Positions 1 through 64,000 of a stretch of 64,000 nucleotides of DNA are shown piece by piece. The notes beneath the pieces were generated by a model. That model was not told where the DNA came from. It did not search any database and was given only the letters and a program-made list of their open reading frames with translations. Numbering within the stretch: position 1 is the stretch's first letter; each line of letters opens with the position of its first letter. This DNA comes from Cenarchaeum sp. (GTDB taxonomy: Archaea > Thermoproteota > Nitrososphaeria > Nitrososphaerales > Nitrosopumilaceae), in NCBI GenBank assembly GCA_965212015.1, contig OZ243037.1, positions 320,001 to 384,000 of the forward strand, in the 5' to 3' direction. The position numbers and the translations under genes were made by a program.

Positions 1-807
1 GGAACCGGGTTTGTAAAGTGCGTGTCCGACTATGGCCGGGTTTGGTTTCCGTCATTATACACAAAAAGAGTACACGGAATCTGGACGGGCAAAATATCGG
101 AGGCCGTGGGCATGAAGGCAGTGAAAATGCTAAAGACTGCGGGCGTCTCTGCCGTGAGGCCCATAACCCGGGGAACGCCGGATCCCAGATACCAGAAGCA
201 GGTGGAGCTCTTGATAAAAGAGTCGATGAGGCAGATTCGAAACAGCGCAAAGACCCCGGTGGATGCGGACGAAAAAATCAGGATTGTGGCCGGGCTGCCG
301 TATCACGCGTTCGGGCACAGGGACGCCATAACCCGCATAGTCAAGAAAACGCTCAATGCCGAAAAATGCTCGGTGGTGGCCCAGGCGTCCGGCACGCTGG
401 TGGACCTTGGCCGGAGCAGCGGAATCGTGGTATCCATCGGGCAGGGAACCACGGAGATTATAGTGGTGGACGATTACGAGGTAATAGACGGCGACAGCTC
501 GCAGTGGGCGTCGGATTTTGTCACAAAAAAAATCGGCAGGTTTGCCCACCTGGATGCGGACCTGCTGGGCCAGAACAGGGAGCTCTGCCGAAAATACTCG
601 CGCATTCTGGCGGAAAACCTGATAGGCGAGATACAGGACATGGCGCAAAGCTATGGCGGCCAGTACCCGATAGCACTGTCAGGCGGGGGCCTCTTGATTC
701 ACGGGGTGCGCGACGTGCTGGAGGCGGGCCTGAAGGACTTTGAGATTATGGTTCCAGAAGATCCGGTAATGAGCAACGCAATAGGCCTGTACAAGCTGGT
801 GGAATAA
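1..807 (+). CDS. Actin-fold ATPase (MreB/MamK/ParM-like), 5' end truncated by the window
   Basis: Frame +1 reads GTGFVKCVSD from base 1 (phosphate-1 [D]xGTGFVK). Also phosphate-2 SIGQGTTEI, adenosine motif LSGGG and connect-2 EDPVMSNAIG. Confidence 0.85.
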   Translation, partial: GTGFVKCVSDYGRVWFPSLYTKRVHGIWTGKISEAVGMKAVKMLKTAGVSAVRPITRGTPDPRYQKQVELLIKESMRQIRNSAKTPVDADEKIRIVAGLPYHAFGHRDAITRIVKKTLNAEKCSVVAQASGTLVDLGRSSGIVVSIGQGTTEIIVVDDYEVIDGDSSQWASDFVTKKIGRFAHLDADLLGQNRELCRKYSRILAENLIGEIQDMAQSYGGQYPIALSGGGLLIHGVRDVLEAGLKDFEIMVPEDPVMSNAIGLYKLVE

Positions 808-812
808 ACCCG

Positions 813-3800
813 ATGGGCTCTAAACGCTGGAGGCTTGCAAACAAGAGAAAACAAAAGGGGCAGCTTGACTGTGTGAAAAAATTCCTGCCCGCCGCAGACG
901 GGCTCTCGGCGGTATCGGTGATTGTTCCAATACTGATGGACAAAAAGGAGGCAATTGCGGCCGCCGGCGGCCTGGTCAGCGCGGGCATCCGGAGCTTTGA
1001 GCTGTGGTGGGACGGGGACGAGAAAAGCATGCAGTTTGTCCTGGTCGGCGAGTCGCGCGACATTTCAAACTTTAGGCAGGCCTTTATCAACATGTATCCG
1101 AACGCGAAATTCGAGAATCTTGATCACACCGTACCAAAATGGTTTGAGCGCGATGAACAGTACCAGATATTCGACGTCGGGACGTATCACGGCCACTATA
1201 CGGCGGTATTTGACAAGGCCAAGGCGCACCAGATAATCTCACAGATTACAAACACCGTACAGCTCTCAAAGTTTGCCTGGATACAGTTCGTGTTCCGAAA
1301 CTATGCCTTTAACAAGTTTTTGCGCAGGCACGTAACGCGGCTCGACGAAAAGGCAAGGGAGATAAAATCCGGAAACTATCTGAGCACGACTGACATTCTC
1401 ATGCACCCGGACAAAAAGCCGCACGCGCATCCGGAGCAGGGGTACGACTTTGGAAACAACTATCCGGGGCTACAAAAGCACGCCACGTTAAAGACGCAGA
1501 GCTCCCACCTTCTCATGAGCATACGCGGCATGATAAGGAGCGATTCGGAGATAAACCTGCACTTTGACGAGATAGAGGCGCTTCCGGTGGAGAGCATCCA
1601 CTCTGGCCACGAGCACCTTACAAAATTCAGGTACAAGTACGAGAATTTTTGCGCCAAGGATCCCAAAAAGACCCGCGTGCGAGTCGAGGGACAAAAGGAC
1701 CGCCCGCAGAGAATGGACATGTTCGAGTCCCGGCTCCTGCCGGATCCGGAGCCGTTTTTGGACTCGGCAATCGGGAAATACTTTGACAAGGGGATTTTCA
1801 GCTATCGCGAGAGGGAGTCCCTGCCGTTTCTCATACTGAATCTTTCGGAGATGCCGCTGTTTGTCCACCTGCCAAACGCGACAACGCCAAATATCGGCAC
1901 CACCCGCGGCGTCACGCTTCCGGCAAAGCCGTCAGAAAAACAGGGGGCAAACATCGGGTTCTTTGGGATAAAAAAGGACTATGACTGGCAGTCGATATGG
2001 GGGATTACGGCAAAGTCAAAGGACATTGATGCGGCGGTAATATCGCCTACAGACTTTGCCAACCATTTCTACTGCGTGGGCGCCTCGGGCTCCGGCAAGA
2101 CGTCCCTTATCCGCCTTTTTGCCAAGCACCTGGAGGCGTGGAACAAAAACAAGGAGTTTCCAAACGCGTTCATATACGTGGATCCAAAGGGGGACGACTC
2201 TCACAAATTCGTCAAGCAGTGCGCCCCGGAGACGGTGCGCGGCGGCATGGTCCATTTTCTGGATCCCCAGGAGACGAAATTCTCGATAAACCCGCTGGAG
2301 CTGCCGCCGTACCAGGAGAACGAGCGCGAGGAGGTAGTCTCTAGATACGTCGGCTATTTCATGAAGACCATAGAGGAGTGGTACCAGCAGTCGACAAGCT
2401 TTGTGCAGATGGAGAGGATATTTCGCGCGCTTTTGTTTTACATATACATGAGGCACGACTCGCCCACGTTTCTTGACATACACGACATCATACTGCGGCT
2501 ACAAAGCAACGGAAACAATGCGCTGCCGTATATAATCAAGATTTTTGGCACGCCGGATCCGGAGATGCTGCAGGCCCTTGAGAGCATTTCCGGGCTAAAG
2601 GGTGACGCCTTTGTGCCCCTGCTCAACAGGATAGAGCAGTTTGCCACGGATCCCATACTAAAGAGAATGTTCTCGGTCAGGCACGGAACGGTCGACTTTG
2701 ACGAGATTATACAGCCAGGAAGCTGTACCATTGTCCGGATATCCCCGCTCAACATGCCCCACCACGTCCAGCCGCTTGCCATGCAGGCGTTCATACTAAA
2801 GCTGTGGTTTACCATACAGGAGCGCGCAAACAAGGTACAGGACGAAAAGGACCGCACACAGGTGATTCTGGCGCTCGACGAGTTCCAGATAGTCAAGGAT
2901 CTGCAGGTATTACAGCTCATGCTGGAGCAGGCAAGATCCCTGGGACTCGGGCTTGTCCTGTCACACCAGACCACCGAGCAGATAAGCGACAAGCAGCTCG
3001 GGATAATATCGGGCAATTCTGGAACCCAGCTTGTCGGAAAGGTAAACGGAAAGGACGCAGGAAGGCTCTCCCAGATCTGGGATCCACAGTTCCAGGGCGA
3101 GCTCCTGCAGCAGCTGGCAAGCCAGGAATACTTTCACTGGACCGTGCGCGAAAAGGCGCCGCTGGGCCAGGAACAGCCTCCCCCGACACAATTCTGGCTG
3201 AACCGGCCGCCCGACCTGCTCACTACGGGCGCCGAATACGACGCGTTTGTGGCATCCCAGCTTGCCAAATACGGCAGGGGCGCAGTCGAAGAGTCGTCCA
3301 TAAAGCAGATTGCCGCAGAGAGGAACAAATGGCTTGAAAGCATAACAGTCCGGTTTCCCAGCCAGATTGAATGGAGAATAATGCTGATGCTGTTAAAGGG
3401 GCCCATGCGGCAGGCAGACATGGTGGACAGGCTCAAGGTCTCAAACAGGTCCGAGGTGTTCGACGCCCTCGGCAGTATGGAGTCCAGAAAGATCGTGGTC
3501 AGGACTGATGATACCAGAACCTCCCCGTACGAGCTTGCCAGAAAGGCGAAAAAAGACTATTTTAAACACGATTCAGGCGAGATTGGATCCGCAGAAGAGA
3601 TAGAGGAGGTGACAAAAAGGGTAGTCGAGATGTACCAGAAAAGGGAATCCTTTGTAGCCGTGGCCTCCCAGAAGATAAGAAAGGGCCGGGACAGGACGGA
3701 TCTGGTGGCCTATGACTATGATACAGAGACGGCCATCAGCGTGGAGATAGAGTCGGTCAGCGAGGTACAGAGCCACAAGGAGCACGTCCGGTACAACATG

Positions 3801-3923
3801 GTAAAGTGGAGGGACATGGGCTTTCAGGAATGCCATGTCTGGTCCAAGAGCCCCAGGATCCGGCAGATCTACGAGAGCCTCGATCCCGAGGAGAAACTCG
3901 GGGTCAGAACGGGCGTCATTTGA
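813..3923 (+). CDS. VirD4/TraD/HerA-family (FtsK-HerA) ATPase with C-terminal wHTH and PD-(D/E)xK-like domain
   Basis: Walker A GASGSGKT, YVDPKGD, INPLE, Walker B LALDEFQ, arginine-finger region ARSLGLGLVLSHQ. C-terminus has an HTH-like segment (GPMRQADMVDRLKVSNRSEVFDAL) and RTDLVAYD...SVEIES. Confidence 0.8.
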   Translation: MGSKRWRLANKRKQKGQLDCVKKFLPAADGLSAVSVIVPILMDKKEAIAAAGGLVSAGIRSFELWWDGDEKSMQFVLVGESRDISNFRQAFINMYPNAKFENLDHTVPKWFERDEQYQIFDVGTYHGHYTAVFDKAKAHQIISQITNTVQLSKFAWIQFVFRNYAFNKFLRRHVTRLDEKAREIKSGNYLSTTDILMHPDKKPHAHPEQGYDFGNNYPGLQKHATLKTQSSHLLMSIRGMIRSDSEINLHFDEIEALPVESIHSGHEHLTKFRYKYENFCAKDPKKTRVRVEGQKDRPQRMDMFESRLLPDPEPFLDSAIGKYFDKGIFSYRERESLPFLILNLSEMPLFVHLPNATTPNIGTTRGVTLPAKPSEKQGANIGFFGIKKDYDWQSIWGITAKSKDIDAAVISPTDFANHFYCVGASGSGKTSLIRLFAKHLEAWNKNKEFPNAFIYVDPKGDDSHKFVKQCAPETVRGGMVHFLDPQETKFSINPLELPPYQENEREEVVSRYVGYFMKTIEEWYQQSTSFVQMERIFRALLFYIYMRHDSPTFLDIHDIILRLQSNGNNALPYIIKIFGTPDPEMLQALESISGLKGDAFVPLLNRIEQFATDPILKRMFSVRHGTVDFDEIIQPGSCTIVRISPLNMPHHVQPLAMQAFILKLWFTIQERANKVQDEKDRTQVILALDEFQIVKDLQVLQLMLEQARSLGLGLVLSHQTTEQISDKQLGIISGNSGTQLVGKVNGKDAGRLSQIWDPQFQGELLQQLASQEYFHWTVREKAPLGQEQPPPTQFWLNRPPDLLTTGAEYDAFVASQLAKYGRGAVEESSIKQIAAERNKWLESITVRFPSQIEWRIMLMLLKGPMRQADMVDRLKVSNRSEVFDALGSMESRKIVVRTDDTRTSPYELARKAKKDYFKHDSGEIGSAEEIEEVTKRVVEMYQKRESFVAVASQKIRKGRDRTDLVAYDYDTETAISVEIESVSEVQSHKEHVRYNMVKWRDMGFQECHVWSKSPRIRQIYESLDPEEKLGVRTGVI

Positions 3924-4293
3924 TCCGGAGTTTTTCCAACCTGCTGGGTTCGGGCTTTTCCTGATCCTCGGATTCTTCTGAATCTTCCGGCTCTTCCGGG
4001 GGTGCGGTTTTTTTGGCGGGACGCCTACCGTGCCGCACCGTCTTTTTCTCGCTGCGCGACTGTTCCATGATTGACTCCATGGCCGCCTCGTACTTGTCCA
4101 TCTCGCCGATGTCCTTTTTTGTCAGCTCGCGTCCCAGCGGTTTTAGCATTACCTTGCCGTTGGTTCCGTAGAACCGTATGGTCTGGCCTGCCTCCACCCC
4201 GAGTATGTCCACCATTCTGGTCGGAACCGTAATGACATAGGATCCGTTGTCCTTTTTCTGCAGTATTCTTTCGTGTACCTTTTTGCCATCCAT
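3916..4293 (-). CDS. AbrB/MazE/SpoVT-type DNA-binding protein with acidic/basic tail
   Basis: GSYVITVPTRMVDILGVEAGQTIRFYGTNGKVMLKP matches the swapped-hairpin consensus. Confidence 0.85.
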   Translation of the reverse strand: MDGKKVHERILQKKDNGSYVITVPTRMVDILGVEAGQTIRFYGTNGKVMLKPLGRELTKKDIGEMDKYEAAMESIMEQSRSEKKTVRHGRRPAKKTAPPEEPEDSEESEDQEKPEPSRLEKLRIK

Positions 4294-4329
4294 TACCCAC
4301 AAAAGTGCTGTTGCATAAAAGGCCGATTA

Positions 4330-4477
4330 TCGACACCGAAAGCGTCGATTGTCGCCCCCGAAAGCGCTTTCGACTCTTTTTTGTCGACACCGAAAGCGTC
4401 GATTGTCGCCCCCGAAAGCGCTTTCGACTCTTTTTTTATGGCACAAAAGGAGTCGAAAACCGACACCGAAAGCGTCG
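4330..4477. repeat. Two 54-bp direct repeats plus a partial third copy and an inverted repeat (candidate ori/oriT or operator)
   Basis: tcgacaccgaaagcgtcgattgtcgcccccgaaagcgctttcgactctttttt at 4330 and 4384; cgacaccgaaagcgtcg again at 4461; ccgaaagcg core occurs five times; inverted repeat tttcgactc...gagtcgaaa at about 4422-4458. Confidence 0.9.
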
Positions 4478-4715
4478 CCATAATGCGGCTAGGCGCGGAT
4501 TTTCCCTTCGCATTTACCTTACAAAACAAAAAAACGAATCCTGATCAGCAAAGACATTAAGTCTTTTTCCCAAGGCTCCCTAGCGGGAGCCTCACACCAA
4601 ACCACGTCGGGCTATAGGCCAGCCCGGCTACCCAAGGACCATCCCGGGCCGGCAGAGCCGGCCCTCTTGCCCAGAACCATCCGGGCCGGAGTCCCGGCCC
4701 GGACAGGATACGAGT

Positions 4716-4994
4716 CCGTACAGGTCACCAAGGCCCGTACAGGTCACCAAGGCCCGTACAGGTCACCAAGGCCCGTACAGGTCACCAAGGCCCGTACAGG
4801 TCACCAAGGCCCGTACAGGTCACCAAGGCCCGTACAGGTCACCAAGGCCCGTACAGGTCACCAAGGCCCGTACAGGTCACCAAGGCCCGTACAGGTCACC
4901 AAGGCCCGTACAGGTCACCAAGGCCCGTACAGGTCACCAAGGCCCGTACAGGTCACCAAGGCCCGTACAGGTCACCAAGGCCCGTACAGGTCAC
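4716..4994. repeat. Perfect tandem array, 19-bp unit ccgtacaggtcaccaaggc, 14 full copies plus 13 bp
   Basis: Read directly; no spacers and no mismatches seen; unit length is not a multiple of 3. Confidence 0.97.
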
Positions 4995-5041
4995 ATGATC
5001 AAGGGGGGCTAGTTTTAATCATAAAAACCACCAAACTGGTG

Positions 5042-6367
5042 TTATTTCCCACGGGTCTTTGTCAAATATCTTTTACGCGCCTTTACCTCCGGCCTCTGAC
5101 CGTATTCTTTCTGGTATTTCTGGATCTTTTTCTTCACCTCCGGCCTCTGGCGGTTTTTTCTGATCCGCGCCTTTACCTCCGGCTTTTGGTCGTATTTTTT
5201 CTGATATTCCAGCTGACGATTCCTCACCTCCGGCCTTTGAAGGTATTTTCTGAGCCTTTCTTTTACCTCCGGCCTATGGCGATACTTTCTGATCCGTTCC
5301 TTTACCTCCGGCCTTTGAAAGTACCTTCTGCTCTGTTCCTTCACCTCCGGCCTTTGAAAGTATTTCCTGATCTTTTCCTTGACCTCCGGCCTATGGTTGT
5401 ATTTTTTCATGTATTTCTGGCGATTTTTCCTCACCTCCGGCCTCTGACGGTATTTCCTGGACTTTTTCTTTACCTCCGGCTTCTGAGAATATTCTCTCGC
5501 GTATTTCCTGATCCTTTTCTTTACCTCCGGCCTCTGGCGATATTCTAGATCGTATTCCCTCTTTAGCTTCCTCGTCTCCGGCCTCTGAAGATATTTACTG
5601 AGCCTTTTCTTTACCTCCGGCCTCTGGCGGTATTCCCTCTTGTACTTCCTGAGATTTTTCTTTACCTCCGACCTCTGAGAATATTCCCTCGCGTATTTCT
5701 TGATCCTTTTCTTTACCTCCGGCCTCTGGCGGTATTTCCTGACCCGCTTCTTTACCTCCGGCCTCTGGCTGTATTCCTTTTGCCGCTTCCTTACCTCCGG
5801 CCTCCGGATATATTTTTTCTGTCGTTCCAGATTCTGTTTTTTTACCTCCGGCCTCCGGCTGTATTCTTTCTGGTATTTCTGGATCCACTTCTTTACCTCC
5901 GGCCTTTGGCGGTTTTTTCTGAGCCTTTCTTTTACCTCCGACCTCTGACGGTATTCCCTGACCCATTTCTTTACCTCCGACCTTTGCTGGTATTCCCTCT
6001 GGTATTCCCGGTGATATTTTCTGAGCTTTAGCCGTCTGGCCTGAAATTCCTTTTGCTTTTTCCGATAGTATTCCCACTGGTACTTTCTGAGTTTCTCCTT
6101 GGCCGATACACTGGATTTTGCCTTGGATTTCCCACGGGTATTTTTTGCCTCCGATTTTGCCCGGCTTTTCCTGTTTTTGGCCAGTATCTTCTTCCGATTT
6201 TTCCGATAGTATTCCCTCTGGCGTCTCAGCCTCTCCAGCCTTTTTTTGGCTGATTCCTTGGGTTTTGCCAATGTGTGATGTCTTGTTTGGGAATTATTAT
6301 TGATTGTTTTTTGGGCATGGTTTATTTGCCGGGTTTGTAATGGGGCAATAATGGCGGGATTTTCCAA
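5042..6367 (-). CDS. Highly basic helical repeat protein (21 x RPEVK-type units of 13 or 17 aa), putative nucleic-acid binding
   Basis: Y-x-Q-R-P-E-V-K motif recurs with 8- or 12-residue linkers; the DNA period of 39/51 bp keeps frame. True start uncertain (probably downstream of 6367). Confidence 0.75.
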   Translation of the reverse strand: MENPAIIAPLQTRQINHAQKTINNNSQTRHHTLAKPKESAKKRLERLRRQREYYRKNRKKILAKNRKSRAKSEAKNTRGKSKAKSSVSAKEKLRKYQWEYYRKKQKEFQARRLKLRKYHREYQREYQQRSEVKKWVREYRQRSEVKERLRKNRQRPEVKKWIQKYQKEYSRRPEVKKQNLERQKKYIRRPEVRKRQKEYSQRPEVKKRVRKYRQRPEVKKRIKKYAREYSQRSEVKKNLRKYKREYRQRPEVKKRLSKYLQRPETRKLKREYDLEYRQRPEVKKRIRKYAREYSQKPEVKKKSRKYRQRPEVRKNRQKYMKKYNHRPEVKEKIRKYFQRPEVKEQSRRYFQRPEVKERIRKYRHRPEVKERLRKYLQRPEVRNRQLEYQKKYDQKPEVKARIRKNRQRPEVKKKIQKYQKEYGQRPEVKARKRYLTKTRGK

Positions 6368-6800
6368 AATCTATTGCATAGGCGGGCTTGGAGGCCATAT
6401 GGGGGCAGACGGCATAAACCCGATTCACTTTCAAATCCTCATAGGAAACAGCGACAGAATGTGGCTGGAGTCAAGATATTTTGACGATAAATTCAAGCCG
6501 ATTGGAAAAATCCATATCATAGTTCCAAAGGCGCCCGATGATCCAAACGCGTTGATAGACGCCTGTATCGCATTCGCGCCGGATTTGTTTGAAGGCCTGC
6601 CGTCCATGAAAGAGACGAAGGAGATTTTGGCAGAGCATACAAGGCTGGATTTTGGCCTGAGGGCAGACGAAATTCCCGACATCTGGAAGACGTTGAGAAA
6701 AGAGGCCATGCCGATTTTTGAGAAACTGCACATTTTTGCAGGTCCATTAACCGAACTTGATGTGGACAAAAAATATCTTGCCAAACCAGGGTGGTATTGA
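6351..6800 (+). CDS. Hypothetical protein
   Basis: Globular-looking ORF MAGFSKIYCIGGLGGHMGADG...; ATG at 6351 preferred over the ORF-track start. Confidence 0.65.
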   Translation: MAGFSKIYCIGGLGGHMGADGINPIHFQILIGNSDRMWLESRYFDDKFKPIGKIHIIVPKAPDDPNALIDACIAFAPDLFEGLPSMKETKEILAEHTRLDFGLRADEIPDIWKTLRKEAMPIFEKLHIFAGPLTELDVDKKYLAKPGWY

Positions 6801-6903
6801 GAGCATTAGGCGTGTCTGTTTCAACCCTCCATGAATATGGGTCTCCGACATTTCCGTAATTATCCAAAAAACCCCCCTTAAATCAAATTAAAACTAAAGT
6901 AGT

Positions 6904-7140
6904 ATGGAAGAAAACCAAGTGGTGTATCCAAGAAACATCCAGCACGTCAGCGGCTCGTTTATGATGAACATTCCGTCCCCTATAGCAAGGAAATTGCGTC
7001 TTGTCAAGGGCCAGTGTATTATGGTGGGCGAGTCCGACGGGAGGATAATCATCAAGCCCGTGGACATGGGGGTGGCAAAACGGATTCTTGGTTATGGCAC
7101 GATACCGGCAAAACCGGATGGCATTCCGGCCTCTCAATAG
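6904..7140 (+). CDS. AbrB/MazE/SpoVT-type DNA-binding protein
   Basis: GSFMMNIPSPIARKLRLVKGQCIMVGESDGRIIIKP. Confidence 0.8.
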   Translation: MEENQVVYPRNIQHVSGSFMMNIPSPIARKLRLVKGQCIMVGESDGRIIIKPVDMGVAKRILGYGTIPAKPDGIPASQ

Positions 7141-7247
7141 CTTGGAACTGTAATTCACATTATTGCGGGATTGGTACCGACACTCATATTCCGTCGGACA
7201 TTCATTCTGGCGTGTTTTTTCTTTCATCAATATTTGATGATATTGTG

Positions 7248-8207
7248 TTAAACATATTTTTTTGATATATGATATTTCTCTGTTTTGATTATATAGTCAG
7301 AATTATCAAAAATAGTTTTAGATGGATCTTGTATGGTTATGATGCGCTCTGATGAACCATGTGTTCTGATATTTATTCCAGGAACAAAGTAAATCCAATA
7401 TCTGTCTCCGTGCTCTTTGGATTTCGCTAATTCATTGGAGGAAAGATAAAAATCTAAATCCAATCCAGACGAACCCTTGACTTCAATATAGATTTTATGT
7501 ATATGGCCATTGTTACTTGTAAACGATTCAATATCATACCCAGCATTAGCAAATCTATCGCTGATTCGGTCTATTTTTGATGCTTCTTCTGTGTGACCTG
7601 CATCGGCAAGTCTTTTCTGTTCAAAGGCAAGAACCAATTCCTCCGCTATGTTTCCTATTATTTTCTGATTTTCTAACTGTGCTTCCAACATTTTTTGTGT
7701 AATCTTTCTATCATTTTGTCCTATCAACTGGATATATTTTGGATTGATCTCGACTTTGCCGTTTTGTTTTTCAAATAAACCTGTTTCATACAAAATTGGT
7801 AGTATGTCTGGAATTGTGACAATTCCGTATATTTCTTGTTTTGGATACCACATACCGTGATTGTCATCAGTATGAAATTTGTCAAATATTTGAAATATTT
7901 CTCTGTTAATTTGTGGTCCAAAAAACATATTTTTGATAAAGAAATCTTTGAATTCTGGTGATTTGTTCCCGTAAAGTTCTAATGTTTGTACGCCTAAATT
8001 TGTCAGAGCCATTTTATTATTGTCTATTTTCACAAGGCCAAACAATATGCAAATATTTTTGACATTTTCATAGTTTGGCATTCTGGCCTGCTTGACTGGC
8101 TTTTCTTGAAATGTCTTTTTCACATAATTTCTAAGTGTGGGTTTGTGTTCTTCGAATAACCTCACGGTATCAAGCATTTCACATATGTTATGAATGGTCA
8201 GACTCAT
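7248..8207 (-). CDS. DUF3883 (NO VEIN C-terminal, PD-(D/E)xK) nuclease-domain protein with N-terminal wHTH-like region
   Basis: GNIAEELVLAFEQKRL...AGYDIESF...IYIEVKGS...FYLSSNEL...YWIYFV. Confidence 0.85.
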   Translation of the reverse strand: MSLTIHNICEMLDTVRLFEEHKPTLRNYVKKTFQEKPVKQARMPNYENVKNICILFGLVKIDNNKMALTNLGVQTLELYGNKSPEFKDFFIKNMFFGPQINREIFQIFDKFHTDDNHGMWYPKQEIYGIVTIPDILPILYETGLFEKQNGKVEINPKYIQLIGQNDRKITQKMLEAQLENQKIIGNIAEELVLAFEQKRLADAGHTEEASKIDRISDRFANAGYDIESFTSNNGHIHKIYIEVKGSSGLDLDFYLSSNELAKSKEHGDRYWIYFVPGINIRTHGSSERIITIQDPSKTIFDNSDYIIKTEKYHISKKYV

Positions 8208-10155
8208 TGGTTTGGTATACCTTCTTTAGATATTCTATAGTTTGCTTATAGTCCAAGTTAAATTCTTTTAAATTCATATTGTCTGATTCGGGATTTATTT
8301 CTAGTGACTGTAACATATCGTCCTGTAAAGCATCTAGCATATCCCTCCATTTTTCATTAAGCCTTCTATTTATAACTTCATCTATAGTGTTTTTTGCTAT
8401 TATCAAATGATAATTAACCTCTACAGATCTATTCATGCCTATTCTGTGTATTCTGTCCATTGACTGCATATATTGAGCCCCATTAAAGTTCCTGTCTAGG
8501 TATATTGCATGGTTACAAATAGTTTCTCCTCTTAAATTCTTGTGCAAGGAGACTGATTCCCCTAAAGACGCAGGTGATGCTATTAAAATTTTAAATTCTG
8601 GTTTATTTTTGAAATTTTTAATAAGTTCATCTCTATTCCCAGATTCGGATGTGTCTCGTGTTACCTTTCCGTTGATTACTACTGGATTAAATTCCCGTAG
8701 CAGATTTTCAAAAATATACATGTTGTGAATGAATGAATTCCATATGATCACTTTGTGTCCTTTATTGACCAAATCTTTGGCCAAAGCAATTGCTTTTGCA
8801 ATCTTTGTCGGGAGTTCGTACTCTGTATAATTCTTGATTTGATCTATCAACGATGTGGAAATTTCAGGTAATTTATCTATTTTACATTCAAAACCAAATT
8901 CTTCAGAAAACGTATCCTTATCGATGCCAAAATCAAGTGATTTTTCTTGCAAAAGAGTAGGATTTGAAGCAGTTTGGAGCAATCTGACCATTTTTGCCAT
9001 TCTGAATTTTTGTAATTGTCCCTGATCGTGTATGGACAATGCATCATGTTCTTGAAGAGTTTTTGCAGCTATTGCATCGTAAATATCTTGTTGCACCTTG
9101 CCTAATGGTACTGGTATGGGATCCCATTTGGGCTCTGGAAGCTGTAAATCATCTTTCTTTATCCTGCAAAACAGGCTATTCAAAACAGGCTGATATTTTC
9201 CTATCCCTGATTTTTTTGCATAATTGTTATAAATCATTTGATTATCCAGTGGATAGTTGTTTGGCCATAGAAACGTGATTTGAGTCCAGAGGTCTTTTGC
9301 GTTATTAGGCATGGGTGTCCCCGACAGAACAATCCTTCGTGTTGCATATGGTGCAACATTGAGTGCGGTAGATGCCCATCTTCGCAGATCTGGGCTTTTG
9401 ATGTTATGGGATTCGTCTATGATCAATACAGTCTTCCACCTCTGCATGAACTGTTTTAGTTCATGTTGACGATTCATGGCGGTATTGAAATGCATTAGAA
9501 ACAAATCAAATGATTCACCAAACAAGTGGAATTTGTTTGAAATATCTCCTGTAATTCTCAGGGATTTTACACTATTGCCAAAACAACTTTGATACTCTTC
9601 CTCCCAGGGGAGAAATGAAGCAGTCGGTCCGATCACCAGGATCTTTTCCACCTTTTTGTCATCCTGCCATCTGGAAATGGCTGCATACGTGATGGTGGTC
9701 TTGCCACTTCCGGGAACGGAAAAATTAGCCGCGTTACCCAGGGTAATCATGTGTTCTACGGACTCATTTTGGTATTCCATGAGTTTTCTCTTAAACGAAT
9801 CAGATATGTTGGGAAAATGCTCTGTTTTGTTCTTGATCATCTCGCCGGCATTTTTTGCATCCTCAAACGATGTATCGGTACGCTTTATTGTATCCATTTT
9901 GTCCATAATGGCATTGCATAAATCTACGTTTTCTTTGCCAAACTCTTTGACGAAATAAGTAACCGTCCATTTCAGGATTTTTCCAAATTTTACTAGATCA
10001 GAGTTATTATAAACATAGATGTCGCCGTCCTCGTCATAACCCCCTACACGAAGAGTATCTCGAATTTTATAATCAATCGCGTAATCATCCGTAGGATGAA
10101 ATTTAACCGTTATTTTATTTTGTTCATCGATACATATATTGTGCAATTCCATCAA
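8188..10155 (-). CDS. SNF2-family (SF2) helicase/translocase
   Basis: LMEYQ, PGSGKT, LIIDESHNIK, VLSGTPMPN, QSMDRIHRIG motifs. Confidence 0.92.
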   Translation of the reverse strand: MMELHNICIDEQNKITVKFHPTDDYAIDYKIRDTLRVGGYDEDGDIYVYNNSDLVKFGKILKWTVTYFVKEFGKENVDLCNAIMDKMDTIKRTDTSFEDAKNAGEMIKNKTEHFPNISDSFKRKLMEYQNESVEHMITLGNAANFSVPGSGKTTITYAAISRWQDDKKVEKILVIGPTASFLPWEEEYQSCFGNSVKSLRITGDISNKFHLFGESFDLFLMHFNTAMNRQHELKQFMQRWKTVLIIDESHNIKSPDLRRWASTALNVAPYATRRIVLSGTPMPNNAKDLWTQITFLWPNNYPLDNQMIYNNYAKKSGIGKYQPVLNSLFCRIKKDDLQLPEPKWDPIPVPLGKVQQDIYDAIAAKTLQEHDALSIHDQGQLQKFRMAKMVRLLQTASNPTLLQEKSLDFGIDKDTFSEEFGFECKIDKLPEISTSLIDQIKNYTEYELPTKIAKAIALAKDLVNKGHKVIIWNSFIHNMYIFENLLREFNPVVINGKVTRDTSESGNRDELIKNFKNKPEFKILIASPASLGESVSLHKNLRGETICNHAIYLDRNFNGAQYMQSMDRIHRIGMNRSVEVNYHLIIAKNTIDEVINRRLNEKWRDMLDALQDDMLQSLEINPESDNMNLKEFNLDYKQTIEYLKKVYQTNESDHS

Positions 10156-11378
10156 ACCTCAAATTTTTTCATTAATTTTTCCACGTGTGATGAAATTTTT
10201 TTTATTAAAGATATCGCTTCTGAAGGAAGCTCTGTAATAGGATCATCTATTAAAGGACGAAGATTTTTTTCCGCACGGCTTAGTAGAAGCAATTCCTTTC
10301 CCTCATTATTACTGACATCTAATATGTCTTTGGCGTTAATAAAATGTGCATAAGTTTCAGAAAAATCACGATTTTTTGTTTCAAATTCATCCATTATGGC
10401 GTGTGTATCCTTTTCAATTGTTTCCTGAAGATTTGGTTCTTGCGAGTCCTTTGGTTTTAATTTAGAACCAGCATCTACGATCTCAGTTATGGCATCTCGA
10501 AGGTTTTTCAGCACCATATCGTTGATTCTGCGAAGTTCCAAGTGCTGAATGTCTTCATGGATCAACTGAAATGCAACATATTTTATCTTGGTGATTTGAT
10601 CTGGATCATAGTCGCTTTTTTCACATGATAAAATTATTTGTCTGAGGTTGATAAAATGCTCGACCCTATTTTTTACATTCGAATATTTTTGTGGTGTTCC
10701 CATAAATTTGAGATATTGTTCAAGCAAATCCAATAGTATGAGTTTCTTTGCTATGTCTTCTTCCTCATAACCATAAAGTGTACTCGCGATTGTCTTTATG
10801 CTCAATCCGGCTTGCGTTCCTTCGCGTATCTTTAAAAGCTCGTTGACGGGACCATATTTGATAATCTCATCTTTGCCTAATTGTATCCCTGCTTCTAGCT
10901 TCCATAGATCCTCTGGGGATATGGACTCCTCTAATCTTGCCACATCCAGATATTTCCATTTCTGTTCTCCTGTTTCATCATGTAGGTATGATATTATTGA
11001 CATTCTCCTATTTCCATCAATGACATAACCGTCCTGTGTGATTATTCCATAGTTCCATTGCCCTCGAATTCTGAGATCGTCCTTGGTCCTGTCCGTCTCT
11101 ATTTTATCCAAGCCCAACAAAAGATTTTTTATCTTGACTGCGTCTTTTGGGTTTTCAGGGTTGAGGGAACCGCCTTCATGTTTTTCAAGCTCCTTGTATT
11201 CTGCTGCAAATCGACCGTTCCGAATATTGTAAAATAGCATGTCGATTGGCAGTCTGTACACGTATAGTTCTTTTCTTGTTCCATGTATGGATATCGGGAA
11301 AGAACCGCTGAGTTTGGAGTTTGGATATTTTTCGACATATTCGTCAATACGGGCCTTGTTGTTGGAATTCAGCTCCAT
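10152..11378 (-). CDS. ParB/Srx-like N-terminal domain protein (paralogue B)
   Basis: LFYNIRNGRF...GQWNYGIITQDGYVIDGNRR; ParB arginine patch. Confidence 0.8.
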   Translation of the reverse strand: MELNSNNKARIDEYVEKYPNSKLSGSFPISIHGTRKELYVYRLPIDMLFYNIRNGRFAAEYKELEKHEGGSLNPENPKDAVKIKNLLLGLDKIETDRTKDDLRIRGQWNYGIITQDGYVIDGNRRMSIISYLHDETGEQKWKYLDVARLEESISPEDLWKLEAGIQLGKDEIIKYGPVNELLKIREGTQAGLSIKTIASTLYGYEEEDIAKKLILLDLLEQYLKFMGTPQKYSNVKNRVEHFINLRQIILSCEKSDYDPDQITKIKYVAFQLIHEDIQHLELRRINDMVLKNLRDAITEIVDAGSKLKPKDSQEPNLQETIEKDTHAIMDEFETKNRDFSETYAHFINAKDILDVSNNEGKELLLLSRAEKNLRPLIDDPITELPSEAISLIKKISSHVEKLMKKFEV

Positions 11379-11472
11379 GTGTTACTATACTTTCTATGGC
11401 TTTAAAACGATTTTGCTGTATTTTCACAGAATTGCCGGCTTATTATCCAATAAATGCCCCATATGGCCAAGA

Positions 11473-12666
11473 TTACTGTAAACGGCCAAGTGCATTTTGA
11501 ACCTTTGTGATCAGATCACTGATCGCTGGGCTGCTCATATCACAACTCTCAATGTCGATATTCTCCAGGTTTTTTAATGCACGTTGGAGCAGTTTTTCTG
11601 GCTGTTGTGCCTCAGAACGTGCCTTTAATGAATCCATGCAGTTGTTAAATACGATTCTGGCATCCGTATATTCATCTTTTTTTTCAGCCTCGACTTTCTT
11701 TGCATCTTTTATGGCCAGAGGTTCTGGCATGCAGTATTTTTCCGCTGTCCATAATTCATTTCTTACAGCATCGGTCTTTAGTATCTCTTTGAGTTTTCTG
11801 AAATCTCTTGCGTGCACACCGTCATGAATTAGTTGAAAACCTATGCGTTTTGCTCGTTCCATTTTATCAGGATCAGGATCTAGCTTGTCAAATTCGGATA
11901 GGATTTTTCTTAAATCTATAAAATGTTCATGTATGCCCTTTGCTCGGTTAAAAACTCCCGGATCTTGTATAAAATGCAAGTATTCTGCAATGAGTTTAAA
12001 TTCTTCGAGTTTTGCCAAAATATCTTTTTCGCTGAAACCTCCAAAGAGCTCATTAGCTATCTCTTTGGGACTTAGATCTGCGTCAAATCCTTCCTTGAAT
12101 TTTAACAATTCATTGATAGGTCCATAATGTAGTTGTGGACTGCGGGACAATTGTATGCCAGCTTCAATTTTCCACAAATCTTGAGATGTAACGTTCGGAG
12201 GCAATCTTGCAACTTCAATAAAGTTAAACTCGGAACGGCCGTGAACGGATACCAAGCTAGACAAGACAGCACGTCTTCTATTTCCGTTTATGACATATCC
12301 GTCATGTGTGATTATTCCTGGCTCTCTTTGACCTTTCTGTAGTACATCTTCCTCCAGTATCTTGCTTTGCTTGAGATCAATTTCTAACAAAAGATCTTGG
12401 ATTTTTTTGGAATCTTCTGGTTTTGTTGTATCAAGCTCGCGTTTTTCTAATTTTTTGAGATCAGCATATTCTGCTGCAAATCTTCCGTTTTTAATGTTAT
12501 AAAATGTGAGATTTAATGGTATTCTATAGGTTTTCAAATCCGTCATTTTTCCATGTAGTTTTTGTGTAATGTCTTTTTGCATCTTGCAGTCTGGATTATC
12601 CTGAATATATCGATCAATTTTTTCGGCATTCTGGGCATTATATGACATATTGCTGATCATCAACAT
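11473..12666 (-). CDS. ParB/Srx-like N-terminal domain protein (paralogue A)
   Basis: TFYNIKNGRF...GQREPGIITHDGYVINGNRRR; collinear with 10152..11378. Confidence 0.8.
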   Translation of the reverse strand: MLMISNMSYNAQNAEKIDRYIQDNPDCKMQKDITQKLHGKMTDLKTYRIPLNLTFYNIKNGRFAAEYADLKKLEKRELDTTKPEDSKKIQDLLLEIDLKQSKILEEDVLQKGQREPGIITHDGYVINGNRRRAVLSSLVSVHGRSEFNFIEVARLPPNVTSQDLWKIEAGIQLSRSPQLHYGPINELLKFKEGFDADLSPKEIANELFGGFSEKDILAKLEEFKLIAEYLHFIQDPGVFNRAKGIHEHFIDLRKILSEFDKLDPDPDKMERAKRIGFQLIHDGVHARDFRKLKEILKTDAVRNELWTAEKYCMPEPLAIKDAKKVEAEKKDEYTDARIVFNNCMDSLKARSEAQQPEKLLQRALKNLENIDIESCDMSSPAISDLITKVQNALGRLQ

Positions 12667-12704
12667 CAGAGAATTATAAACTTATCAGTCATTTTGGATG
12701 ATCT

Positions 12705-14900
12705 CTATGCTTTTTGCTGCTCCAATTTGGAGGATCTGCATTTTTTACATTGGGATTGCCGTCTTAGGGAGAATTTATCCTTCTTGGACATTTGCCTATA
12801 TCCGAACAGCTCTTCTATTTTTTTTAGGGTCTGTGCAGAACAGCCACAATTGGGGCACGTTGCCTCAGAACCATCCACATTGGCATATCTTAGTCTGCGT
12901 AAATATACGTCCATTTTGTGTTCTATGACTGTCAACATAAATCTGGTATTCTTTGCCGTTAATTTGGTATTTGTTGATAAAAGTTTCTTTACGGATTCGT
13001 TCAACACCAACACCAGATGATCGCATAATCCCTGAGTCTTGCTCATATTTACCCACGAAAAACAGGTGCAAGAAAATAGATTGTTTGTGGAATACTTGAT
13101 CAAATGTCGATCAACCCTTTCAAAATCTATTTTTGCATTTGAAAACCCATGTATCTCTGACATGATTTGTATTGGTGAGATTTTGACATCAGGCATGATT
13201 GCTATCCGTGATGAAGTTGTTGATCCTTCCACAATCACCGATCTAAAGATTTCATCTTTAGAAATCTGGTAAAGTTTTTTTAAAAATTCAAAATATCTGC
13301 TAGAATGATCTGTGAATTGTTCTATGGGCACATCCAGGGTGATTTCATCTAGCGATCCAATGAACTGAACATCGTTTTTCATGTTGGGTAACAACACTAT
13401 GTCTGCCATGCCTGATTCGTAATTTACAGAATTGATCTTTGCTATAGTACCACTGTGTAATCCATGTCTGATGATTACTACGGAACCTCGTCTTGACGGA
13501 ATTATTGGTGTAATCATGCACCATTCCTTCAATTCATTTTCCGAGATCAATTGGATTGTCTTGTCATTATTCAACAATCTTTGGGTAATGCTGTCTATGG
13601 CTACGAATGATATGACAAAGCCCTGCTCTCCCCGCCCTCGATTTTTTAGTTTGAGACTGAGATCAGATAGTTTGTCCATACTGAGATTTTCGTCGGTCAT
13701 TACCTTGACATATATTATGTTTGATCGTATTTCAAGGCCTAAATTCTGAATTAATGCCTCCTGTTCCTTGGTAAATTTGTAGTTGGACAGATCCACCACA
13801 AAATCAAATTCATCCAATTCGTTTGGAGGATGTGACATCATTGGCGAATTTGTCAGAATCATCCCCGCAATTCTTGTTACTTGATCGTCCTGATCCTCAA
13901 AATTTCCTTTATCCAGATGTTTCAATTCCTGTATAAAGGCTTCTGGGGTTATTTTTCGACCAAAAAACTCCTGATTTTTTTTAGGTTTGCGAGAGTTTGT
14001 AACCATTATTTTCTGATAATGCTTTAATGTAAAATATTCGTCATATGAAGGCCTAAACTTCCAGTATCCTTCTTTTTTGATGATCTTATTATTGACTGAC
14101 AACTCGTGCAGGGATATCTGAAATAGGGTTTCGGGCATAAGCGCTAGAATCGGAATCTTGACCTTGATGATCGACTGTAGATCCTGATATGTTATTCCCT
14201 CTCTGTTGCGTATGGTGTTTAGGATGTAATCCTGTATTTCTAGCTGGTGCTTTTTGAGCCGAAATTTTCCAGAGTCACCGTATTCCAAAAAACCCTTTTC
14301 TTTGAGCTCGTCAAGTATTAAATTTGTCTGATTTTCTATGACATCTTTGCTCTGTATGGCAATTGATGTGTGTGGTGCAAAAACCATCCTTTCAAAATCC
14401 GCTATTGCTCCCGGCATTTCATGCAATATTTTTTTTCCGTCTGTGAAATCATTCACATTCGAATACAGGTAAAATATCACTATGGATCTTAAAACATTAT
14501 GCATGATCTTGTTCTTTATTGTGTGAAGAAATTTTGTCAGGACGACCTGCAGAAATTGGTATCTGTTGGCCAATCTTTTGTTTGTCAGATTTATTTCTCT
14601 GCTCTGCGAGGTTTTTTGTGTAGAGCGTCGCTTTTTTGGAATCTTGAGGACGCTTAAGAGGTTCATATATTCCACGTATCCGGATAAATGAAATTTTTCC
14701 GTGAGTGCCTTGGCATACTCTCCGCCAACATACATCTCTAGAAATTCCGACAGATCTACAAAAGGAAATCTTGCGTCGATCTGTTCCAGGATGGATTTGA
14801 ATTCATTATCGTAGATATCCATTTTTAAACCGTCAATCGCCTGTTGCAGTTTTTCTATCAAAGGATCGGCCTTCTCGAGGAACGACATGGCGTAAAACAC
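12705..14900 (-). CDS. Multidomain protein: wHTH-like regions, restriction-endonuclease(Mrr)-like fold, KOW, SWIM Zn finger, C-terminal Zn ribbon
   Basis: KOW-like GSVVIIRHGLHSGTIAKINSVNYESGMADIVL; SWIM FSCTC...GLCDHL; CPNCG...LFGYR...QSQCKKCR; Mrr-like EFDFVVD...IIYVKV...QGFVISF...IQLISENEL. Confidence 0.6.
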   Translation of the reverse strand: MFYAMSFLEKADPLIEKLQQAIDGLKMDIYDNEFKSILEQIDARFPFVDLSEFLEMYVGGEYAKALTEKFHLSGYVEYMNLLSVLKIPKKRRSTQKTSQSREINLTNKRLANRYQFLQVVLTKFLHTIKNKIMHNVLRSIVIFYLYSNVNDFTDGKKILHEMPGAIADFERMVFAPHTSIAIQSKDVIENQTNLILDELKEKGFLEYGDSGKFRLKKHQLEIQDYILNTIRNREGITYQDLQSIIKVKIPILALMPETLFQISLHELSVNNKIIKKEGYWKFRPSYDEYFTLKHYQKIMVTNSRKPKKNQEFFGRKITPEAFIQELKHLDKGNFEDQDDQVTRIAGMILTNSPMMSHPPNELDEFDFVVDLSNYKFTKEQEALIQNLGLEIRSNIIYVKVMTDENLSMDKLSDLSLKLKNRGRGEQGFVISFVAIDSITQRLLNNDKTIQLISENELKEWCMITPIIPSRRGSVVIIRHGLHSGTIAKINSVNYESGMADIVLLPNMKNDVQFIGSLDEITLDVPIEQFTDHSSRYFEFLKKLYQISKDEIFRSVIVEGSTTSSRIAIMPDVKISPIQIMSEIHGFSNAKIDFERVDRHLIKYSTNNLFSCTCFSWVNMSKTQGLCDHLVLVLNESVKKLLSTNTKLTAKNTRFMLTVIEHKMDVYLRRLRYANVDGSEATCPNCGCSAQTLKKIEELFGYRQMSKKDKFSLRRQSQCKKCRSSKLEQQKA

Positions 14901-15785
14901 CTATGTGTACTGCATGATGTTGGCCATGACAGTCTTTCCTTTCTTCTTTCGTGTAGGTGTTTTTTTAACCTCTGGCTTTTTTAAATCTTGAATTCTCTGG
15001 ATAGCATGATTGTAATATTCCGGTGCTGCCTCCATTCCAACAAAGTGTCTGTCTAGAGACATGGCGGCCACGGCGGTGGTGCCGCTGCCCATGAACGGAT
15101 CAAGCACCACATCGTTTTTGGCCGTAAACAGCTTGATAAACCAGCTTGGGAGCGCCATGGGAAATGCCGCACTGTGCTGGACGTTACTGCACTCGGTGGC
15201 AATGTGTATTACGTTTGTTGGATAAGCTTTGCGCTTGTTGATCCAATTGGAAACATTTTTTCCAAAACCGCTCTCATTCTCTGCCTCGTCTCGCCTCAAG
15301 TCAGTCTCGGACAAATTTGCCAGTCTGGTTTTTGCCCAAGAACCCATCGGGACCTTTACGGAATCCTGGTACATTTTGAACTTTTTCTGTTTGGTAAAGT
15401 GAAGACATCGCTCCCACGCATCCCTGAATCGATTGGGCCATTTTCCGGGATAGCAGTTCTTTTTATGCCAGACATATTCCTCCGTCCACAGCCAGCCCTG
15501 TTTTTTCATTTCTAATATAAGCTCCAGCACATACGTGCCGCGTTCTCCATTTACCGTCCGTTCTTTTATGTTTAACACAAACGATCCGCGGTTCTTTAGA
15601 ACTCGGAACATCTCTTTGGATATGGGAAGAAACCAGTCCACATATTCGTCAATTCCCACGCCTTGATATGCGCCTTTTCTGTTGTCGGCATATGGTGGAG
15701 ACGTAACGATGAGATCGACGGATTTGCCCGGGATTTTTCTCAGCCTCTCCAGACAGTCATCGTTATAGATGACGTCAAGCCTCAC
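14901..15785 (-). CDS. Site-specific DNA methyltransferase, beta class (likely m4C)
   Basis: Motif IV LIVTSPPY precedes motif I VLDPFMGSGTT; HSAAFP. Confidence 0.93.
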   Translation of the reverse strand: MRLDVIYNDDCLERLRKIPGKSVDLIVTSPPYADNRKGAYQGVGIDEYVDWFLPISKEMFRVLKNRGSFVLNIKERTVNGERGTYVLELILEMKKQGWLWTEEYVWHKKNCYPGKWPNRFRDAWERCLHFTKQKKFKMYQDSVKVPMGSWAKTRLANLSETDLRRDEAENESGFGKNVSNWINKRKAYPTNVIHIATECSNVQHSAAFPMALPSWFIKLFTAKNDVVLDPFMGSGTTAVAAMSLDRHFVGMEAAPEYYNHAIQRIQDLKKPEVKKTPTRKKKGKTVMANIMQYT

Positions 15786-16495
15786 GGTGTATCCTCCAAA
15801 ATATCATTCATGATCCCATCAGCATCATTGACATATATCTTTTTTATTTCCTTTTCGAGACTGCCTATCTTTTGCCCCATGACCTGTTTTAGCGATCCCA
15901 CGTCTGGATCGACATAGTTCTTATCTACCTTATAAGCGATTTTTAGGATCTGATCGTAGCAGTTCGGATGTCCCGAGACAAAGTCCCAGAAAGGCCTGCC
16001 TATCAGTACCTGGACATTACGCATGTGTTTTTTGACTATGGAGCCCATCAGATCCTCGTCCCCATAACAGGCTGCAAATATGGGTACGGAGTCGGGCTCG
16101 AGTTCCCTGGTGCGTAAAAGCACCTTTTGGATGCTTTGCGTGACCTGTATGTTGTGATGAGAGGCCGATTTTATTATCATGTTGTAGATTTTGCCATCTC
16201 GGCTTAGCCGTGCAGTTAGACCGGGAAGCGGTTTTTCGTTACAAAACTCCTTGGCGACATTCTGTAATGTGGAGCCAAAACTGGTTACTATGCCGCGTTC
16301 CAATCTCTGCCTTATCAGCCATTCTGCAAGATCATGTGATGTCCGAATTCCCAGTTGGTTGCTTATGGCAGCGATCAGAAATGGGTTGATTTCGATGTCA
16401 CTTACCGGCATGTTCATGAGCGTATTGATCTTGTTATTGAGAAAGTTCTCAAAGTGCATTTGGATGTTTAGGCCGATATTGTTGGGTATTGACAT
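15782..16495 (-). CDS. PmeII/EcoO109I-like type II restriction endonuclease homologue, possibly catalytically degenerate
   Basis: INPFL...LERGIVTSFGSTLQ...IKS...CYG...GRPFWDFVSG pattern; overlaps the MTase start. Confidence 0.7.
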   Translation of the reverse strand: MSIPNNIGLNIQMHFENFLNNKINTLMNMPVSDIEINPFLIAAISNQLGIRTSHDLAEWLIRQRLERGIVTSFGSTLQNVAKEFCNEKPLPGLTARLSRDGKIYNMIIKSASHHNIQVTQSIQKVLLRTRELEPDSVPIFAACYGDEDLMGSIVKKHMRNVQVLIGRPFWDFVSGHPNCYDQILKIAYKVDKNYVDPDVGSLKQVMGQKIGSLEKEIKKIYVNDADGIMNDILEDTP

Positions 16496-16650
16496 TATAT
16501 GTCAATTATGCGTGTCCGTTAAATAGCTGAGCCCAGGAAGCACGCCTGGAATCATCGTTCAGACGGCCAAACAGCAATACGAAAGTTTTGAACTATATCC
16601 ATATGTCATTTATCGGACATTTATAAAGCGTCCAAGCCTCCAAAACATAC

Positions 16651-16941
16651 ATGGACCGTTTGGATAATCCACTAAAAGATGCCGTTTCTGATCCTGATGG
16701 CAGAGGCCTGATTTTTCTGGACAAGCTCACAGAAAAAGAGCTGCTTGCCCTTTTGGTCAAGATAGCTGAAAAGGCAAAGCGAATCAGAAGCAAGCACGAG
16801 CTGCGACACGGAACCCTCATGGACTTGGCAAAAGTGTTGAGAAGGACTTATGACATGAACCTGCATCGCTGGGGCATTGATGATGGAATATCCAGGGAAA
16901 AACTGGATTTTTTTGAACACCAGTTCAAAAACGCCCTCTGA
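16651..16941 (+). CDS. Hypothetical helical protein
   Basis: 96-aa ORF with TATA-like tttataaa at about 16620 upstream. Confidence 0.55.
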   Translation: MDRLDNPLKDAVSDPDGRGLIFLDKLTEKELLALLVKIAEKAKRIRSKHELRHGTLMDLAKVLRRTYDMNLHRWGIDDGISREKLDFFEHQFKNAL

Positions 16942-16946
16942 AAAAA

Positions 16947-17150
16947 TTACCTGAATGCTTTTTTGGACTTGTCGGTACCGTGATATTTGTTGTGGCATTT
17001 TCTGCATAATATCTGAAGGTTTTCCGGATCATTGGTTCCGCCTGCCTCCATAGGTGTTCTGTGATTGATGCTAAGATTGTCTTTTGTCCCGCATTCCTCG
17101 CATTTGGCATCAAGTTTTTTCAAGATTGATCTGTACGGTATCTTTCCCAT
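16947..17150 (-). CDS. Small stand-alone HNH endonuclease
   Basis: CEECG...LSINHRTPMEAGGTNDPENLQILCRKCHNKYH. Confidence 0.88.
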   Translation of the reverse strand: MGKIPYRSILKKLDAKCEECGTKDNLSINHRTPMEAGGTNDPENLQILCRKCHNKYHGTDKSKKAFR

Positions 17151-17620
17151 CGTTGGGCTTATGCTATTCTGCTGTTTAAAGTTTTACCCGCAATCCAGAG
17201 GTGGTTTGTTTACCGTCATGAAATGCAAAAACCCTAGTGAGTTTTGGCGGCAGGATCATGTCATGTCATAAAACATTCTGCACAAAAAACTCTTGATTCC
17301 GGTGGTTTTAATTTGAATCCGTGACCTGCCGCCATCTTCCACATTAGAACGAATTACAATTGATCAACAGGATTAAAAACTCGTAACACAAATAAAAAAA
17401 CACGCCGTAACAAACAACAATATCCTGCAGTGTATGTGCACAAAAAAACTTGCAAACGTGCAACAGTAAACAAAAAACAACGAAACGCAATGTTAAAATA
17501 ACAACTCTTCCATATGGATCACATGGATTGCAAGTACGCAACAACATGGTTGCAAAATTTTTCATGCAAATCCCCGGAGCTCTAAAAATGAACGTCACAA
17601 ATCCCGATAAAACCAAAATG

Positions 17621-17702
17621 CGCCGGGTAAGGGATTCGAACCCCTGAGCGCTTGCGCGCAGCCGTTTTCGAGACGGCCGCCGTACCACTTGGCTAACCCG
17701 GC
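17621..17702 (-). tRNA. tRNA-Ser(CGA)
   Basis: Reverse strand GCCGGGTTAGCCAAGTGGTACGGCG-GCCGT CT CGA AA ACGGC-long variable arm-GGTTCGAATCCC TTACCCGGCG. Confidence 0.97.
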
Positions 17703-17952
17703 ACAAACCCTCCATATCACCCACAAATAAAGAAAAGGCAGCCAGACGGCGCCAGGGTACATACGGCCAAAACAGGCACAAACCGCCCATATGCGGGCAG
17801 GAACTGGATTCGGCCGATAATTCTGCCAAGAGCGATCTGACCTGCAAATCGGCCTAGTTTTGCAATATGGCCAAGATATGCCTGTTTTCTGCCTATATCA
17901 GTTAATAAAAATCAGGGGTTGGGTTATTAAAGAGATCGTCATATTACCGGGC

Positions 17953-18135
17953 ATGGTGCTGGCATGGATTGGAATCGTCCTAGGCGTTTTGATCATAATA
18001 GTCCTGATTTGGAAGCTCTCAAAAACGCCCCCGCACAAGGCACTAACAGTCGAATATCACTGCAAAATCTGCGGCGAGAGGACCAACGGCCTCAAATGTC
18101 CCAGATGTGCCAAAAACAACCATTATGGCAGATGA
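17953..18135 (+). CDS. Small membrane-anchored Zn-ribbon protein
   Basis: N-terminal TM helix MVLAWIGIVLGVLIIIVLIW, then CKICG...CPRC. Confidence 0.7.
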   Translation: MVLAWIGIVLGVLIIIVLIWKLSKTPPHKALTVEYHCKICGERTNGLKCPRCAKNNHYGR

Positions 18136-18193
18136 CGTGTTTTTGCGGGTTTGACATGGCTAGATTTTTATTTTTGATTGAGGCAGGCCAATA

Positions 18194-18583
18194 ATGACAT
18201 TGAGCGGCGAAAAGATGAATCTGCAGGTATACGGCGAAAAGTGCAATCTGCTGCTTGATCAGCAGAAAATCCGCTTTGCGGGAATTCTTGATGAAAAGGG
18301 GACCCTGGTGGCAGGCGGCTTTAAAAAAGGCATAACCCCGCTGGAAAAAGACGAGACTCGGCTGGAATCATTCATGGAGTTCGTCTCAAAGATCTCGATA
18401 AGAAGGGACTTTGATGACAGCCTCGGGCCGATTAACTATCTGGCGGCCCGCAGAAACAAAGCCGTTCTGGTGAGTTTTCCGTTTCCAGTCAGCAAGATTT
18501 TACTGCTGGTGTCTGCCGAACCCACAGTCGACATTGAAGAGTTGGCAGAAAGTGTGGTAGACATGTTTACCGACGTGTCATAG
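18194..18583 (+). CDS. Thaumarchaeal roadblock/profilin-like protein (DUF6659-like)
   Basis: IRFAGILDEKGTLVAGGFKKGI motif; paralogous to 25161 and 30641. Confidence 0.7.
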   Translation: MTLSGEKMNLQVYGEKCNLLLDQQKIRFAGILDEKGTLVAGGFKKGITPLEKDETRLESFMEFVSKISIRRDFDDSLGPINYLAARRNKAVLVSFPFPVSKILLLVSAEPTVDIEELAESVVDMFTDVS

Positions 18584-19720
18584 ATGGGGAATAGAATGTC
18601 GACGCTTCAAATCAAAAGACGGTACTGTGCAGGTTTAATCCTGGTTTTTGCTATGATTTCTGTTACTCCGGCATTTGCCTTTGAAATCTTTACTGACAAG
18701 CTGGCATACCAGACAGGGGACGAGATAGTACTTGCCGGGACAATTAGAACAGTTGATCCGGATCTGCAAGCTACAATCCTGTTTTTTGATCCCAACGGAA
18801 TTTTTTTTATTCTCGATCAATTTGACATCAATCCTGATGGGAAATTCTCTAAAACATACAAATCCATGGGCATCGCCTGGGGTTTAGACGGGACATACAG
18901 GATAACACTAACTTATGGCGACAAGACCGCCGAGACGATATTCGAGTTTACTACAGTCAAAAATAAAGACGACAAAAATGAAGACAAGATCAAGACCGAC
19001 AAAGAGGACAAGGCAGATGCCAAACAGACAAATCCCGAAAAACCTGACAAGACAAGCGCCGATAAAGACCGCGAGCCAAGCCGGACGGATACAGAAAAAG
19101 AATCCCAGACAGAACCGCCGCCCGAATCCGACAAGCCGGTTCCGGATAAAGCCGAGCCAAAAAAGACAAAGACGCACATTCCCGGATTTCCAGAGCCGAA
19201 TAAATCCCCGCAGTATTATATAGACAGGTACAACGACGAGTCGGACTATCGCGACTGGTTTGACTCTGCCTTTCCCGGCCAGTCAGTCGAGTCAATAGTG
19301 GGGTATGACACAGCAGGCGTCTCTGGCTTTCTTGAGCCAGACAGGGCCCCGCAGTATTATATAGACAGGTACAACGACGAGTCGGACTATCGCGACTGGT
19401 TTGACTCTGCCTTTCCGGACATTACAATCCACGAGGCAGTCGGGTTTCCCACCCCGCTGCCCATTCCGGACTGGGTAAGGCAGAGCGCACAGCAGTGGTC
19501 TGAGGACGGCGCCGGTGGCGACTTTGTAGCCGGAATCGGGTTTATAATCCAGAACAACATTCTGCTTGGGGACGCCTCTGATCCCGGCCTGCTGCAAGAC
19601 GGCGCCATTCCGTCGTGGGTGGGACACAATGCAAGATGGTGGGCCCAGGGTGAGATCTCCGACGGCGAGTATGTCGCAGTACTGAGGCATCTAGTCGATG
19701 AGGGAATCATCCGGGTATAG
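18584..19720 (+). CDS. Secreted thaumarchaeal surface protein with IPxWV C-terminal domains
   Basis: Signal peptide, Ig-like N-domain, K/D/P-rich linker, duplicated PQYYIDRYNDESDYRDWFDSAFP, IPDWVR and IPSWV...WWAQGEISD. Confidence 0.8.
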   Translation: MGNRMSTLQIKRRYCAGLILVFAMISVTPAFAFEIFTDKLAYQTGDEIVLAGTIRTVDPDLQATILFFDPNGIFFILDQFDINPDGKFSKTYKSMGIAWGLDGTYRITLTYGDKTAETIFEFTTVKNKDDKNEDKIKTDKEDKADAKQTNPEKPDKTSADKDREPSRTDTEKESQTEPPPESDKPVPDKAEPKKTKTHIPGFPEPNKSPQYYIDRYNDESDYRDWFDSAFPGQSVESIVGYDTAGVSGFLEPDRAPQYYIDRYNDESDYRDWFDSAFPDITIHEAVGFPTPLPIPDWVRQSAQQWSEDGAGGDFVAGIGFIIQNNILLGDASDPGLLQDGAIPSWVGHNARWWAQGEISDGEYVAVLRHLVDEGIIRV

Positions 19721-19785
19721 CTAGATGCACGGCGCTTTCCTATGCGGCATGGATCCTTATTATTGCCCGCAACCCAACCACACAC

Positions 19786-20730
19786 ATGGAGTTTGCCAGC
19801 ATCGAGCCGTCATATACCTCACAGGACGGCTGCAGGCTGATCTGGGACGGCGATGACGAGGACGACAAGTCGGCAGTAATTCTCAACAAGTCCGAGCTAG
19901 ACGCCCTAGTCGAGATACTAAAGAGCGATTCGACAGGCAAGGTTGATCTCGAGGACAATGCAAGCACAATCCTTGTCAACTCGGACGTCATACAGTTCAA
20001 CCTCAAGGACAGGCTGTTTGAGGCAGACACCAAGCATCTTCAAAGACAGATTCTTGCATACGCCAGGGTGTCCCACGAACCGCAGCGCATCCACACAAAA
20101 TCCAAAGAGTTCTATCCGGCCGGATCCGCACGCAAGGGGGAATCCATAAAGACGGGCAATACCAAAAAGTCGCTTCTCGAGGCGATACTTGGAACAAAAC
20201 CGCAAAAGGGTGCCGAGTCGTGCGACCTCTTTAAGATAATGTCGCAGAGACGCTCTGTCAGAAAGTTTTCCAGATCAAAGGTGGAGGACTGGAAGGTCGA
20301 CAAGATTCTGGCAGCGGCAGACACCGCCCCTACTGCCGGAAACTTTCAGGGCTTTCAGGTGTTTTACGTCAAAAACAAGAGAATCAAGGAGGCGCTGGTG
20401 GAGGCGGCAAACAACCAGCCGTACGTCAATGCCCCCATAGTGCTGGTCTTTTGCATGGATCCCTCCAGGGTAAAGATGAAGTTCCCGCCTGCAATACTGG
20501 AGAAATTCTCCCTGCAGGATGCGACGCTTGCCGCCGCATACTCGCAGCTTGCAGCATCCGGAGTCGGCCTGAGCTCCATCTGGATAGGAATGATCGACGA
20601 GCAAAAGGTCCGGGCCATAATCAACACCGGCCTGGTTCCGTCATCGATACTCTGCATAGGCTATCCGGCCAGGAAAAAACCGCCAAAGTCGCGCCGAAAG
20701 CTCAAGGAACTAATACGCATAGTCGAATAG
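19786..20730 (+). CDS. Nitroreductase-family protein with N-terminal extension
   Basis: [30 protein letters not shown]. Confidence 0.88.
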
Positions 20731-20764
20731 GAAAATTATTCTACTCCCTACTCTACAACACTGT

Positions 20765-21220
20765 ATGAAGGCGACATTCGGGGCGGGATGCTTTTGGCAC
20801 GTCGAGGCGCTGTTCCGGCAGGTAAGGGGGGTTCGGGACGCGCGCGTGGGATATACGGGCGGCAGCCTAGAGAGGCCCACCTACCAGCAGGTCTGCACCG
20901 ACAAGACCGGCCACGCCGAGGCAGTCCAGGTAGAGTATGATCCGGGCCAGGTCACATACGGGGAGCTCTTGGAGGTGTTTTGGGGAAACCACGATCCGAC
21001 CACCGTCAACCGCCAGGGCCCAGACGTCGGGGAGCAGTACCGCTCTGCAATATTCGTCCACGACGAGGAGCAAAAAAGGATCGCCACAGAGTCAAAGGCC
21101 GGCATTGAAAAGTCAGGCAGGTTTGAAAAGCCCATAGTCACAGAGATTCGCGACGCGCCGGAATTCTATCCTGCCGAGGACTATCACCAGAGGTACTTTG
21201 AAAAGCGCGGCCTGATCTGA
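20765..21220 (+). CDS. msrA: Peptide-methionine (S)-S-oxide reductase
   Basis: [28 protein letters not shown]. Confidence 0.97.
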
Positions 21221-21655
21221 CTATTTGACTATCAGCACGGGAATCCTTGCGGCATGAATCACATAGTTGGAGACGCTTCCAAAGAACATCTCTTTGACTG
21301 AGCTGCGCCCCCTTGACCCGATGACTATCATGTCATAGCGCGCCCTCTTGGAGTGCGCCGTCTTTACAATATTGTGCCCCGTATTGCCGTGCAGTATCTT
21401 TGGCTTGAAGACAATCCCGTTTCTGGCCGCAAGCGTCTTTGATGCCTCCATTATCCCGTCGATCTCCTTTTGTGCCGTCTTGCCCACAGAGCCCACCCCC
21501 TTGAACTCGGAATGTGACTGTACCTCAATTGAGACCAGCCCCGTAATCGTGGCCCTGCACTGCCTGGCAATCCCTATGGCCATCTCTAGGCCCCTCTTGG
21601 AGTTTTTGGATCCGTCCAGCGGGACCAGAATCCTGTTGATCTGCTTGTTTATCAC
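21221..21655 (-). CDS. Universal stress protein
   Basis: ILVPLDGS...DMIVIGSRG...FGSVSNYVIH...PVLIVK. Confidence 0.93.
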   Translation of the reverse strand: MINKQINRILVPLDGSKNSKRGLEMAIGIARQCRATITGLVSIEVQSHSEFKGVGSVGKTAQKEIDGIMEASKTLAARNGIVFKPKILHGNTGHNIVKTAHSKRARYDMIVIGSRGRSSVKEMFFGSVSNYVIHAARIPVLIVK

Positions 21656-21762
21656 AAATGCCGTAACACGCGCCGTCTAAAAAACATGAGCATTGCACCC
21701 GATCCCCCCGCAACTTTCGGATCGTGAGAAAATTTATCTAGCCACCGCCAAGAGTTAGTCTG

Positions 21763-22548
21763 ATGGAGGAGCGCTTTATTTCTGTTGACGGAAACAAGGT
21801 GCGCTATCTCGAGTCAGACGGAGGCAAAAAGACGCTGGTGCTCGTGCACGGGCTGGGGGCGTCTGCGGATCGGTGGGAGTTTGTAGCGCCGATCCTCGAG
21901 AGGCACTATAAGCTGATCGTCCCCGACCTGCCCGGATTCGGATACAGCGCAAAGCCGCTTGCAGACTATACCCCCGAGTTTTTTGCCGACTTTATGGAGA
22001 AATTCCTGGAAAAACTGACTGTCAAAAGGCCGCACATCATGGGCTCGTCACTCGGCGGGCAGGTCTGCGCCGAGCTTGCCGCAGGCAATCCGCAGACAGT
22101 CGACAAGCTGGTCCTGGTCTCCTCGTCGGGCATAATGAAGCACTCCACGCCGGCCCTTGACGCATACGTGCTTGCCGCGCTGTATCCCAACCATGATACC
22201 GCACAGGCGGCGTTTCAGACAATGTCTGCATCACCGGCCGTCAGCGGCAGGATAGTCGACTCGTTTGTAAGGCGGATGCACCTGCCAAATGCAAAGATGG
22301 CCTTCATGTCCTCGATTCTGGGCCTGAAAAACTCTTGCGTGCTGACTGCCAGGCTGGCAGAGATCTCCTCGCCCACCCTGATAGTCTGGGGAAGCTTGGA
22401 TCCTGTAATCCCGATAAGATACGCCCGGGACTTTGTCACGGCGATCAAGAACTGCAGCTTTTGCAGGATGGACGGTGCGGGCCACACCCCGTTTGTAGAC
22501 GAGCCTGAAAAATTTGCCAAAATCGTGCTTGACTTTCTTTCGGACTGA
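21763..22548 (+). CDS. Alpha/beta hydrolase (candidate PHA depolymerase/oligomer hydrolase by context)
   Basis: HGLG, GSSLGG nucleophile elbow, D...GH triad; adjacent to the PHA genes. Confidence 0.85.
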   Translation: MEERFISVDGNKVRYLESDGGKKTLVLVHGLGASADRWEFVAPILERHYKLIVPDLPGFGYSAKPLADYTPEFFADFMEKFLEKLTVKRPHIMGSSLGGQVCAELAAGNPQTVDKLVLVSSSGIMKHSTPALDAYVLAALYPNHDTAQAAFQTMSASPAVSGRIVDSFVRRMHLPNAKMAFMSSILGLKNSCVLTARLAEISSPTLIVWGSLDPVIPIRYARDFVTAIKNCSFCRMDGAGHTPFVDEPEKFAKIVLDFLSD

Positions 22549-22587
22549 AAGCTGAGTTTATATACCCACTGTTTCCAATCAGAACCA

Positions 22588-23013
22588 ATGAATGGTAATA
22601 TGTACCAATATGATCCGGCAGAAATGTTCAAGGAGTGGATTCAAAAAAGCGGCAAGGCTCAGGCCGAGTTTGTAAAAAACTTTGGAACAATGATGGGGGC
22701 TACCGGTGCCGAGAAATTCGATCCTCTCAAGGCACTAGCAGAGATCTCCAGCAACGTGACCAAATCACAGGCAAAACTCGTGCAAAACCTTGGCAGCATG
22801 CAATCAAACGGCCTTGAGAGGCTGCTAGGCATCGGCCAGCTGACGGCGAGCTTTCTTAACTGGGGCGCATACAAGACCTCAGTTGGAAGCAACGGCAGGA
22901 TCTCGATTCCAGAAGCAGAACGAGACGCGCTGGGGCTCTCAGAGGGCGATTTGGTCCAGGTTATCATTCTACCAATAGCAAAAAAACCAAAAAACAAGGA
23001 GGTGAAGAAATGA
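22588..23013 (+). CDS. AbrB-domain regulator, PhaR-like by context
   Basis: C-terminal NGRISIPEAERDALGLSEGDLVQV; overlaps the start of the downstream phasin-like gene. Confidence 0.75.
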   Translation: MNGNMYQYDPAEMFKEWIQKSGKAQAEFVKNFGTMMGATGAEKFDPLKALAEISSNVTKSQAKLVQNLGSMQSNGLERLLGIGQLTASFLNWGAYKTSVGSNGRISIPEAERDALGLSEGDLVQVIILPIAKKPKNKEVKK

Positions 23014-23441
23014 GCACAGTGATTAAGACAAGTTCCAGCAATTCAAAGGACATCTATGATGTATACCAGCAAAACGTGGACAAGTTTTTGGATTCCATAA
23101 AGCAGACCGTACCGAGGTATTCGCAGTCCGTCACCGACGCACAGCAAGAGTATGTTGACGCATGCGAGAACATGGTAAACTCTGCAATTACACTGCAAAA
23201 AGAGTTTGCGCGAAAGGCGGGAATCGCCACCAACGTGCCAGATGCGGCATTAAAGATAATTCGGGACACCACGCAGGAGGCAGTAAAGGCGACATCTGTC
23301 CAGAACCAGATCGCACTTGCGGCAATAGACGCCACACAGCAGAACATAAAGACGTTCAACGACAATGCAAAGACGTTCGCGGATCTCAACAAGAACATCA
23401 TGCAGTCCTGGATAACGGCGTTTACGGTATACAAAAACTAG
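23010..23441 (+). CDS. Phasin-like amphipathic helical protein
   Basis: A/Q/N/T-rich all-helical 143-aa protein in the pha cluster. Confidence 0.6.
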   Translation: MSTVIKTSSSNSKDIYDVYQQNVDKFLDSIKQTVPRYSQSVTDAQQEYVDACENMVNSAITLQKEFARKAGIATNVPDAALKIIRDTTQEAVKATSVQNQIALAAIDATQQNIKTFNDNAKTFADLNKNIMQSWITAFTVYKN

Positions 23442-23474
23442 TCAAAAGGCGTTTTTTTTGCCATATTTTTATTT

Positions 23475-24542
23475 TTAATTCGATCTTTTTGCGAGCCAGC
23501 GGCCAAGCTCCGGCAGCACCTGTTTTTGGGACATGGAGCTTGCAATCATTCCGACGTGGCCTGTGGGGTAAATCCGCAGGGTCTTGTCCTGGCTTGCCAC
23601 CGCATAGTGGAGCGGCATGCTGCATTCGGGCGACACCAGGTGATCCCCTACTGCGACCTGGGTAAAGATGGGGGTTTTTATGTTCCCGAGGGACACGCGG
23701 CGGCCCCCCACGTACATCTTGTCCTGTACGAGGAGGTTCTGCTGGTAAATGTCCCTTATCCACTGCCGGAACAGCTCGCCGGGAATGGGCGGCGTGTCGG
23801 CAAGCCACTTTTCCACCCTCATAAAGCTGTCCACAAAGCCCTCATTCTCTATGTTCTTGAAGAAATTCACATACTTTTCTATGCCCTGCTCAAAGGGCTT
23901 TAGCACAGAAAAGCAATAGTACATGAATTCGGGGGGCATGTTTCCTATGGTGGAGACCATATTGTCCACATCCACGTGCCTTGCAATGTTGCTGACCACC
24001 GTGGTGTCCTTCCATCCGTCAATCACAGGTGCGGTGGCCACCAGGTTTCTCACGTTTTCTGGATGCAGCGCCGCATAGGTCACGGCAAGCGTCCCGCCAG
24101 TGCAGTATCCCTGCAGCGATATGCTGTCCGTCTGCGATTCCTGCTTTACAAACTCGACACAGTTGTCAAGATACCCGTTTATGTAGTCGTCAAAGTCAAG
24201 ATACCTGTCCATGTCAGTTGGCGTGCCCCAGTCCACCATGTACACGTCGAATCCCTGATCCAGCAGGCTTCGAACCCAGCTCCTCTTTGGGTGTATGTCC
24301 AGTATGTGAAAGCGGTTGATCAGCGCATAGGCGATCAGCAGCGGCGTGCGATGCCGCATCTTTGAGACCGGCCCGTAGTGCAGCAGCCTGACTTTGTCCT
24401 CCCTGTATGCGACGTCGTAATCCGTAGTCTCGATCGTTATCTCGTCGGGCGCCGCCACCAGCTTTGGGGCCTCTGTGACGTGCCTGCCAAACTTTAGAAT
24501 CTCCTCGACTAGCTTTGGATCAATGTTCATCTCCCTAGTCAT
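23475..24542 (-). CDS. phaC: Class III polyhydroxyalkanoate synthase subunit PhaC
   Basis: TPLLIAYALINR, DVYMVDWG, lipase box GYCTGG, DHLV, TGHVG. Confidence 0.95.
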   Translation of the reverse strand: MTREMNIDPKLVEEILKFGRHVTEAPKLVAAPDEITIETTDYDVAYREDKVRLLHYGPVSKMRHRTPLLIAYALINRFHILDIHPKRSWVRSLLDQGFDVYMVDWGTPTDMDRYLDFDDYINGYLDNCVEFVKQESQTDSISLQGYCTGGTLAVTYAALHPENVRNLVATAPVIDGWKDTTVVSNIARHVDVDNMVSTIGNMPPEFMYYCFSVLKPFEQGIEKYVNFFKNIENEGFVDSFMRVEKWLADTPPIPGELFRQWIRDIYQQNLLVQDKMYVGGRRVSLGNIKTPIFTQVAVGDHLVSPECSMPLHYAVASQDKTLRIYPTGHVGMIASSMSQKQVLPELGRWLAKRSN

Positions 24543-25107
24543 TTTTGCTGCGCCCCGACTTTCTTGCATCCGATTCCAGCTTTGATATCCTTTTTCGTAG
24601 AGTATGCATCTCTTTGTATATCTCGTCGATCTCTTTTTTGTTTGGCAGGTTTGCCGACTTTAGTATGACGTTTGTCATATTGTTCCACCGCTTTGTGAGT
24701 GCAAGCTCCTTTGCCACAAGCTTGCCATAGTTCTCGCCAAAGCCCTTTGAGTCAAAGAGCAGCGTAAAATCGTTATCAAAGATGTCAATCCACACCCTCT
24801 TGTATGAGTCAAGCTGCTCCGGATCGTTTGGAATCTCCGGCGTCTTGGCGTTCACCTTTTGCTGCGCCTGCATCCACGCCTCTGTCAGCTGCCCATAGTA
24901 TGTGGCCAGGGCGTCGTTGAATTCGGCCAGATCCTCGCCTGCGTATATCAGCTCAGTCGAGATTTTTTTGGCGTTTTCTGCAAAATTTCTCATGGGCCCC
25001 ACCGATGTGAGGGCCTGCGGCTTGCTTGACATGAGGTGTATCAGGTCGGTCCAGAACAGCGACAGGTGCTTGTAGTATTTCTCGGGGTCGGAAAACTCGT
25101 TTTTCAT
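24535..25107 (-). CDS. phaE: PHA synthase subunit PhaE
   Basis: Directly upstream of phaC; NLPNKKEIDEIYKEMHTLRKRI C-terminal motif. Confidence 0.88.
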   Translation of the reverse strand: MKNEFSDPEKYYKHLSLFWTDLIHLMSSKPQALTSVGPMRNFAENAKKISTELIYAGEDLAEFNDALATYYGQLTEAWMQAQQKVNAKTPEIPNDPEQLDSYKRVWIDIFDNDFTLLFDSKGFGENYGKLVAKELALTKRWNNMTNVILKSANLPNKKEIDEIYKEMHTLRKRISKLESDARKSGRSKND

Positions 25108-25160
25108 ACGCCATATACGGAACAGCTCTCAATAAATAGATCGCCTGCATTCCAAGTGCG

Positions 25161-25550
25161 TTGTCAGGCGGGGATCTAGAGGGCATTTGCAGGCAGATAA
25201 TGCACCTGGATCCCAAGATGAGATCCGCCAGAATCATCAACAACAGGGGCCATCTGGAGGCAGGCGGCATGAAGGAGGGCCTCAAGCCCCTAGAGGAGCA
25301 AAAACAAGACGAAATGATGTTCATGGAGCTGGCGCTGCGGGTAAGGATGAGGCACGAGTTTGACGCAGAGTTCGGCCAGGTGCATTTTTCGCTCTCATAC
25401 CGGGACAAGGTGATAATAATGAGCTTTCCGCTTGCAAACGACGGCGTGCTTCTCGCCTCGGGCGAAAAGGACATCGACTTTGGGGGAATTCCATTCAAGA
25501 TACTCTCGATAATCGGCGGCCTGAGAAACGTAGATTCCAGGACGTTTTAG
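25161..25550 (+). CDS. Thaumarchaeal roadblock/profilin-like protein (DUF6659-like)
   Basis: MRSARIINNRGHLEAGGMKEG...EFDAEFGQV. Confidence 0.7.
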   Translation: MSGGDLEGICRQIMHLDPKMRSARIINNRGHLEAGGMKEGLKPLEEQKQDEMMFMELALRVRMRHEFDAEFGQVHFSLSYRDKVIIMSFPLANDGVLLASGEKDIDFGGIPFKILSIIGGLRNVDSRTF

Positions 25551-26686
25551 GGCCTCTCTATTCGGGTTTTTTTCTTGAGGGCAAGCGCCCTGTCCACCAA
25601 ATCCTGCATCGGGCCGTCGGAGACCATGTTTATGTGGCCCAGCTTGCGCCTTGGCCTGGATTCCTTTTTTCCGTACATCTTGAGGTATGCGTTATTTTCC
25701 CGCTCCGTTACGAGCTTGTATCTTCCCGTGACGTCCTTTGCGCCAAGTATGTTGAACATTACTGCGTTGTGCAGCAGTGCGGTCTCGCCAAGATCCATCC
25801 CCAGCACCGCCCGCAGGTGCTGCTCGAACTGCGAGGTCTTGCAGGACTGCAGCGTGTGGTGCCCAGAGTTGTGAACCCTCGGGGCTATCTCGTTTATCAG
25901 AATACAGTCGTCCTGCGTCACAAACATCTCGATTCCAAACACCCCTGCCCCCCTTAGTATTTTCATCGTGTCGTGCGCGATTTGTTCTGCCTGTCTTGCA
26001 ATGCCGGTGCCGGTCCGGGCAGGCGATATCGTCATCTCTAGTATGTTGTCTGTGTGGATGTTTTCTGCCAGCGGATACGTCCTAATGTCCCCCCTTGTGT
26101 TTCTGGCGGCAATTACTGAGACTTCCATTTTAAAGTCTATAAACCTCTCCACAAACACGGGCCTTTTTCCGAAATACTCAAAGGCTTGTCCTATCTCGCC
26201 TGCGCCGCCTATCTTGTAGTTGCCGCGGCCGTCATACGCGCCGCGCCGGGCCTTTAGCAGTATGGGGGCCCCGTACCGTTCAATCCTGTCTCCTGTCTCT
26301 GCTGCTGAGCGGACCGGCGCAAAGTCCCCCACCGGCATGCCGTTTTTTTGCAGGAACGACTTTTGTAAAAGCTTGTCCTGTATGATTCTGAGCATTGCTG
26401 GCGGCGGGTTTACCTCGGCGTCGTTCTGTACGGACTCGAGGGCCTCGGCATCACCGGACTCTATCTCGTATGTTATGACGTCGGATCTTGACGCCAGCTC
26501 CCCTATTGCGTCTCTGTCCCCAAAGCCGGCAGTTATCTGCCTGGCCCCTGCCTGTGTGGCAGGACAGCCGGCGGTGGGATCCAGCACTATGACCTCCGAT
26601 ATCTCCTCTGGCATCTTTTTTGCAGCCTCTGTCAGCATCATGCCTAGCTGGCCGCCTCCGATTATGCCGAGTGTTTTTCTGGACAC
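25547..26686 (-). CDS. purK: N5-carboxyaminoimidazole ribonucleotide synthase
   Basis: GIIGGGQLGMML, GAYDGRGN, NEIAPRVHNSGH, RKLGH. Confidence 0.96.
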   Translation of the reverse strand: MSRKTLGIIGGGQLGMMLTEAAKKMPEEISEVIVLDPTAGCPATQAGARQITAGFGDRDAIGELASRSDVITYEIESGDAEALESVQNDAEVNPPPAMLRIIQDKLLQKSFLQKNGMPVGDFAPVRSAAETGDRIERYGAPILLKARRGAYDGRGNYKIGGAGEIGQAFEYFGKRPVFVERFIDFKMEVSVIAARNTRGDIRTYPLAENIHTDNILEMTISPARTGTGIARQAEQIAHDTMKILRGAGVFGIEMFVTQDDCILINEIAPRVHNSGHHTLQSCKTSQFEQHLRAVLGMDLGETALLHNAVMFNILGAKDVTGRYKLVTERENNAYLKMYGKKESRPRRKLGHINMVSDGPMQDLVDRALALKKKTRIERP

Positions 26687-26742
26687 GGCTAGCTGGTGTT
26701 ATGGCCGGCTTAAGATCTTTTTGGCCAGGCCCTGCGGCCGGC

Positions 26743-27948
26743 CTATATCAGCTTGAACTCGATATTCTTTTCGCGCAGTCTTGCTATTAGCTTTTCTGCA
26801 TTGTCCTTGCCGTGCGTCTCTAGGCTGAGGGTGACTCCGGCAGAGCCGGCATTGATGTCAGTGCTGAACCTGTCGTGTACCACCTCTACAATGTTTGCAT
26901 TGGCCGCCGTGATCACATCGACGAGATCCTTGAGGGCCCCGGGCTTGTCAGGTAACAGTATGAATATCTTGAGCAGCCTGCCCACGTATGCCAGGCCCTT
27001 GTCGACTATCTGTCCTAGCAGGTACATGTCCACATTGCCGCCTGCCAGGATGGCCACCACTTTTTTGCCCGGCGAGGGCTTTTTTGCCAGCAGGTATGCG
27101 AGGCTTGCAGCCCCGGACGGCTCCACCACCGACTTTGTCCTCTCCATCAGCAGGAACATGGCCTCGATAATGTCTGCGTCGTCTATCAGGACGACGTCGT
27201 CGATGAGATCCCCTATGATCTGAAACGTCAGCTTGCCGGGTTTTTTCACCGATATTCCGTCGGCAATGGTCTTGCCCCCGCCTGTGGATTTTATCCTGCC
27301 GGCTGCCAGCGACTCCTTCATGGCGGGAAACGAGCTTGACTGCACGCCGACTATTCTCACCTTTGGATTTTTGGTCTTTATGGCAATCAGGACGCCGGCT
27401 GCCAGGCCGCCTCCCCCTATTGGCACGTACACCTCGTCGACGTCAGGCAGGTCCTCTAGAATCTCCAGTCCGATCACCCCGTCTGCTGCGATTATCTGCG
27501 GATCATCAAAGGCGTGTATTATTTTTGCGCCCGTCTGCTGCGAGATTTCCTGCGCCTTGTTCCACGACTCCTCATAGCTGCCCCCCTCCAGGATTACGTT
27601 TGCCCCGTATCCCTTTGTTGCAGACACCTTGGCAGGCGATGCGGATTTTGGCATTACTATCGTGCACGGTATGTTTTCTGAAAACGCCGCAAGTGCCACT
27701 CCCTGTGCGTGGTTTCCCGCAGATGCTGCCACAACGCCGTTTCTTCTTTCCTCCTGCGACAGCGTCTTTATCTTATAGTACGCCCCCCTTATCTTAAAGG
27801 AGCCGGTTTTTTGCCGGTACTCTGACTTTAGATACACCTCTGAGCCTGTCCACTTGCTAAAAGTCGAGGAATACACCAGTGGCGTCTTTGCGACATGGCT
27901 TCCCCTCATTGATCCGGCCCTTACTATCTCATCATACGACGGATTCAT
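26743..27948 (-). CDS. ilvA: Threonine ammonia-lyase with C-terminal ACT domain
   Basis: TGSFKIRGA PLP lysine, ASAGNHAQG, GGGGL, LPDKPGAL ACT domain. Confidence 0.93.
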   Translation of the reverse strand: MNPSYDEIVRAGSMRGSHVAKTPLVYSSTFSKWTGSEVYLKSEYRQKTGSFKIRGAYYKIKTLSQEERRNGVVAASAGNHAQGVALAAFSENIPCTIVMPKSASPAKVSATKGYGANVILEGGSYEESWNKAQEISQQTGAKIIHAFDDPQIIAADGVIGLEILEDLPDVDEVYVPIGGGGLAAGVLIAIKTKNPKVRIVGVQSSSFPAMKESLAAGRIKSTGGGKTIADGISVKKPGKLTFQIIGDLIDDVVLIDDADIIEAMFLLMERTKSVVEPSGAASLAYLLAKKPSPGKKVVAILAGGNVDMYLLGQIVDKGLAYVGRLLKIFILLPDKPGALKDLVDVITAANANIVEVVHDRFSTDINAGSAGVTLSLETHGKDNAEKLIARLREKNIEFKLI

Positions 27949-28083
27949 GGGAGTTCTTTGCCCAGCTGCGCTATATTTGACTTTGTGGCCGCAGCGCGCC
28001 ATGCTGCCGCATTTTGCAGCTCCTTGCACGGATTGATGCGTCCCTGAAAGCCGCACGCGGCAGTCCCATACATTTGCACCATG

Positions 28084-28926
28084 TTATTGCACGCACCGCA
28101 GGAACTCGTCTAGCCTGTGGCCGATGCCGTCCTGGACCCCCTGCGGGATTTTTTTGGGATCAAAGACGCCCTCCTTTGTCCTGTTTTTGACGAACTCTAG
28201 ATCAAACGTGCATAGTATCCCCTCCTCGCCTGAGACTAGCCGCGTATCGTCTATTGGCACGTTGGTAGTCTGGTACGTCTCCAAAAGAAAGCTGTCCAGC
28301 TCGTCAAACAGGCCGGCCTTTTTTTTGGACATTTCCCTGAAATCAACGTCGGTACCCTCCTCGATCTCGCCGTGGATTTTTTCCCGCAGTTTGTCGTCCT
28401 TGTACAGGATTTCAAACAGATCCTGGTGGCCCAGATCCGCATATCCTGCCTCCCTTAGCCTGCCTTCGACTAGATCCTCGCCCATGTCCGAGACGGATTT
28501 CTGCGAGTCCTTTGTCTTGTCTATTAGCGCGGCTAGCTCCTTTTGGCGCTCGACTACGCGATAGTCGGGCTTGTAGTATAACAATACGTGAAACTGTATG
28601 GACATGTGTCCTGCCAGGATGTAATTGCCCTCCATTACCTCGAATTTTGTAAAGATCCTGCGAAGATCGTCATTGTTCGTCGTAGAGACGTCCTGAATGG
28701 TCCAGCCGTCGAGTCTTTTTACCACGGCCCGGTAAAAATCCGCCACCAGCATGGGATCAAACGTGGTCTGCTCTGTAATCGTGCTGTCGCCCAGCATGAC
28801 TTTGGCCTTTACCGTCCTGGTGGCTGCGGCAAGCTGCCTCTGATACGCCCTTTGAATCTCGCCGTTTTTGGAGTTTAGCTTTGTGATAAAGTCGTTTGGG
28901 GACCGGCTGCCAAGGCGCACGTGCAC
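28084..28926 (-). CDS. Conserved hypothetical protein
   Basis: 280-aa ORF with host-like codon usage. Confidence 0.75.
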   Translation of the reverse strand: MHVRLGSRSPNDFITKLNSKNGEIQRAYQRQLAAATRTVKAKVMLGDSTITEQTTFDPMLVADFYRAVVKRLDGWTIQDVSTTNNDDLRRIFTKFEVMEGNYILAGHMSIQFHVLLYYKPDYRVVERQKELAALIDKTKDSQKSVSDMGEDLVEGRLREAGYADLGHQDLFEILYKDDKLREKIHGEIEEGTDVDFREMSKKKAGLFDELDSFLLETYQTTNVPIDDTRLVSGEEGILCTFDLEFVKNRTKEGVFDPKKIPQGVQDGIGHRLDEFLRCVQ

Positions 28927-29001
28927 GGTTTTTGCCCCGCTACCCTTAAACCTTCCATAGCAGCTTTTATTTTAAATAGAAAAACACACAAGCGTATTGT
29001 A

Positions 29002-29118
29002 TTGGAGAAAATCACCTGCCACGACTGCGGCGTCGAGATTGTCGAGTACCGTCATGACGGGTATGGGGGGAATCGGGGCAGATGCCCCAAGTGCAAGACG
29101 GACTTTCCGCTGGAGTGA
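29002..29118 (+). CDS. Micro Zn-ribbon protein (38 aa)
   Basis: TTG start; CHDC...CPKC...FPLE. Confidence 0.65.
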   Translation: MEKITCHDCGVEIVEYRHDGYGGNRGRCPKCKTDFPLE

Positions 29119-29190
29119 GCTGAGCTGAGTCGGGATTCCGGGGATGGGGGCGCAGAGAAGGTCCGGGAGGACGAGTCTAGCACGCCGATT

Positions 29191-29931
29191 GTGGACATGC
29201 TTCTTGGCAAGGAGGATGCAAAGTTCATAGACACCGACACCCTGATTACAAACATCCAGAAGAGGGTCTGGGGATCGCTAAAGCGCGGTTACGAGTATTC
29301 CGGAGCAGTAGAAGAGTCCGACGAGTTTCTTCGCTCCCACATATTCTCAAGGGTAGAGATGGCAGTGCTGTATGTGGATTTGGTCGGCTCTACAAACATG
29401 ACACTAGAGCTGCCCGAGGAAAAGATTGCCATCATAATCAGCTCGTTTGCCCAAGAGATGGCATACGTCATCAGGCAGTACGGCGGATACGTCCTAAAGT
29501 TTGTCGGCGACGCAGTTATCGGGTTTTTCATAGGCAGCGGGAATTCGCTAAAGGCTGCAGACAATGTGATCCTGTGCGCGCAGTCCATGATCACTGCGAT
29601 AAACAGGGGGATAAACCCCATCCTGAACCAGTACGACTATCCTGACTTGAAGGTCAAAATCGGCATTGATTACGGCGAGGCACTGCCGGTGCGGTACGGC
29701 GCCGACAAAAAGCAGGCCCCAGTAGATCTGCTAGGGCCGGTAATGAACATTGCGGCAAAAATCCAGTCGCTTGCAAAGCCCAACCAGGTCCTGATCGGAG
29801 TTGACGTGTTCAACAGGCTGCATCCGGACGGCCAAAAGACGTTTCGCGAGATCAGCTGGAAGGACGACGAGTGGAAGTACCGTTCAAGAACGACGGGCAA
29901 GATTTACCAGGTCTTCGAGCACGTCGGCTAG
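29191..29931 (+). CDS. Class III adenylate/guanylate cyclase
   Basis: LYVDLVGST, KFVGDAV, KIGIDYG, DLLGPVMNIAAKI. Confidence 0.92.
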   Translation: MDMLLGKEDAKFIDTDTLITNIQKRVWGSLKRGYEYSGAVEESDEFLRSHIFSRVEMAVLYVDLVGSTNMTLELPEEKIAIIISSFAQEMAYVIRQYGGYVLKFVGDAVIGFFIGSGNSLKAADNVILCAQSMITAINRGINPILNQYDYPDLKVKIGIDYGEALPVRYGADKKQAPVDLLGPVMNIAAKIQSLAKPNQVLIGVDVFNRLHPDGQKTFREISWKDDEWKYRSRTTGKIYQVFEHVG

Positions 29932-30077
29932 ATTGAAAACCTGCCGGGGCATTCGACGTGTTCATAGTGGTGCTCTGTGAACTTTTCGTTGACGATATAG
30001 ATTACGATTTTGTGCAGATCCGAGCTTGATATGGCCCTCTTGCACCGCATGCAGTATTTTTCGCCTTTTTCCGACAT
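29928..30077 (-). CDS. Micro Zn-finger protein (49 aa), absent from the ORF track
   Basis: Manual translation MSEKGEKYCMRCKRAISSSDLHKIVIYIVNEKFTEHHYEHVECPGRFSI*; CxxC...HxxC. Confidence 0.7.
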   Translation of the reverse strand: MSEKGEKYCMRCKRAISSSDLHKIVIYIVNEKFTEHHYEHVECPGRFSI

Positions 30078-30210
30078 TTTCGTATCTGCGATCTAAATGT
30101 ACCATTCTATAAGGATCAGCGATCAGCTCAAATTGAGCAAAAATCACCACACATTCACCATTTTACCTCTAGGCACAAAGACAAGGCAAAAATATGCCTA
30201 AAAATGCCAC

Positions 30211-30597
30211 ATGGTGTTGAATGACTCGCTACTATACCGCTTGCGGGAGCTTTACGGCCTGAATCCCAATGCCACCCCGCTGGCGCTGCAGTTTCCGCGC
30301 CTGCCTCCGGGCCTCATCTCGCCGATGGCCGGATCTGCCCCCAGGCAGCGGTTCAAATCCAGAGTCGACAAGCTGGGTCCCCGACTGGAGGATTTCAAAG
30401 ACGCGTACCAGAGACACGCCTCCGGCCTGGTTAACCTCGAATCGCACTCTATGATTCTGCCCGGACACCCGCTGCACTCTGGGCAAAACTCCATCGATGC
30501 GCTCAATGCAGAAAACAACAAGTTAAAAAAAGAAAACTTTGATCTGAAAAAGCAGCTGGACCGAACGGCCGGCGAAAAAACAAGACACGGCCCGTAG
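30211..30597 (+). CDS. Hypothetical protein with C-terminal coiled coil
   Basis: LNAENNKLKKENFDLKKQLD. Confidence 0.6.
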   Translation: MVLNDSLLYRLRELYGLNPNATPLALQFPRLPPGLISPMAGSAPRQRFKSRVDKLGPRLEDFKDAYQRHASGLVNLESHSMILPGHPLHSGQNSIDALNAENNKLKKENFDLKKQLDRTAGEKTRHGP

Positions 30598-30640
30598 GAG
30601 ATTTGCAGAATCCTTAATAGCTTGAATTTCAACCCTACCC

Positions 30641-31027
30641 ATGGTCAAAACCCCGTCCCAAAAATGGAACGCCAGGATAGCAAAATACAAGGACCAGAGC
30701 AGAAAAATCACCGGCGTCTCAAAATCGATCCGCTATGCCGGAGTCATCAACGAGTTTGGCCGCACCCTGGCAGGCACCCTCCGCCCCGGCGTAAGGCCCA
30801 TGCTGAATTCCGAGCAGGTCAAAAACGAGCTGTTCATCATCTCCACCCTGGTGACGCTGAGAAAAAACCCGGCCGGTGCAATCGGCACCCTTGACTATAT
30901 GGTGCTGAGGCACAAAAAGATCACCATCGTGGCCCTGCAAAAAAAACAAATGACATACTATGTGTCCGTCGACGGCAAGGAAAAGCATCTGACCGGGATC
31001 ATCCGGGGCATTAAAAAATCAATCTAG
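30641..31027 (+). CDS. Thaumarchaeal roadblock/profilin-like protein (DUF6659-like)
   Basis: IRYAGVINEFGRTLAGTLRPG. Confidence 0.7.
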   Translation: MVKTPSQKWNARIAKYKDQSRKITGVSKSIRYAGVINEFGRTLAGTLRPGVRPMLNSEQVKNELFIISTLVTLRKNPAGAIGTLDYMVLRHKKITIVALQKKQMTYYVSVDGKEKHLTGIIRGIKKSI

Positions 31028-31437
31028 GCCGGCGTAAAGCCGTGATAGCCGCCAGTCTGCTGCGACTTGTCTGTAAAGTCCGGCTCAAACAGGGAGACGA
31101 GATAGCCGTCGGGATCCGAGACGATGGCGTTTTTTCCGGCCTCCCTGTCCACGCTGTCCCGAAATATCTTTACACCCTTTGATTTTAACTCCTCCAGGGA
31201 CGACTTTAAATCCCCGACTAGAAAGCCGATCGTGATTCCGTTGTCAATTGAGCTTCCCACGTGCTCGGCGGTAAGCGATGCCGGATGCAGGCTCAGCAGC
31301 GCCCCGGTGGTTCCAAGATCTATCCACGACCTTCTCTGGTTCTTTATTGGAAGCCCGATGATCTCGTGATAGAAATAAAGCGACTTGTCTAGATCCTTTA
31401 CCGCCAGAATCACATTGCCCACCTTTTTGATTTGCAT
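31024..31437 (-). CDS. VOC/glyoxalase-family protein
   Basis: VKDLDKSLYFYHEIIGL...SDPDGYLVSL. Confidence 0.9.
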   Translation of the reverse strand: MQIKKVGNVILAVKDLDKSLYFYHEIIGLPIKNQRRSWIDLGTTGALLSLHPASLTAEHVGSSIDNGITIGFLVGDLKSSLEELKSKGVKIFRDSVDREAGKNAIVSDPDGYLVSLFEPDFTDKSQQTGGYHGFTPA

Positions 31438-31534
31438 ACAGGCACTGGCCGCTTGGCCGTTAAAATCTTTATCCTTTTGGGCGCAAATCCGCCGCGGCTG
31501 CGCGATACTGGGGGCCGGGCAAAACTGCGAAATC

Positions 31535-31753
31535 CTACTGGATCTCGACCATGGTCTCGGTCCTCTCTACGCCGCTGATCCTCTGGATCTCGACTGTGAC
31601 GTCCTTTATCTGGGATAGCTCATCCACCTCGATTATCGCCACTGCGTCAAACTGGCCGCTGACTGGAAACGAGTCATAGACGGACTTTATCCGCCTCAGC
31701 CTGGCTGCGATCAGCTTTTTGGGCGACTTTACTAGCGTCACTGCCCTCACCAT
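31535..31753 (-). CDS. Lrp/AsnC ligand-binding-domain protein
   Basis: VSGQFDAVAIIE...IQRISGVERTET. Confidence 0.85.
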   Translation of the reverse strand: MVRAVTLVKSPKKLIAARLRRIKSVYDSFPVSGQFDAVAIIEVDELSQIKDVTVEIQRISGVERTETMVEIQ

Positions 31754-31986
31754 CCTAGATTTACCTCCACCTCGATTAGCGTCTCTGTAGTTACGATCTC
31801 TTTGATTTTTTTGAACTCAATGACGGTGCCGTTTATCTCGTCCATAGAATCCTGCAAAATCACGCAAATGTCGGCCCTGCCTGTGACTACCATCAGGTCC
31901 CTGTTTATCCTTCTTTTCTTTTTTAATATTCGGACTACGGCATCCACCTGTCCGGGCTTGACGGTAATCAGGCACAGCGCTCTCAT
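31747..31986 (-). CDS. Lrp/AsnC ligand-binding-domain protein
   Basis: MRALCLITVKPG...VTGRADICVIL...IVTTET. Confidence 0.82.
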   Translation of the reverse strand: MRALCLITVKPGQVDAVVRILKKKRRINRDLMVVTGRADICVILQDSMDEINGTVIEFKKIKEIVTTETLIEVEVNLGW

Positions 31987-32026
31987 GCTAATACATGGGC
32001 GGCAAACCGAATAAAGATTTCCATGC

Positions 32027-32233
32027 CTAGTCAAAGGCTTCCTGCGAGCGTGCCTCCTCGAGATATGCGCGCCTCTCCTCGTTTATTTTTTCATGATCGA
32101 CTTCTAGGCTGTCGTCCACTATAACAATGTCCGAGTCATAAATCGAGTCTTTTTTTGGCTTTTTTTTGGCCTTTGGTTTTGATGGTTTTTTTGTGGTTTT
32201 AGCCGTCTTGGCCGGTTTTTTTTTAATCACCAA
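32027..32233 (-). CDS. Small hypothetical protein, Lys-rich N-terminus and acidic C-terminus
   Basis: 68-aa ORF co-oriented with the Lrp pair. Confidence 0.6.
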   Translation of the reverse strand: MVIKKKPAKTAKTTKKPSKPKAKKKPKKDSIYDSDIVIVDDSLEVDHEKINEERRAYLEEARSQEAFD

Positions 32234-32709
32234 TATCGGAAAAATAAAAGTACTGCATGTAATTAAACATTGTGTAGCATTTGTAGACGTGGCAAGCTCA
32301 AGACAAATTGATCCAAACAGATCTGATTCTGCCCGGCCAAGGGCCTTTGGCAGTTACGGACTGCCGGCCAATCCCGCACGCCGGTATCTGCCGCAGGCTC
32401 GGCTGCATTTTGAAATTCAAGAGGGGTTTATCTGAAAACGCCAGGCTAGTGCAATACGCACAATGGCCGGCAAAAACGCCTGCCACGCGGCGTCCGGGCA
32501 GGTACGGAATCGGCAATCCTGGCCCTGCGATCTTGATTGCCTGCCCTTTGGCCTGCCGGCATTTCACTTTCCTGGCACACCGGTCCGAAGGGCATGCGTT
32601 TGCGGCAAAGTCCGGATGTTTGGAATTACAGAAAATCGGCACGTCGTGCCTGCCAGAGGATTTAATCTAACGATATGTGACGGATAATAAAATAGAAAGT
32701 GTTTTTCGT

Positions 32710-33039
32710 CTAGCCTCTGCCCTGTGCTGCGTATTTGCCGCTTTTGCCTCTGAGGAACAGTGCTCCTGCTATGCCTCCAAAGACAGCTCCTGCGATTGCA
32801 GATGCGCCAAGTACTCCGTCTGCACCAAGAATTGGTGTGCCTGATCCAGACGAGGGGTTTGCTTCGGCTGCGTCGATTCGTCTTCTTGCAAGTTCGAGTG
32901 TTTCTTCTAGTGTGTTTTGGCCGGTTTCCCCTGCGCCACCGACATTTCCCAAGTATTGTGCATAGGCAAATCCAATAAAGCCCAGACTGCCAAGGCCAAT
33001 CATGGCAAACAAACCTGCTAATAGTATTGATCTAATCAT
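32710..33039 (-). CDS. Small membrane protein upstream of the amo cluster
   Basis: Signal peptide plus C-terminal TM helix; TATA-like sequence upstream and T-rich terminator; codon usage like the amo genes. Confidence 0.8.
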   Translation of the reverse strand: MIRSILLAGLFAMIGLGSLGFIGFAYAQYLGNVGGAGETGQNTLEETLELARRRIDAAEANPSSGSGTPILGADGVLGASAIAGAVFGGIAGALFLRGKSGKYAAQGRG

Positions 33040-33202
33040 ATCGTTTACCTGCTCAATTGAAACCTGTATAGTTATTTAACTTTTATTCTCTAAAAGGCGG
33101 TTTTTTGGCCATATTTTGAATCCTGACCGGTGTTTTTTCATACGGGGCGCGATCTGCGCCTAACAGAAATATATATATCGTACAGGATTAGTTGGTTTAA
33201 TC

Positions 33203-33472
33203 ATGATTCCCATATTGGGCACATTCCTAAGTATTTTGTCCTCACTCACAGGACAATTGGGACCAAACTATGACCCGTTATTCTACGATGTCATGATCTA
33301 CATCTTTGGCACCATAATGTTTACAGTATTCCTTCTCGGAATCATTGCATTCTGGCTGCGAGTCCACGGATGGGGATACAAGGACAATCGTGAAAGATGG
33401 ATTGATGAGCTTGACAGACACTTTGAGAGAGAAGGCATCGGTCTAATTCCAGACAACGGCAAGTATTGGTAA
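33203..33472 (+). CDS. Small single-TM protein near the amo cluster
   Basis: TM helix VMIYIFGTIMFTVFLLGIIAFWL; strong TATA aaatatatatat at about 33167; T-rich terminator. Confidence 0.8.
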   Translation: MIPILGTFLSILSSLTGQLGPNYDPLFYDVMIYIFGTIMFTVFLLGIIAFWLRVHGWGYKDNRERWIDELDRHFEREGIGLIPDNGKYW

Positions 33473-33685
33473 ATTTCTCTTTTTTCATCATTTTTTTCTA
33501 GACTGGCCATTGGCAGTTACCTGCCGCACGACGGTTTTTGAGTGCAGGCCAGAGTCTGCGCCCGTGAGTGCTCTGAGCCAGCCTTTGGATGCTGCCGACT
33601 CGGGCACCGCTTTCTGGCACCGTACAATGGTGCGATTGCCGTATTGCGGAGGGATGTAAAGTCCGATGCCGGACCAGTCTTCGCT

Positions 33686-34198
33686 CTATGGAAGAAAGTC
33701 GGTGTCCTTTGAGTCGTCGTATGACTTTGAGGTAAACTCTGCAACATAGTGGCTTCCGTCAACTAGCGGCGCCCTTATGAAATCAGCGGACACCTGTCCG
33801 TCGACTGTGATCTTTGATTTGGATTCCTGCATGTCCCTTAACGGAAAGTCCCACCCCCAGAGAAAGTGGCCGATCTCAAACGGGTATCGCTCCTCCCACT
33901 TTGCGTGGATTGTGCCGTCATCAGTCAGGGTAAAGATGCTTCTCTGGCATCCGTCCTTGAACCCAATGTTTGCCGGGATGTCGGCCTTGTGGCCGTCCAC
34001 GATTACCTCCAGAGTCGCCTGTATCTCGTACGGCGTATGCCTGTCATTGATGCACACCTTGAGGGGATTGTCAATGTTGGCCCATTGCTGCAAAAGGGTG
34101 CTTGCGGCGGCCACCGAGATTCCAATCGCAGCCGTGATTATCAGAAATTTTAGGGTCTTTTTCCTTTTTCTTGGATCCCCCATTCCAGGCCAGAACAT
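33686..34198 (-). CDS. Membrane-anchored hypothetical protein next to amoB
   Basis: N-terminal TM helix, then a soluble domain with two Cys and GTIH. Confidence 0.75.
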   Translation of the reverse strand: MFWPGMGDPRKRKKTLKFLIITAAIGISVAAASTLLQQWANIDNPLKVCINDRHTPYEIQATLEVIVDGHKADIPANIGFKDGCQRSIFTLTDDGTIHAKWEERYPFEIGHFLWGWDFPLRDMQESKSKITVDGQVSADFIRAPLVDGSHYVAEFTSKSYDDSKDTDFLP

Positions 34199-34403
34199 GC
34201 ATTGATTTATTCCGAATTCCTTAAAGTCGTTTCTATGCCCCCCGGCCCAAGAGTCCTGGCTGCGCCAGACAGTGCGGGCCTGAATGCCTCCTGTCCTGGG
34301 ACGTGCGAGCCGCCGGCAGCACCGTTTGCCATGGGACGCGGGCCGGCTGGCATGCGCAGAACAGACGGTGCGGCATACAAATAAAATGAAAAGGAAAAGG
34401 GGG

Positions 34404-34973
34404 TTAGATTACTTGCCAGGGTCTGGTTGCGAATGTGATAACATAGCCAACACCGATTATGATTGACTGGTATGCGATGTTTGTGTATGGTATCTCTTTT
34501 AGTATGTATTCGCCATCGACTACAACTGTCTGTCCCGGTCCTAGACCTGGGCCTACTCCTGCAACATTAAGCTGGGTGTGTACATGATATACTCCCGGCT
34601 CTAGTGCTTTGGCACAGATTTGGTATGGGACTACGGAGTTTCCTGGAAGATCAAAGACGTTTCCTGGTGGGTCTCTAGTCAGAATCTCCCATCTGTTTCC
34701 AGCATTGGTGGATTCCGAAAAGATCGAGTTCCATGCTCGCAGATCCCTTTCTAGCAAACTGACAAACTTGCCATTAATGCAAAGGTTTTCACCAGTTTGT
34801 AGTGACTGCCTGTTGAAGAACTCGTCTTCAATGTTCACGAAACGACTTTGTAATTGTGCTTGTACACCGTGTGCTTCTGCAGCAGGCAATACGGACTCTA
34901 TCCAATTAAAGCCCATAGTTCCTAACGTAAGAATCACGCCGAGTCCAATTACTAGTATTTTTTTATCTCTCAT
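34404..34973 (-). CDS. amoB: Archaeal ammonia monooxygenase subunit B
   Basis: AEAHGVQAQLQSRFV, YHVHTQLNV, TFATRPWQVI. Confidence 0.98.
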   Translation of the reverse strand: MRDKKILVIGLGVILTLGTMGFNWIESVLPAAEAHGVQAQLQSRFVNIEDEFFNRQSLQTGENLCINGKFVSLLERDLRAWNSIFSESTNAGNRWEILTRDPPGNVFDLPGNSVVPYQICAKALEPGVYHVHTQLNVAGVGPGLGPGQTVVVDGEYILKEIPYTNIAYQSIIIGVGYVITFATRPWQVI

Positions 34974-35055
34974 AGTTATCCCGTTATGATCAAAATGAAA
35001 ACATGGAACGTTATATATTTTGCTTTAATTCCCTATCGTGCCGTCTGACGGCTGT

Positions 35056-35082
35056 TGATTAACATCGATGATTAACATCGAT
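35056..35082. promoter_or_regulatory. Tandem 13-bp direct repeat GATTAACATCGAT in the divergent amoB/amoC promoter region
   Basis: Copies at 35057-35069 and 35070-35082, between the TATA-like elements of amoB (about 35010-35020) and amoC (about 35203-35210). Confidence 0.45.
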
Positions 35083-35232
35083 ATTACTAAAATAAATATT
35101 GTAATTTTTATGATATTTTGTGGTAATATCGAGGATTTTTTCTGGAATTTATGATTAAATTACAAGGAAATTCATCAAAAATGGCATGCTTTGCGCCCTT
35201 ACTTTATATGCCAAACAATGAGTAAGGTTGTC

Positions 35233-35796
35233 ATGGCACAAATGCCGGCATTAATCCCAAAAGAAGTTGAGATACAGAGATTGAAAAAGATCTGGCTCAT
35301 CGTCATTGCTATGGGTTCAACTGCTGCATCAGTCGAAGTCGACAACTTCGTTGATGGTTCTTTGCACCAGACATCTATCAGGGACAGTGCATTCACACCA
35401 GCACACTGGTGGCTATACTCCCACTTTGTGGCTCTGCCACTAGGATGGGGTTCAGTCGCAATCTATGATAGACGAGTACCTATTCTCAGAGGTCCAAACA
35501 ATTCGATGAACACTGGACTCAAGATGACCATTCTTGGTTACCTTGCAACAATGTTCACGATTGGAGTAAACGAGATGTGGCACTTTTGGTTTGTAGAGGA
35601 GATATTTGCAGTACCGAACCACTGGATGTTCAATATGGGAGTCGTTGTGGCCTTTATGGGCGCTCTAGCCTATGTGGTCAGAGTATATGCACGACTAGTT
35701 GAACTTGGTGCAGAAACACCAGGTGAAAACCCGTATGTTGCTGAAATGTACAAGATGGCCCTAGAAGGCAAACTGTACAGCAGATCAATCCCATAG
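35233..35796 (+). CDS. amoC: Archaeal ammonia monooxygenase subunit C
   Basis: MAQMPALIPKEVEIQR, DGSLHQTSIRDSAFTPAHW, NEMWHFWFVEE. Confidence 0.98.
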   Translation: MAQMPALIPKEVEIQRLKKIWLIVIAMGSTAASVEVDNFVDGSLHQTSIRDSAFTPAHWWLYSHFVALPLGWGSVAIYDRRVPILRGPNNSMNTGLKMTILGYLATMFTIGVNEMWHFWFVEEIFAVPNHWMFNMGVVVAFMGALAYVVRVYARLVELGAETPGENPYVAEMYKMALEGKLYSRSIP

Positions 35797-36619
35797 ACAA
35801 AACTGTGCGCAAGCACTTGTCTTTTTTTTATTTCGAGTTTTTTACCAGTCCCCGCATTATAGAATCGGAGGGCAGGCCCGTGGCCGTCCTGCCGCACACG
35901 GGTCCCCCATACACCAGGACACGTTTGTCAAACGTTCCGCAGGCAGCGGGGATTCCACGGATGCCCGATTGGCGGTGTTTTTCTGTCACGGCCTTTGCCG
36001 GGTGCCGGCATGGCGTCTTTGGGTTTTTGACGGATTATACCGGCCGGCAGGATCTGTCTGATGGCGCCTGGTTGTGGGGCAGACACATGCCGGCAACCCA
36101 AGCCGGGCCCGCAGGTCTGGCCAAGTTTCAGCTCGGGTGCCGGCAGCCGGTTCTCTGGGTTTGTGGCAGAATAGGTTTTTTCATCAGTGCCGTTTTTTGC
36201 CCGTAATTCCAGCTATGGGAAAAGCCCCATCCGAAAACGGCATTGGCTGGGGCGTAAAACCCGGCATGGGGATCCGGCGGCATTCGAGCTGTTTTTTTTT
36301 GCGTACAATCTGGCGCCTGCACATCTGTATTGCCGCCAGGCAGAATGCCCGGATTTGGCAGGCCCACAATCATGCCATCCAGAGGCCGACATGCCCTGGT
36401 GCCGTCACAACTGATGCCGTGCCGAATCAATGCCCGATCGCCGCCAATCCGGGTTTTGCCATTACGAATCCCCCTCTTCCACGGCAGGCCCATATGGGGT
36501 CCTGCCGCAACAAACTAGGCACGGGCATTTTGATGGCGACTTGTGCCTGAAGGGGGCATATGCCGATCTAACAGCCTGCTAAGAAAGACTTTAATATATT
36601 CGCCATCGTATAAACGCAA

Positions 36620-36982
36620 ATGACTCTTCCAAAAGGATTTGGATCGGGCGGTGCCGGTGGAGCAGGTGCAGCTGATGTTGAAAAAATGATCGGCCGTCGT
36701 GTGGAAAACATGACTGGCATAATCACGATTTCATACATTGCAGCATGGCTGGCCACTTTTGGCGGTACTGCAGCAGGATACTTCTATTATCCGTGGGCAT
36801 ATCCAACCCCAAGCGGTCACTATGCCTTTATCGTCTTGACCATAGTCGAGGCAATTGGATACCTCTTTTGCGTCAAAGTCTCAGAAGAGGGATCTACAAA
36901 AAAGAGCAATGGCATAATCGGTGCAACCCTAGGCGGTACGGCAATAGGTACCATCATAATCGCACTATACGTGGGCAACTAG
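36620..36982 (+). CDS. amoX: AmoX membrane protein
   Basis: MTLPKGFG...YFYYPWAYPTPSGHY; position directly upstream of amoA. Confidence 0.93.
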   Translation: MTLPKGFGSGGAGGAGAADVEKMIGRRVENMTGIITISYIAAWLATFGGTAAGYFYYPWAYPTPSGHYAFIVLTIVEAIGYLFCVKVSEEGSTKKSNGIIGATLGGTAIGTIIIALYVGN

Positions 36983-37162
36983 CATAATTCCGCTCATTTT
37001 TCTATTTTTCAACCTAAAACCCCATATGCGATCATTTCAGGCACGGCCGTATCCTGCGATCAAGGGCGAATTTCACGCTATTGGCGTCTTTCTGGCAGGA
37101 CAGGCAACGCGTCATTCTAGACATATAAAATTTTATATACCGACCCTATTCTCTACTGAATA

Positions 37163-37813
37163 ATGGTCTGGCTTAGACGATGTACTCACTACTTGTTCAT
37201 TATAGTAGTAGCAGTAAATTCGACCCTGTTGACAATTAACGCGGGAGACTATATCTTCTATACTGACTGGGCCTGGACATCATATACGGTATTTTCAATA
37301 TCGCAGACGTTGATGCTTGTTGTAGGTGCAACATACTACCTGACATTTACGGGTGTTCCAGGAACCGCAACGTATTACGCGTTGATTATGACAGTGTATA
37401 CGTGGGTGGCCAAAGGTGCATGGTTTGCACTGGGTTATCCATACGACTTCATTGTAACGCCAGTATGGCTTCCATCAGCAATGCTGTTGGACTTGGCATA
37501 TTGGGCCACAAAGAGAAACAAGCATTCGCTGATTCTGTTTGGTGGCGTGTTAGTTGGAATGTCATTACCACTGTTCAACATGGTCAACTTGATAACGGTA
37601 GCAGACCCACTAGAAACGGCGTTCAAATATCCGAGACCGACACTACCGCCATACATGACGCCGATTGAACCGCAGGTAGGCAAGTTCTACAACAGCCCGG
37701 TAGCACTGGGTGCGGGAGCTGGCGCAGTTTTGTCAGTGACAATGGCAGCGTTAGGTGTAAAGCTCAACACGTGGACGTACAGATGGATGGCCGCCTGGTC
37801 AAAGTGGGACTAA
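37163..37813 (+). CDS. amoA: Archaeal ammonia monooxygenase subunit A
   Basis: MVWLRRCTHYLF...NAGDYIFYTDWAWTS...WTYRWMAAWSKWD. Confidence 0.99.
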   Translation: MVWLRRCTHYLFIIVVAVNSTLLTINAGDYIFYTDWAWTSYTVFSISQTLMLVVGATYYLTFTGVPGTATYYALIMTVYTWVAKGAWFALGYPYDFIVTPVWLPSAMLLDLAYWATKRNKHSLILFGGVLVGMSLPLFNMVNLITVADPLETAFKYPRPTLPPYMTPIEPQVGKFYNSPVALGAGAGAVLSVTMAALGVKLNTWTYRWMAAWSKWD

Positions 37814-37929
37814 AACCAAAAACCCCTTTTTTCATTTTATTATCTGTTCCCTAGTGTTTTCTAGTCACGATTTTTCAACAAAAAAAAATCATAGCTGGAT
37901 CAATTTTTTTTGATCCTTGCGCTCATGAG

Positions 37930-38808
37930 ATGTTTTTACATTATTCACTATTGAGACAGCACTATAGACAGATAGAAAAGACGGCAAAGCCCTTTGTAAA
38001 ATGGGCCGGGGGGAAAAGGCAGCTGGTGCCGGCAATTGAGCCGTATTTCCCTCAAAAGTTTGGCGGCTATTTTGAACCGTTTTTGGGCGGCGGCGCGATC
38101 CTGTTTCACATCCTGTCCCAAAACCCGAATCAGAAATGCACCATCTCCGATCTCAACTCCGACCTGGTTTTGGCGTACGTCACCGTCAGGGACAGGGTGG
38201 AGGATCTAATAGACGCCCTCAAGGGCCATTCAAAAAAATACCTTGCCGACAAGTCATCCTACTATTACCGGGTCCGGGGAAAAGAGCCGACAGGCCAGAT
38301 CTCAAAGTGCTCCAGGCTGATCTTTCTTAATCATACGTGTTTTAATGGCCTGTACCGGGTAAACAGCAAAGGAAAATTCAACGTGCCGCTGGGCCGCTAT
38401 TCGAATCCCAACATAGTCAACGAGGACAACCTCCGGTCAGTAAGCAAAATCCTGCAGTCAAAAAACATCGATATCAGGTGCAGTGATTTCTCGGCAATTA
38501 CGGATGGCGCAAAAAAGGGCGATTTCGCATACTTTGATCCGCCGTACCAGCCGACAAGCCCGACTGCCGCATTTACCAGCTATACTAGCCGCGATTTCGG
38601 CATGGACGATCTGGACAGGCTGGCAGGCGTCTGCAGGGATTTGGACTCTAGGGGGTGCAAGGTGGTGCTCTCGCATTCCAAGACAAAGGAGGCCAGTGGC
38701 ATGTTTGGGAGGCCCTGGAAGATTCTCGAGATCAGGGCAAACCGCGCAATCAACTCAAACTCCAAGAAAAGGACGGGACACACAGAACTGCTGATCAGGA
38801 ATTTCTAA
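37930..38808 (+). CDS. Dam-like (D12 class) DNA adenine methyltransferase, orphan
   Basis: KPFVKWAGGK, EPFLGGGA, FNGLYRVN, DPPY. Confidence 0.93.
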   Translation: MFLHYSLLRQHYRQIEKTAKPFVKWAGGKRQLVPAIEPYFPQKFGGYFEPFLGGGAILFHILSQNPNQKCTISDLNSDLVLAYVTVRDRVEDLIDALKGHSKKYLADKSSYYYRVRGKEPTGQISKCSRLIFLNHTCFNGLYRVNSKGKFNVPLGRYSNPNIVNEDNLRSVSKILQSKNIDIRCSDFSAITDGAKKGDFAYFDPPYQPTSPTAAFTSYTSRDFGMDDLDRLAGVCRDLDSRGCKVVLSHSKTKEASGMFGRPWKILEIRANRAINSNSKKRTGHTELLIRNF

Positions 38809-38881
38809 GCTTCGAGCGGGATCCGAACCCGCGACCTTTACCTTACCAAGGTAACGCTCTACCAGGCTGAGCTATCGAAGC
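38808..38881 (-). tRNA. tRNA-Thr(GGT)
   Basis: GCTTCGATAGCTCAGCCTGGTAGAGCG TTACC TT GGT AA GGTAA AGGTCGCGGGTTCGGATCCCGCTCGAAGCT. Confidence 0.96.
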
Positions 38882-38973
38882 ATGGGAATCTGCCGTAGAA
38901 AATACTTATAATCCTTGGTTATGGATTCCGGGCCTCTAAACTGTTAAATTTCACGCAATCCTGATATGGCTGC

Positions 38974-39093
38974 GGAGGAGTAATCAAGCCTGGCCAAAGT
39001 AAGCAATTCTGCTTTTGGACATGCAGGACTTAAGATCATAAATGGGTGATCCTGTCTCTCAGGAGTTCGTGGGTTCAAATCCCACCTCCTCCA
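38974..39093 (+). tRNA. tRNA-Leu(TAA) with two introns (D-arm and anticodon loop)
   Basis: Acceptor stem GGAGGAG/CTCCTCC-A. Removing about 21 nt (taagcaattctgcttttggac) and 14 nt (atcataaatgggtg) yields D-stem ATC/GAT and anticodon arm CAGGA CT TAA GA TCCTG. Confidence 0.9.
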
Positions 39094-39099
39094 CAGGGA

Positions 39100-39486
39100 T
39101 TATTTTGAGTGCCTTATTCCCTTGGAGTTGAGAATCTCGTAAACGTCCGGAAGCGAAAAGACAAACCCCACATGGACGCAGTCCTTTTCATCACACAGCT
39201 GGCAGTACAGCTCCCCCTTTTGGATTGCCACTTCTGCGATCCGGTCTTTGATATTGTCCTTTAGTATGACCCTGTCTGCGTCCACTGAAATCTTTGCAAG
39301 CTTGGGGGCGTATCTTGCAAAAGTCTTGTCCTTTTGCATCATTTCTTCTAGCATGTATGTGACGTATCCCGAAAAGCTGCTGACGCCTTTCATCATTAGT
39401 TCGTCCTTGTTTTTGCTATAAACGTCGTGGAATTTCTCATAAACTGATTCTGACAGCGTGATTGACTTGAATCCGGCTTTTGGCAT
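39100..39486 (-). CDS. Conserved hypothetical protein (RHH-like N-terminus, Cys/His-rich C-terminus)
   Basis: FKSITLSESVYEK...LYCQLCDEKDCVH. Confidence 0.75.
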   Translation of the reverse strand: MPKAGFKSITLSESVYEKFHDVYSKNKDELMMKGVSSFSGYVTYMLEEMMQKDKTFARYAPKLAKISVDADRVILKDNIKDRIAEVAIQKGELYCQLCDEKDCVHVGFVFSLPDVYEILNSKGIRHSK

Positions 39487-39593
39487 TTCTCTTACCGTAC
39501 ATTATGGTACGACAGTATATAAAAATTTTTGATTATGTTATTACCCGCATTCTGGGAAACTAGGCTTATACGGTGGCAGGCAATAGCATAGGC

Positions 39594-40487
39594 ATGGCAA
39601 GGGGGTATCAGGCTGAGGTGATAAAACGGGGGGTTTTGGACATGCTTGCAGAGTCAAAAACCGGCATGTCAGGAGTCGAGATCTCTGAGAAGATCGGAGT
39701 CAGCCGCGTCACAATGGCAAAATATCTCAAAGTCTTTGCAGCAGAGAGGATCATCAGGCAAAAAAAGATGGGAGGCACGACGGTGTGGCATATGGAGGAG
39801 GGCACCGAGCAGTTCAGGTTTCCCGACGATTATTTCCTGGCGCAAAAGAGCTATCAGGACGCATTGAAGGAATACTCGGAAGGCCGTGTCTGCGCCATAA
39901 TCCGCAACTGCGTATATTCGGGCGCCAGGGCCTCAAGGATTGCAACGGAGGTAATAATGCCCGCAGTGGTCCAGATGGACAAGCTGTACAATGACGGAAA
40001 AATCGGCGATTCTGAAAAAAGCCTTTTGGATCACATTGCATCAAGCTCGATTCACCTGCTGAGCCAGGCCCCGTGCGATGCCGATCCAAAAAAGAACGCA
40101 GTCTTTATCGCGGCCGAATCCGACAGTGTACTGCTTTGCGAGGCGGCCTCGGCCTCGTTTAAAAACGAGGGATGGAACGTCTCGATGCTAGGCGACATGT
40201 CAAAGTCAGTAGACGTAATCTTTGATCTGGACTTGCAGAAATTCCTGGGCAGGGTGTGGAGGCAGAAACCCGGAATAATGGAAATAGTGGTGTTTTCAAG
40301 GACGGAGCAGGGCCTGAATTTTTTTGCAGAGTCTGTGAATTCGGCCAAGGAAAAGATTAACGGGGACATTATGCTGGTCCTTTGCGGAAAAATCGGCAAA
40401 AAGACCCAGATCAAGGCGGATCTGATATCTGACGATCTTGGCGTGATTTTACAGTGGTCCCAGACCACCTATGAGAGCACGGCATGA
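39594..40487 (+). CDS. wHTH transcriptional regulator with B12-binding-like C-terminal region
   Basis: MSGVEISEKIGVSRVTMAKYL HTH; cap domain and GWNVSMLG. Confidence 0.75.
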   Translation: MARGYQAEVIKRGVLDMLAESKTGMSGVEISEKIGVSRVTMAKYLKVFAAERIIRQKKMGGTTVWHMEEGTEQFRFPDDYFLAQKSYQDALKEYSEGRVCAIIRNCVYSGARASRIATEVIMPAVVQMDKLYNDGKIGDSEKSLLDHIASSSIHLLSQAPCDADPKKNAVFIAAESDSVLLCEAASASFKNEGWNVSMLGDMSKSVDVIFDLDLQKFLGRVWRQKPGIMEIVVFSRTEQGLNFFAESVNSAKEKINGDIMLVLCGKIGKKTQIKADLISDDLGVILQWSQTTYESTA

Positions 40488-40509
40488 ACAGGCGGCCACC
40501 GCAAAAATG

Positions 40510-40597
40510 TGGGCCGAGTGAGATTCGAACTCACGACCTTTCGATGTCTGAATCAGTTTATCAGTCGAACGCTCCAGCCAAGCTGAGCTACCGGCCC
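40510..40597 (-). tRNA. tRNA-Ile(GAT) with canonical 13-nt anticodon-loop intron
   Basis: GGGCCGGTAGCTCAG...TTCGA CT GAT A[aactgattcagac]A TCGAA...GTTCGAATCTCACTCGGCCCA. Confidence 0.94.
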
Positions 40598-40629
40598 CTG
40601 CAAAAATTCACGGTTGCAGTCATTTAAAT

Positions 40630-41184
40630 TTAATTTTCCGCCCATTTGATCGAACAGCCGATGGACGGCTCAAAATCCCTCTCGATTTTTCGTCCTTCCA
40701 GCAGCCCCGAAATGTTGGCAATCATGGTCTTTTCGGTGGCCGCATCCCCCGGTTTCATCGCGTCATCTATCCTTCCGTGGAACACCAGCCTTCCGGACCC
40801 GTCAAACAGGAACGGATCCGGGGTGCATACGGCCCCGTATTTTCTTGCGACATTCTGGGTCTCGTCAAACAGATAGTCAAATTTGATGCCCTTCTGGGAT
40901 GCCACGCTTTTCATGCTCTCAAAGCTGTCGTCGGGATACTTTGTGGCGTCGTTGCTGTTGATTCCGACGACTGCCACCCTGTCCTTGAATTTCTCGTGTA
41001 TCTCCTTTATGGCCCCGATTTTGGCCTTTACGTACGGGCAGTGGTTGCACATAAAGATCACCAGCAGGGCGTCATAGCCGTCATAGGCGCTCTTGGAGTG
41101 CCTTGCGCCATCGATTCCGGGCAGCTCAAAATCAGGCGCCTGATCGCCTGTCTGCAGCCTGATTTCTGACTCTAGCAGCACCAT
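40630..41184 (-). CDS. Thioredoxin-fold AhpC/TSA (PRX-like) protein
   Basis: APDFEL, CNHCPYV, AVCTPD, GRIDD, GCSIKW. Confidence 0.92.
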   Translation of the reverse strand: MVLLESEIRLQTGDQAPDFELPGIDGARHSKSAYDGYDALLVIFMCNHCPYVKAKIGAIKEIHEKFKDRVAVVGINSNDATKYPDDSFESMKSVASQKGIKFDYLFDETQNVARKYGAVCTPDPFLFDGSGRLVFHGRIDDAMKPGDAATEKTMIANISGLLEGRKIERDFEPSIGCSIKWAEN

Positions 41185-41264
41185 AAATGGGGGGGCCGCG
41201 GCGCAAATAAAATCCTTGCCAAAAGGCGAACAATTAAAATCGGCACGTGCCGCATTTTTTTCGT

Positions 41265-41338
41265 GGGCTGATAGTATAGCCTGGTAGTATACCCGCCTTG
41301 CACGCGGGGGGTCAGGGGTTCAAATCCCCTTCAGTCCA
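41265..41338 (+). tRNA. tRNA-Ala(TGC)
   Basis: GGGCTGATAGTATAGCCTGGTAGTATA CCCGC CT TGC AC GCGGG GGGTCAGGGGTTCAAATCCCCTTCAGTCCA. Confidence 0.96.
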
Positions 41339-42390
41339 CTCCACTGTAATGACTCATGCAGACGCCGGCTCGATCCGGCAACTGATACGGTTTTTTGAGT
41401 GATAGAGCTGCAGGAGGCAATAGGTTGGATTCAAGAGGGATGCCTGAATCAGGCACGGGCCTAGCCGCTTATTGCGGGGGGTAACAGGTTGGGTTCAAGA
41501 TGGATGTTTGGATCTACAGGCACCGGACCTAACCGGTTACCTTTGTATTGACCTAACATTTTTAAAGCACAAAAAATAATGTGTTGATCTGGTGAATAAA
41601 ATGGAAATAATCTATGACGGCGACGAAAAAATCGAAATTGCCTGTTCGTATGATACCATCGAGGAAGCACTAGCAGCGCTAAAATCAGACGAATGATATG
41701 AACAGCAAATCTATTTCTTTATCCAAGGATTTCAGGGGGCAATGTGGTGATAGAACAGAGAATCGTGAGCACATAGACAAGGCAATGAAAAAACTCGTCA
41801 AGACCATGGAATGCACCGCAACACGGTCTTTGGTTTAAGAAAAGTTTTTTATTAAAATCGAGGGATCTGGGGAAATAATACGCGTATTATCCACATCATC
41901 GTCCAAGATAATATTTCAAAGATTCGAATGGCACGTTTATTGCGGGCAATCATGCAACCCAGATTCCCCCCAAACTTGAGGATTGCTTTGTGTCCCATCT
42001 TGGTGGAAAATCCGACATGTTTGTGTGATTACCGCAATCGGATCGATCCGGATTCCACATACCAGGCAGACGCCGCTGCTTGTCCCAGTATATGGCGATT
42101 CGATTCCTAGGTGGAGGCTGCCGGCGGTTTGTCTGTGATGTGCAGGCCATACCTCATGTATTGGCCCTTTGGGACAGATTTGCCGCCATAACGGGGGGCA
42201 TTCTGGCACACACGGGACGTCAAAAAGGCCGAATCCCGCCGGACAGGCCCGATCAGGGCGTTTTAGGACAAAGGTGACAGGTGCGATCAGAATAGGGCAG
42301 GGCCAATGGCTGGCAGTCATATTTCCGCATATTACAATTGCGGGCAGTTACCGGATGGATTTAAATAGGATATGCTTGTGCCCATTAAAC

Positions 42391-42498
42391 ATGGCAAGTG
42401 CAGCAGATGGATGGCCGGTTTGGATTCCGTTAATCGTCGGATTGGCACCGGGACTAGTTTACTGGTTTGCAATCACGGCAATGAAGAAACGCCGCTAA
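42391..42498 (+). CDS. 35-aa single-TM peptide
   Basis: MASAADGWPVWIPLIVGLAPGLVYWFAITAMKKRR; TATA-like tttaaata about 25 bp upstream. Confidence 0.7.
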   Translation: MASAADGWPVWIPLIVGLAPGLVYWFAITAMKKRR

Positions 42499-42544
42499 AA
42501 ACTATACCGCTTACACACTTTTTCTTTACTATCCACTAGTCTAT

Positions 42545-42653
42545 GCGTATCAGGCTCCCGATCGCCGGGGTCAAAAACGGACATCAAACTGTGTGGTTTT
42601 ATCCACCCAAGCACAGGGCCCTCCGCTAATTGGGTAAAACGTGCTAAACCACC
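42545..42653 (-). ncRNA. Candidate H/ACA-like hairpin followed by a C/D-like segment
   Basis: GTGGTTT...ACCCAA...TTGGGT...AAACCAC-ACA, then TGATGT...CTGA. Confidence 0.35.
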
Positions 42654-42707
42654 TTGTTTATAATATGATATGAGACATGTGATTAACACCTGCTACAGTT
42701 AGACTGC

Positions 42708-43772
42708 ATGAAGAAAACCGCATCCGTGCTGCTTTTGACCCTGATGCTGTTTCCCCTCCAGGGGGGATTCTCACAGATTTACGATACCGGCTCCACGCTG
42801 GGGGTGGCCACTACCAGCTATAGCCCGTACACCTACGAGTCCGATGACGGCCACACCGTGATTACCGGCGAGATTGAAAACAAGCTGGACTTTCCAGTCA
42901 CTGGTGTGACCATATGGGGGGGATTCTATGACGGCGTGCGCGAATCCCCGCTTGAATCAGTCATAGGCTCCTCTGTTTTGGACGTCATTCCGGCAAAGGG
43001 CAAATCGCCATACAAGCTAGTCTCTACAAGCCCCAACCCCGAGATTACCAACGTGTCGGTTTTAGTGCAGGGATTCACATCCACTGGGGAAAAACTCCGG
43101 GAGCTCAGTCTTGCACAGAATTCGCTTGAAGTCACAGACAGGCTCGCATACGCGGGAACCATCACAAACAACGCCGGCACTGTATCCCAGCAGACCAAGG
43201 TCCACCTGGCAATGTATGACAGATTCGAGCCCCCAAGACTGCTGCGCATCATCACGCAGGAGCTAGAGGACATACCGCCCGGCGGCTCGTCGGGGTTTTC
43301 ATTCGATGAAACGCACATACAGCAGACAGTCCGGCTGGCAGTGTTTGCAGAATCAGACAACTCGCTCTCCAACATTCTGGATGCGAATGTTCCGGCCCCG
43401 GGTTTTCTCACAAAACAGGTAACGATAAACGACGTCTCGATTCACGACGCAGGCGGGGAAAAGATTTCGGACATTCCCGTAAACTCTAATGTCACAATAA
43501 AGGGCAACATCTGGATACAGGTGCTCACCGCAGACGAGCAGCTGGATCACGACTATGTGTACTATACACAGGTCAAGCAGTTTGGCAAAAACCCGGTAAT
43601 AGAGTACCTCGGCTCGTCGGCGGGGCATTTTGACAGGCCGGAGTCCCAGTCCCCCGAGGTAAGCTGGACGCCGGAAAACAAGGGCCTGTACTTTGTCGAG
43701 ACGTACGTGTGGGATTCGGACGGGATTCCGCTGGCGGCAAAGGGGCCAATCGTGCTTGTGGCGGTAAGCTAG
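42708..43772 (+). CDS. Secreted FxLYD-like domain protein
   Basis: Signal peptide; repeated G(E/T)I(E/T)N...FYD/MYD...IP(A/P)G modules. Confidence 0.8.
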   Translation: MKKTASVLLLTLMLFPLQGGFSQIYDTGSTLGVATTSYSPYTYESDDGHTVITGEIENKLDFPVTGVTIWGGFYDGVRESPLESVIGSSVLDVIPAKGKSPYKLVSTSPNPEITNVSVLVQGFTSTGEKLRELSLAQNSLEVTDRLAYAGTITNNAGTVSQQTKVHLAMYDRFEPPRLLRIITQELEDIPPGGSSGFSFDETHIQQTVRLAVFAESDNSLSNILDANVPAPGFLTKQVTINDVSIHDAGGEKISDIPVNSNVTIKGNIWIQVLTADEQLDHDYVYYTQVKQFGKNPVIEYLGSSAGHFDRPESQSPEVSWTPENKGLYFVETYVWDSDGIPLAAKGPIVLVAVS

Positions 43773-43780
43773 GATCCGGC

Positions 43781-44245
43781 GTGAAGCGGTTTGATCTAGT
43801 GGCAACTGGCGGCACCTTTGATGTCATCCACCGCGGCCACCTCGCGCTGCTTGCCGAATCGTTTGCCGTCTCAAGGATGGTAATAATAGGGCTGACCGGC
43901 GACGAGCTTGCCACAAAAAGGCGCAAAAAACCGCTCAACGGATATGCCGCAAGATCAAAGTCGCTTGAGGCAGTGATCAGAGAAAAATTCTCCGGCGCCA
44001 GATACAAAATAGTCCGGCTTGATGACGATTTCGGCCCCGCTGCCATCACGGGGGACATTGAGGCCCTAGTCGTAAGCCAGGAGACCAGCCGGCAGGGTGC
44101 CGCCCTCAACAGGCTCCGCAGGGACAGCGGCATGCCCAAAGTCAGCATCATTATTGTTCCAATGGTGCTAGCAGACGACGGCAGGAGGATATCCAGCTCC
44201 AGGATAAGGAGCTCCGAGATCGACCCGGAGGGCAATTTGCGGTGA
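43781..44245 (+). CDS. coaD: Phosphopantetheine adenylyltransferase (archaeal type)
   Basis: GGTFDVIHRGH, ALVVSQET, RISSSRIR. Confidence 0.92.
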   Translation: MKRFDLVATGGTFDVIHRGHLALLAESFAVSRMVIIGLTGDELATKRRKKPLNGYAARSKSLEAVIREKFSGARYKIVRLDDDFGPAAITGDIEALVVSQETSRQGAALNRLRRDSGMPKVSIIIVPMVLADDGRRISSSRIRSSEIDPEGNLR

Positions 44246-44309
44246 TTTGACAAGATGCTCGCCTATCTTTGAGCGACCCGGATAAAGTCAAAATCCCCGA
44301 GGGGCGTCT

Positions 44310-44639
44310 GTGACAGTCATAAGACACATGATGAAAAAACTGGATGACGACGTGCGAAACCTAAAGGACGGGCTTGATCCCAAGAACCTGGCCTTTTGGT
44401 ACGGGGAGATAATCAGGGACACAATCGAGATGGCCCCGCCGTGGCTGGAGGACAAGATCAAGGTGAGCCAGGATCCCATACTGCAGATGAAGTTCAACCT
44501 GGACATCTCAAAGCGCGCAGTCCGGTACTTTATGATGGCCGTGGACTGTAGGATCGGGCAGATGCCGTATTCCACCAGGCTTTACTTTCTCAAGGTCCAG
44601 CACATAATGGAGTCAGAAATGGACCGGTCACTTGTCTAG
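44310..44639 (+). CDS. Conserved hypothetical protein
   Basis: 109-aa ORF with host-like codon usage. Confidence 0.7.
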   Translation: MTVIRHMMKKLDDDVRNLKDGLDPKNLAFWYGEIIRDTIEMAPPWLEDKIKVSQDPILQMKFNLDISKRAVRYFMMAVDCRIGQMPYSTRLYFLKVQHIMESEMDRSLV

Positions 44640-44914
44640 GACTTTGTAATCTCGACTGTGCTGCCAGACGTGGCAGCGCCAGTTATGCCGTGCTCTTTTT
44701 CCAACACCGACTGCAAAAAGTCGGCTATCAGCTCTACGTTTGCGGCATCTTGCAGCACCACGCTGTGCGCCGACTTGTCCTTGAGCGCCACGACAAGCTC
44801 AGTCCCCACTATGTTCAGTATCTCCGTGATGAACGTCTCGCTGTCCCTGACAAAGATCAGGCTGGCCAGCTTTTGGGCCTCGTACTTGTCCTGGCAGGCA
44901 ATGCTGATTTTCAT
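44636..44914 (-). CDS. Conserved hypothetical protein
   Basis: 92-aa ORF overlapping the trpS stop. Confidence 0.7.
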   Translation of the reverse strand: MKISIACQDKYEAQKLASLIFVRDSETFITEILNIVGTELVVALKDKSAHSVVLQDAANVELIADFLQSVLEKEHGITGAATSGSTVEITKS

Positions 44915-46020
44915 GTCTCGAGGAGGAACCTGTCCATCATACCCCTTGCCTTTTCCCTGTTTTTCTGGTGTTCTGCAAGAAACGAGTTTATCTTTTCAAT
45001 CAGAATCGCCTTGAGCTCCCCGGTCAGCAGCGCGCCGGACTCGTAATCGGCGCGGATTTTTTCCAGCTTTGCGTCGTCTGGCTCAAAGAACATCCGCAGG
45101 TACTGGTACGACACGTCAATCTCGGGGTCTCCTCCCATCTTTTTGTGCTGCTCTACGTCGGACTGCCCCCCGGAAAACGCATACTTGTTGATCTTTTTTT
45201 TCACCGCCGCCGGACTGTCGGTGGTAAAGACGGTCCCGTTCTCGTCAGATGCGGACATTTTTCCGCCTGCGCCGTACAGCGTGGGGACCATGACGTTGTG
45301 AATGAGTGCGGGCTTTGTTTTGCCCATTTTCGGCGCAATGTCCCGGGTCAGCCTAAAGTGCGGATCCTGATCCACGCCGAGCGGAATCAGCACGGGCCGG
45401 TCCTCGATAAAGCACGGCGCGGACTGTAGCGACGTGTAAAAGATCATGCCCAGGTTGGTCTCGTTTGTAAAGCCAAACACCGCCTTTGTGTTCGAAAAGT
45501 TGAGCCGTTTTGCCACCTGTGCCGCCATCGGGTACAGAGTGGCAATGTCCCTTGTGTTTATGATTATCTTTGTCTTTTTTGGATCAAAGCCCAGCGCGAT
45601 AAAGTCAAGTGCGTTTTCGTACGCAAATCCCTCGGTCTCCTCCAGCGTGAGATCCTGCTTTGCAAAGAACTTTTCGTCGTCGGTGAGCTGAAAATACATG
45701 TTTGCGCCAAACTTGTCCTGGAGCCATTTTGCAAACACCCACGGAACCAGGTGGCCTATGTGGGTGTGCCCCGACGGGCCGCGCCCCGTATACATGAAAA
45801 AGCCCCCGCCGCCCTCGTGCGCATCGAGGATCATTCCAAGATCCCGGTGCGAGAAAAAAACGCCGCGCCTCAGCATAAAGTGATCCTCGCCTGTAATCTG
45901 CCTCATCCTCTCGCGCAGCCCCGCAGTTATCCGCTCGGTGCCAAACTGCCTGACTAGCTTGTCATAGTCAATCCTGCCCTCCACCTGCCAGGGGGTGACT
46001 GTGAAATCGTCTGCTGCCAT
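44911..46020 (-). CDS. trpS: Tryptophanyl-tRNA synthetase
   Basis: VTPWQVEG, YTGRGPS..HIGH, DQDPHFR, KMSAS; ATG at 46020 preferred. Confidence 0.97.
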   Translation of the reverse strand: MAADDFTVTPWQVEGRIDYDKLVRQFGTERITAGLRERMRQITGEDHFMLRRGVFFSHRDLGMILDAHEGGGGFFMYTGRGPSGHTHIGHLVPWVFAKWLQDKFGANMYFQLTDDEKFFAKQDLTLEETEGFAYENALDFIALGFDPKKTKIIINTRDIATLYPMAAQVAKRLNFSNTKAVFGFTNETNLGMIFYTSLQSAPCFIEDRPVLIPLGVDQDPHFRLTRDIAPKMGKTKPALIHNVMVPTLYGAGGKMSASDENGTVFTTDSPAAVKKKINKYAFSGGQSDVEQHKKMGGDPEIDVSYQYLRMFFEPDDAKLEKIRADYESGALLTGELKAILIEKINSFLAEHQKNREKARGMMDRFLLET

Positions 46021-46119
46021 ACGAGCCTGACTTGGGACGCACTTTAAAAAAGTCTTTACGCCCAAAATCTGGCCCGGCCTGCGGCAAGTTTTTGTAGCCG
46101 TGGCAGCAGCGTACGTACA

Positions 46120-46296
46120 ATGAAGATAAGTTGGGACGAGAATGTCTGCATCCATTCTGCAAAGTGCGTAAAGAGCCTTCCATCCGTGTTTGCAGTGCGT
46201 GACGGAAAATTCGTCATTACCCAGGACGGCGCGCCGCAGGATCAGATAAAAAACACAGTCGAGCAGTGTCCGTCCAAGGCGCTGAAAATCGACTAG
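46120..46296 (+). CDS. Divergent mono-cluster ferredoxin (YjdI/Fer4_19-like), absent from the ORF track
   Basis: Manual translation MKISWDENVCIHSAKCVKSLPSVF...CPSKALKID*. Confidence 0.85.
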   Translation: MKISWDENVCIHSAKCVKSLPSVFAVRDGKFVITQDGAPQDQIKNTVEQCPSKALKID

Positions 46297-46544
46297 CCCG
46301 GAATCGGGCATTTTTCCCTTTTTTGATCCGCAGGGCGGGCCCGGAAGGCCGGCCATACACCATTCCATACGCCATTCCATACAACAGACCAAACAGGTGC
46401 ATGCCAAATCCGGCAGGCGCAATGCGCATTGCCAGGGCAATCGGTTAGATCCGGCGCCTGCGGATCCAAACATCCCTCTTGGATCCAACCTGTTACTTGC
46501 CAGGCAACCAAAGATTAAAATGATTAAAAGCGGATGTATTTCAT

Positions 46545-46754
46545 ATGAACCTGCAGGCAGTAATCTGGAAAGAAGAAGACATGTACATCATCAAGGAAAC
46601 CCATACCGGAGTTACAACCCAGGGCAGCACCATAGAAATGGCAACAGAGAACATAAAAGAAGCAGTCCGCCTCTACCTTGAGGAGGTACCGGATGCAAAA
46701 AATGTCATCAAGGATATGGATGTGATCGGTACAATAAATGTCAAAATTTCCTAG
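46545..46754 (+). CDS. hicB: HicB-family antitoxin (short form)
   Basis: VIWKEEDMYI...GVTTQGSTIEMATENIKEAVRLYLE. Confidence 0.85.
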   Translation: MNLQAVIWKEEDMYIIKETHTGVTTQGSTIEMATENIKEAVRLYLEEVPDAKNVIKDMDVIGTINVKIS

Positions 46755-46951
46755 AATTTCAGGAGCTGAAATGATACGCGTGCTTGTAAAGGAGTTTGGA
46801 TTTAAAGCGGTGCGTCAAATTGCACAAGTTTGCAGAAGATAAAAAAACAGCCACTGTTGTGCCACTATATCGGGAGATCAAAGCCGGGACTGCTCTTGGT
46901 ATTTTAGCACTTTGATCCATTAAAAAAGAGGAATTTCTCAGCAAACTATAG
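46738..46951 (+). pseudogene. hicA: hicA toxin pseudogene
   Basis: MSKFPRISGAEMIRVLVKEFGFKAVRQ, then a frameshift removing GSH, then ...TATVVPLYREIKAGTALGILAL*SIKKEEFLSKL*. Confidence 0.85.
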
Positions 46952-47039
46952 ATGCGCAAAAAAATTCGCAAGTGACAAAATCCGATTTGGCCGTCGGGAA
47001 TTCTATCCAAAAGGCCGTCCGAGTCATACGAATTGCGCC

Positions 47040-47347
47040 CATAAGGGAACGATGTTTCTGCGTGCACTTGCCCGAGAAAAGCCGGAGACCCGCCGTCTTT
47101 GAGGAGCTCGTACCGATGGACAAGTCCGATAAACTCCGGATCGTGCCATCCGCAAACAAACGGCAAGATTGGACGGTTCTTTAGTATTGGGGAGATTTGC
47201 CACTATGACGGCGTTACGGCATGCATGGGGTATTATAACGAGGAGACTGCATTTCTTGCCGGACACGGAGGCCAGGCCCCGATGAGGGCGTTTTACCATA
47301 TGGGCGGCAGATGTGATCAGAGAACAGGGCCCAAATGGACGGGGTAG
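47040..47347 (+). pseudogene. IS481/IS3-type DDE transposase remnant
   Basis: HPQTNGKIGRFF...MGYYNEE integrase-core signature in a short broken ORF. Confidence 0.7.
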
Positions 47348-47438
47348 AGTCAAATGAGTGGCCGATATGATTTCCGTACACCACACATTACAGTCCCGCC
47401 TCATAGGGTTAAATAGCCTTTTGAGGAACTTTTTGCCG

Positions 47439-48827
47439 TTGGCACAAGTTTTTCACGAGATTGAAAAAAAAATCATCGGTGCGCTGCGGGAAAAAAACGG
47501 CCAGGGCCTGCAGGAATTGGAATCAACAACCGGCCTCCTGCCGGATCAGCTGAGGCGGGGAATGGAATGGCTGAGGCTAAAGAACCTGGCATCTGTGAAA
47601 GAATCCCGGCAGACGCACATATCGCTTGGAAAAAACGGCCTTTATGCCCTGTTAAACGGCCTGCCAGAGCGCCAGCTGCTTGATCTGCTCGCAGACGGCC
47701 CAAGACCGGTACTAGAGCTGCAAGAAAAGCTAAAACACCTTTTCGGGCCGGCGATGGGAATCGCAAAAAGGAACAACTGGATTTCCGGCAAGGAGACCGT
47801 ATCGCGGACTGGTGTGAATCCCGCGCTGCCCGAGGAGGCACTCATCAGACAAATAGGCCGCATCAGGATTCCAAAATCAGAGCTGGGCGACCAGGACACG
47901 CTTGCGCTGCTTGGAAAAAGGCCGGATTTTGTAGTCGAAGAGACGGCAAAGTCAGTCACAGTCAGCCTGTTGGACCCGGCACTCAAAGTCGGCGCCGGTG
48001 CGTCCGATTCTGCAATCGACGTGGAGGCCGACGTGCCTGCGGCATACATTGCAAGGACCAACCCGCTGAGCGACACAATCAGGGAGATACGCGAAATCTT
48101 TGTCACGCTCGGGTTCTCAGAGATAGCAGGAAATCTTTCCCAGTCCAGCTTTTGGAACTTTGATGCGCTCTTTACGCCGCAGGACCACCCGGCGCGCGAG
48201 ATGCACGACACGTTTTACCTCGACGGCATACGCTCAGAGCGGTTTGCCACGGCGCAGCAGATGCGCCAGGTGTCTCAGTCCCACAGGAAAAACTGGGGGC
48301 AGGACTGGAGTGCCGCGCAGGCAAGGCGGACTGTTCTGCGGACCCACACCACGTGCGTCACGATAAGGCATCTTGCGCAAAACAGGCCAGACGAGGCCAG
48401 GGTCTTTTCGCTGGGACGCGTGTTCAGGAACGAAAAGGCAAGCTACAAGCACCTAGTCGAGTTCAACCAGGTCGAGGGAATAGTCACCGGCGCAGACGCC
48501 ACGCTGCGCGAACTGATGGGAATCCAGCTAGAGTTCTATCGCAGAATCGGCCTCGAGAGGGTAAAGTTCTGGCCCACGTTTTTTCCGTACACCGAGCCGT
48601 CGCTGCAGACCATGGTGTACAACCAGAGGCTCAAAAAGTGGGTGGAGCTCTTTGGGATGGGGATATTCCGGCCGGAGGTCACAAGACCGCTGGGAATAAG
48701 CAGGCCCGTCCTGGCATGGGGCGGCGGCATTGAGAGAATCGCCATGATAAAGTACGGCATTGACGACGTAAGGGAGTTTTACAATAACGATCTCAAGTGG
48801 ATGAGGGGTGCGGCAAAATGCCAGTAG
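47439..48827 (+). CDS. pheS: Phenylalanyl-tRNA synthetase alpha subunit
   Basis: FWNFDALFTPQDHPAREMHDTF, LRTHTT, FFPYTEPS, GMGIFRPE. Confidence 0.97.
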   Translation: MAQVFHEIEKKIIGALREKNGQGLQELESTTGLLPDQLRRGMEWLRLKNLASVKESRQTHISLGKNGLYALLNGLPERQLLDLLADGPRPVLELQEKLKHLFGPAMGIAKRNNWISGKETVSRTGVNPALPEEALIRQIGRIRIPKSELGDQDTLALLGKRPDFVVEETAKSVTVSLLDPALKVGAGASDSAIDVEADVPAAYIARTNPLSDTIREIREIFVTLGFSEIAGNLSQSSFWNFDALFTPQDHPAREMHDTFYLDGIRSERFATAQQMRQVSQSHRKNWGQDWSAAQARRTVLRTHTTCVTIRHLAQNRPDEARVFSLGRVFRNEKASYKHLVEFNQVEGIVTGADATLRELMGIQLEFYRRIGLERVKFWPTFFPYTEPSLQTMVYNQRLKKWVELFGMGIFRPEVTRPLGISRPVLAWGGGIERIAMIKYGIDDVREFYNNDLKWMRGAAKCQ

Positions 48828-50440
48828 TGGAGCTGGACTATGCCAGGCTGTGCCGGCTTGCCGGCACGAGATCCCGCAAAAAAATCGCCGACGCGCTTCC
48901 CTACCTGGGACTCGACATCGAAGGCGTGATCAAAGGCGGGGTAAAAGTCGAGTACAGCCCCAACCGTCCGGACTATTCCACAGACTATGGGATTGCCAAC
49001 GGGCTGCAGGGTATTATGGGGCTCAAAAGGGGCATGATCCGGCAGCGCCTCAAAAATTCAGGATACTCGCTCAGGGCAGATCCCGCCGTGTCGCCCATAC
49101 GGCCCTTTGTGAGTGCCGTCGCCGCAAGAAACGGAGTCATTGACAGTCACGCGCTAGGACAGTTAATCGCAATGCAGGAGGATTTGCATTCCGGCATAGG
49201 ACGGGGGCGCAAAAAATCATCGATGGGAATCCACGACATGGACAAAATCTCGTTTCCCGTAAGGTATACCGTTGCAGACAAAAGCCACAGGTTTGTTCCG
49301 CTTGGCTCAGAAACCGAACAGCCGGTGGGCGAGATTCTTGCAGGCTCCAAGGTCGGAAGGGAATACGGCCACATACTTGGCGATTCCGGCCTGGTTCCAC
49401 TGATCGTGGACTCGGACGGCAGCACGGTGTCGCTTCCGCCAATAATCAACGCCGCATCCACCAGGGTCACCACCAATACCACGAACCTCCTAGTGGAGGT
49501 CACCGGAACCGGCAGGGACGACGTCGAAGACGCCCTGTCCGTGACTGCTATGATTCTGCAAAGCGCCGGCTTTGAGATGCATGCGGTAAACATATCGGGG
49601 GCGAAAAACTCGACTCCGCAGCTAAAGCCCAGAAGGGTTGCAATCGGCGCGGATCTGGTGCGCGACACGCTGGGCCTTGATCTGTCCGCCGGCCAGATAG
49701 CGACGGCCCTCAGAAAATGCAGGCTGGATGCGTCAGTAAGCGGCAAAAGCGTACGGTGTATGGTGCCGCGGTACCGCTTTGACATATTTGGATCCATGGA
49801 CCTAGTCGAGGAAGTCGCGCTGGGATACGGCATACAGAACATTTTGCCCGCACGGCTGCTGCCGCAGGCACCGGGCCGGAGACACCGCCCCTCCGTACTG
49901 CTAGACGGGATTGCGTCGGTAATGACCAAGCTCGGATACATGGAGGCGCTCAACTCCGGCCTGACTAGCAGGCGCCTCCTGTACGAGAGCACCATGCGGG
50001 ATCCCGCAAAAAACATCACAGTTGCAGATTCCAAGAGCTCAGAGCACACGGTCCTGCGGGACTCGCTTCTGCCCGGCCTGCTTGGGAACCTGGCAAAAAA
50101 CATACACGAGCAGTACCCGCAAAAGCTCTTTGAGACCGGGACCGTCTTTGGCAGGGCCCGCAGCATCACAGAAGAGACACGCCTTTGCGCGGCAAGCTCC
50201 CACGGCGGCGCAAGCTATAGCGAGGCAAAATCGGTCCTGCAGGCACTGGCGGGATCCATATACGGCATGACGTGCACTACGAGGGCCGCCGATTACCCGG
50301 TCTTTGAAAAGGGCCGCGCAGCACTGGTGCTGCTCGACGAAAGGCCAGTCGGCGTCATCGGGGAGGTCGACTCATCAGTCAGGGCCAATTTCAAGCTGCG
50401 CGAGCCTGCGTCATGCTTTGAGATAACGGTGTCCGCATGA
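48818..50440 (+). CDS. pheT: Phenylalanyl-tRNA synthetase beta subunit
   Basis: EYSPNRPD, QEDLH, PPIIN, DLVEEVALGYG. Confidence 0.96.
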   Translation: MPVVELDYARLCRLAGTRSRKKIADALPYLGLDIEGVIKGGVKVEYSPNRPDYSTDYGIANGLQGIMGLKRGMIRQRLKNSGYSLRADPAVSPIRPFVSAVAARNGVIDSHALGQLIAMQEDLHSGIGRGRKKSSMGIHDMDKISFPVRYTVADKSHRFVPLGSETEQPVGEILAGSKVGREYGHILGDSGLVPLIVDSDGSTVSLPPIINAASTRVTTNTTNLLVEVTGTGRDDVEDALSVTAMILQSAGFEMHAVNISGAKNSTPQLKPRRVAIGADLVRDTLGLDLSAGQIATALRKCRLDASVSGKSVRCMVPRYRFDIFGSMDLVEEVALGYGIQNILPARLLPQAPGRRHRPSVLLDGIASVMTKLGYMEALNSGLTSRRLLYESTMRDPAKNITVADSKSSEHTVLRDSLLPGLLGNLAKNIHEQYPQKLFETGTVFGRARSITEETRLCAASSHGGASYSEAKSVLQALAGSIYGMTCTTRAADYPVFEKGRAALVLLDERPVGVIGEVDSSVRANFKLREPASCFEITVSA

Positions 50441-50579
50441 GCTGATCGGCGCCGGCATGGCGGATTCGGAAAAACGGCGCATGCGCGGTTTTTTGCGCAG
50501 GACGCTTTGTGCCCGATGGTCTAGTTAATATTTGACTTTGCACGACGAGATGTGCCTCAAGAGCAAGCATGCAGACGGA

Positions 50580-50720
50580 TCAGGATGATGTTGATCGTAG
50601 TGATGCCGGTGATTTCTGATTCACCCAGGCGTGTTACATTATGGGGCACCCCGGTTTCAGAACCCAGGGAGGTATTGGCTAAAACACCAATGAGCTTGTG
50701 CGAGTCAGAACCGGGGGACA
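50580..50720 (+). ncRNA. Candidate C/D-like segment followed by an H/ACA-like hairpin
   Basis: ATGATG...TGATG...CTGA (50585-50619); CCCCGGTT...attgg/ccaat...AACCGGGG-g-ACA (50649-50720); TATA-like gttaatat at about 50524. Confidence 0.35.
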
Positions 50721-50821
50721 TGTCATTCTGCGGCAGGCCTGCCCGAGGCGATAAAAACCATCCCGTGGGTTTACAATGTTGCATTATTTTGGTATAATAA
50801 TGCGCAGGTGGATGGCATTAT

Positions 50822-51007
50822 ATGAACAGATCGGCGTGGTGGTTTGTGCTTCCGATCGCCTTTGGCATCCTGGGATCCGCAATAGCATGGTCAAAGATCA
50901 GACACGACGATCCGGAGCTTGTAAAGTGGATAATGATATTTGGCGCCGTAAAGTCAGTCTGCGATGCGGTGGGCATAGTACATCTGGGCTCCGTCCTTGG
51001 CGCATGA
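50822..51007 (+). CDS. Small membrane protein
   Basis: RSAWWFVLPIAFGILGSAIAW...RHDDP, two hydrophobic segments. Confidence 0.65.
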   Translation: MNRSAWWFVLPIAFGILGSAIAWSKIRHDDPELVKWIMIFGAVKSVCDAVGIVHLGSVLGA

Positions 51008-51095
51008 GATCCCGCTGCCGGAGGGAGGGGCCACGGCCAAATGCCGCACACGGGCAAACAAAAACTAGATTAAATGACTGCCATACTGTCCCTTC

Positions 51096-51383
51096 ATGGA
51101 CAGGATAGACTATGAGGGGACAGTCTGGGCCATCAACCACAACAATCCGGAGCTCCTGGTGGAGCACTCGGTAAAGAAGCTCCAGGACTATGGGGTCCGA
51201 AAGGAGGACATAACCCTCACCGACGCGCCTGAAAACATCAAAATAGGCGCCATTGTAGTCGAGATTTGGCCGCATCACCTCGACATAACGAGGGTAAGGA
51301 CGATTAGAAACGAGTCATTCATCAGCGGAACGGTCATGACCATACCGCTCAAGACCGATGAGCACGGCAAATACGTGGATTGA
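51096..51383 (+). CDS. Conserved hypothetical protein
   Basis: 95-aa ORF with TATA-like attaaat upstream. Confidence 0.7.
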   Translation: MDRIDYEGTVWAINHNNPELLVEHSVKKLQDYGVRKEDITLTDAPENIKIGAIVVEIWPHHLDITRVRTIRNESFISGTVMTIPLKTDEHGKYVD

Positions 51384-51424
51384 TTATCTTAATATAGGCA
51401 TTATTTTGTTCCAAGTTCAGTAAC

Positions 51425-51622
51425 ATGGAACAAGGTACCGTAAAATGGTTCAACCGCACCAAAGGCTTTGGTTTTATTGAAAGGGAATCCGGCGATGATT
51501 TGTTTGTACACAAAACAAACGTGGATGGCTTTTTGAGAGAAGGCGACAAAGTCGAGTTTGAAGTCGGTGAAGGCCCAAAAGGTCCCAACGCTGTCAATGT
51601 AAAAAAGACAGAACAGGAATAA
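51425..51622 (+). CDS. Cold-shock protein
   Basis: [28 protein letters not shown]. Confidence 0.97.
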
Positions 51623-51705
51623 TTAGTTTGGGATCACGCAAGTTTTCTTGAATTATAAAACCTCTTTTTTATCTATTTTTCTGGGATTACCCGTCTGGCG
51701 GCGCG

Positions 51706-51919
51706 CCTGTCACGCCAAGGGCCGCCGTGCGGACTATCCCGGCAAGCTTGTCTGAGAGCACCGCCGGCTCAAACTCTGTCCTGCGCGAGAATCCCTGCAA
51801 TTATGCCGTATGCGCCAAACGTGAGGTGCGCGTCTTGCCTGCGGGATGCGGCACATCTCCCCGAGGGCGTGTTCCTCGGCGCCAAGATCACAGTTAAGCA
51901 GGACATATCCGGCACGCAC
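51706..51919 (-). pseudogene. Frameshifted Lrp/AsnC ligand-binding-domain gene
   Basis: VRAGYVLLNCDLGAEE...IPQ, then a frameshift to DAHLTFGAYGIIA and a premature stop. Confidence 0.7.
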
Positions 51920-51966
51920 GCCTCCCGTCTGCAATTGTGTGCCTTTAGGGTTTTCAGCGCGCCGCG

Positions 51967-53271
51967 CTACCAGCGGCTTCGCAGGCCATAATAGTTCTGC
52001 GAGCCGGACCGCCTGTGGTCGCCCTTCTTTTTTCTGCCAAACCTGTCGTCCCTTGAATCCCTTCTCTGTCTGGTCTGCCTTCTCTGTCCCATCCTCGATG
52101 ACGCACCGTATCTTCTTGACGGAACCTGCCTCTTTAGGGGATCAGGAATGTGCACCTCTATTCCCATCTCCTTGTTCAGGTCCATCAGATCGGCCTTGAT
52201 CTGCTTTTTGATTATGTTAAAGTCCGGAACGGACGAATACGAGACAAGCGTGATTGCGCGGCCCTTTGCCCCCGCCCTTGCCGTCCTGCCTATCCTGTGA
52301 AAGTACACCATCTCTTGGTTTGGAACGTCATAGTTAATCACAAGCGCCACGCGCGGCACGTCTATTCCCCTGGCCGCAACGTCCGTGGCGACCAGGATTT
52401 CCGCCTTTCCGGTCCTAAAGCGCGACATTGACTGCTCCCTGCGGTGCTGCGACATGTCCCCCTCGATTGCCACCGTGTTGAACTTGCTTTTTTGCAGGAT
52501 TTTTGCCACGTCCCTGGTCCTGTGTTTTGTGGAGCAAAACACGATGGACTGGCCCTTTTTGTTCTGTTTTATAAAATCAATTACGTGGGGTATCTTTTCT
52601 CTGTCCTTGATGACCAGATACGCCTGATCGATTCCCTCTCCGCTTAGGTCGTCGGCATCAAGCAGGAACTGCTTTGGGTTTTTCAGGTACTCCTCGGACA
52701 GGCGCAGGATCTCAGTTGGCATTGTGGCAGAGAACAGCGACATTACCTTTTCGTCCGGCGTCAGGTTCAGGATGAACTCAATGTCGGATATGAATCCCAT
52801 GTCCAGCATCGTGTCGGCCTCGTCGAGCACCACGTGGGTGATGTCCTTTAGGTCTATCGAGCCGCGCTTTATGTGATCAATCAGCCTTCCAGGAGTCGCA
52901 ACCAGGATTTCGACGCCCCTTGCCAGGGCGGACAGCTGCACGCCCATTCCCTGGCCCCCGTAGATTGTGGCGCACTTTATGTCCGTATATTTTGCAAATT
53001 TCCTCACCTCATTGGTAATCTGCACTGCAAGCTCCCGCGTAGGCGCCAGGATCAGGCCCTGGATTCCATCCCCGGCACTAAGCGTCTGGAGCATCGAGAT
53101 CGAATACGCGGCAGTCTTTCCGGTTCCGGTGTGTGCCTGCCCTATGACGTCCCTGCCGGTAAGCAGTACCGGAATTGCAGCAGTCTGGATGGGAAACGGC
53201 GTGTCAAAACCCAGATGCCCTATCGCGTCTAGTAGCGACTGTTTTATTCCCAATTCTTTAAACGTTGTCAT
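51967..53271 (-). CDS. DEAD-box RNA helicase
   Basis: AHTGTGKT, PTRELA, DEAD, SAT, ARGID, HRIGRTAR; basic RS-rich tail. Confidence 0.97.
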   Translation of the reverse strand: MTTFKELGIKQSLLDAIGHLGFDTPFPIQTAAIPVLLTGRDVIGQAHTGTGKTAAYSISMLQTLSAGDGIQGLILAPTRELAVQITNEVRKFAKYTDIKCATIYGGQGMGVQLSALARGVEILVATPGRLIDHIKRGSIDLKDITHVVLDEADTMLDMGFISDIEFILNLTPDEKVMSLFSATMPTEILRLSEEYLKNPKQFLLDADDLSGEGIDQAYLVIKDREKIPHVIDFIKQNKKGQSIVFCSTKHRTRDVAKILQKSKFNTVAIEGDMSQHRREQSMSRFRTGKAEILVATDVAARGIDVPRVALVINYDVPNQEMVYFHRIGRTARAGAKGRAITLVSYSSVPDFNIIKKQIKADLMDLNKEMGIEVHIPDPLKRQVPSRRYGASSRMGQRRQTRQRRDSRDDRFGRKKKGDHRRSGSQNYYGLRSRW

Positions 53272-53448
53272 TTTTTTCTTCTCTAGCAATGACAGAAAAG
53301 CTCATTGCCAGTCCGTCATTATTATGTTCAAAATTGCCCTCGGGACACCTAATAAACGCTTGTAGATCGTCACGTGGCGGGCCGCATGCGGGGCAGGCGC
53401 CGGGATTTGCAGGCAATCTGCGCCGCCGGCAGCATGGCACGGATGGGA

Positions 53449-53523
53449 AGCCAATGGAGGGCTTTGAACCCTCGACCTTTCGCTTACAAGGCGAATGCTC
53501 TAGCCAGGCTGAGCTACATTGGC
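53449..53523 (-). tRNA. tRNA-Thr(TGT)
   Basis: GCCAATGTAGCTCAGCCTGGCTAGAGCA TTCGC CT TGT AA GCGAA AGGTCGAGGGTTCAAAGCCCTCCATTGGCT. Confidence 0.96.
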
Positions 53524-53622
53524 ACAAAAAATGATGAAAGCATGGATTGTATAAAGCCTATCTCGGCGGCTTTTCCCAGTACGCCTCAATTTTTATAATG
53601 TTGGTGCGGCGAAAACCCGAGA

Positions 53623-53844
53623 ATGAAGTTCAAGTACATTCCGCCTACAAAACTCAAGGTTCTGACTGGCATGTTTTTTGGCGCCGGCCTGCTTGGAATC
53701 ATTGTGGGCCTCAGCAACGAGGCCTTTATGATGACTGCGTTTGGAAGCGGCCTGCTGTGTATAGGCGGCCTGACCGGATGGATGCTGTTGACGCAGGATC
53801 CAAAGCTGCGCGACAGGCGCAAGAAAAAGAGAGGCGACGACTAG
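53623..53844 (+). CDS. Small two-TM membrane protein
   Basis: Two hydrophobic helices and a basic tail. Confidence 0.7.
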   Translation: MKFKYIPPTKLKVLTGMFFGAGLLGIIVGLSNEAFMMTAFGSGLLCIGGLTGWMLLTQDPKLRDRRKKKRGDD

Positions 53845-53983
53845 GTCTCTGTCGCAAAACGCATCGCATGGTTTGCCCTTTCTGTCACGGATGTACTTGG
53901 GGAATGCGCCAAACCGCAGATTACAGGACGCCCCGTAGGCCTGATTAAAACATAAATAATTAGGCATTTTAGGGACTAGCGAT

Positions 53984-54535
53984 TTGCTGGATCTTGTAGC
54001 CAAAAAGCTGTTTTTGACAAAGGGAAAGGGGGTGCACGAGGACAAGCTGACCAGCTTTGAATACGCCCTGCGTGACGCAGGAATAGCAGGAACAAACCTG
54101 GTTCTGATCTCCAGCATATTTCCGCCCCACGCCAAGCTGGTATCCAAAAAAGAGGGCATGCGGTTAATCCAGCCGGGACAGATCCTCTTTACCATATACT
54201 CCAAAAACCAGACCGACGAGCCGCACAGGCTGATCGCATCATCCGTCGGAATCGCCAGGCCAAAGGATCCCGACCGCTACGGATACCTCTCAGAATACGA
54301 CTCGTTTGGCCAGGCAGAAAAGCAGGCCGGCGACTATGCCGAGGACATTGCAGCGCAGATGCTCGCCTCGTCGCTGGGAATTCCCTTCGACATTGACAAG
54401 AGCTGGGACGAAAAAAGGCAACAGTGGAACATCTCTGGGCAGATCTACAAGACCTCAAACATTACACAGACTGCGATAGGAAACAAGAACGGCGAGTGGA
54501 CCACGGTCTTTGCTGCCGCATGCCTGCTAATCTGA
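53984..54535 (+). CDS. pdaD: Pyruvoyl-dependent arginine decarboxylase
   Basis: SFEYALRDAGI...NLVLISSIFPP (SS cleavage site), YGYLSE. Confidence 0.93.
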   Translation: MLDLVAKKLFLTKGKGVHEDKLTSFEYALRDAGIAGTNLVLISSIFPPHAKLVSKKEGMRLIQPGQILFTIYSKNQTDEPHRLIASSVGIARPKDPDRYGYLSEYDSFGQAEKQAGDYAEDIAAQMLASSLGIPFDIDKSWDEKRQQWNISGQIYKTSNITQTAIGNKNGEWTTVFAAACLLI

Positions 54536-55672
54536 GCCCTTTTTGTATCCCCGCAGGAAAAACACGGCGGCAGCTGCGGCGGCGGCGACTATTGCCGCGA
54601 TTACCACGTATGATTCGCCAGGCAGGGGCTCGCCAGGCGGAGTGTCGGGGTACGGCAAAAGCACAAGATCACCGCTCACAACTGACGTATCTTGGCCAAA
54701 CAGAAATATCAGCTCGCCCTGTCTCTTGTCCTGGTTGTCGACCCATCCGGACTGTGTCAAGTCGGCAGGAATGTTATCGCCGTCTATCTGCGTGGTATCC
54801 ACAAACGGCGGCTGTGCGCCCTGCACCCACTTGTCGCCTAGTACCAGCACCTGAATCAGGGAGTTTAGCGGGTAAAACCCTTGTGAGAAATACTCTGAAC
54901 GATCAAGCCTGTCTGTCCGCAGTAATTCCAGCGGCATTATGGACAGGCCAGAACCCTCCGATTCCGTGTGATAGACGGACGTTTTTAGCTGGTACAACAA
55001 TCCCGATCCGTGCGCAATTATCGAAAAGGTCATTTTTGCGTCATTACCGGCGGAGAGTTTTTTTGCGGCATCATGGTATCCGCCTGATTCCGCAATTACG
55101 TCGGCAAGCAGCAGCGCGGAGAGTTTCTCGTACATAGAGTCAGTCGACTCCATCGGCATCGTATACACAGCCGATACTGTGTTTCTGCCAGAGACTAGCC
55201 CCGACGTGCCAAAGGCCACGTTTGCCTCGTCCCTGTGGTGCAAAAACACCGAATGGTACTGCGCATCAGTGTCCAGCATGCCGTTGATCTCTTTTATGAA
55301 CATGTCCCCTATCCCCCTGACTGCCTCCTGCGTCTCGATTATCCCCTCCCAGTCATCGCTTCTGTTGACGTTTATCATTATACACGACTCGCCAGTCACG
55401 CCCAGTACGCAGCTGTCCTCGTTGGTGACCAGTATCGAGACTATCCTGCCGTTTTGGAGGATTCTGTCCTCGAGCTGCGAGGGGATTTTTATCTCCTGGT
55501 TGCTGGTGCTTTGCAGCGTGATCGACGCACTAGAGTTTGACTGCTGATCCGGGTTTACGATGACCTGCGCTATCTCTTGGAACGTGGCAAGCTGCACCTG
55601 CTGCGCATCTGCGTCCTGCATGCCCATCGCAAACACCACGCATGCGGCCGCCAGGAGTGTTTTTCCTGCCAT
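54527..55672 (-). CDS. Secreted protein with C-terminal membrane anchor
   Basis: Signal peptide; C-terminal TM helix followed by FFLRGYKK. Confidence 0.75.
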   Translation of the reverse strand: MAGKTLLAAACVVFAMGMQDADAQQVQLATFQEIAQVIVNPDQQSNSSASITLQSTSNQEIKIPSQLEDRILQNGRIVSILVTNEDSCVLGVTGESCIMINVNRSDDWEGIIETQEAVRGIGDMFIKEINGMLDTDAQYHSVFLHHRDEANVAFGTSGLVSGRNTVSAVYTMPMESTDSMYEKLSALLLADVIAESGGYHDAAKKLSAGNDAKMTFSIIAHGSGLLYQLKTSVYHTESEGSGLSIMPLELLRTDRLDRSEYFSQGFYPLNSLIQVLVLGDKWVQGAQPPFVDTTQIDGDNIPADLTQSGWVDNQDKRQGELIFLFGQDTSVVSGDLVLLPYPDTPPGEPLPGESYVVIAAIVAAAAAAAVFFLRGYKKGSD

Positions 55673-55835
55673 GATTGGGCGTCTTTTGCGTCAAAGTATT
55701 AAGGTTACCGACGAGCGCGGCCGGGCGGGTTTTAAGGTTTAAATCATGTCTGTTCTGCCATGAATTGACATCGATTCAAACCGATCGGGGAACAAGCTGG
55801 CGGTCCGTGCGTTGGACTGCCAGCCCCATTATTGT

Positions 55836-57620
55836 CTAGCACATCTTTGAGAGGTTTTTGATCTGCCCCAGTATGTGGTCAAATCCGTCCTGCCAGAACC
55901 CCTCGGATGTAATGTCCATTCCGTGCTCTGCGAGCAGGACCTCTGGTTTTTTGGAGCCTCCCGCAGACAGTATGTCCATGTATGCCGGGACAAAACCATC
56001 CCCCTCCTTTTTGTACCTCTGAAACAGCGAAAGCGCAAGAAGGTTTCCAAACGAGTACGCATAGCAGTAAAACGGCGTATGGTAGAAATGCGGGATGCAC
56101 AGCCATTCTGAGCCAAAATCCTCGGTGACCTTGACTGACCCGCCAAACTGCTCCCGGAGGCTCCCAAGATACGTTCCGGATATCTCGTCGACTGTGGCAG
56201 TGTCCGCTATTTGATCGTGTGCGGCCGCCTCAAAGACTGTAAAATACGACTGTCTCATTATGGTGGCGTAAAAATCGTCGATTTTTTCAGAAAGCATTGC
56301 GCGCCTTTGTCCCTGCGTGGCCCCCTCAGAAATGCTGTCATATAGTAGCAGCTCCGAAAAAGTCGACGCAGTCTCTGCAAGCGGCAGCGGCGCGTCTTGT
56401 ACGAGTATTGACTTTTTGGAGGCGGCAATGCTGTGAACTGCGTGGCCCAGCTCGTGGGCCAGCGTGAATACGTCCCGGGACTTGCCGGTGAAATTTACCA
56501 GGACGTACGGCGTAATGTCCGGCGCCAGCGTGCTGCAAAACGCGCCGTCCCTTTTTCCGGCCCGCGGGGCAGAATCGACGTGGTTCTGCTCAAAGACGGT
56601 CTTTGCATACCCGGAGAGCAGCGGGCTGAACCCGCGTAACGCGTCGAGCACCATGCGCACAGACTGGTCGTACCGGTAGTCTTTTTTCCCGGCCCCTGCA
56701 GCCGGCGCATACAGGTCGTATCTTTGCAGTTTTTTGAGCCCCAGGTTCTTTGCCTTTAGCCTGAAAAACCTCTGAAACATGCCGGCGTTTTTCCTGCAGA
56801 CGCCTAGCAGCGAGCGCACGGTCTTGTCATCTATGTCGTTTCCGATGTTTCGTATGGATATCGGCGACTCGTACCGGCGGATATCCACGCCCTCGTCCCT
56901 CCAGTTGATGACCAGATTCTGGTAGATCTCGCCTAGCACGCCCTTGTTTGAGTGGAACTTGCCCAAAAGCGACCTGTACGCGTCCCTCCTGGTCCTGGCG
57001 CTGCCGCTGCGGACATGCGACGCAATCTCTTCTCTTGACATCCTTTTTTTTGCGCCGGGTTTCATCACGTACTCAAAAGAGTTGGTAATCTTGTCGTACA
57101 GCTTTACCAGTGCAGAGGCCCCCGTGACCTCAAGCGTGTTGATTATCCTCTCCTCGGACTCGGCAAGCGAGTATTTGGCGACGAGCCGCTTGTGCAAAAG
57201 ATAGTTCTTCAGGTCTCCGGATTCCCCCATCAGCCTCCGGGCGTTTGCCCCGTCTATCCCCGTCTTCCACCACAGCTCAAAAAACAGCATCTCGTTTGAG
57301 GCACGCGCGCCAAGCTTGCTCATGCGGGTCACCAGCGACGTGGCCGCATCGGACTGGGTGTCTGCCGCATATCCCAGCGCTGCAAAGCCGCCTATTGCGC
57401 TGATCCTCCTGTAGACGTCCTCCAGCTCCGAGAGCATCCCCCGGAACCGCCTCGGGCTCATTTTTGGATCAAGTGCCGCCTTGATTCTCTGGAATTTTTT
57501 TACACGCCCCTGCACGTCTTTTACCTGCTCTTCGAATTCCGGGCCCCCGGGTTCGCATGCCAGCTCTGTCAAATCCCACCCGCCCAGACGGTATTGCCGC
57601 ATCCACCTGTCTGTCAGCAC
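55836..57620 (-). CDS. pepF: M3-family oligoendopeptidase F
   Basis: GKRDGAFC, LAHELGHAVH, AETASTFSE, PHFYHTPFYCYAY. Confidence 0.93.
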   Translation of the reverse strand: MLTDRWMRQYRLGGWDLTELACEPGGPEFEEQVKDVQGRVKKFQRIKAALDPKMSPRRFRGMLSELEDVYRRISAIGGFAALGYAADTQSDAATSLVTRMSKLGARASNEMLFFELWWKTGIDGANARRLMGESGDLKNYLLHKRLVAKYSLAESEERIINTLEVTGASALVKLYDKITNSFEYVMKPGAKKRMSREEIASHVRSGSARTRRDAYRSLLGKFHSNKGVLGEIYQNLVINWRDEGVDIRRYESPISIRNIGNDIDDKTVRSLLGVCRKNAGMFQRFFRLKAKNLGLKKLQRYDLYAPAAGAGKKDYRYDQSVRMVLDALRGFSPLLSGYAKTVFEQNHVDSAPRAGKRDGAFCSTLAPDITPYVLVNFTGKSRDVFTLAHELGHAVHSIAASKKSILVQDAPLPLAETASTFSELLLYDSISEGATQGQRRAMLSEKIDDFYATIMRQSYFTVFEAAAHDQIADTATVDEISGTYLGSLREQFGGSVKVTEDFGSEWLCIPHFYHTPFYCYAYSFGNLLALSLFQRYKKEGDGFVPAYMDILSAGGSKKPEVLLAEHGMDITSEGFWQDGFDHILGQIKNLSKMC

Positions 57621-57798
57621 ACTATTAAAATATCCATGGTATTTGCCGCATGCGGCGCCATTTCATGTGGCAGCGTCGCGGCGTCTCACGCCGCATTGGA
57701 TGCGCGCCGGCATCCGGCCGGAGCCTGCCAGGTCCCGCCTTGTGCCTGCACCGAAGGCACGGTTTTTGTTAGTTTAGTCTAATTTTCACATTGTTTAA

Positions 57799-58110
57799 TT
57801 GGGACAATGCCTGAAACAGCACATGGGACTGTGGGGCAGGTTTTGGAAATGGTACGAAAACAAGATACTTGGAAGCATTGTAATTATCGCCGTCATACAG
57901 TTCATACAGATACCGCACATGGTGTGGAATGCTGACTTGTACCTGGAGACTGGCGTGATCAGCAGGCTGCATCCGGCACTCGACTGGTTGCTCTACGGGG
58001 TGGACCTTATCGAGACGGTCTCCATAATCAACGTGGGAATGATCATGTTCAGCCTGATTAAAAAAAAGAGGGCCGACGGCCGCAATAAAGTCGCCAAAAA
58101 CCAGGCGTGA
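57799..58110 (+). CDS. Hypothetical membrane protein
   Basis: Two or more TM segments; QIPHMVW motif. Confidence 0.7.
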   Translation: MGQCLKQHMGLWGRFWKWYENKILGSIVIIAVIQFIQIPHMVWNADLYLETGVISRLHPALDWLLYGVDLIETVSIINVGMIMFSLIKKKRADGRNKVAKNQA

Positions 58111-58144
58111 CTCGACTCTGCATTCGCGCCCGCGGCGGACAGAG

Positions 58145-58561
58145 TCAGTCGGCCTCTATCCGGAGTATTCCCTTTTGCAGCGGGTTTTGCAGCAGTCTTA
58201 CCATGCTGCGCGGCATGGCATCAGAGCCCGCATCACACCTTACGGCAAGCGTCCTGGGGCACACAAAGCCGCTTTTGCGCATGACAATGTCGTCGGGATG
58301 GGAGATCTCGAGATCACCGTGTCCCGAGCCGCGGATCACAAATACGTGCCTGCCCACCGTTATCGAAAGCCTTACGTTGGAGCGCGGATCCCTCATCCTG
58401 GCCCTGAGTTCTTTGGGAATGCCGCCACACCCGCAGCTCGCCCTCACGCCTACTATGCAGTCCCCGCCTGGCGTGAGGCGGCTCTCCCTTGTGATCTCCA
58501 CGGTTCTTTGATGGGTGGCCCTTATGTTTTCGTGACCAAAAAACCCTACTTCGAATTTCAC
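58145..58561 (-). CDS. DUF371 family protein
   Basis: GHENIRATHQRTVEITRE..LTPGGDCIVGV, DIVMRKSGF. Confidence 0.88.
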   Translation of the reverse strand: MKFEVGFFGHENIRATHQRTVEITRESRLTPGGDCIVGVRASCGCGGIPKELRARMRDPRSNVRLSITVGRHVFVIRGSGHGDLEISHPDDIVMRKSGFVCPRTLAVRCDAGSDAMPRSMVRLLQNPLQKGILRIEAD

Positions 58562-58615
58562 GTCGCAGCGTTTGGAGCTAGGCTTAAATTATACGTTTCA
58601 AGAATCTTGGATCAC

Positions 58616-59356
58616 ATGCTTCCTGCACAACAAGGTTATGACAGAGCAATCACGGTGTTTTCCCCCGACGGCAGGCTGTACCAGGTCGAATACGCAATAG
58701 AGACAGTCAGGCGCGGGACGATCGCAGTCGGGATAAAGTCCAAAGAAGGCATCGTCATTGCAGTCGAGGAAAAACTTCGCAAGCTGCAAATCTCCGAATC
58801 GGCGCAAAAGATCTTCCAGATAGACGATCACATAGGCGTGGCAGCAGCGGGCTATATCCCCGATGCAAGAAGCCAGGTGGACAATGCCAGGTTCTTTTCA
58901 CAGAGCAACAAGATGATCTACGACGAGCCAGTCGAGATAGAGACAGTCGCAAAGCACCTTGCCGACCAGTGCCAGCAGTTCACCCAGTATGCCGGAGTCA
59001 GGCCGTTTGGCGTGGCGCTTATCCTGGCAGGCGTGGATAACGACAATCAAGGCCAGATATACCTCACAGACCCCAGCGGAACCTACATTTCGTATGACGC
59101 AATCGCCATAGGCTCGGGCTCGGATCAGGTCACCGAGTTCCTAGAAAAGGCGTACAAGCAAGACATGCCGCTAGACGACGCAGCAGTCCTGGCCGCCGCC
59201 GGAATCTACCTGTCAAGCGAGGACAAGGACGGAACCTCGCACATAAAGATGGCGCAGATAAAGACGCAGGCAAGACAGTTTGAGATATTACCAGATGACG
59301 TGGTGGCCGGATTTGCCAGCACTGCAAAACAAAAGTACCCCCCAAGCCACGACTGA
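58616..59356 (+). CDS. psmA: Proteasome alpha subunit
   Basis: YDRAITVFSPDGRLYQVEYA, RPFGVALI, DPSG. Confidence 0.97.
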   Translation: MLPAQQGYDRAITVFSPDGRLYQVEYAIETVRRGTIAVGIKSKEGIVIAVEEKLRKLQISESAQKIFQIDDHIGVAAAGYIPDARSQVDNARFFSQSNKMIYDEPVEIETVAKHLADQCQQFTQYAGVRPFGVALILAGVDNDNQGQIYLTDPSGTYISYDAIAIGSGSDQVTEFLEKAYKQDMPLDDAAVLAAAGIYLSSEDKDGTSHIKMAQIKTQARQFEILPDDVVAGFASTAKQKYPPSHD

Positions 59357-59914
59357 TCCCAAGCCGCAGTGCCATACGGCACTCGTTTTTGCCGCCCCGT
59401 CACAAGCTGCCTGGTTTTTCCGGTTCAAGGTAATCCATACGGTTTGTAGTCCCAAAAAGATCCAAATCACGGCCGCGCCGCCGGCCAGACTGCCGGAATG
59501 GCGACAAACGGCGGGACAGGGGGATTAAACTGGAAGCTCTAGTCGAAAAAAATTCCAGATCCGGCATGCCGTCGCATCCACGTCGTATGACAGTCCGGAT
59601 TCAGAAACGTGCGTGTTCGGAAATGGAGATCCCGGGGATATTGAAAAAGGCGGCTTGTCGAATCGCCGTTCTCTGCGATAGAGAAGCATCCGGCCGGCCA
59701 TGGCGCACAAAAATAACATACTGCACGGGATGGCGCCAAGGATGGCAATATGCAACAGGACGGTGCCGGTCGCATGACGCCATACCTGCATGGGCAGGAT
59801 TGCCCCGACACTGGTAAGAGAAATGGCATGGGCGGGGAATTTGCAAGACAGAGCAGCTTGCCGTCATCATACGAGTCAGGAACATGTCTGCAAAAACCTT
59901 TGTGTTCGTGCCAG

Positions 59915-62900
59915 TCACTGCCGTCCGTCATGTGAAGTGACGTACGCCCCGCCATACACGGAATCACGCAGCTCCTCCATCTGAATAATGTGTGCGTCGC
60001 GCTTTTGGGCAAAGGCGTCGCACGCACGATTGTCCTCGTCGGTACACGCACTCGACATGTCGACTGGCGGCGCATCCACGTACGACCACGTGCCAAACGC
60101 GTTCTTTGTCCACTGGTGTCCCAGCTGGTCGGTCCACACGTCTGCAAGCTTGTCGGTCCGAGTCAGGTGCAGCTTTACTGCGTCGCCCTGGTTTGAGTGC
60201 CTCTCGCTGAGCTCGTGCGTGGGGGGCACGTTTAGCGAGTCGCCAAACACCAGCAGTCCCTCGTTCATATAGTGGGTGGTGCCGCGCCTCTTTGAGTCCA
60301 GCGCGTTTATTGCAAACGGCTCGTCGTACAGCGTCTCGCGGAACAGTACGCCATCTATGTTCAGCCGCACGCACAGGTTGTTTTCGTCTGTAGGCAGGCA
60401 TTTTACGCGCGATATCTCAAATGTGGCGTCCTCGCCTATCACGCGATTCTCGTTTGAATATTCCACAGAGTCTATCATGTACGTGGAGTTTATGGAATAA
60501 TCGCGTATCAGGTTTACGTTAATCTGCGCCTCTGCAGCATTCAGGGGCGAGCCTATTCCGGGCATGCCAAAGCCGATGTTAAACGAGCGCAGGCCGTTTT
60601 GTGCGTACGCCGTTAGCGCAAAGTCGTGAAGCGAGTCAGTCTCTATGGTATTGCGTTTGTAATCGACGTGATAGTCAGTTACGTCGCGGCAGACATTGTC
60701 CATGGAATAGCCGCAGTCCACTATTTTTTGGCCAGTCGTGTACGACTTGCCAAACGTCGGCTTTGTCCTCCACTGCGTGTCGTCATCGCCGCCTGACGAC
60801 GGGCACTCGCCAAAGACGATGGTGTTTGTCATGACTGCCGTGTTGCCGTCAGCATCGGTGCCGGTGGTAGTCATTGTAACCGTATTTCCCGCCAGATCTG
60901 CACAGGTGTGCTCCTCGTTGACCATGACAAAGCTCAGCATCTCATTGACGCCCTCTCCGTCATCGGATACGATGGTGATTAGATCACCACCCGTGTCAAT
61001 TACCGTCATATAGGACACTGCCGTAAAGGTGGCATTGTTTGGAGGGCCCAGCATGGAATGCGCAATCTCGTATCCCCCATCCAGTACATCTGTGGGCCCT
61101 ATCATGATCGTATCGGCGATTCGGATGTAGAGGTTGTTTTCAAATTCCAAAAGGGTTTCGCTGTCTTCTATGCGTACCTCGTATGGAATGACAAAGTCCC
61201 TAGTCGCATTGCCGGAGGAGACAATATCATCCGGAATGGTTCCCGACAGGGCCAGGTTGCCTGGATTCTGATTCGTGATATCCCCCGTACGCAGTCCAAG
61301 GACATTCAGCATGTCACGGGCGTCCTGGTCCAATACGACCGTATAGTCTGCATCTGTCGGCGTTATCGGGAACGGTATTCTTACTGTTTGGCCGGGGGCA
61401 AACGTTTCAGAATGGTTGCCGATTACCGGGGCACTGGTCACAAGGGTAAAGGTGTTTGAGGCCCTTTCAACTACATCGCCTACCACTGCGTCACCGGTCT
61501 CCACGCCGTTGTTATCTATTGCCTGTTCGCCCGGATTCATCGCTATGGATGTTGCCGTGGCGCGCAGCTCTGCTATAAAGGTGGCCGTTTGGGTGCCGAT
61601 AAAGTTCTGGACTGTTTGACCCGCCGTGCCTGTTATAAAAATATCAAGCTCGGGAATGCGGTCAGCATCAGCTACAAGACGGCCGGTATTATGATGCTCG
61701 AATGAATTTCCGGGAATATCATCTGGTTGATCCGCTGGGAAATGGAACGCTTCTTCGTTTGGAGCATCAAATGTGATAAGGTCGCGAATTTCCTGGGCCG
61801 TGACAGTTAAACTAGTACCTACGAGTATATTCCTCGTAATGTCGTCAAACGATATGGAGGGCTGGGTGGCCGATGCAGTCGTCACTTGCAAACTCGAGAG
61901 GTGCGAGCCGTCACACACCAGATAATCGATGGTGGCCGTACCGGTGTTGCCAGTCGTCGTAAAGGTCGCAAGGCCCGTATCGGAATCAATCTCAAGGGTG
62001 TTCGGAGTGATGGCGTTGCCTGCCAGGCCCGCAAAGGAGTACGTCAGGGTGTCCTCGGCATCGGTATCGCTGGTATACAGGGAGAGATCCAGCTGTGTGG
62101 CAGTTCTGGCAAGCTCAATGTTCAGGTTGTTCACGTTTGAGGGAAGGTCGTTGGGCGATCTTGCATTGTTGAATACACTAACGGTATAGTCGCGCGAGAC
62201 ATCATCGGTATTATCGCTATCAAAGCCGTCATCAGATACCGTCACGGTAAACTCTACGCTGCCCTGCGAGAAGCACCTTGCGGGGGTATCCATGCTATCA
62301 AAGAGGGGCGAGTTGTCCTGCGGGACAATACCGGAGAGCTGTCCCGTGGTGGAATCTATGCTCAGCCAGCCCGGATGGTTCGAGAGGCTGTATTCCAGTA
62401 CTGCGCCCGGGTCGTCATCGGATCCCGGAATAGGGGCCAATTCAGAGACGTCGCCATCCTCCGTAAAGCCAAAGTTCAGGTCCCCAAGCTCGGGAAGCGC
62501 CGTGTTTACCGCAAACGCCAGGATGCCATTGCCTGTGCGTTCTGTAACGTATAGGATCCTAGAGTCCGAACCGAACTCCATCTCTGTTAACTGTACGCCG
62601 GCTAGCGGCCGCGTCTCTAAAAGGGTCAGATCACTCACGTCATGGGCGGTGCCAAGCGAATATACAAAGAGATTGCGAAAGCCGTTGACTGCCTGCTCGT
62701 CCAAAACGTACAGTATGGAGCCGTCATCGGTGATTTCAGATCCGGTCGGGCGGCCAACGGTCAGGTCAGAGAATACCGGGGGTTTCGTGATGCTTCCCAG
62801 GAGAAACGGACTGCCTAGCTCGTACCCGAATATGCGGTCGTTTTGGGCGCCTGTCATGTACATGTACCGGCCGTCACTTGAAAAGTCCAGTCCCTCCGGG

Positions 62901-64000
62901 AAACTATCCGGAAGGAAGCCGGTGGCGGGAAAACTGCGGTCGGGGTCGGTGGGGGAGGACGGCATTGCATAGGGGGCATCGAGGATATACTCGTGTATGC
63001 GGTCGTTTTGGGTTCCAATTATAAACATGCGCTGGCCGTTATTTGAGAATTCCACCCCGTTGGGCGAATTATCTGCAGAACCCACAAAGAACTCTGCGGT
63101 GAAATCATCGGACCTGCTCGATACGTCAAAGGCCGTACCGAGGTCATACTGGAGTATGCGATCATTTACGCCGGTCTCGACTACAAACAAGAGCGTGCCG
63201 TTACTGGAAAATGCCAGATCGGTGGGCAGGGAGTAGGTGCCGGAATGCGAGGTTGTGGGCGCATAGTCAATTGATGGCGTAGTAAGTATCAGGTTGACAG
63301 AATAGTCGTTCGATGCCGTATTGCCGACGTTTATTGCGTTCTGGGCCGCACCTGCCGGAATCGATACGGTAATGATGGCGTCGGTGGCCCCGCGAAGCAC
63401 GTCAAAGTCAAACACGGTATTATCATCGGTTCTAAAGTTTGATACCACGTGAACGCCCGTGCTGCTCGATATTATAATATCGGATGCCTCCAGTCCCGAC
63501 ACCGACTCGCTGAATGTGGCGTTAAACGCTGCAATGCCGTCGACTGTGGCATCCTCCGGGGTGACGCTGTCGATTGTTACCGTGGGTATGATGATCTCGG
63601 GAAGGGAGAACCCAAAGACGTTATCAACATCTCCGGAATCGCTACTAGAGCCGAGTGTAAACATGTGCTGGTTGTCACTGGATATGTGCAGGCCATTGAC
63701 GTTTCCGGTCTGGGGGTGAAAGGCAACAGAGTTGTCCACATACGTTACACCGGAGAGGATTGAGAACGGGGCGCCCAGCGCATATTCGTGGAATCTGCCG
63801 GCGAATCCTCCAATGACAAACATGGATGTGCCATCGGAGCGAAATGCCAGATCGTTTGGAAAAGTCAGGTTACGCGGCTCTGCATCGATCAGAACGACAG
63901 AGGCGCCGCTGGAGGATACGTCAGAAAGGGAAAAGGGGACGCCCAGCGCAAACTCGTAGACGCTAATATCGGAAGTAGCGCCGCCAAGGACGAACAGCTT
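59915..64000 (-). CDS. Giant surface protein (beta-propeller repeats, Ig-like and cadherin/He_PIG-like domains, thaumarchaeal C-terminal domain); 5' end outside the window
   Basis: Frame stays open to base 64000 (KLFVLGG...DLAFRSDGTSMFV). Repeated DLAFSSNG..LFV...YxL..P(F/Y)D blades; FNATFSESVSG Ig-like domain; PGWLSIDSTTGQLSG. Confidence 0.88.
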   Translation of the reverse strand, partial: KLFVLGGATSDISVYEFALGVPFSLSDVSSSGASVVLIDAEPRNLTFPNDLAFRSDGTSMFVIGGFAGRFHEYALGAPFSILSGVTYVDNSVAFHPQTGNVNGLHISSDNQHMFTLGSSSDSGDVDNVFGFSLPEIIIPTVTIDSVTPEDATVDGIAAFNATFSESVSGLEASDIIISSSTGVHVVSNFRTDDNTVFDFDVLRGATDAIITVSIPAGAAQNAINVGNTASNDYSVNLILTTPSIDYAPTTSHSGTYSLPTDLAFSSNGTLLFVVETGVNDRILQYDLGTAFDVSSRSDDFTAEFFVGSADNSPNGVEFSNNGQRMFIIGTQNDRIHEYILDAPYAMPSSPTDPDRSFPATGFLPDSFPEGLDFSSDGRYMYMTGAQNDRIFGYELGSPFLLGSITKPPVFSDLTVGRPTGSEITDDGSILYVLDEQAVNGFRNLFVYSLGTAHDVSDLTLLETRPLAGVQLTEMEFGSDSRILYVTERTGNGILAFAVNTALPELGDLNFGFTEDGDVSELAPIPGSDDDPGAVLEYSLSNHPGWLSIDSTTGQLSGIVPQDNSPLFDSMDTPARCFSQGSVEFTVTVSDDGFDSDNTDDVSRDYTVSVFNNARSPNDLPSNVNNLNIELARTATQLDLSLYTSDTDAEDTLTYSFAGLAGNAITPNTLEIDSDTGLATFTTTGNTGTATIDYLVCDGSHLSSLQVTTASATQPSISFDDITRNILVGTSLTVTAQEIRDLITFDAPNEEAFHFPADQPDDIPGNSFEHHNTGRLVADADRIPELDIFITGTAGQTVQNFIGTQTATFIAELRATATSIAMNPGEQAIDNNGVETGDAVVGDVVERASNTFTLVTSAPVIGNHSETFAPGQTVRIPFPITPTDADYTVVLDQDARDMLNVLGLRTGDITNQNPGNLALSGTIPDDIVSSGNATRDFVIPYEVRIEDSETLLEFENNLYIRIADTIMIGPTDVLDGGYEIAHSMLGPPNNATFTAVSYMTVIDTGGDLITIVSDDGEGVNEMLSFVMVNEEHTCADLAGNTVTMTTTGTDADGNTAVMTNTIVFGECPSSGGDDDTQWRTKPTFGKSYTTGQKIVDCGYSMDNVCRDVTDYHVDYKRNTIETDSLHDFALTAYAQNGLRSFNIGFGMPGIGSPLNAAEAQINVNLIRDYSINSTYMIDSVEYSNENRVIGEDATFEISRVKCLPTDENNLCVRLNIDGVLFRETLYDEPFAINALDSKRRGTTHYMNEGLLVFGDSLNVPPTHELSERHSNQGDAVKLHLTRTDKLADVWTDQLGHQWTKNAFGTWSYVDAPPVDMSSACTDEDNRACDAFAQKRDAHIIQMEELRDSVYGGAYVTSHDGRQ

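What the first reader, a model, noticed from the sequence alone, without database searches (positions are those of the whole stretch)
1..7140. Candidate archaeal actin-based segregation/transfer module: actin-like ATPase + coupling ATPase + AbrB + iterons + 19-bp array + RPEVK repeat protein
Seen: within 7 kb an actin-fold ATPase, a VirD4/HerA ATPase, two AbrB-type DNA binders, 54-bp repeats, a 279-bp perfect array and a basic repeat protein. Established: type II partition systems (ParMRC) pair an actin-like polymer with a small adaptor and a repeated centromere. Inference: this element may encode an undescribed thaumarchaeal actin-driven partition or DNA-transfer system, with the array as centromere and either AbrB or the RPEVK protein as adaptor.
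Basis: partly seen in the sequence, partly recalled or inferred. Interest (0 to 1): 0.85.

Follow-up and report, generated by a model that had tools for sequence, protein, structure and literature searches.

The report
Archaeal integrated element with actin partition module
This stretch is the core of a roughly 19-kb mobile element inserted at a tRNA gene of an ammonia-oxidising archaeon, and it appears to carry a plasmid-style actin segregation system whose adaptor is a small AbrB-type DNA binder, while the striking 19-bp array is a separate repeated module of unknown role.

Summary
The region is the core of an integrated mobile element of about 19.2 kb. The element has a tyrosine integrase just upstream of the window, and att repeats at the 3' end of tRNA-Ser. 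It carries low-GC defence cargo. A diverged second copy (71% nt identity) sits at tRNA-Asp.

The actin-like protein folds confidently as a filament-type actin. The 1036-aa ATPase has an FtsK/HerA/VirB4/TrwB-class motor. Its nearest plasmid-borne relatives are the roughly 1000-aa TraG-like proteins of Sulfolobales conjugative plasmids.

The convergent AbrB protein has the anatomy of a ParR-type adaptor. Iterons that differ between elements lie just upstream of its gene in 11 of 11 loci. A C-terminal LEKLR(I/M)K-type tail is kept despite about 30% overall identity. A complex prediction places that tail in the actin IA/IIA cleft (score 0.73, best of 3 controls 0.02).

The 19-bp array is probably not the centromere:
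- Its 16-nt core is identical in five arrays beside elements with different AbrBs.
- It occurs at loci that lack actin.
- It is absent from 3 of 11 actin loci.

The array belongs to a hairpin-rich leader module with at least 15 copies in this genome. I found no link between the RPEVK protein and the actin.

Verdict: a new archaeal variant of ParMRC-type partition on an integrative element. This rests on computation only.

The parts
1..807 (+). Actin-like ATPase. The full gene is 279 aa and begins 33 nt before the window, 50 nt after the integrase stop.
   Evidence: Pfam MreB_Mbl E 8e-9. AF2 pLDDT 94.2. VIA-align Z: 26.5 MreB, 26.0 BeeR, 24.4 Dh-cParM1, 24.0 crenactin, 23.6 Ta0583.
813..3923 (+). 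1036-aa ATPase. Unknown N-terminal domain (1-355), FtsK/HerA/VirB4/TrwB-class motor with an all-alpha insert (about 356-810), MarR-type wHTH (about 851-921), and a small conserved alpha/beta C-terminal domain.
   Evidence: Homologous to the roughly 1000-aa TraG-like proteins of Sulfolobales plasmids.
3916..4302 (-). AbrB/MazE-fold protein with a long linker and a conserved C-terminal LEKLRIK tail: the proposed ParR-like adaptor. Its gene is convergent with the ATPase gene and overlaps its end by 8 nt.
4330..4474 (.). 54-bp iterons specific to this element, containing short palindromes, starting 28 nt upstream of the AbrB ORF start (4302). Proposed operator and centromere-like site.
4500..4715 (+). 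Conserved 'leader': a box starting at 4508, then GC hairpins at 4574-4591, 4609-4625, 4646-4664 and 4683-4700.
4716..4994 (+). Perfect 19-bp x 14.7 array. Its 16-nt core is shared with four other arrays in the genome.
5042..6367 (-). RPEVK basic repeat protein, 441 aa. Its 3' end lies 48 nt from the array.
   Evidence: No Pfam or NCBIfam family. Atlas search uninformative.
6300..6800 (+). 166-aa ORF with no recognised family. Whether it is a real gene is not established.
6904..7140 (+). Second AbrB-type protein, 78 aa. It has no C-terminal tail motif and no iterons nearby, so it is probably a regulator rather than an adaptor.
7248..16495 (-). Low-GC cargo: NOV_C protein, SNF2 helicase, three unknown ORFs, DNA methyltransferase and an EcoO109I-like restriction enzyme.
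17620..17702 (-). tRNA-Ser(CGA). Its 3' 24 nt (17620-17643) are repeated at genome 318401-318423, marking the two ends of the element.

Best explanation
Window 1-7140 is the conserved core of an integrated mobile element of about 19.2 kb (genome 318401-337643). The gene order is tyrosine integrase, actin-like ATPase, TraG-like ATPase, a convergent AbrB gene, iterons, a hairpin leader plus array, and then defence cargo.

Proposed mechanism:
1. When the element is excised, AbrB dimers bind the iterons in front of their own gene. These iterons differ between elements and would serve as both operator and centromere.
2. The conserved C-terminal peptide of AbrB docks in the cleft between subdomains IA and IIA of the actin-like protein.
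3. Actin filaments then move or separate element copies, as in ParMRC-type (type II) partition and in srpMRC of the SXT/R391 ICEs.
4. The 1036-aa ATPase is a ring-type dsDNA translocase that acts on the same DNA. Whether it serves transfer, resolution or loading is undecided.
5. The 19-bp array is not the actin centromere. It belongs to a separate, genome-wide leader-array module.

Shown: the element borders, the folds, the synteny, the conserved tail, and the fact that iterons and AbrB diverge together.
Predicted only: AbrB-actin binding.
Inferred: polymerisation, iteron binding, an episomal stage, and the ATPase role.
For: Integrated element:
- Integrase with Phage_integrase domain, E 9.9e-15.
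- A 24-nt repeat of the tRNA-Ser 3' end at both borders.
- Core GC 55.6% against cargo 38.9%, genome 51.1%.
- A paralogous element at tRNA-Asp with an 18/18 direct repeat.

Actin:
- AF2 pLDDT 94.2. Best fold neighbours are filament-forming actins.
- The family was found in 41 of 223 genomes of the host's family and in 0 of 177 genomes of other families in the class, with up to 6 matches per genome. Two of the 41, G131 and G326, are unpublished genomes.

Module synteny:
- The ATPase is adjacent in 12 of 13 fetched loci with a close actin.
- A convergent AbrB gene was detected in 9 of those 13, plus both own loci.
- Among the 11 other genomes whose actin match has E <= 1e-100, 10 also hold the ATPase (lists compared by hand).

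Adaptor:
- Iterons start 28-141 nt upstream of the AbrB start in 11 of 11 loci.
- Their units differ wherever the AbrBs differ, and are similar where the AbrBs are similar: own element 2 and L038; L045 and L046.
- The C-terminal motif is present in 10 of 10 locus AbrBs.
- It is present in 93 of 106 database homologues by a loose pattern and in 46 by a strict one.

Predicted complex:
- Score 0.73, best of 3 controls 0.02.
- This mark was reached by 58 of 80 solved complexes and 2 of 110 mismatched pairs.
- The runs agree in at least 42% of contacts; partner pLDDT is at least 48.
- AbrB residues 117-124 contact actin residues 104-147, 164-169 and 274-276.

Precedent: srpMRC stabilises SXT/R391 ICEs and lies in the integrase operon (PMC4489591, passages read).
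Against: - No Pfam ParM-type family is matched. The best family is MreB_Mbl, and ALP_N falls below its cut-off. The nearest structures are MreB and BeeR, ahead of the chromosome-encoded Dh-cParM1 and well ahead of plasmid ParMs.
- The first residue of the phosphate-2 motif is Ser in 50 of 50 aligned members. From recall, actin-fold ATPases usually have Asp there, so hydrolysis may be altered.
- The complex prediction used my own alignments, the partner's own fold is uncertain, and a ParM-ParR peptide complex has been solved (recall), so the pass may reflect likeness only.
- Gene order differs from parMRC: a 1036-aa ATPase lies between the actin and the adaptor, and the adaptor gene is convergent.
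- No replication gene was recognised and no excised form was seen (laid contigs only), so an episomal stage is assumed.
- Actin homologues at 34-42% identity sit in other contexts without the ATPase in 6 of 7 loci, and their nearby AbrB-like proteins lack the tail.
- At genome level, actin and ATPase each occur without the other in about half of the positive genomes: 18 shared out of 41 and 39.
Confidence: 0.55

Rival explanations
1. One reading: the 19-bp array is the centromere, bound by AbrB or by the RPEVK protein, which couples it to the actin filament.
For: - Perfect tandem arrays lie within about 0.35-2.6 kb of the AbrB gene, on its upstream side, in 8 of 11 actin-ATPase-AbrB loci, in three genomes.
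- The 16-nt core is kept while the spacers differ (periods of 19, 27 and 29 bp), which suggests a protein-binding site.
- An RPEVK paralogue lies beside arrays at 3 of the 4 array-bearing loci.
Against: - The core is identical next to AbrBs that share 29% identity, whereas the iterons differ.
- Three of the five arrays lie at two loci without actin, ATPase or AbrB.
- 3 of 11 module loci have no array.
- Element 2 has the array but no RPEVK gene.
- No conserved docking motif was looked for or seen in RPEVK.
Confidence: 0.1
2. The module is primarily a DNA-transfer device. The TraG-like ATPase pumps the excised element out of or into cells, as in Sulfolobales conjugative plasmids, and the actin and AbrB deliver or orient the DNA at the transfer site.
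For: - Of 67 plasmid records matched, 12 are from Sulfolobus and 2 from Saccharolobus; pAH1 of Acidianus and a Thermococcus nautili plasmid also match. Identity is 23-29% over residues about 340-1036.
- The pAH1 homologue has 1023 aa and the same Pfam domains.
- The ATPase is the best-conserved gene of the module: 71% against 64% for actin, 47% for integrase and 29% for AbrB between the two own elements.
- Krupovic et al. 2019 note that archaeal conjugation lacks relaxases and may move dsDNA (PMC6563490, section 12 read).
Against: - No AAA_10/VirB4-type ATPase in the 99.7%-complete genome. The only DUF87 match is a chromosomal one far from the elements.
- No membrane anchor. The most hydrophobic 19-residue window scores 1.81 at residues 24-42, and the model folds its central part (residues 31-38) as a beta strand.
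- No pilin, VirB6 or other conjugation gene was recognised in the 19-kb element.
Confidence: 0.2
3. AbrB is only a transcriptional repressor (or antitoxin-like regulator) of the module, the actin-like protein has some other role, and the predicted tail-cleft contact is a false positive.
For: - AbrB/MazE-fold proteins are mostly regulators or antitoxins (family names).
- Iterons in front of its own gene fit autoregulation alone.
- The partner pLDDT was 48-55, and 2 of 110 mismatched pairs reached the mark in calibration.
Against: - A repressor does not need a conserved C-terminal peptide kept across proteins that otherwise share 27-44% identity.
- All three controls scored 0.02 or less.
- The predicted contact surface includes invariant or nearly invariant actin positions such as L107 and V134.
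Confidence: 0.15

Closest known systems
ParMRC (type II) plasmid partition: R1 parMRC, pSK41 parMRC, AlfAB/parN
   Same: An actin-fold ATPase sits with a small dimeric DNA binder encoded in the same module. Tandem repeats lie in the binder's promoter region. A C-terminal adaptor peptide is predicted to enter the actin IA/IIA cleft.
   Different: - The adaptor has an AbrB/MazE swapped-hairpin fold rather than ribbon-helix-helix (the RHH fold of ParR is recalled).
- The adaptor gene is convergent and separated from the actin gene by a 1036-aa ATPase.
- The actin is no closer to plasmid ParMs than to MreB: Z 26.5 for MreB, 21.2 for R1 ParM, 18.7 for AlfA.
- The host is an archaeon.
- The system sits on an integrated element.
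srpMRC of SXT/R391 integrative conjugative elements (PMC4489591)
   Same: A ParM-like partition system carried by an integrative element, encoded next to the integrase, and needed only for the excised form (passages read).
   Different: srpMRC is bacterial, its SrpR has no recognisable domain, and it belongs to a full conjugative element with a T4SS. Here no T4SS was found and the adaptor is AbrB-type.
TraG/VirD4-like ATPases of about 1000 aa in Sulfolobales conjugative plasmids (pNOB8 family, pAH1) and a Thermococcus nautili plasmid
   Same: Homologous over residues about 340-1036 at 23-29% identity, E down to 2e-41. Similar length (1023 aa in pAH1) and the same Pfam domains: DUF87, TrwB_AAD_bind, TraG-D_C.
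   Different: Those plasmids also carry a second DUF87-type ATPase (one lies nearby in pAH1). Their naming as TrbE/VirB4-like is taken from section 12 of PMC6563490. The N-terminal roughly 340 residues do not align. No actin homologue was found in 72,556 plasmid records.
Cryptic integrated elements of Thaumarchaeota (Krupovic et al. 2019, PMC6563490)
   Same: Integration at a tRNA gene by a tyrosine integrase, a size near the reported median of 17 kb, restriction-modification cargo, and no recognisable replication protein (section 13 read).
   Different: The words actin, MreB, AbrB and 'tandem repeat' do not occur in the main text. The supplementary annotation files could not be opened and may list such genes.

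Membership tests
ParMRC-type (type II) partition system | Actin-fold NTPase | tested here: met
   AF2 pLDDT 94.2. VIA-align Z 26.5 (rmsd 2.8, 263 aligned) to MreB and 24.4 to Dh-cParM1.
ParMRC-type (type II) partition system | Sequence membership in a ParM/Alp family | tested here: inconclusive
   The best Pfam family is MreB_Mbl. ALP_N scores E 0.0038, 17.9 bits, below its 26.3 cut-off. NCBI names some homologues 'ParM/StbA family protein'.
ParMRC-type (type II) partition system | Nucleotide-dependent polymerisation | not testable with these tools
   Needs purified protein.
ParMRC-type (type II) partition system | Small DNA-binding adaptor encoded in the module | tested here: met
   An AbrB-type gene convergent with the ATPase was found in 9 of 13 related loci plus both own loci.
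ParMRC-type (type II) partition system | The adaptor's C-terminus binds the actin cleft | tested here: inconclusive
   Prediction only: score 0.73 against a best control of 0.02, contacts in the IA/IIA cleft. The tail is conserved in 10 of 10 locus AbrBs and 93 of 106 database homologues.
ParMRC-type (type II) partition system | Repeated centromere bound by the adaptor | tested here: inconclusive
   Iterons are present upstream of AbrB in 11 of 11 loci and diverge together with AbrB. Binding was not tested.
VirD4-type type IV coupling protein | FtsK/HerA-class P-loop motor with an all-alpha insert | tested here: met
   TrwB_AAD_bind is above its cut-off. VIA-align Z 19.5 to TrwB, tied with VirB4 at 21.3, DndH-C at 21.9 and HerA at 19.5.
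VirD4-type type IV coupling protein | N-terminal transmembrane anchor | tested here: not met
   The most hydrophobic 19-residue window scores 1.81 (residues 24-42), and the model folds residues 31-38 within it as a beta strand. That VirD4 has such an anchor is recalled.
VirD4-type type IV coupling protein | Partner T4SS (a VirB4-type ATPase) in the same genome or element | tested here: not met
   PF12846 gives 0 matches in the 99.74%-complete genome; the control rings in 12 of 14 genomes.
VirD4-type type IV coupling protein | Curated family score | tested here: not met
   NCBIfam conju_CD1115 scores 26.6 bits against a cut-off of 250; TraD scores 18.6 against 366.
AbrB/MazE/SpoVT DNA-binding domain | Match to the swapped-hairpin domain | tested here: inconclusive
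   PF04014 scores 23.1 bits against a cut-off of 24.7. 35 of the 106 homologues carry a precomputed PF04014 hit, and several are named AbrB/MazE/SpoVT by NCBI.
tRNA-targeting integrated element with tyrosine recombinase | Integrase, flanking direct repeats, and a tRNA 3' end as target | tested here: met
   The same holds for the paralogous element at tRNA-Asp.

The most novel reading that the evidence does not exclude
The three genes form a self-contained archaeal DNA-mobilisation machine with no type IV secretion system. AbrB marks the excised element at its iterons. The actin filament carries the element to a TraG-like dsDNA translocase. That translocase recognises the conserved leader box or the array. 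Because all elements in one cell share the same leader-array, gene-poor relatives that keep only an integrase, iteron-leader modules and cargo can hitchhike on this machinery as satellites.
Probability: 0.12. Interest if true: 0.85.

Novelty: new variant of a known kind. Interest (0 to 1): 0.62.

Why it matters
I know of no experimentally studied actin-based (type II) DNA partition system in archaea. My searches of the held library found none described for Nitrosopumilaceae or their integrated elements.

If the prediction holds:
- A large family of mobile elements in abundant ammonia oxidisers would use an actin filament with an adaptor of a different fold. The database searches found 152 actin, 188 ATPase and 106 AbrB cluster representatives.
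- That would be an independent solution to the ParR problem, and a compact system to reconstitute.
- It would tie an archaeal actin to the poorly understood TraG-like ATPase of archaeal conjugative plasmids.
- It would explain how elements that carry defence islands are kept while excised.

Tried and rejected
- RNA evidence: no RNA holder was listed for the stretch.
The left part alone gave only fragmented metagenome contigs. The assembly breaks at the att repeat, and summed depth is higher over the leader, as expected for a repeat. No excised or empty-site junction could be read. One loose end after place 408 in run X2 matched nothing in this genome (one search timed out).
- Rfam at a relaxed threshold gave only a chance-level microRNA match on the array (24.8 bits against a gathering score of 197).
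- RNAalifold on ten leader copies recovered hairpin 1 only; the alignment misplaces hairpin 2. No covariance model was built.
- The leader box is not a host origin motif. It was found in leader copies and, for the shorter or degenerate patterns, at 5 isolated other sites that I did not map against the replication origin.
- IMG/VR scan with the ATPase profile: 35 pattern matches, none confirmed.
- Atlas searches for the 166-aa ORF and RPEVK gave best scores of 0.88 and 0.84, below the level at which a hit counts as more than a lead.
- Pfam found nothing for the ATPase N-terminal 356 residues or C-terminal 107 residues beyond chance-level hits, and nothing for the 532-aa protein of locus 3.
- The small gene convergent with the pAH1 ATPase is not recognisably AbrB.
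- I guessed from recalled motifs that the 323-aa protein of element 2 is Top6A/Spo11-like. Neither Pfam nor a PDB sequence search supports this.
- No tree against named ParM, AlfA, MamK or crenactin sequences was built, because reference sequences could not be brought in. Structural Z-scores and a profile search of PDB sequences stand in for it.

Full report
**1. What is there**

- The actin-like ORF (window 1-807) is cut by the window edge. The full gene has 279 aa and starts 33 nt upstream.
- The 1036-aa ATPase follows after a 5-nt gap.
- A 128-aa AbrB/MazE-type gene on the other strand overlaps the end of the ATPase gene by 8 nt.
- Upstream of the AbrB gene come 54-bp repeats (2.0 perfect copies, 2.3 at 88%).
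- A spacer of about 240 nt follows, then a perfect 19-bp x 14.7 array (TRF score 558).
- Next is a 441-aa basic protein on the minus strand (39% K+R, 21 RPEVK-type motifs).
- After that come a 166-aa ORF with no recognised family and a second, 78-aa AbrB-type ORF.

**2.

The window is G000:C1:320001-384000 of a single-contig 1.76-Mb genome, 99.74% complete. The genome carries archaeal amoA.

Just upstream of the window lies a tyrosine integrase with a zinc ribbon (Phage_integrase E 9.9e-15). A 24-nt copy of the 3' end of tRNA-Ser(CGA) sits at genome 318401-318423. The intact tRNA is at window 17620-17702. The element therefore spans about 19.2 kb.

Its core has 55.6% GC. Its distal half has 38.9% GC, against 51.1% for the genome. 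The distal half carries NOV_C, an SNF2 helicase, three unknown ORFs and a type II restriction-modification pair.

A second element lies at tRNA-Asp, bounded by an 18/18 direct repeat. Its order is integrase, a 323-aa ORF, actin, ATPase, convergent AbrB, iterons, leader and array. Its cargo is an SNF2-NOV_C fusion, a DUF1156 methyltransferase and DUF499. Identity between the two elements:

| Gene | Amino-acid identity |
|---|---|
| ATPase | 71% |
| Actin | 64% |
| Integrase | 47% |
| AbrB | 29% |

**3. The proteins**

Actin-like protein:
- It folds with pLDDT 94.2.
- VIA-align against 48,161 chains puts filament-forming actins on top:

| Structure | Z |
|---|---|
| MreB | 26.5 |
| BeeR | 26.0 |
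| Dh-cParM1 | 24.4 |
| actin | 24.2 |
| crenactin | 24.0 |
| Ta0583 | 23.6 |
| R1 ParM | 21.2 |
| AlfA | 18.7 |

- A profile search of PDB sequences agrees: MreB 6e-10, Arp2 1.4e-9, MamK 3e-8. It is therefore an actin-family member with no clear allegiance to plasmid ParMs.
- The phosphate-2 motif begins with Ser in all 50 aligned members. That Asp is usual at this position is my recollection.

ATPase:
- The model has pLDDT 83.6.
- The motor (residues about 356-810) matches DndH-C (Z 21.9), VirB4 (21.3), TdpA (20.3), HerA (19.5) and TrwB (19.5). These are effectively tied.
- A MarR-type wHTH lies at 851-921.
- The last roughly 90 residues hold many invariant acidic and basic positions. I could not test this domain separately.
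- No convincing membrane segment is present.
- tblastn of 72,556 plasmid records matches 67. Of these, 12 are Sulfolobus and 2 Saccharolobus records, and pAH1 of Acidianus and a Thermococcus nautili plasmid also match. The best matches cover residues about 340-1036 at 23-29% identity. The pAH1 protein has 1023 aa.
- The actin has no match in that plasmid collection.
- The genome has no AAA_10/VirB4-type gene. Its only DUF87 protein is far from the elements.

**4. Distribution and synteny**

- The actin family has 152 database representatives.
- In a sample of 400 genomes of the class, it occurs in 41 of 223 genomes of the host's family and in 0 of 177 others. It is often present in several copies. 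Two of the 41, G131 and G326, are unpublished genomes.
- The ATPase occurs in 39 of 223 genomes of that family and in 15 of 177 others.
- Comparing the two lists by hand, 18 genomes hold both.
- Among the 11 genomes whose actin match has E <= 1e-100, 10 hold the ATPase.
- I fetched 20 loci, chosen by me from the 74 places listed, favouring long contigs. The other places were not examined.
- Of the 13 loci with a close actin (56-67% identity), 12 have the ATPase next to it. It reads as one continuous match of at least 99% of its length in 7 and is split or truncated in 5. Nine of the 13 have a detectable convergent AbrB gene.
- Of the 7 loci with a distant actin (34-42% identity), only one has the ATPase, in divergent orientation. 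Three have short AbrB-type genes nearby that lack the tail.

**5. AbrB as adaptor**

Taking the 9 fetched loci plus the 2 own loci:
- All 11 have tandem iterons starting 28-141 nt upstream of the AbrB start.
- Unit lengths run from 22 to 63 bp, and the sequences differ between loci.
- They are alike only where the AbrBs are alike: own element 2 and L038 share ATGCA-rich sites; L045 and L046 are alike; L043 and L044 are alike.
- The AbrB proteins share only 27-44% identity with the window's copy. All 10 distinct sequences nevertheless end in a motif of the type L-E/D-K/R-L-R/E-I/M/L-K.
- A profile search found 106 homologues. Of these, 93 end with the motif by a loose pattern and 46 by a strict one. 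The profile itself contained the motif, so this count is somewhat circular.
- The complex prediction of actin with AbrB residues 56-125 gave a score of 0.73 against a best of 3 controls of 0.02. That mark was reached by 58 of 80 solved complexes and 2 of 110 mismatched pairs. The runs agree in at least 42% of contacts, and partner pLDDT is at least 48.
- AbrB residues 117-124 lie against actin residues 104-147, 164-169 and 274-276, which is the cleft between subdomains IA and IIA. From recall, this is where the ParR peptide binds ParM, so the pass may reflect that likeness.

**6. The array and leader**

The array unit recurs in this genome:
- 12 copies at the second element.
- 12 copies with a 29-bp period near 649.3 kb.
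- 3 to 4 copies with a 27-bp period and 5 copies with a 29-bp period near 1162.6-1163.4 kb.
- The 16-nt core is identical in all five arrays, while the spacers differ.

Each array follows a conserved leader of about 200 nt. The leader has a box, an A-rich stretch and three or four GC hairpins. nhmmer finds 17 matches at 15 places in the genome. Five stand in tandem at 647.7-650.3 kb and three or four at 1162.7-1164.0 kb. Those loci have other integrases, iterons and RPEVK paralogues. They have no actin, ATPase or AbrB.

Hairpin stems show compensatory changes:
- Between paralogous copies: C-G to T-A in hairpin 2, in four of ten aligned copies.
- Between genera: two stem positions of hairpin 1 in L037.

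Conservation across genomes:
- The leader of the two actin elements is 85% identical over 172 aligned positions.
- Neither the array dimer nor the leader was found in 230 other genomes of the family.
- nhmmer found weak leader matches only in two loci of G357.
- Loci of G202 carry perfect arrays of a different 15-bp unit at the same relative place; the two G226 loci, which are near-identical duplicates, carry a 41-bp unit.
- 3 of the 11 module loci have none.

So the array is a recurrent feature of these elements, uniform within a genome, but separable from the actin system. My ranking for its role is:

| Role | Probability |
|---|---|
| Cis-acting maintenance or loading site | about 0.3 |
| Part of a non-coding RNA driven from the AbrB-controlled divergent promoter | about 0.3 |
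| Slippage-prone satellite without function | about 0.2 |
| Actin centromere | about 0.1 |

**7. Comparison with what is known**

In working principle, the closest system is ParMRC. Among integrative elements, the closest is srpMRC of SXT/R391, which lies in the integrase operon and stabilises the excised ICE (PMC4489591, passages read).

The element matches the 'cryptic integrated elements' of Thaumarchaeota described by Krupovic et al. (PMC6563490). I read the abstract and outline, sections 12 and 13 in full, and term searches. That text does not contain the words actin, MreB or AbrB.

Four library searches returned no paper describing an archaeal actin-adaptor-centromere system. For those papers I saw only listings and the starts of abstracts. 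NCBI already labels some homologues 'ParM/StbA family protein', so the actin assignment itself is not new.

**8. Verdict**

- The array is most likely not the centromere.
- The RPEVK protein has no demonstrated link to the actin.
- The transfer reading remains a live rival.
- Everything beyond sequence, fold and synteny is prediction.

Noticed in passing
window 7248-16495: Low-GC (38.9%) cargo of the element: NOV_C protein, SNF2 helicase, three ORFs of 408, 397 and 731 aa with no Pfam family, then an N6/N4 methyltransferase and an EcoO109I-like restriction enzyme. It looks like a defence island carried by the element.
   Followed up: partly
genome 761751-762722 (L004:13751-14722, minus strand): A 323-aa ORF between integrase and actin in the paralogous element. 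It is conserved at 60-65% identity in L038 and L047. It has no Pfam family and no PDB sequence match. A Top6A/Spo11-like reading from recalled motifs is unsupported.
   Followed up: partly
window 1-807 (actin residue 153): All 50 aligned family members have Ser at the first position of the phosphate-2 motif (SIGQGTTE). From recall, actin-fold ATPases usually have Asp there. This may affect ATP hydrolysis and filament dynamics.
   Followed up: no
genome 647.7-650.3 kb and 1162.7-1164.0 kb (L057, L058): Tandem runs of 5 and 3-4 iteron-leader modules stand next to other integrases and RPEVK paralogues, without actin, ATPase or AbrB. Some of their iterons resemble those of the two actin elements. 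They may be satellites or decayed relatives.
   Followed up: partly
genome 743660-744428 and 746016-746585: A perfect 48-bp x 16 array lies just outside the distal att repeat of the second element. A 112-bp x 5.1 array lies inside that element's cargo.
   Followed up: no
L045:9192-9836 (minus strand), L043:3718-3966: In G202, the 15-bp arrays are followed by a convergent gene for a basic protein. Its N-terminus carries a D...EVK motif that, from recall, resembles the PD-(D/E)xK nuclease signature. The protein also has six perfect 17-aa repeats. It is not homologous to RPEVK but holds the same position.
   Followed up: no
window 37208-37756: The archaeal amoA gene lies in this window (Pfam Archaeal_AmoA, E 9.4e-119).
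   Followed up: no
L049, L050, L051 (G132, G162): Actin homologues at about 40% identity sit in a different conserved gene set: three upstream ORFs, the first with a zinc-ribbon-like N-terminus, and a small overlapping downstream ORF of 94 aa. None has a Pfam family at E <= 0.01.
   Followed up: partly
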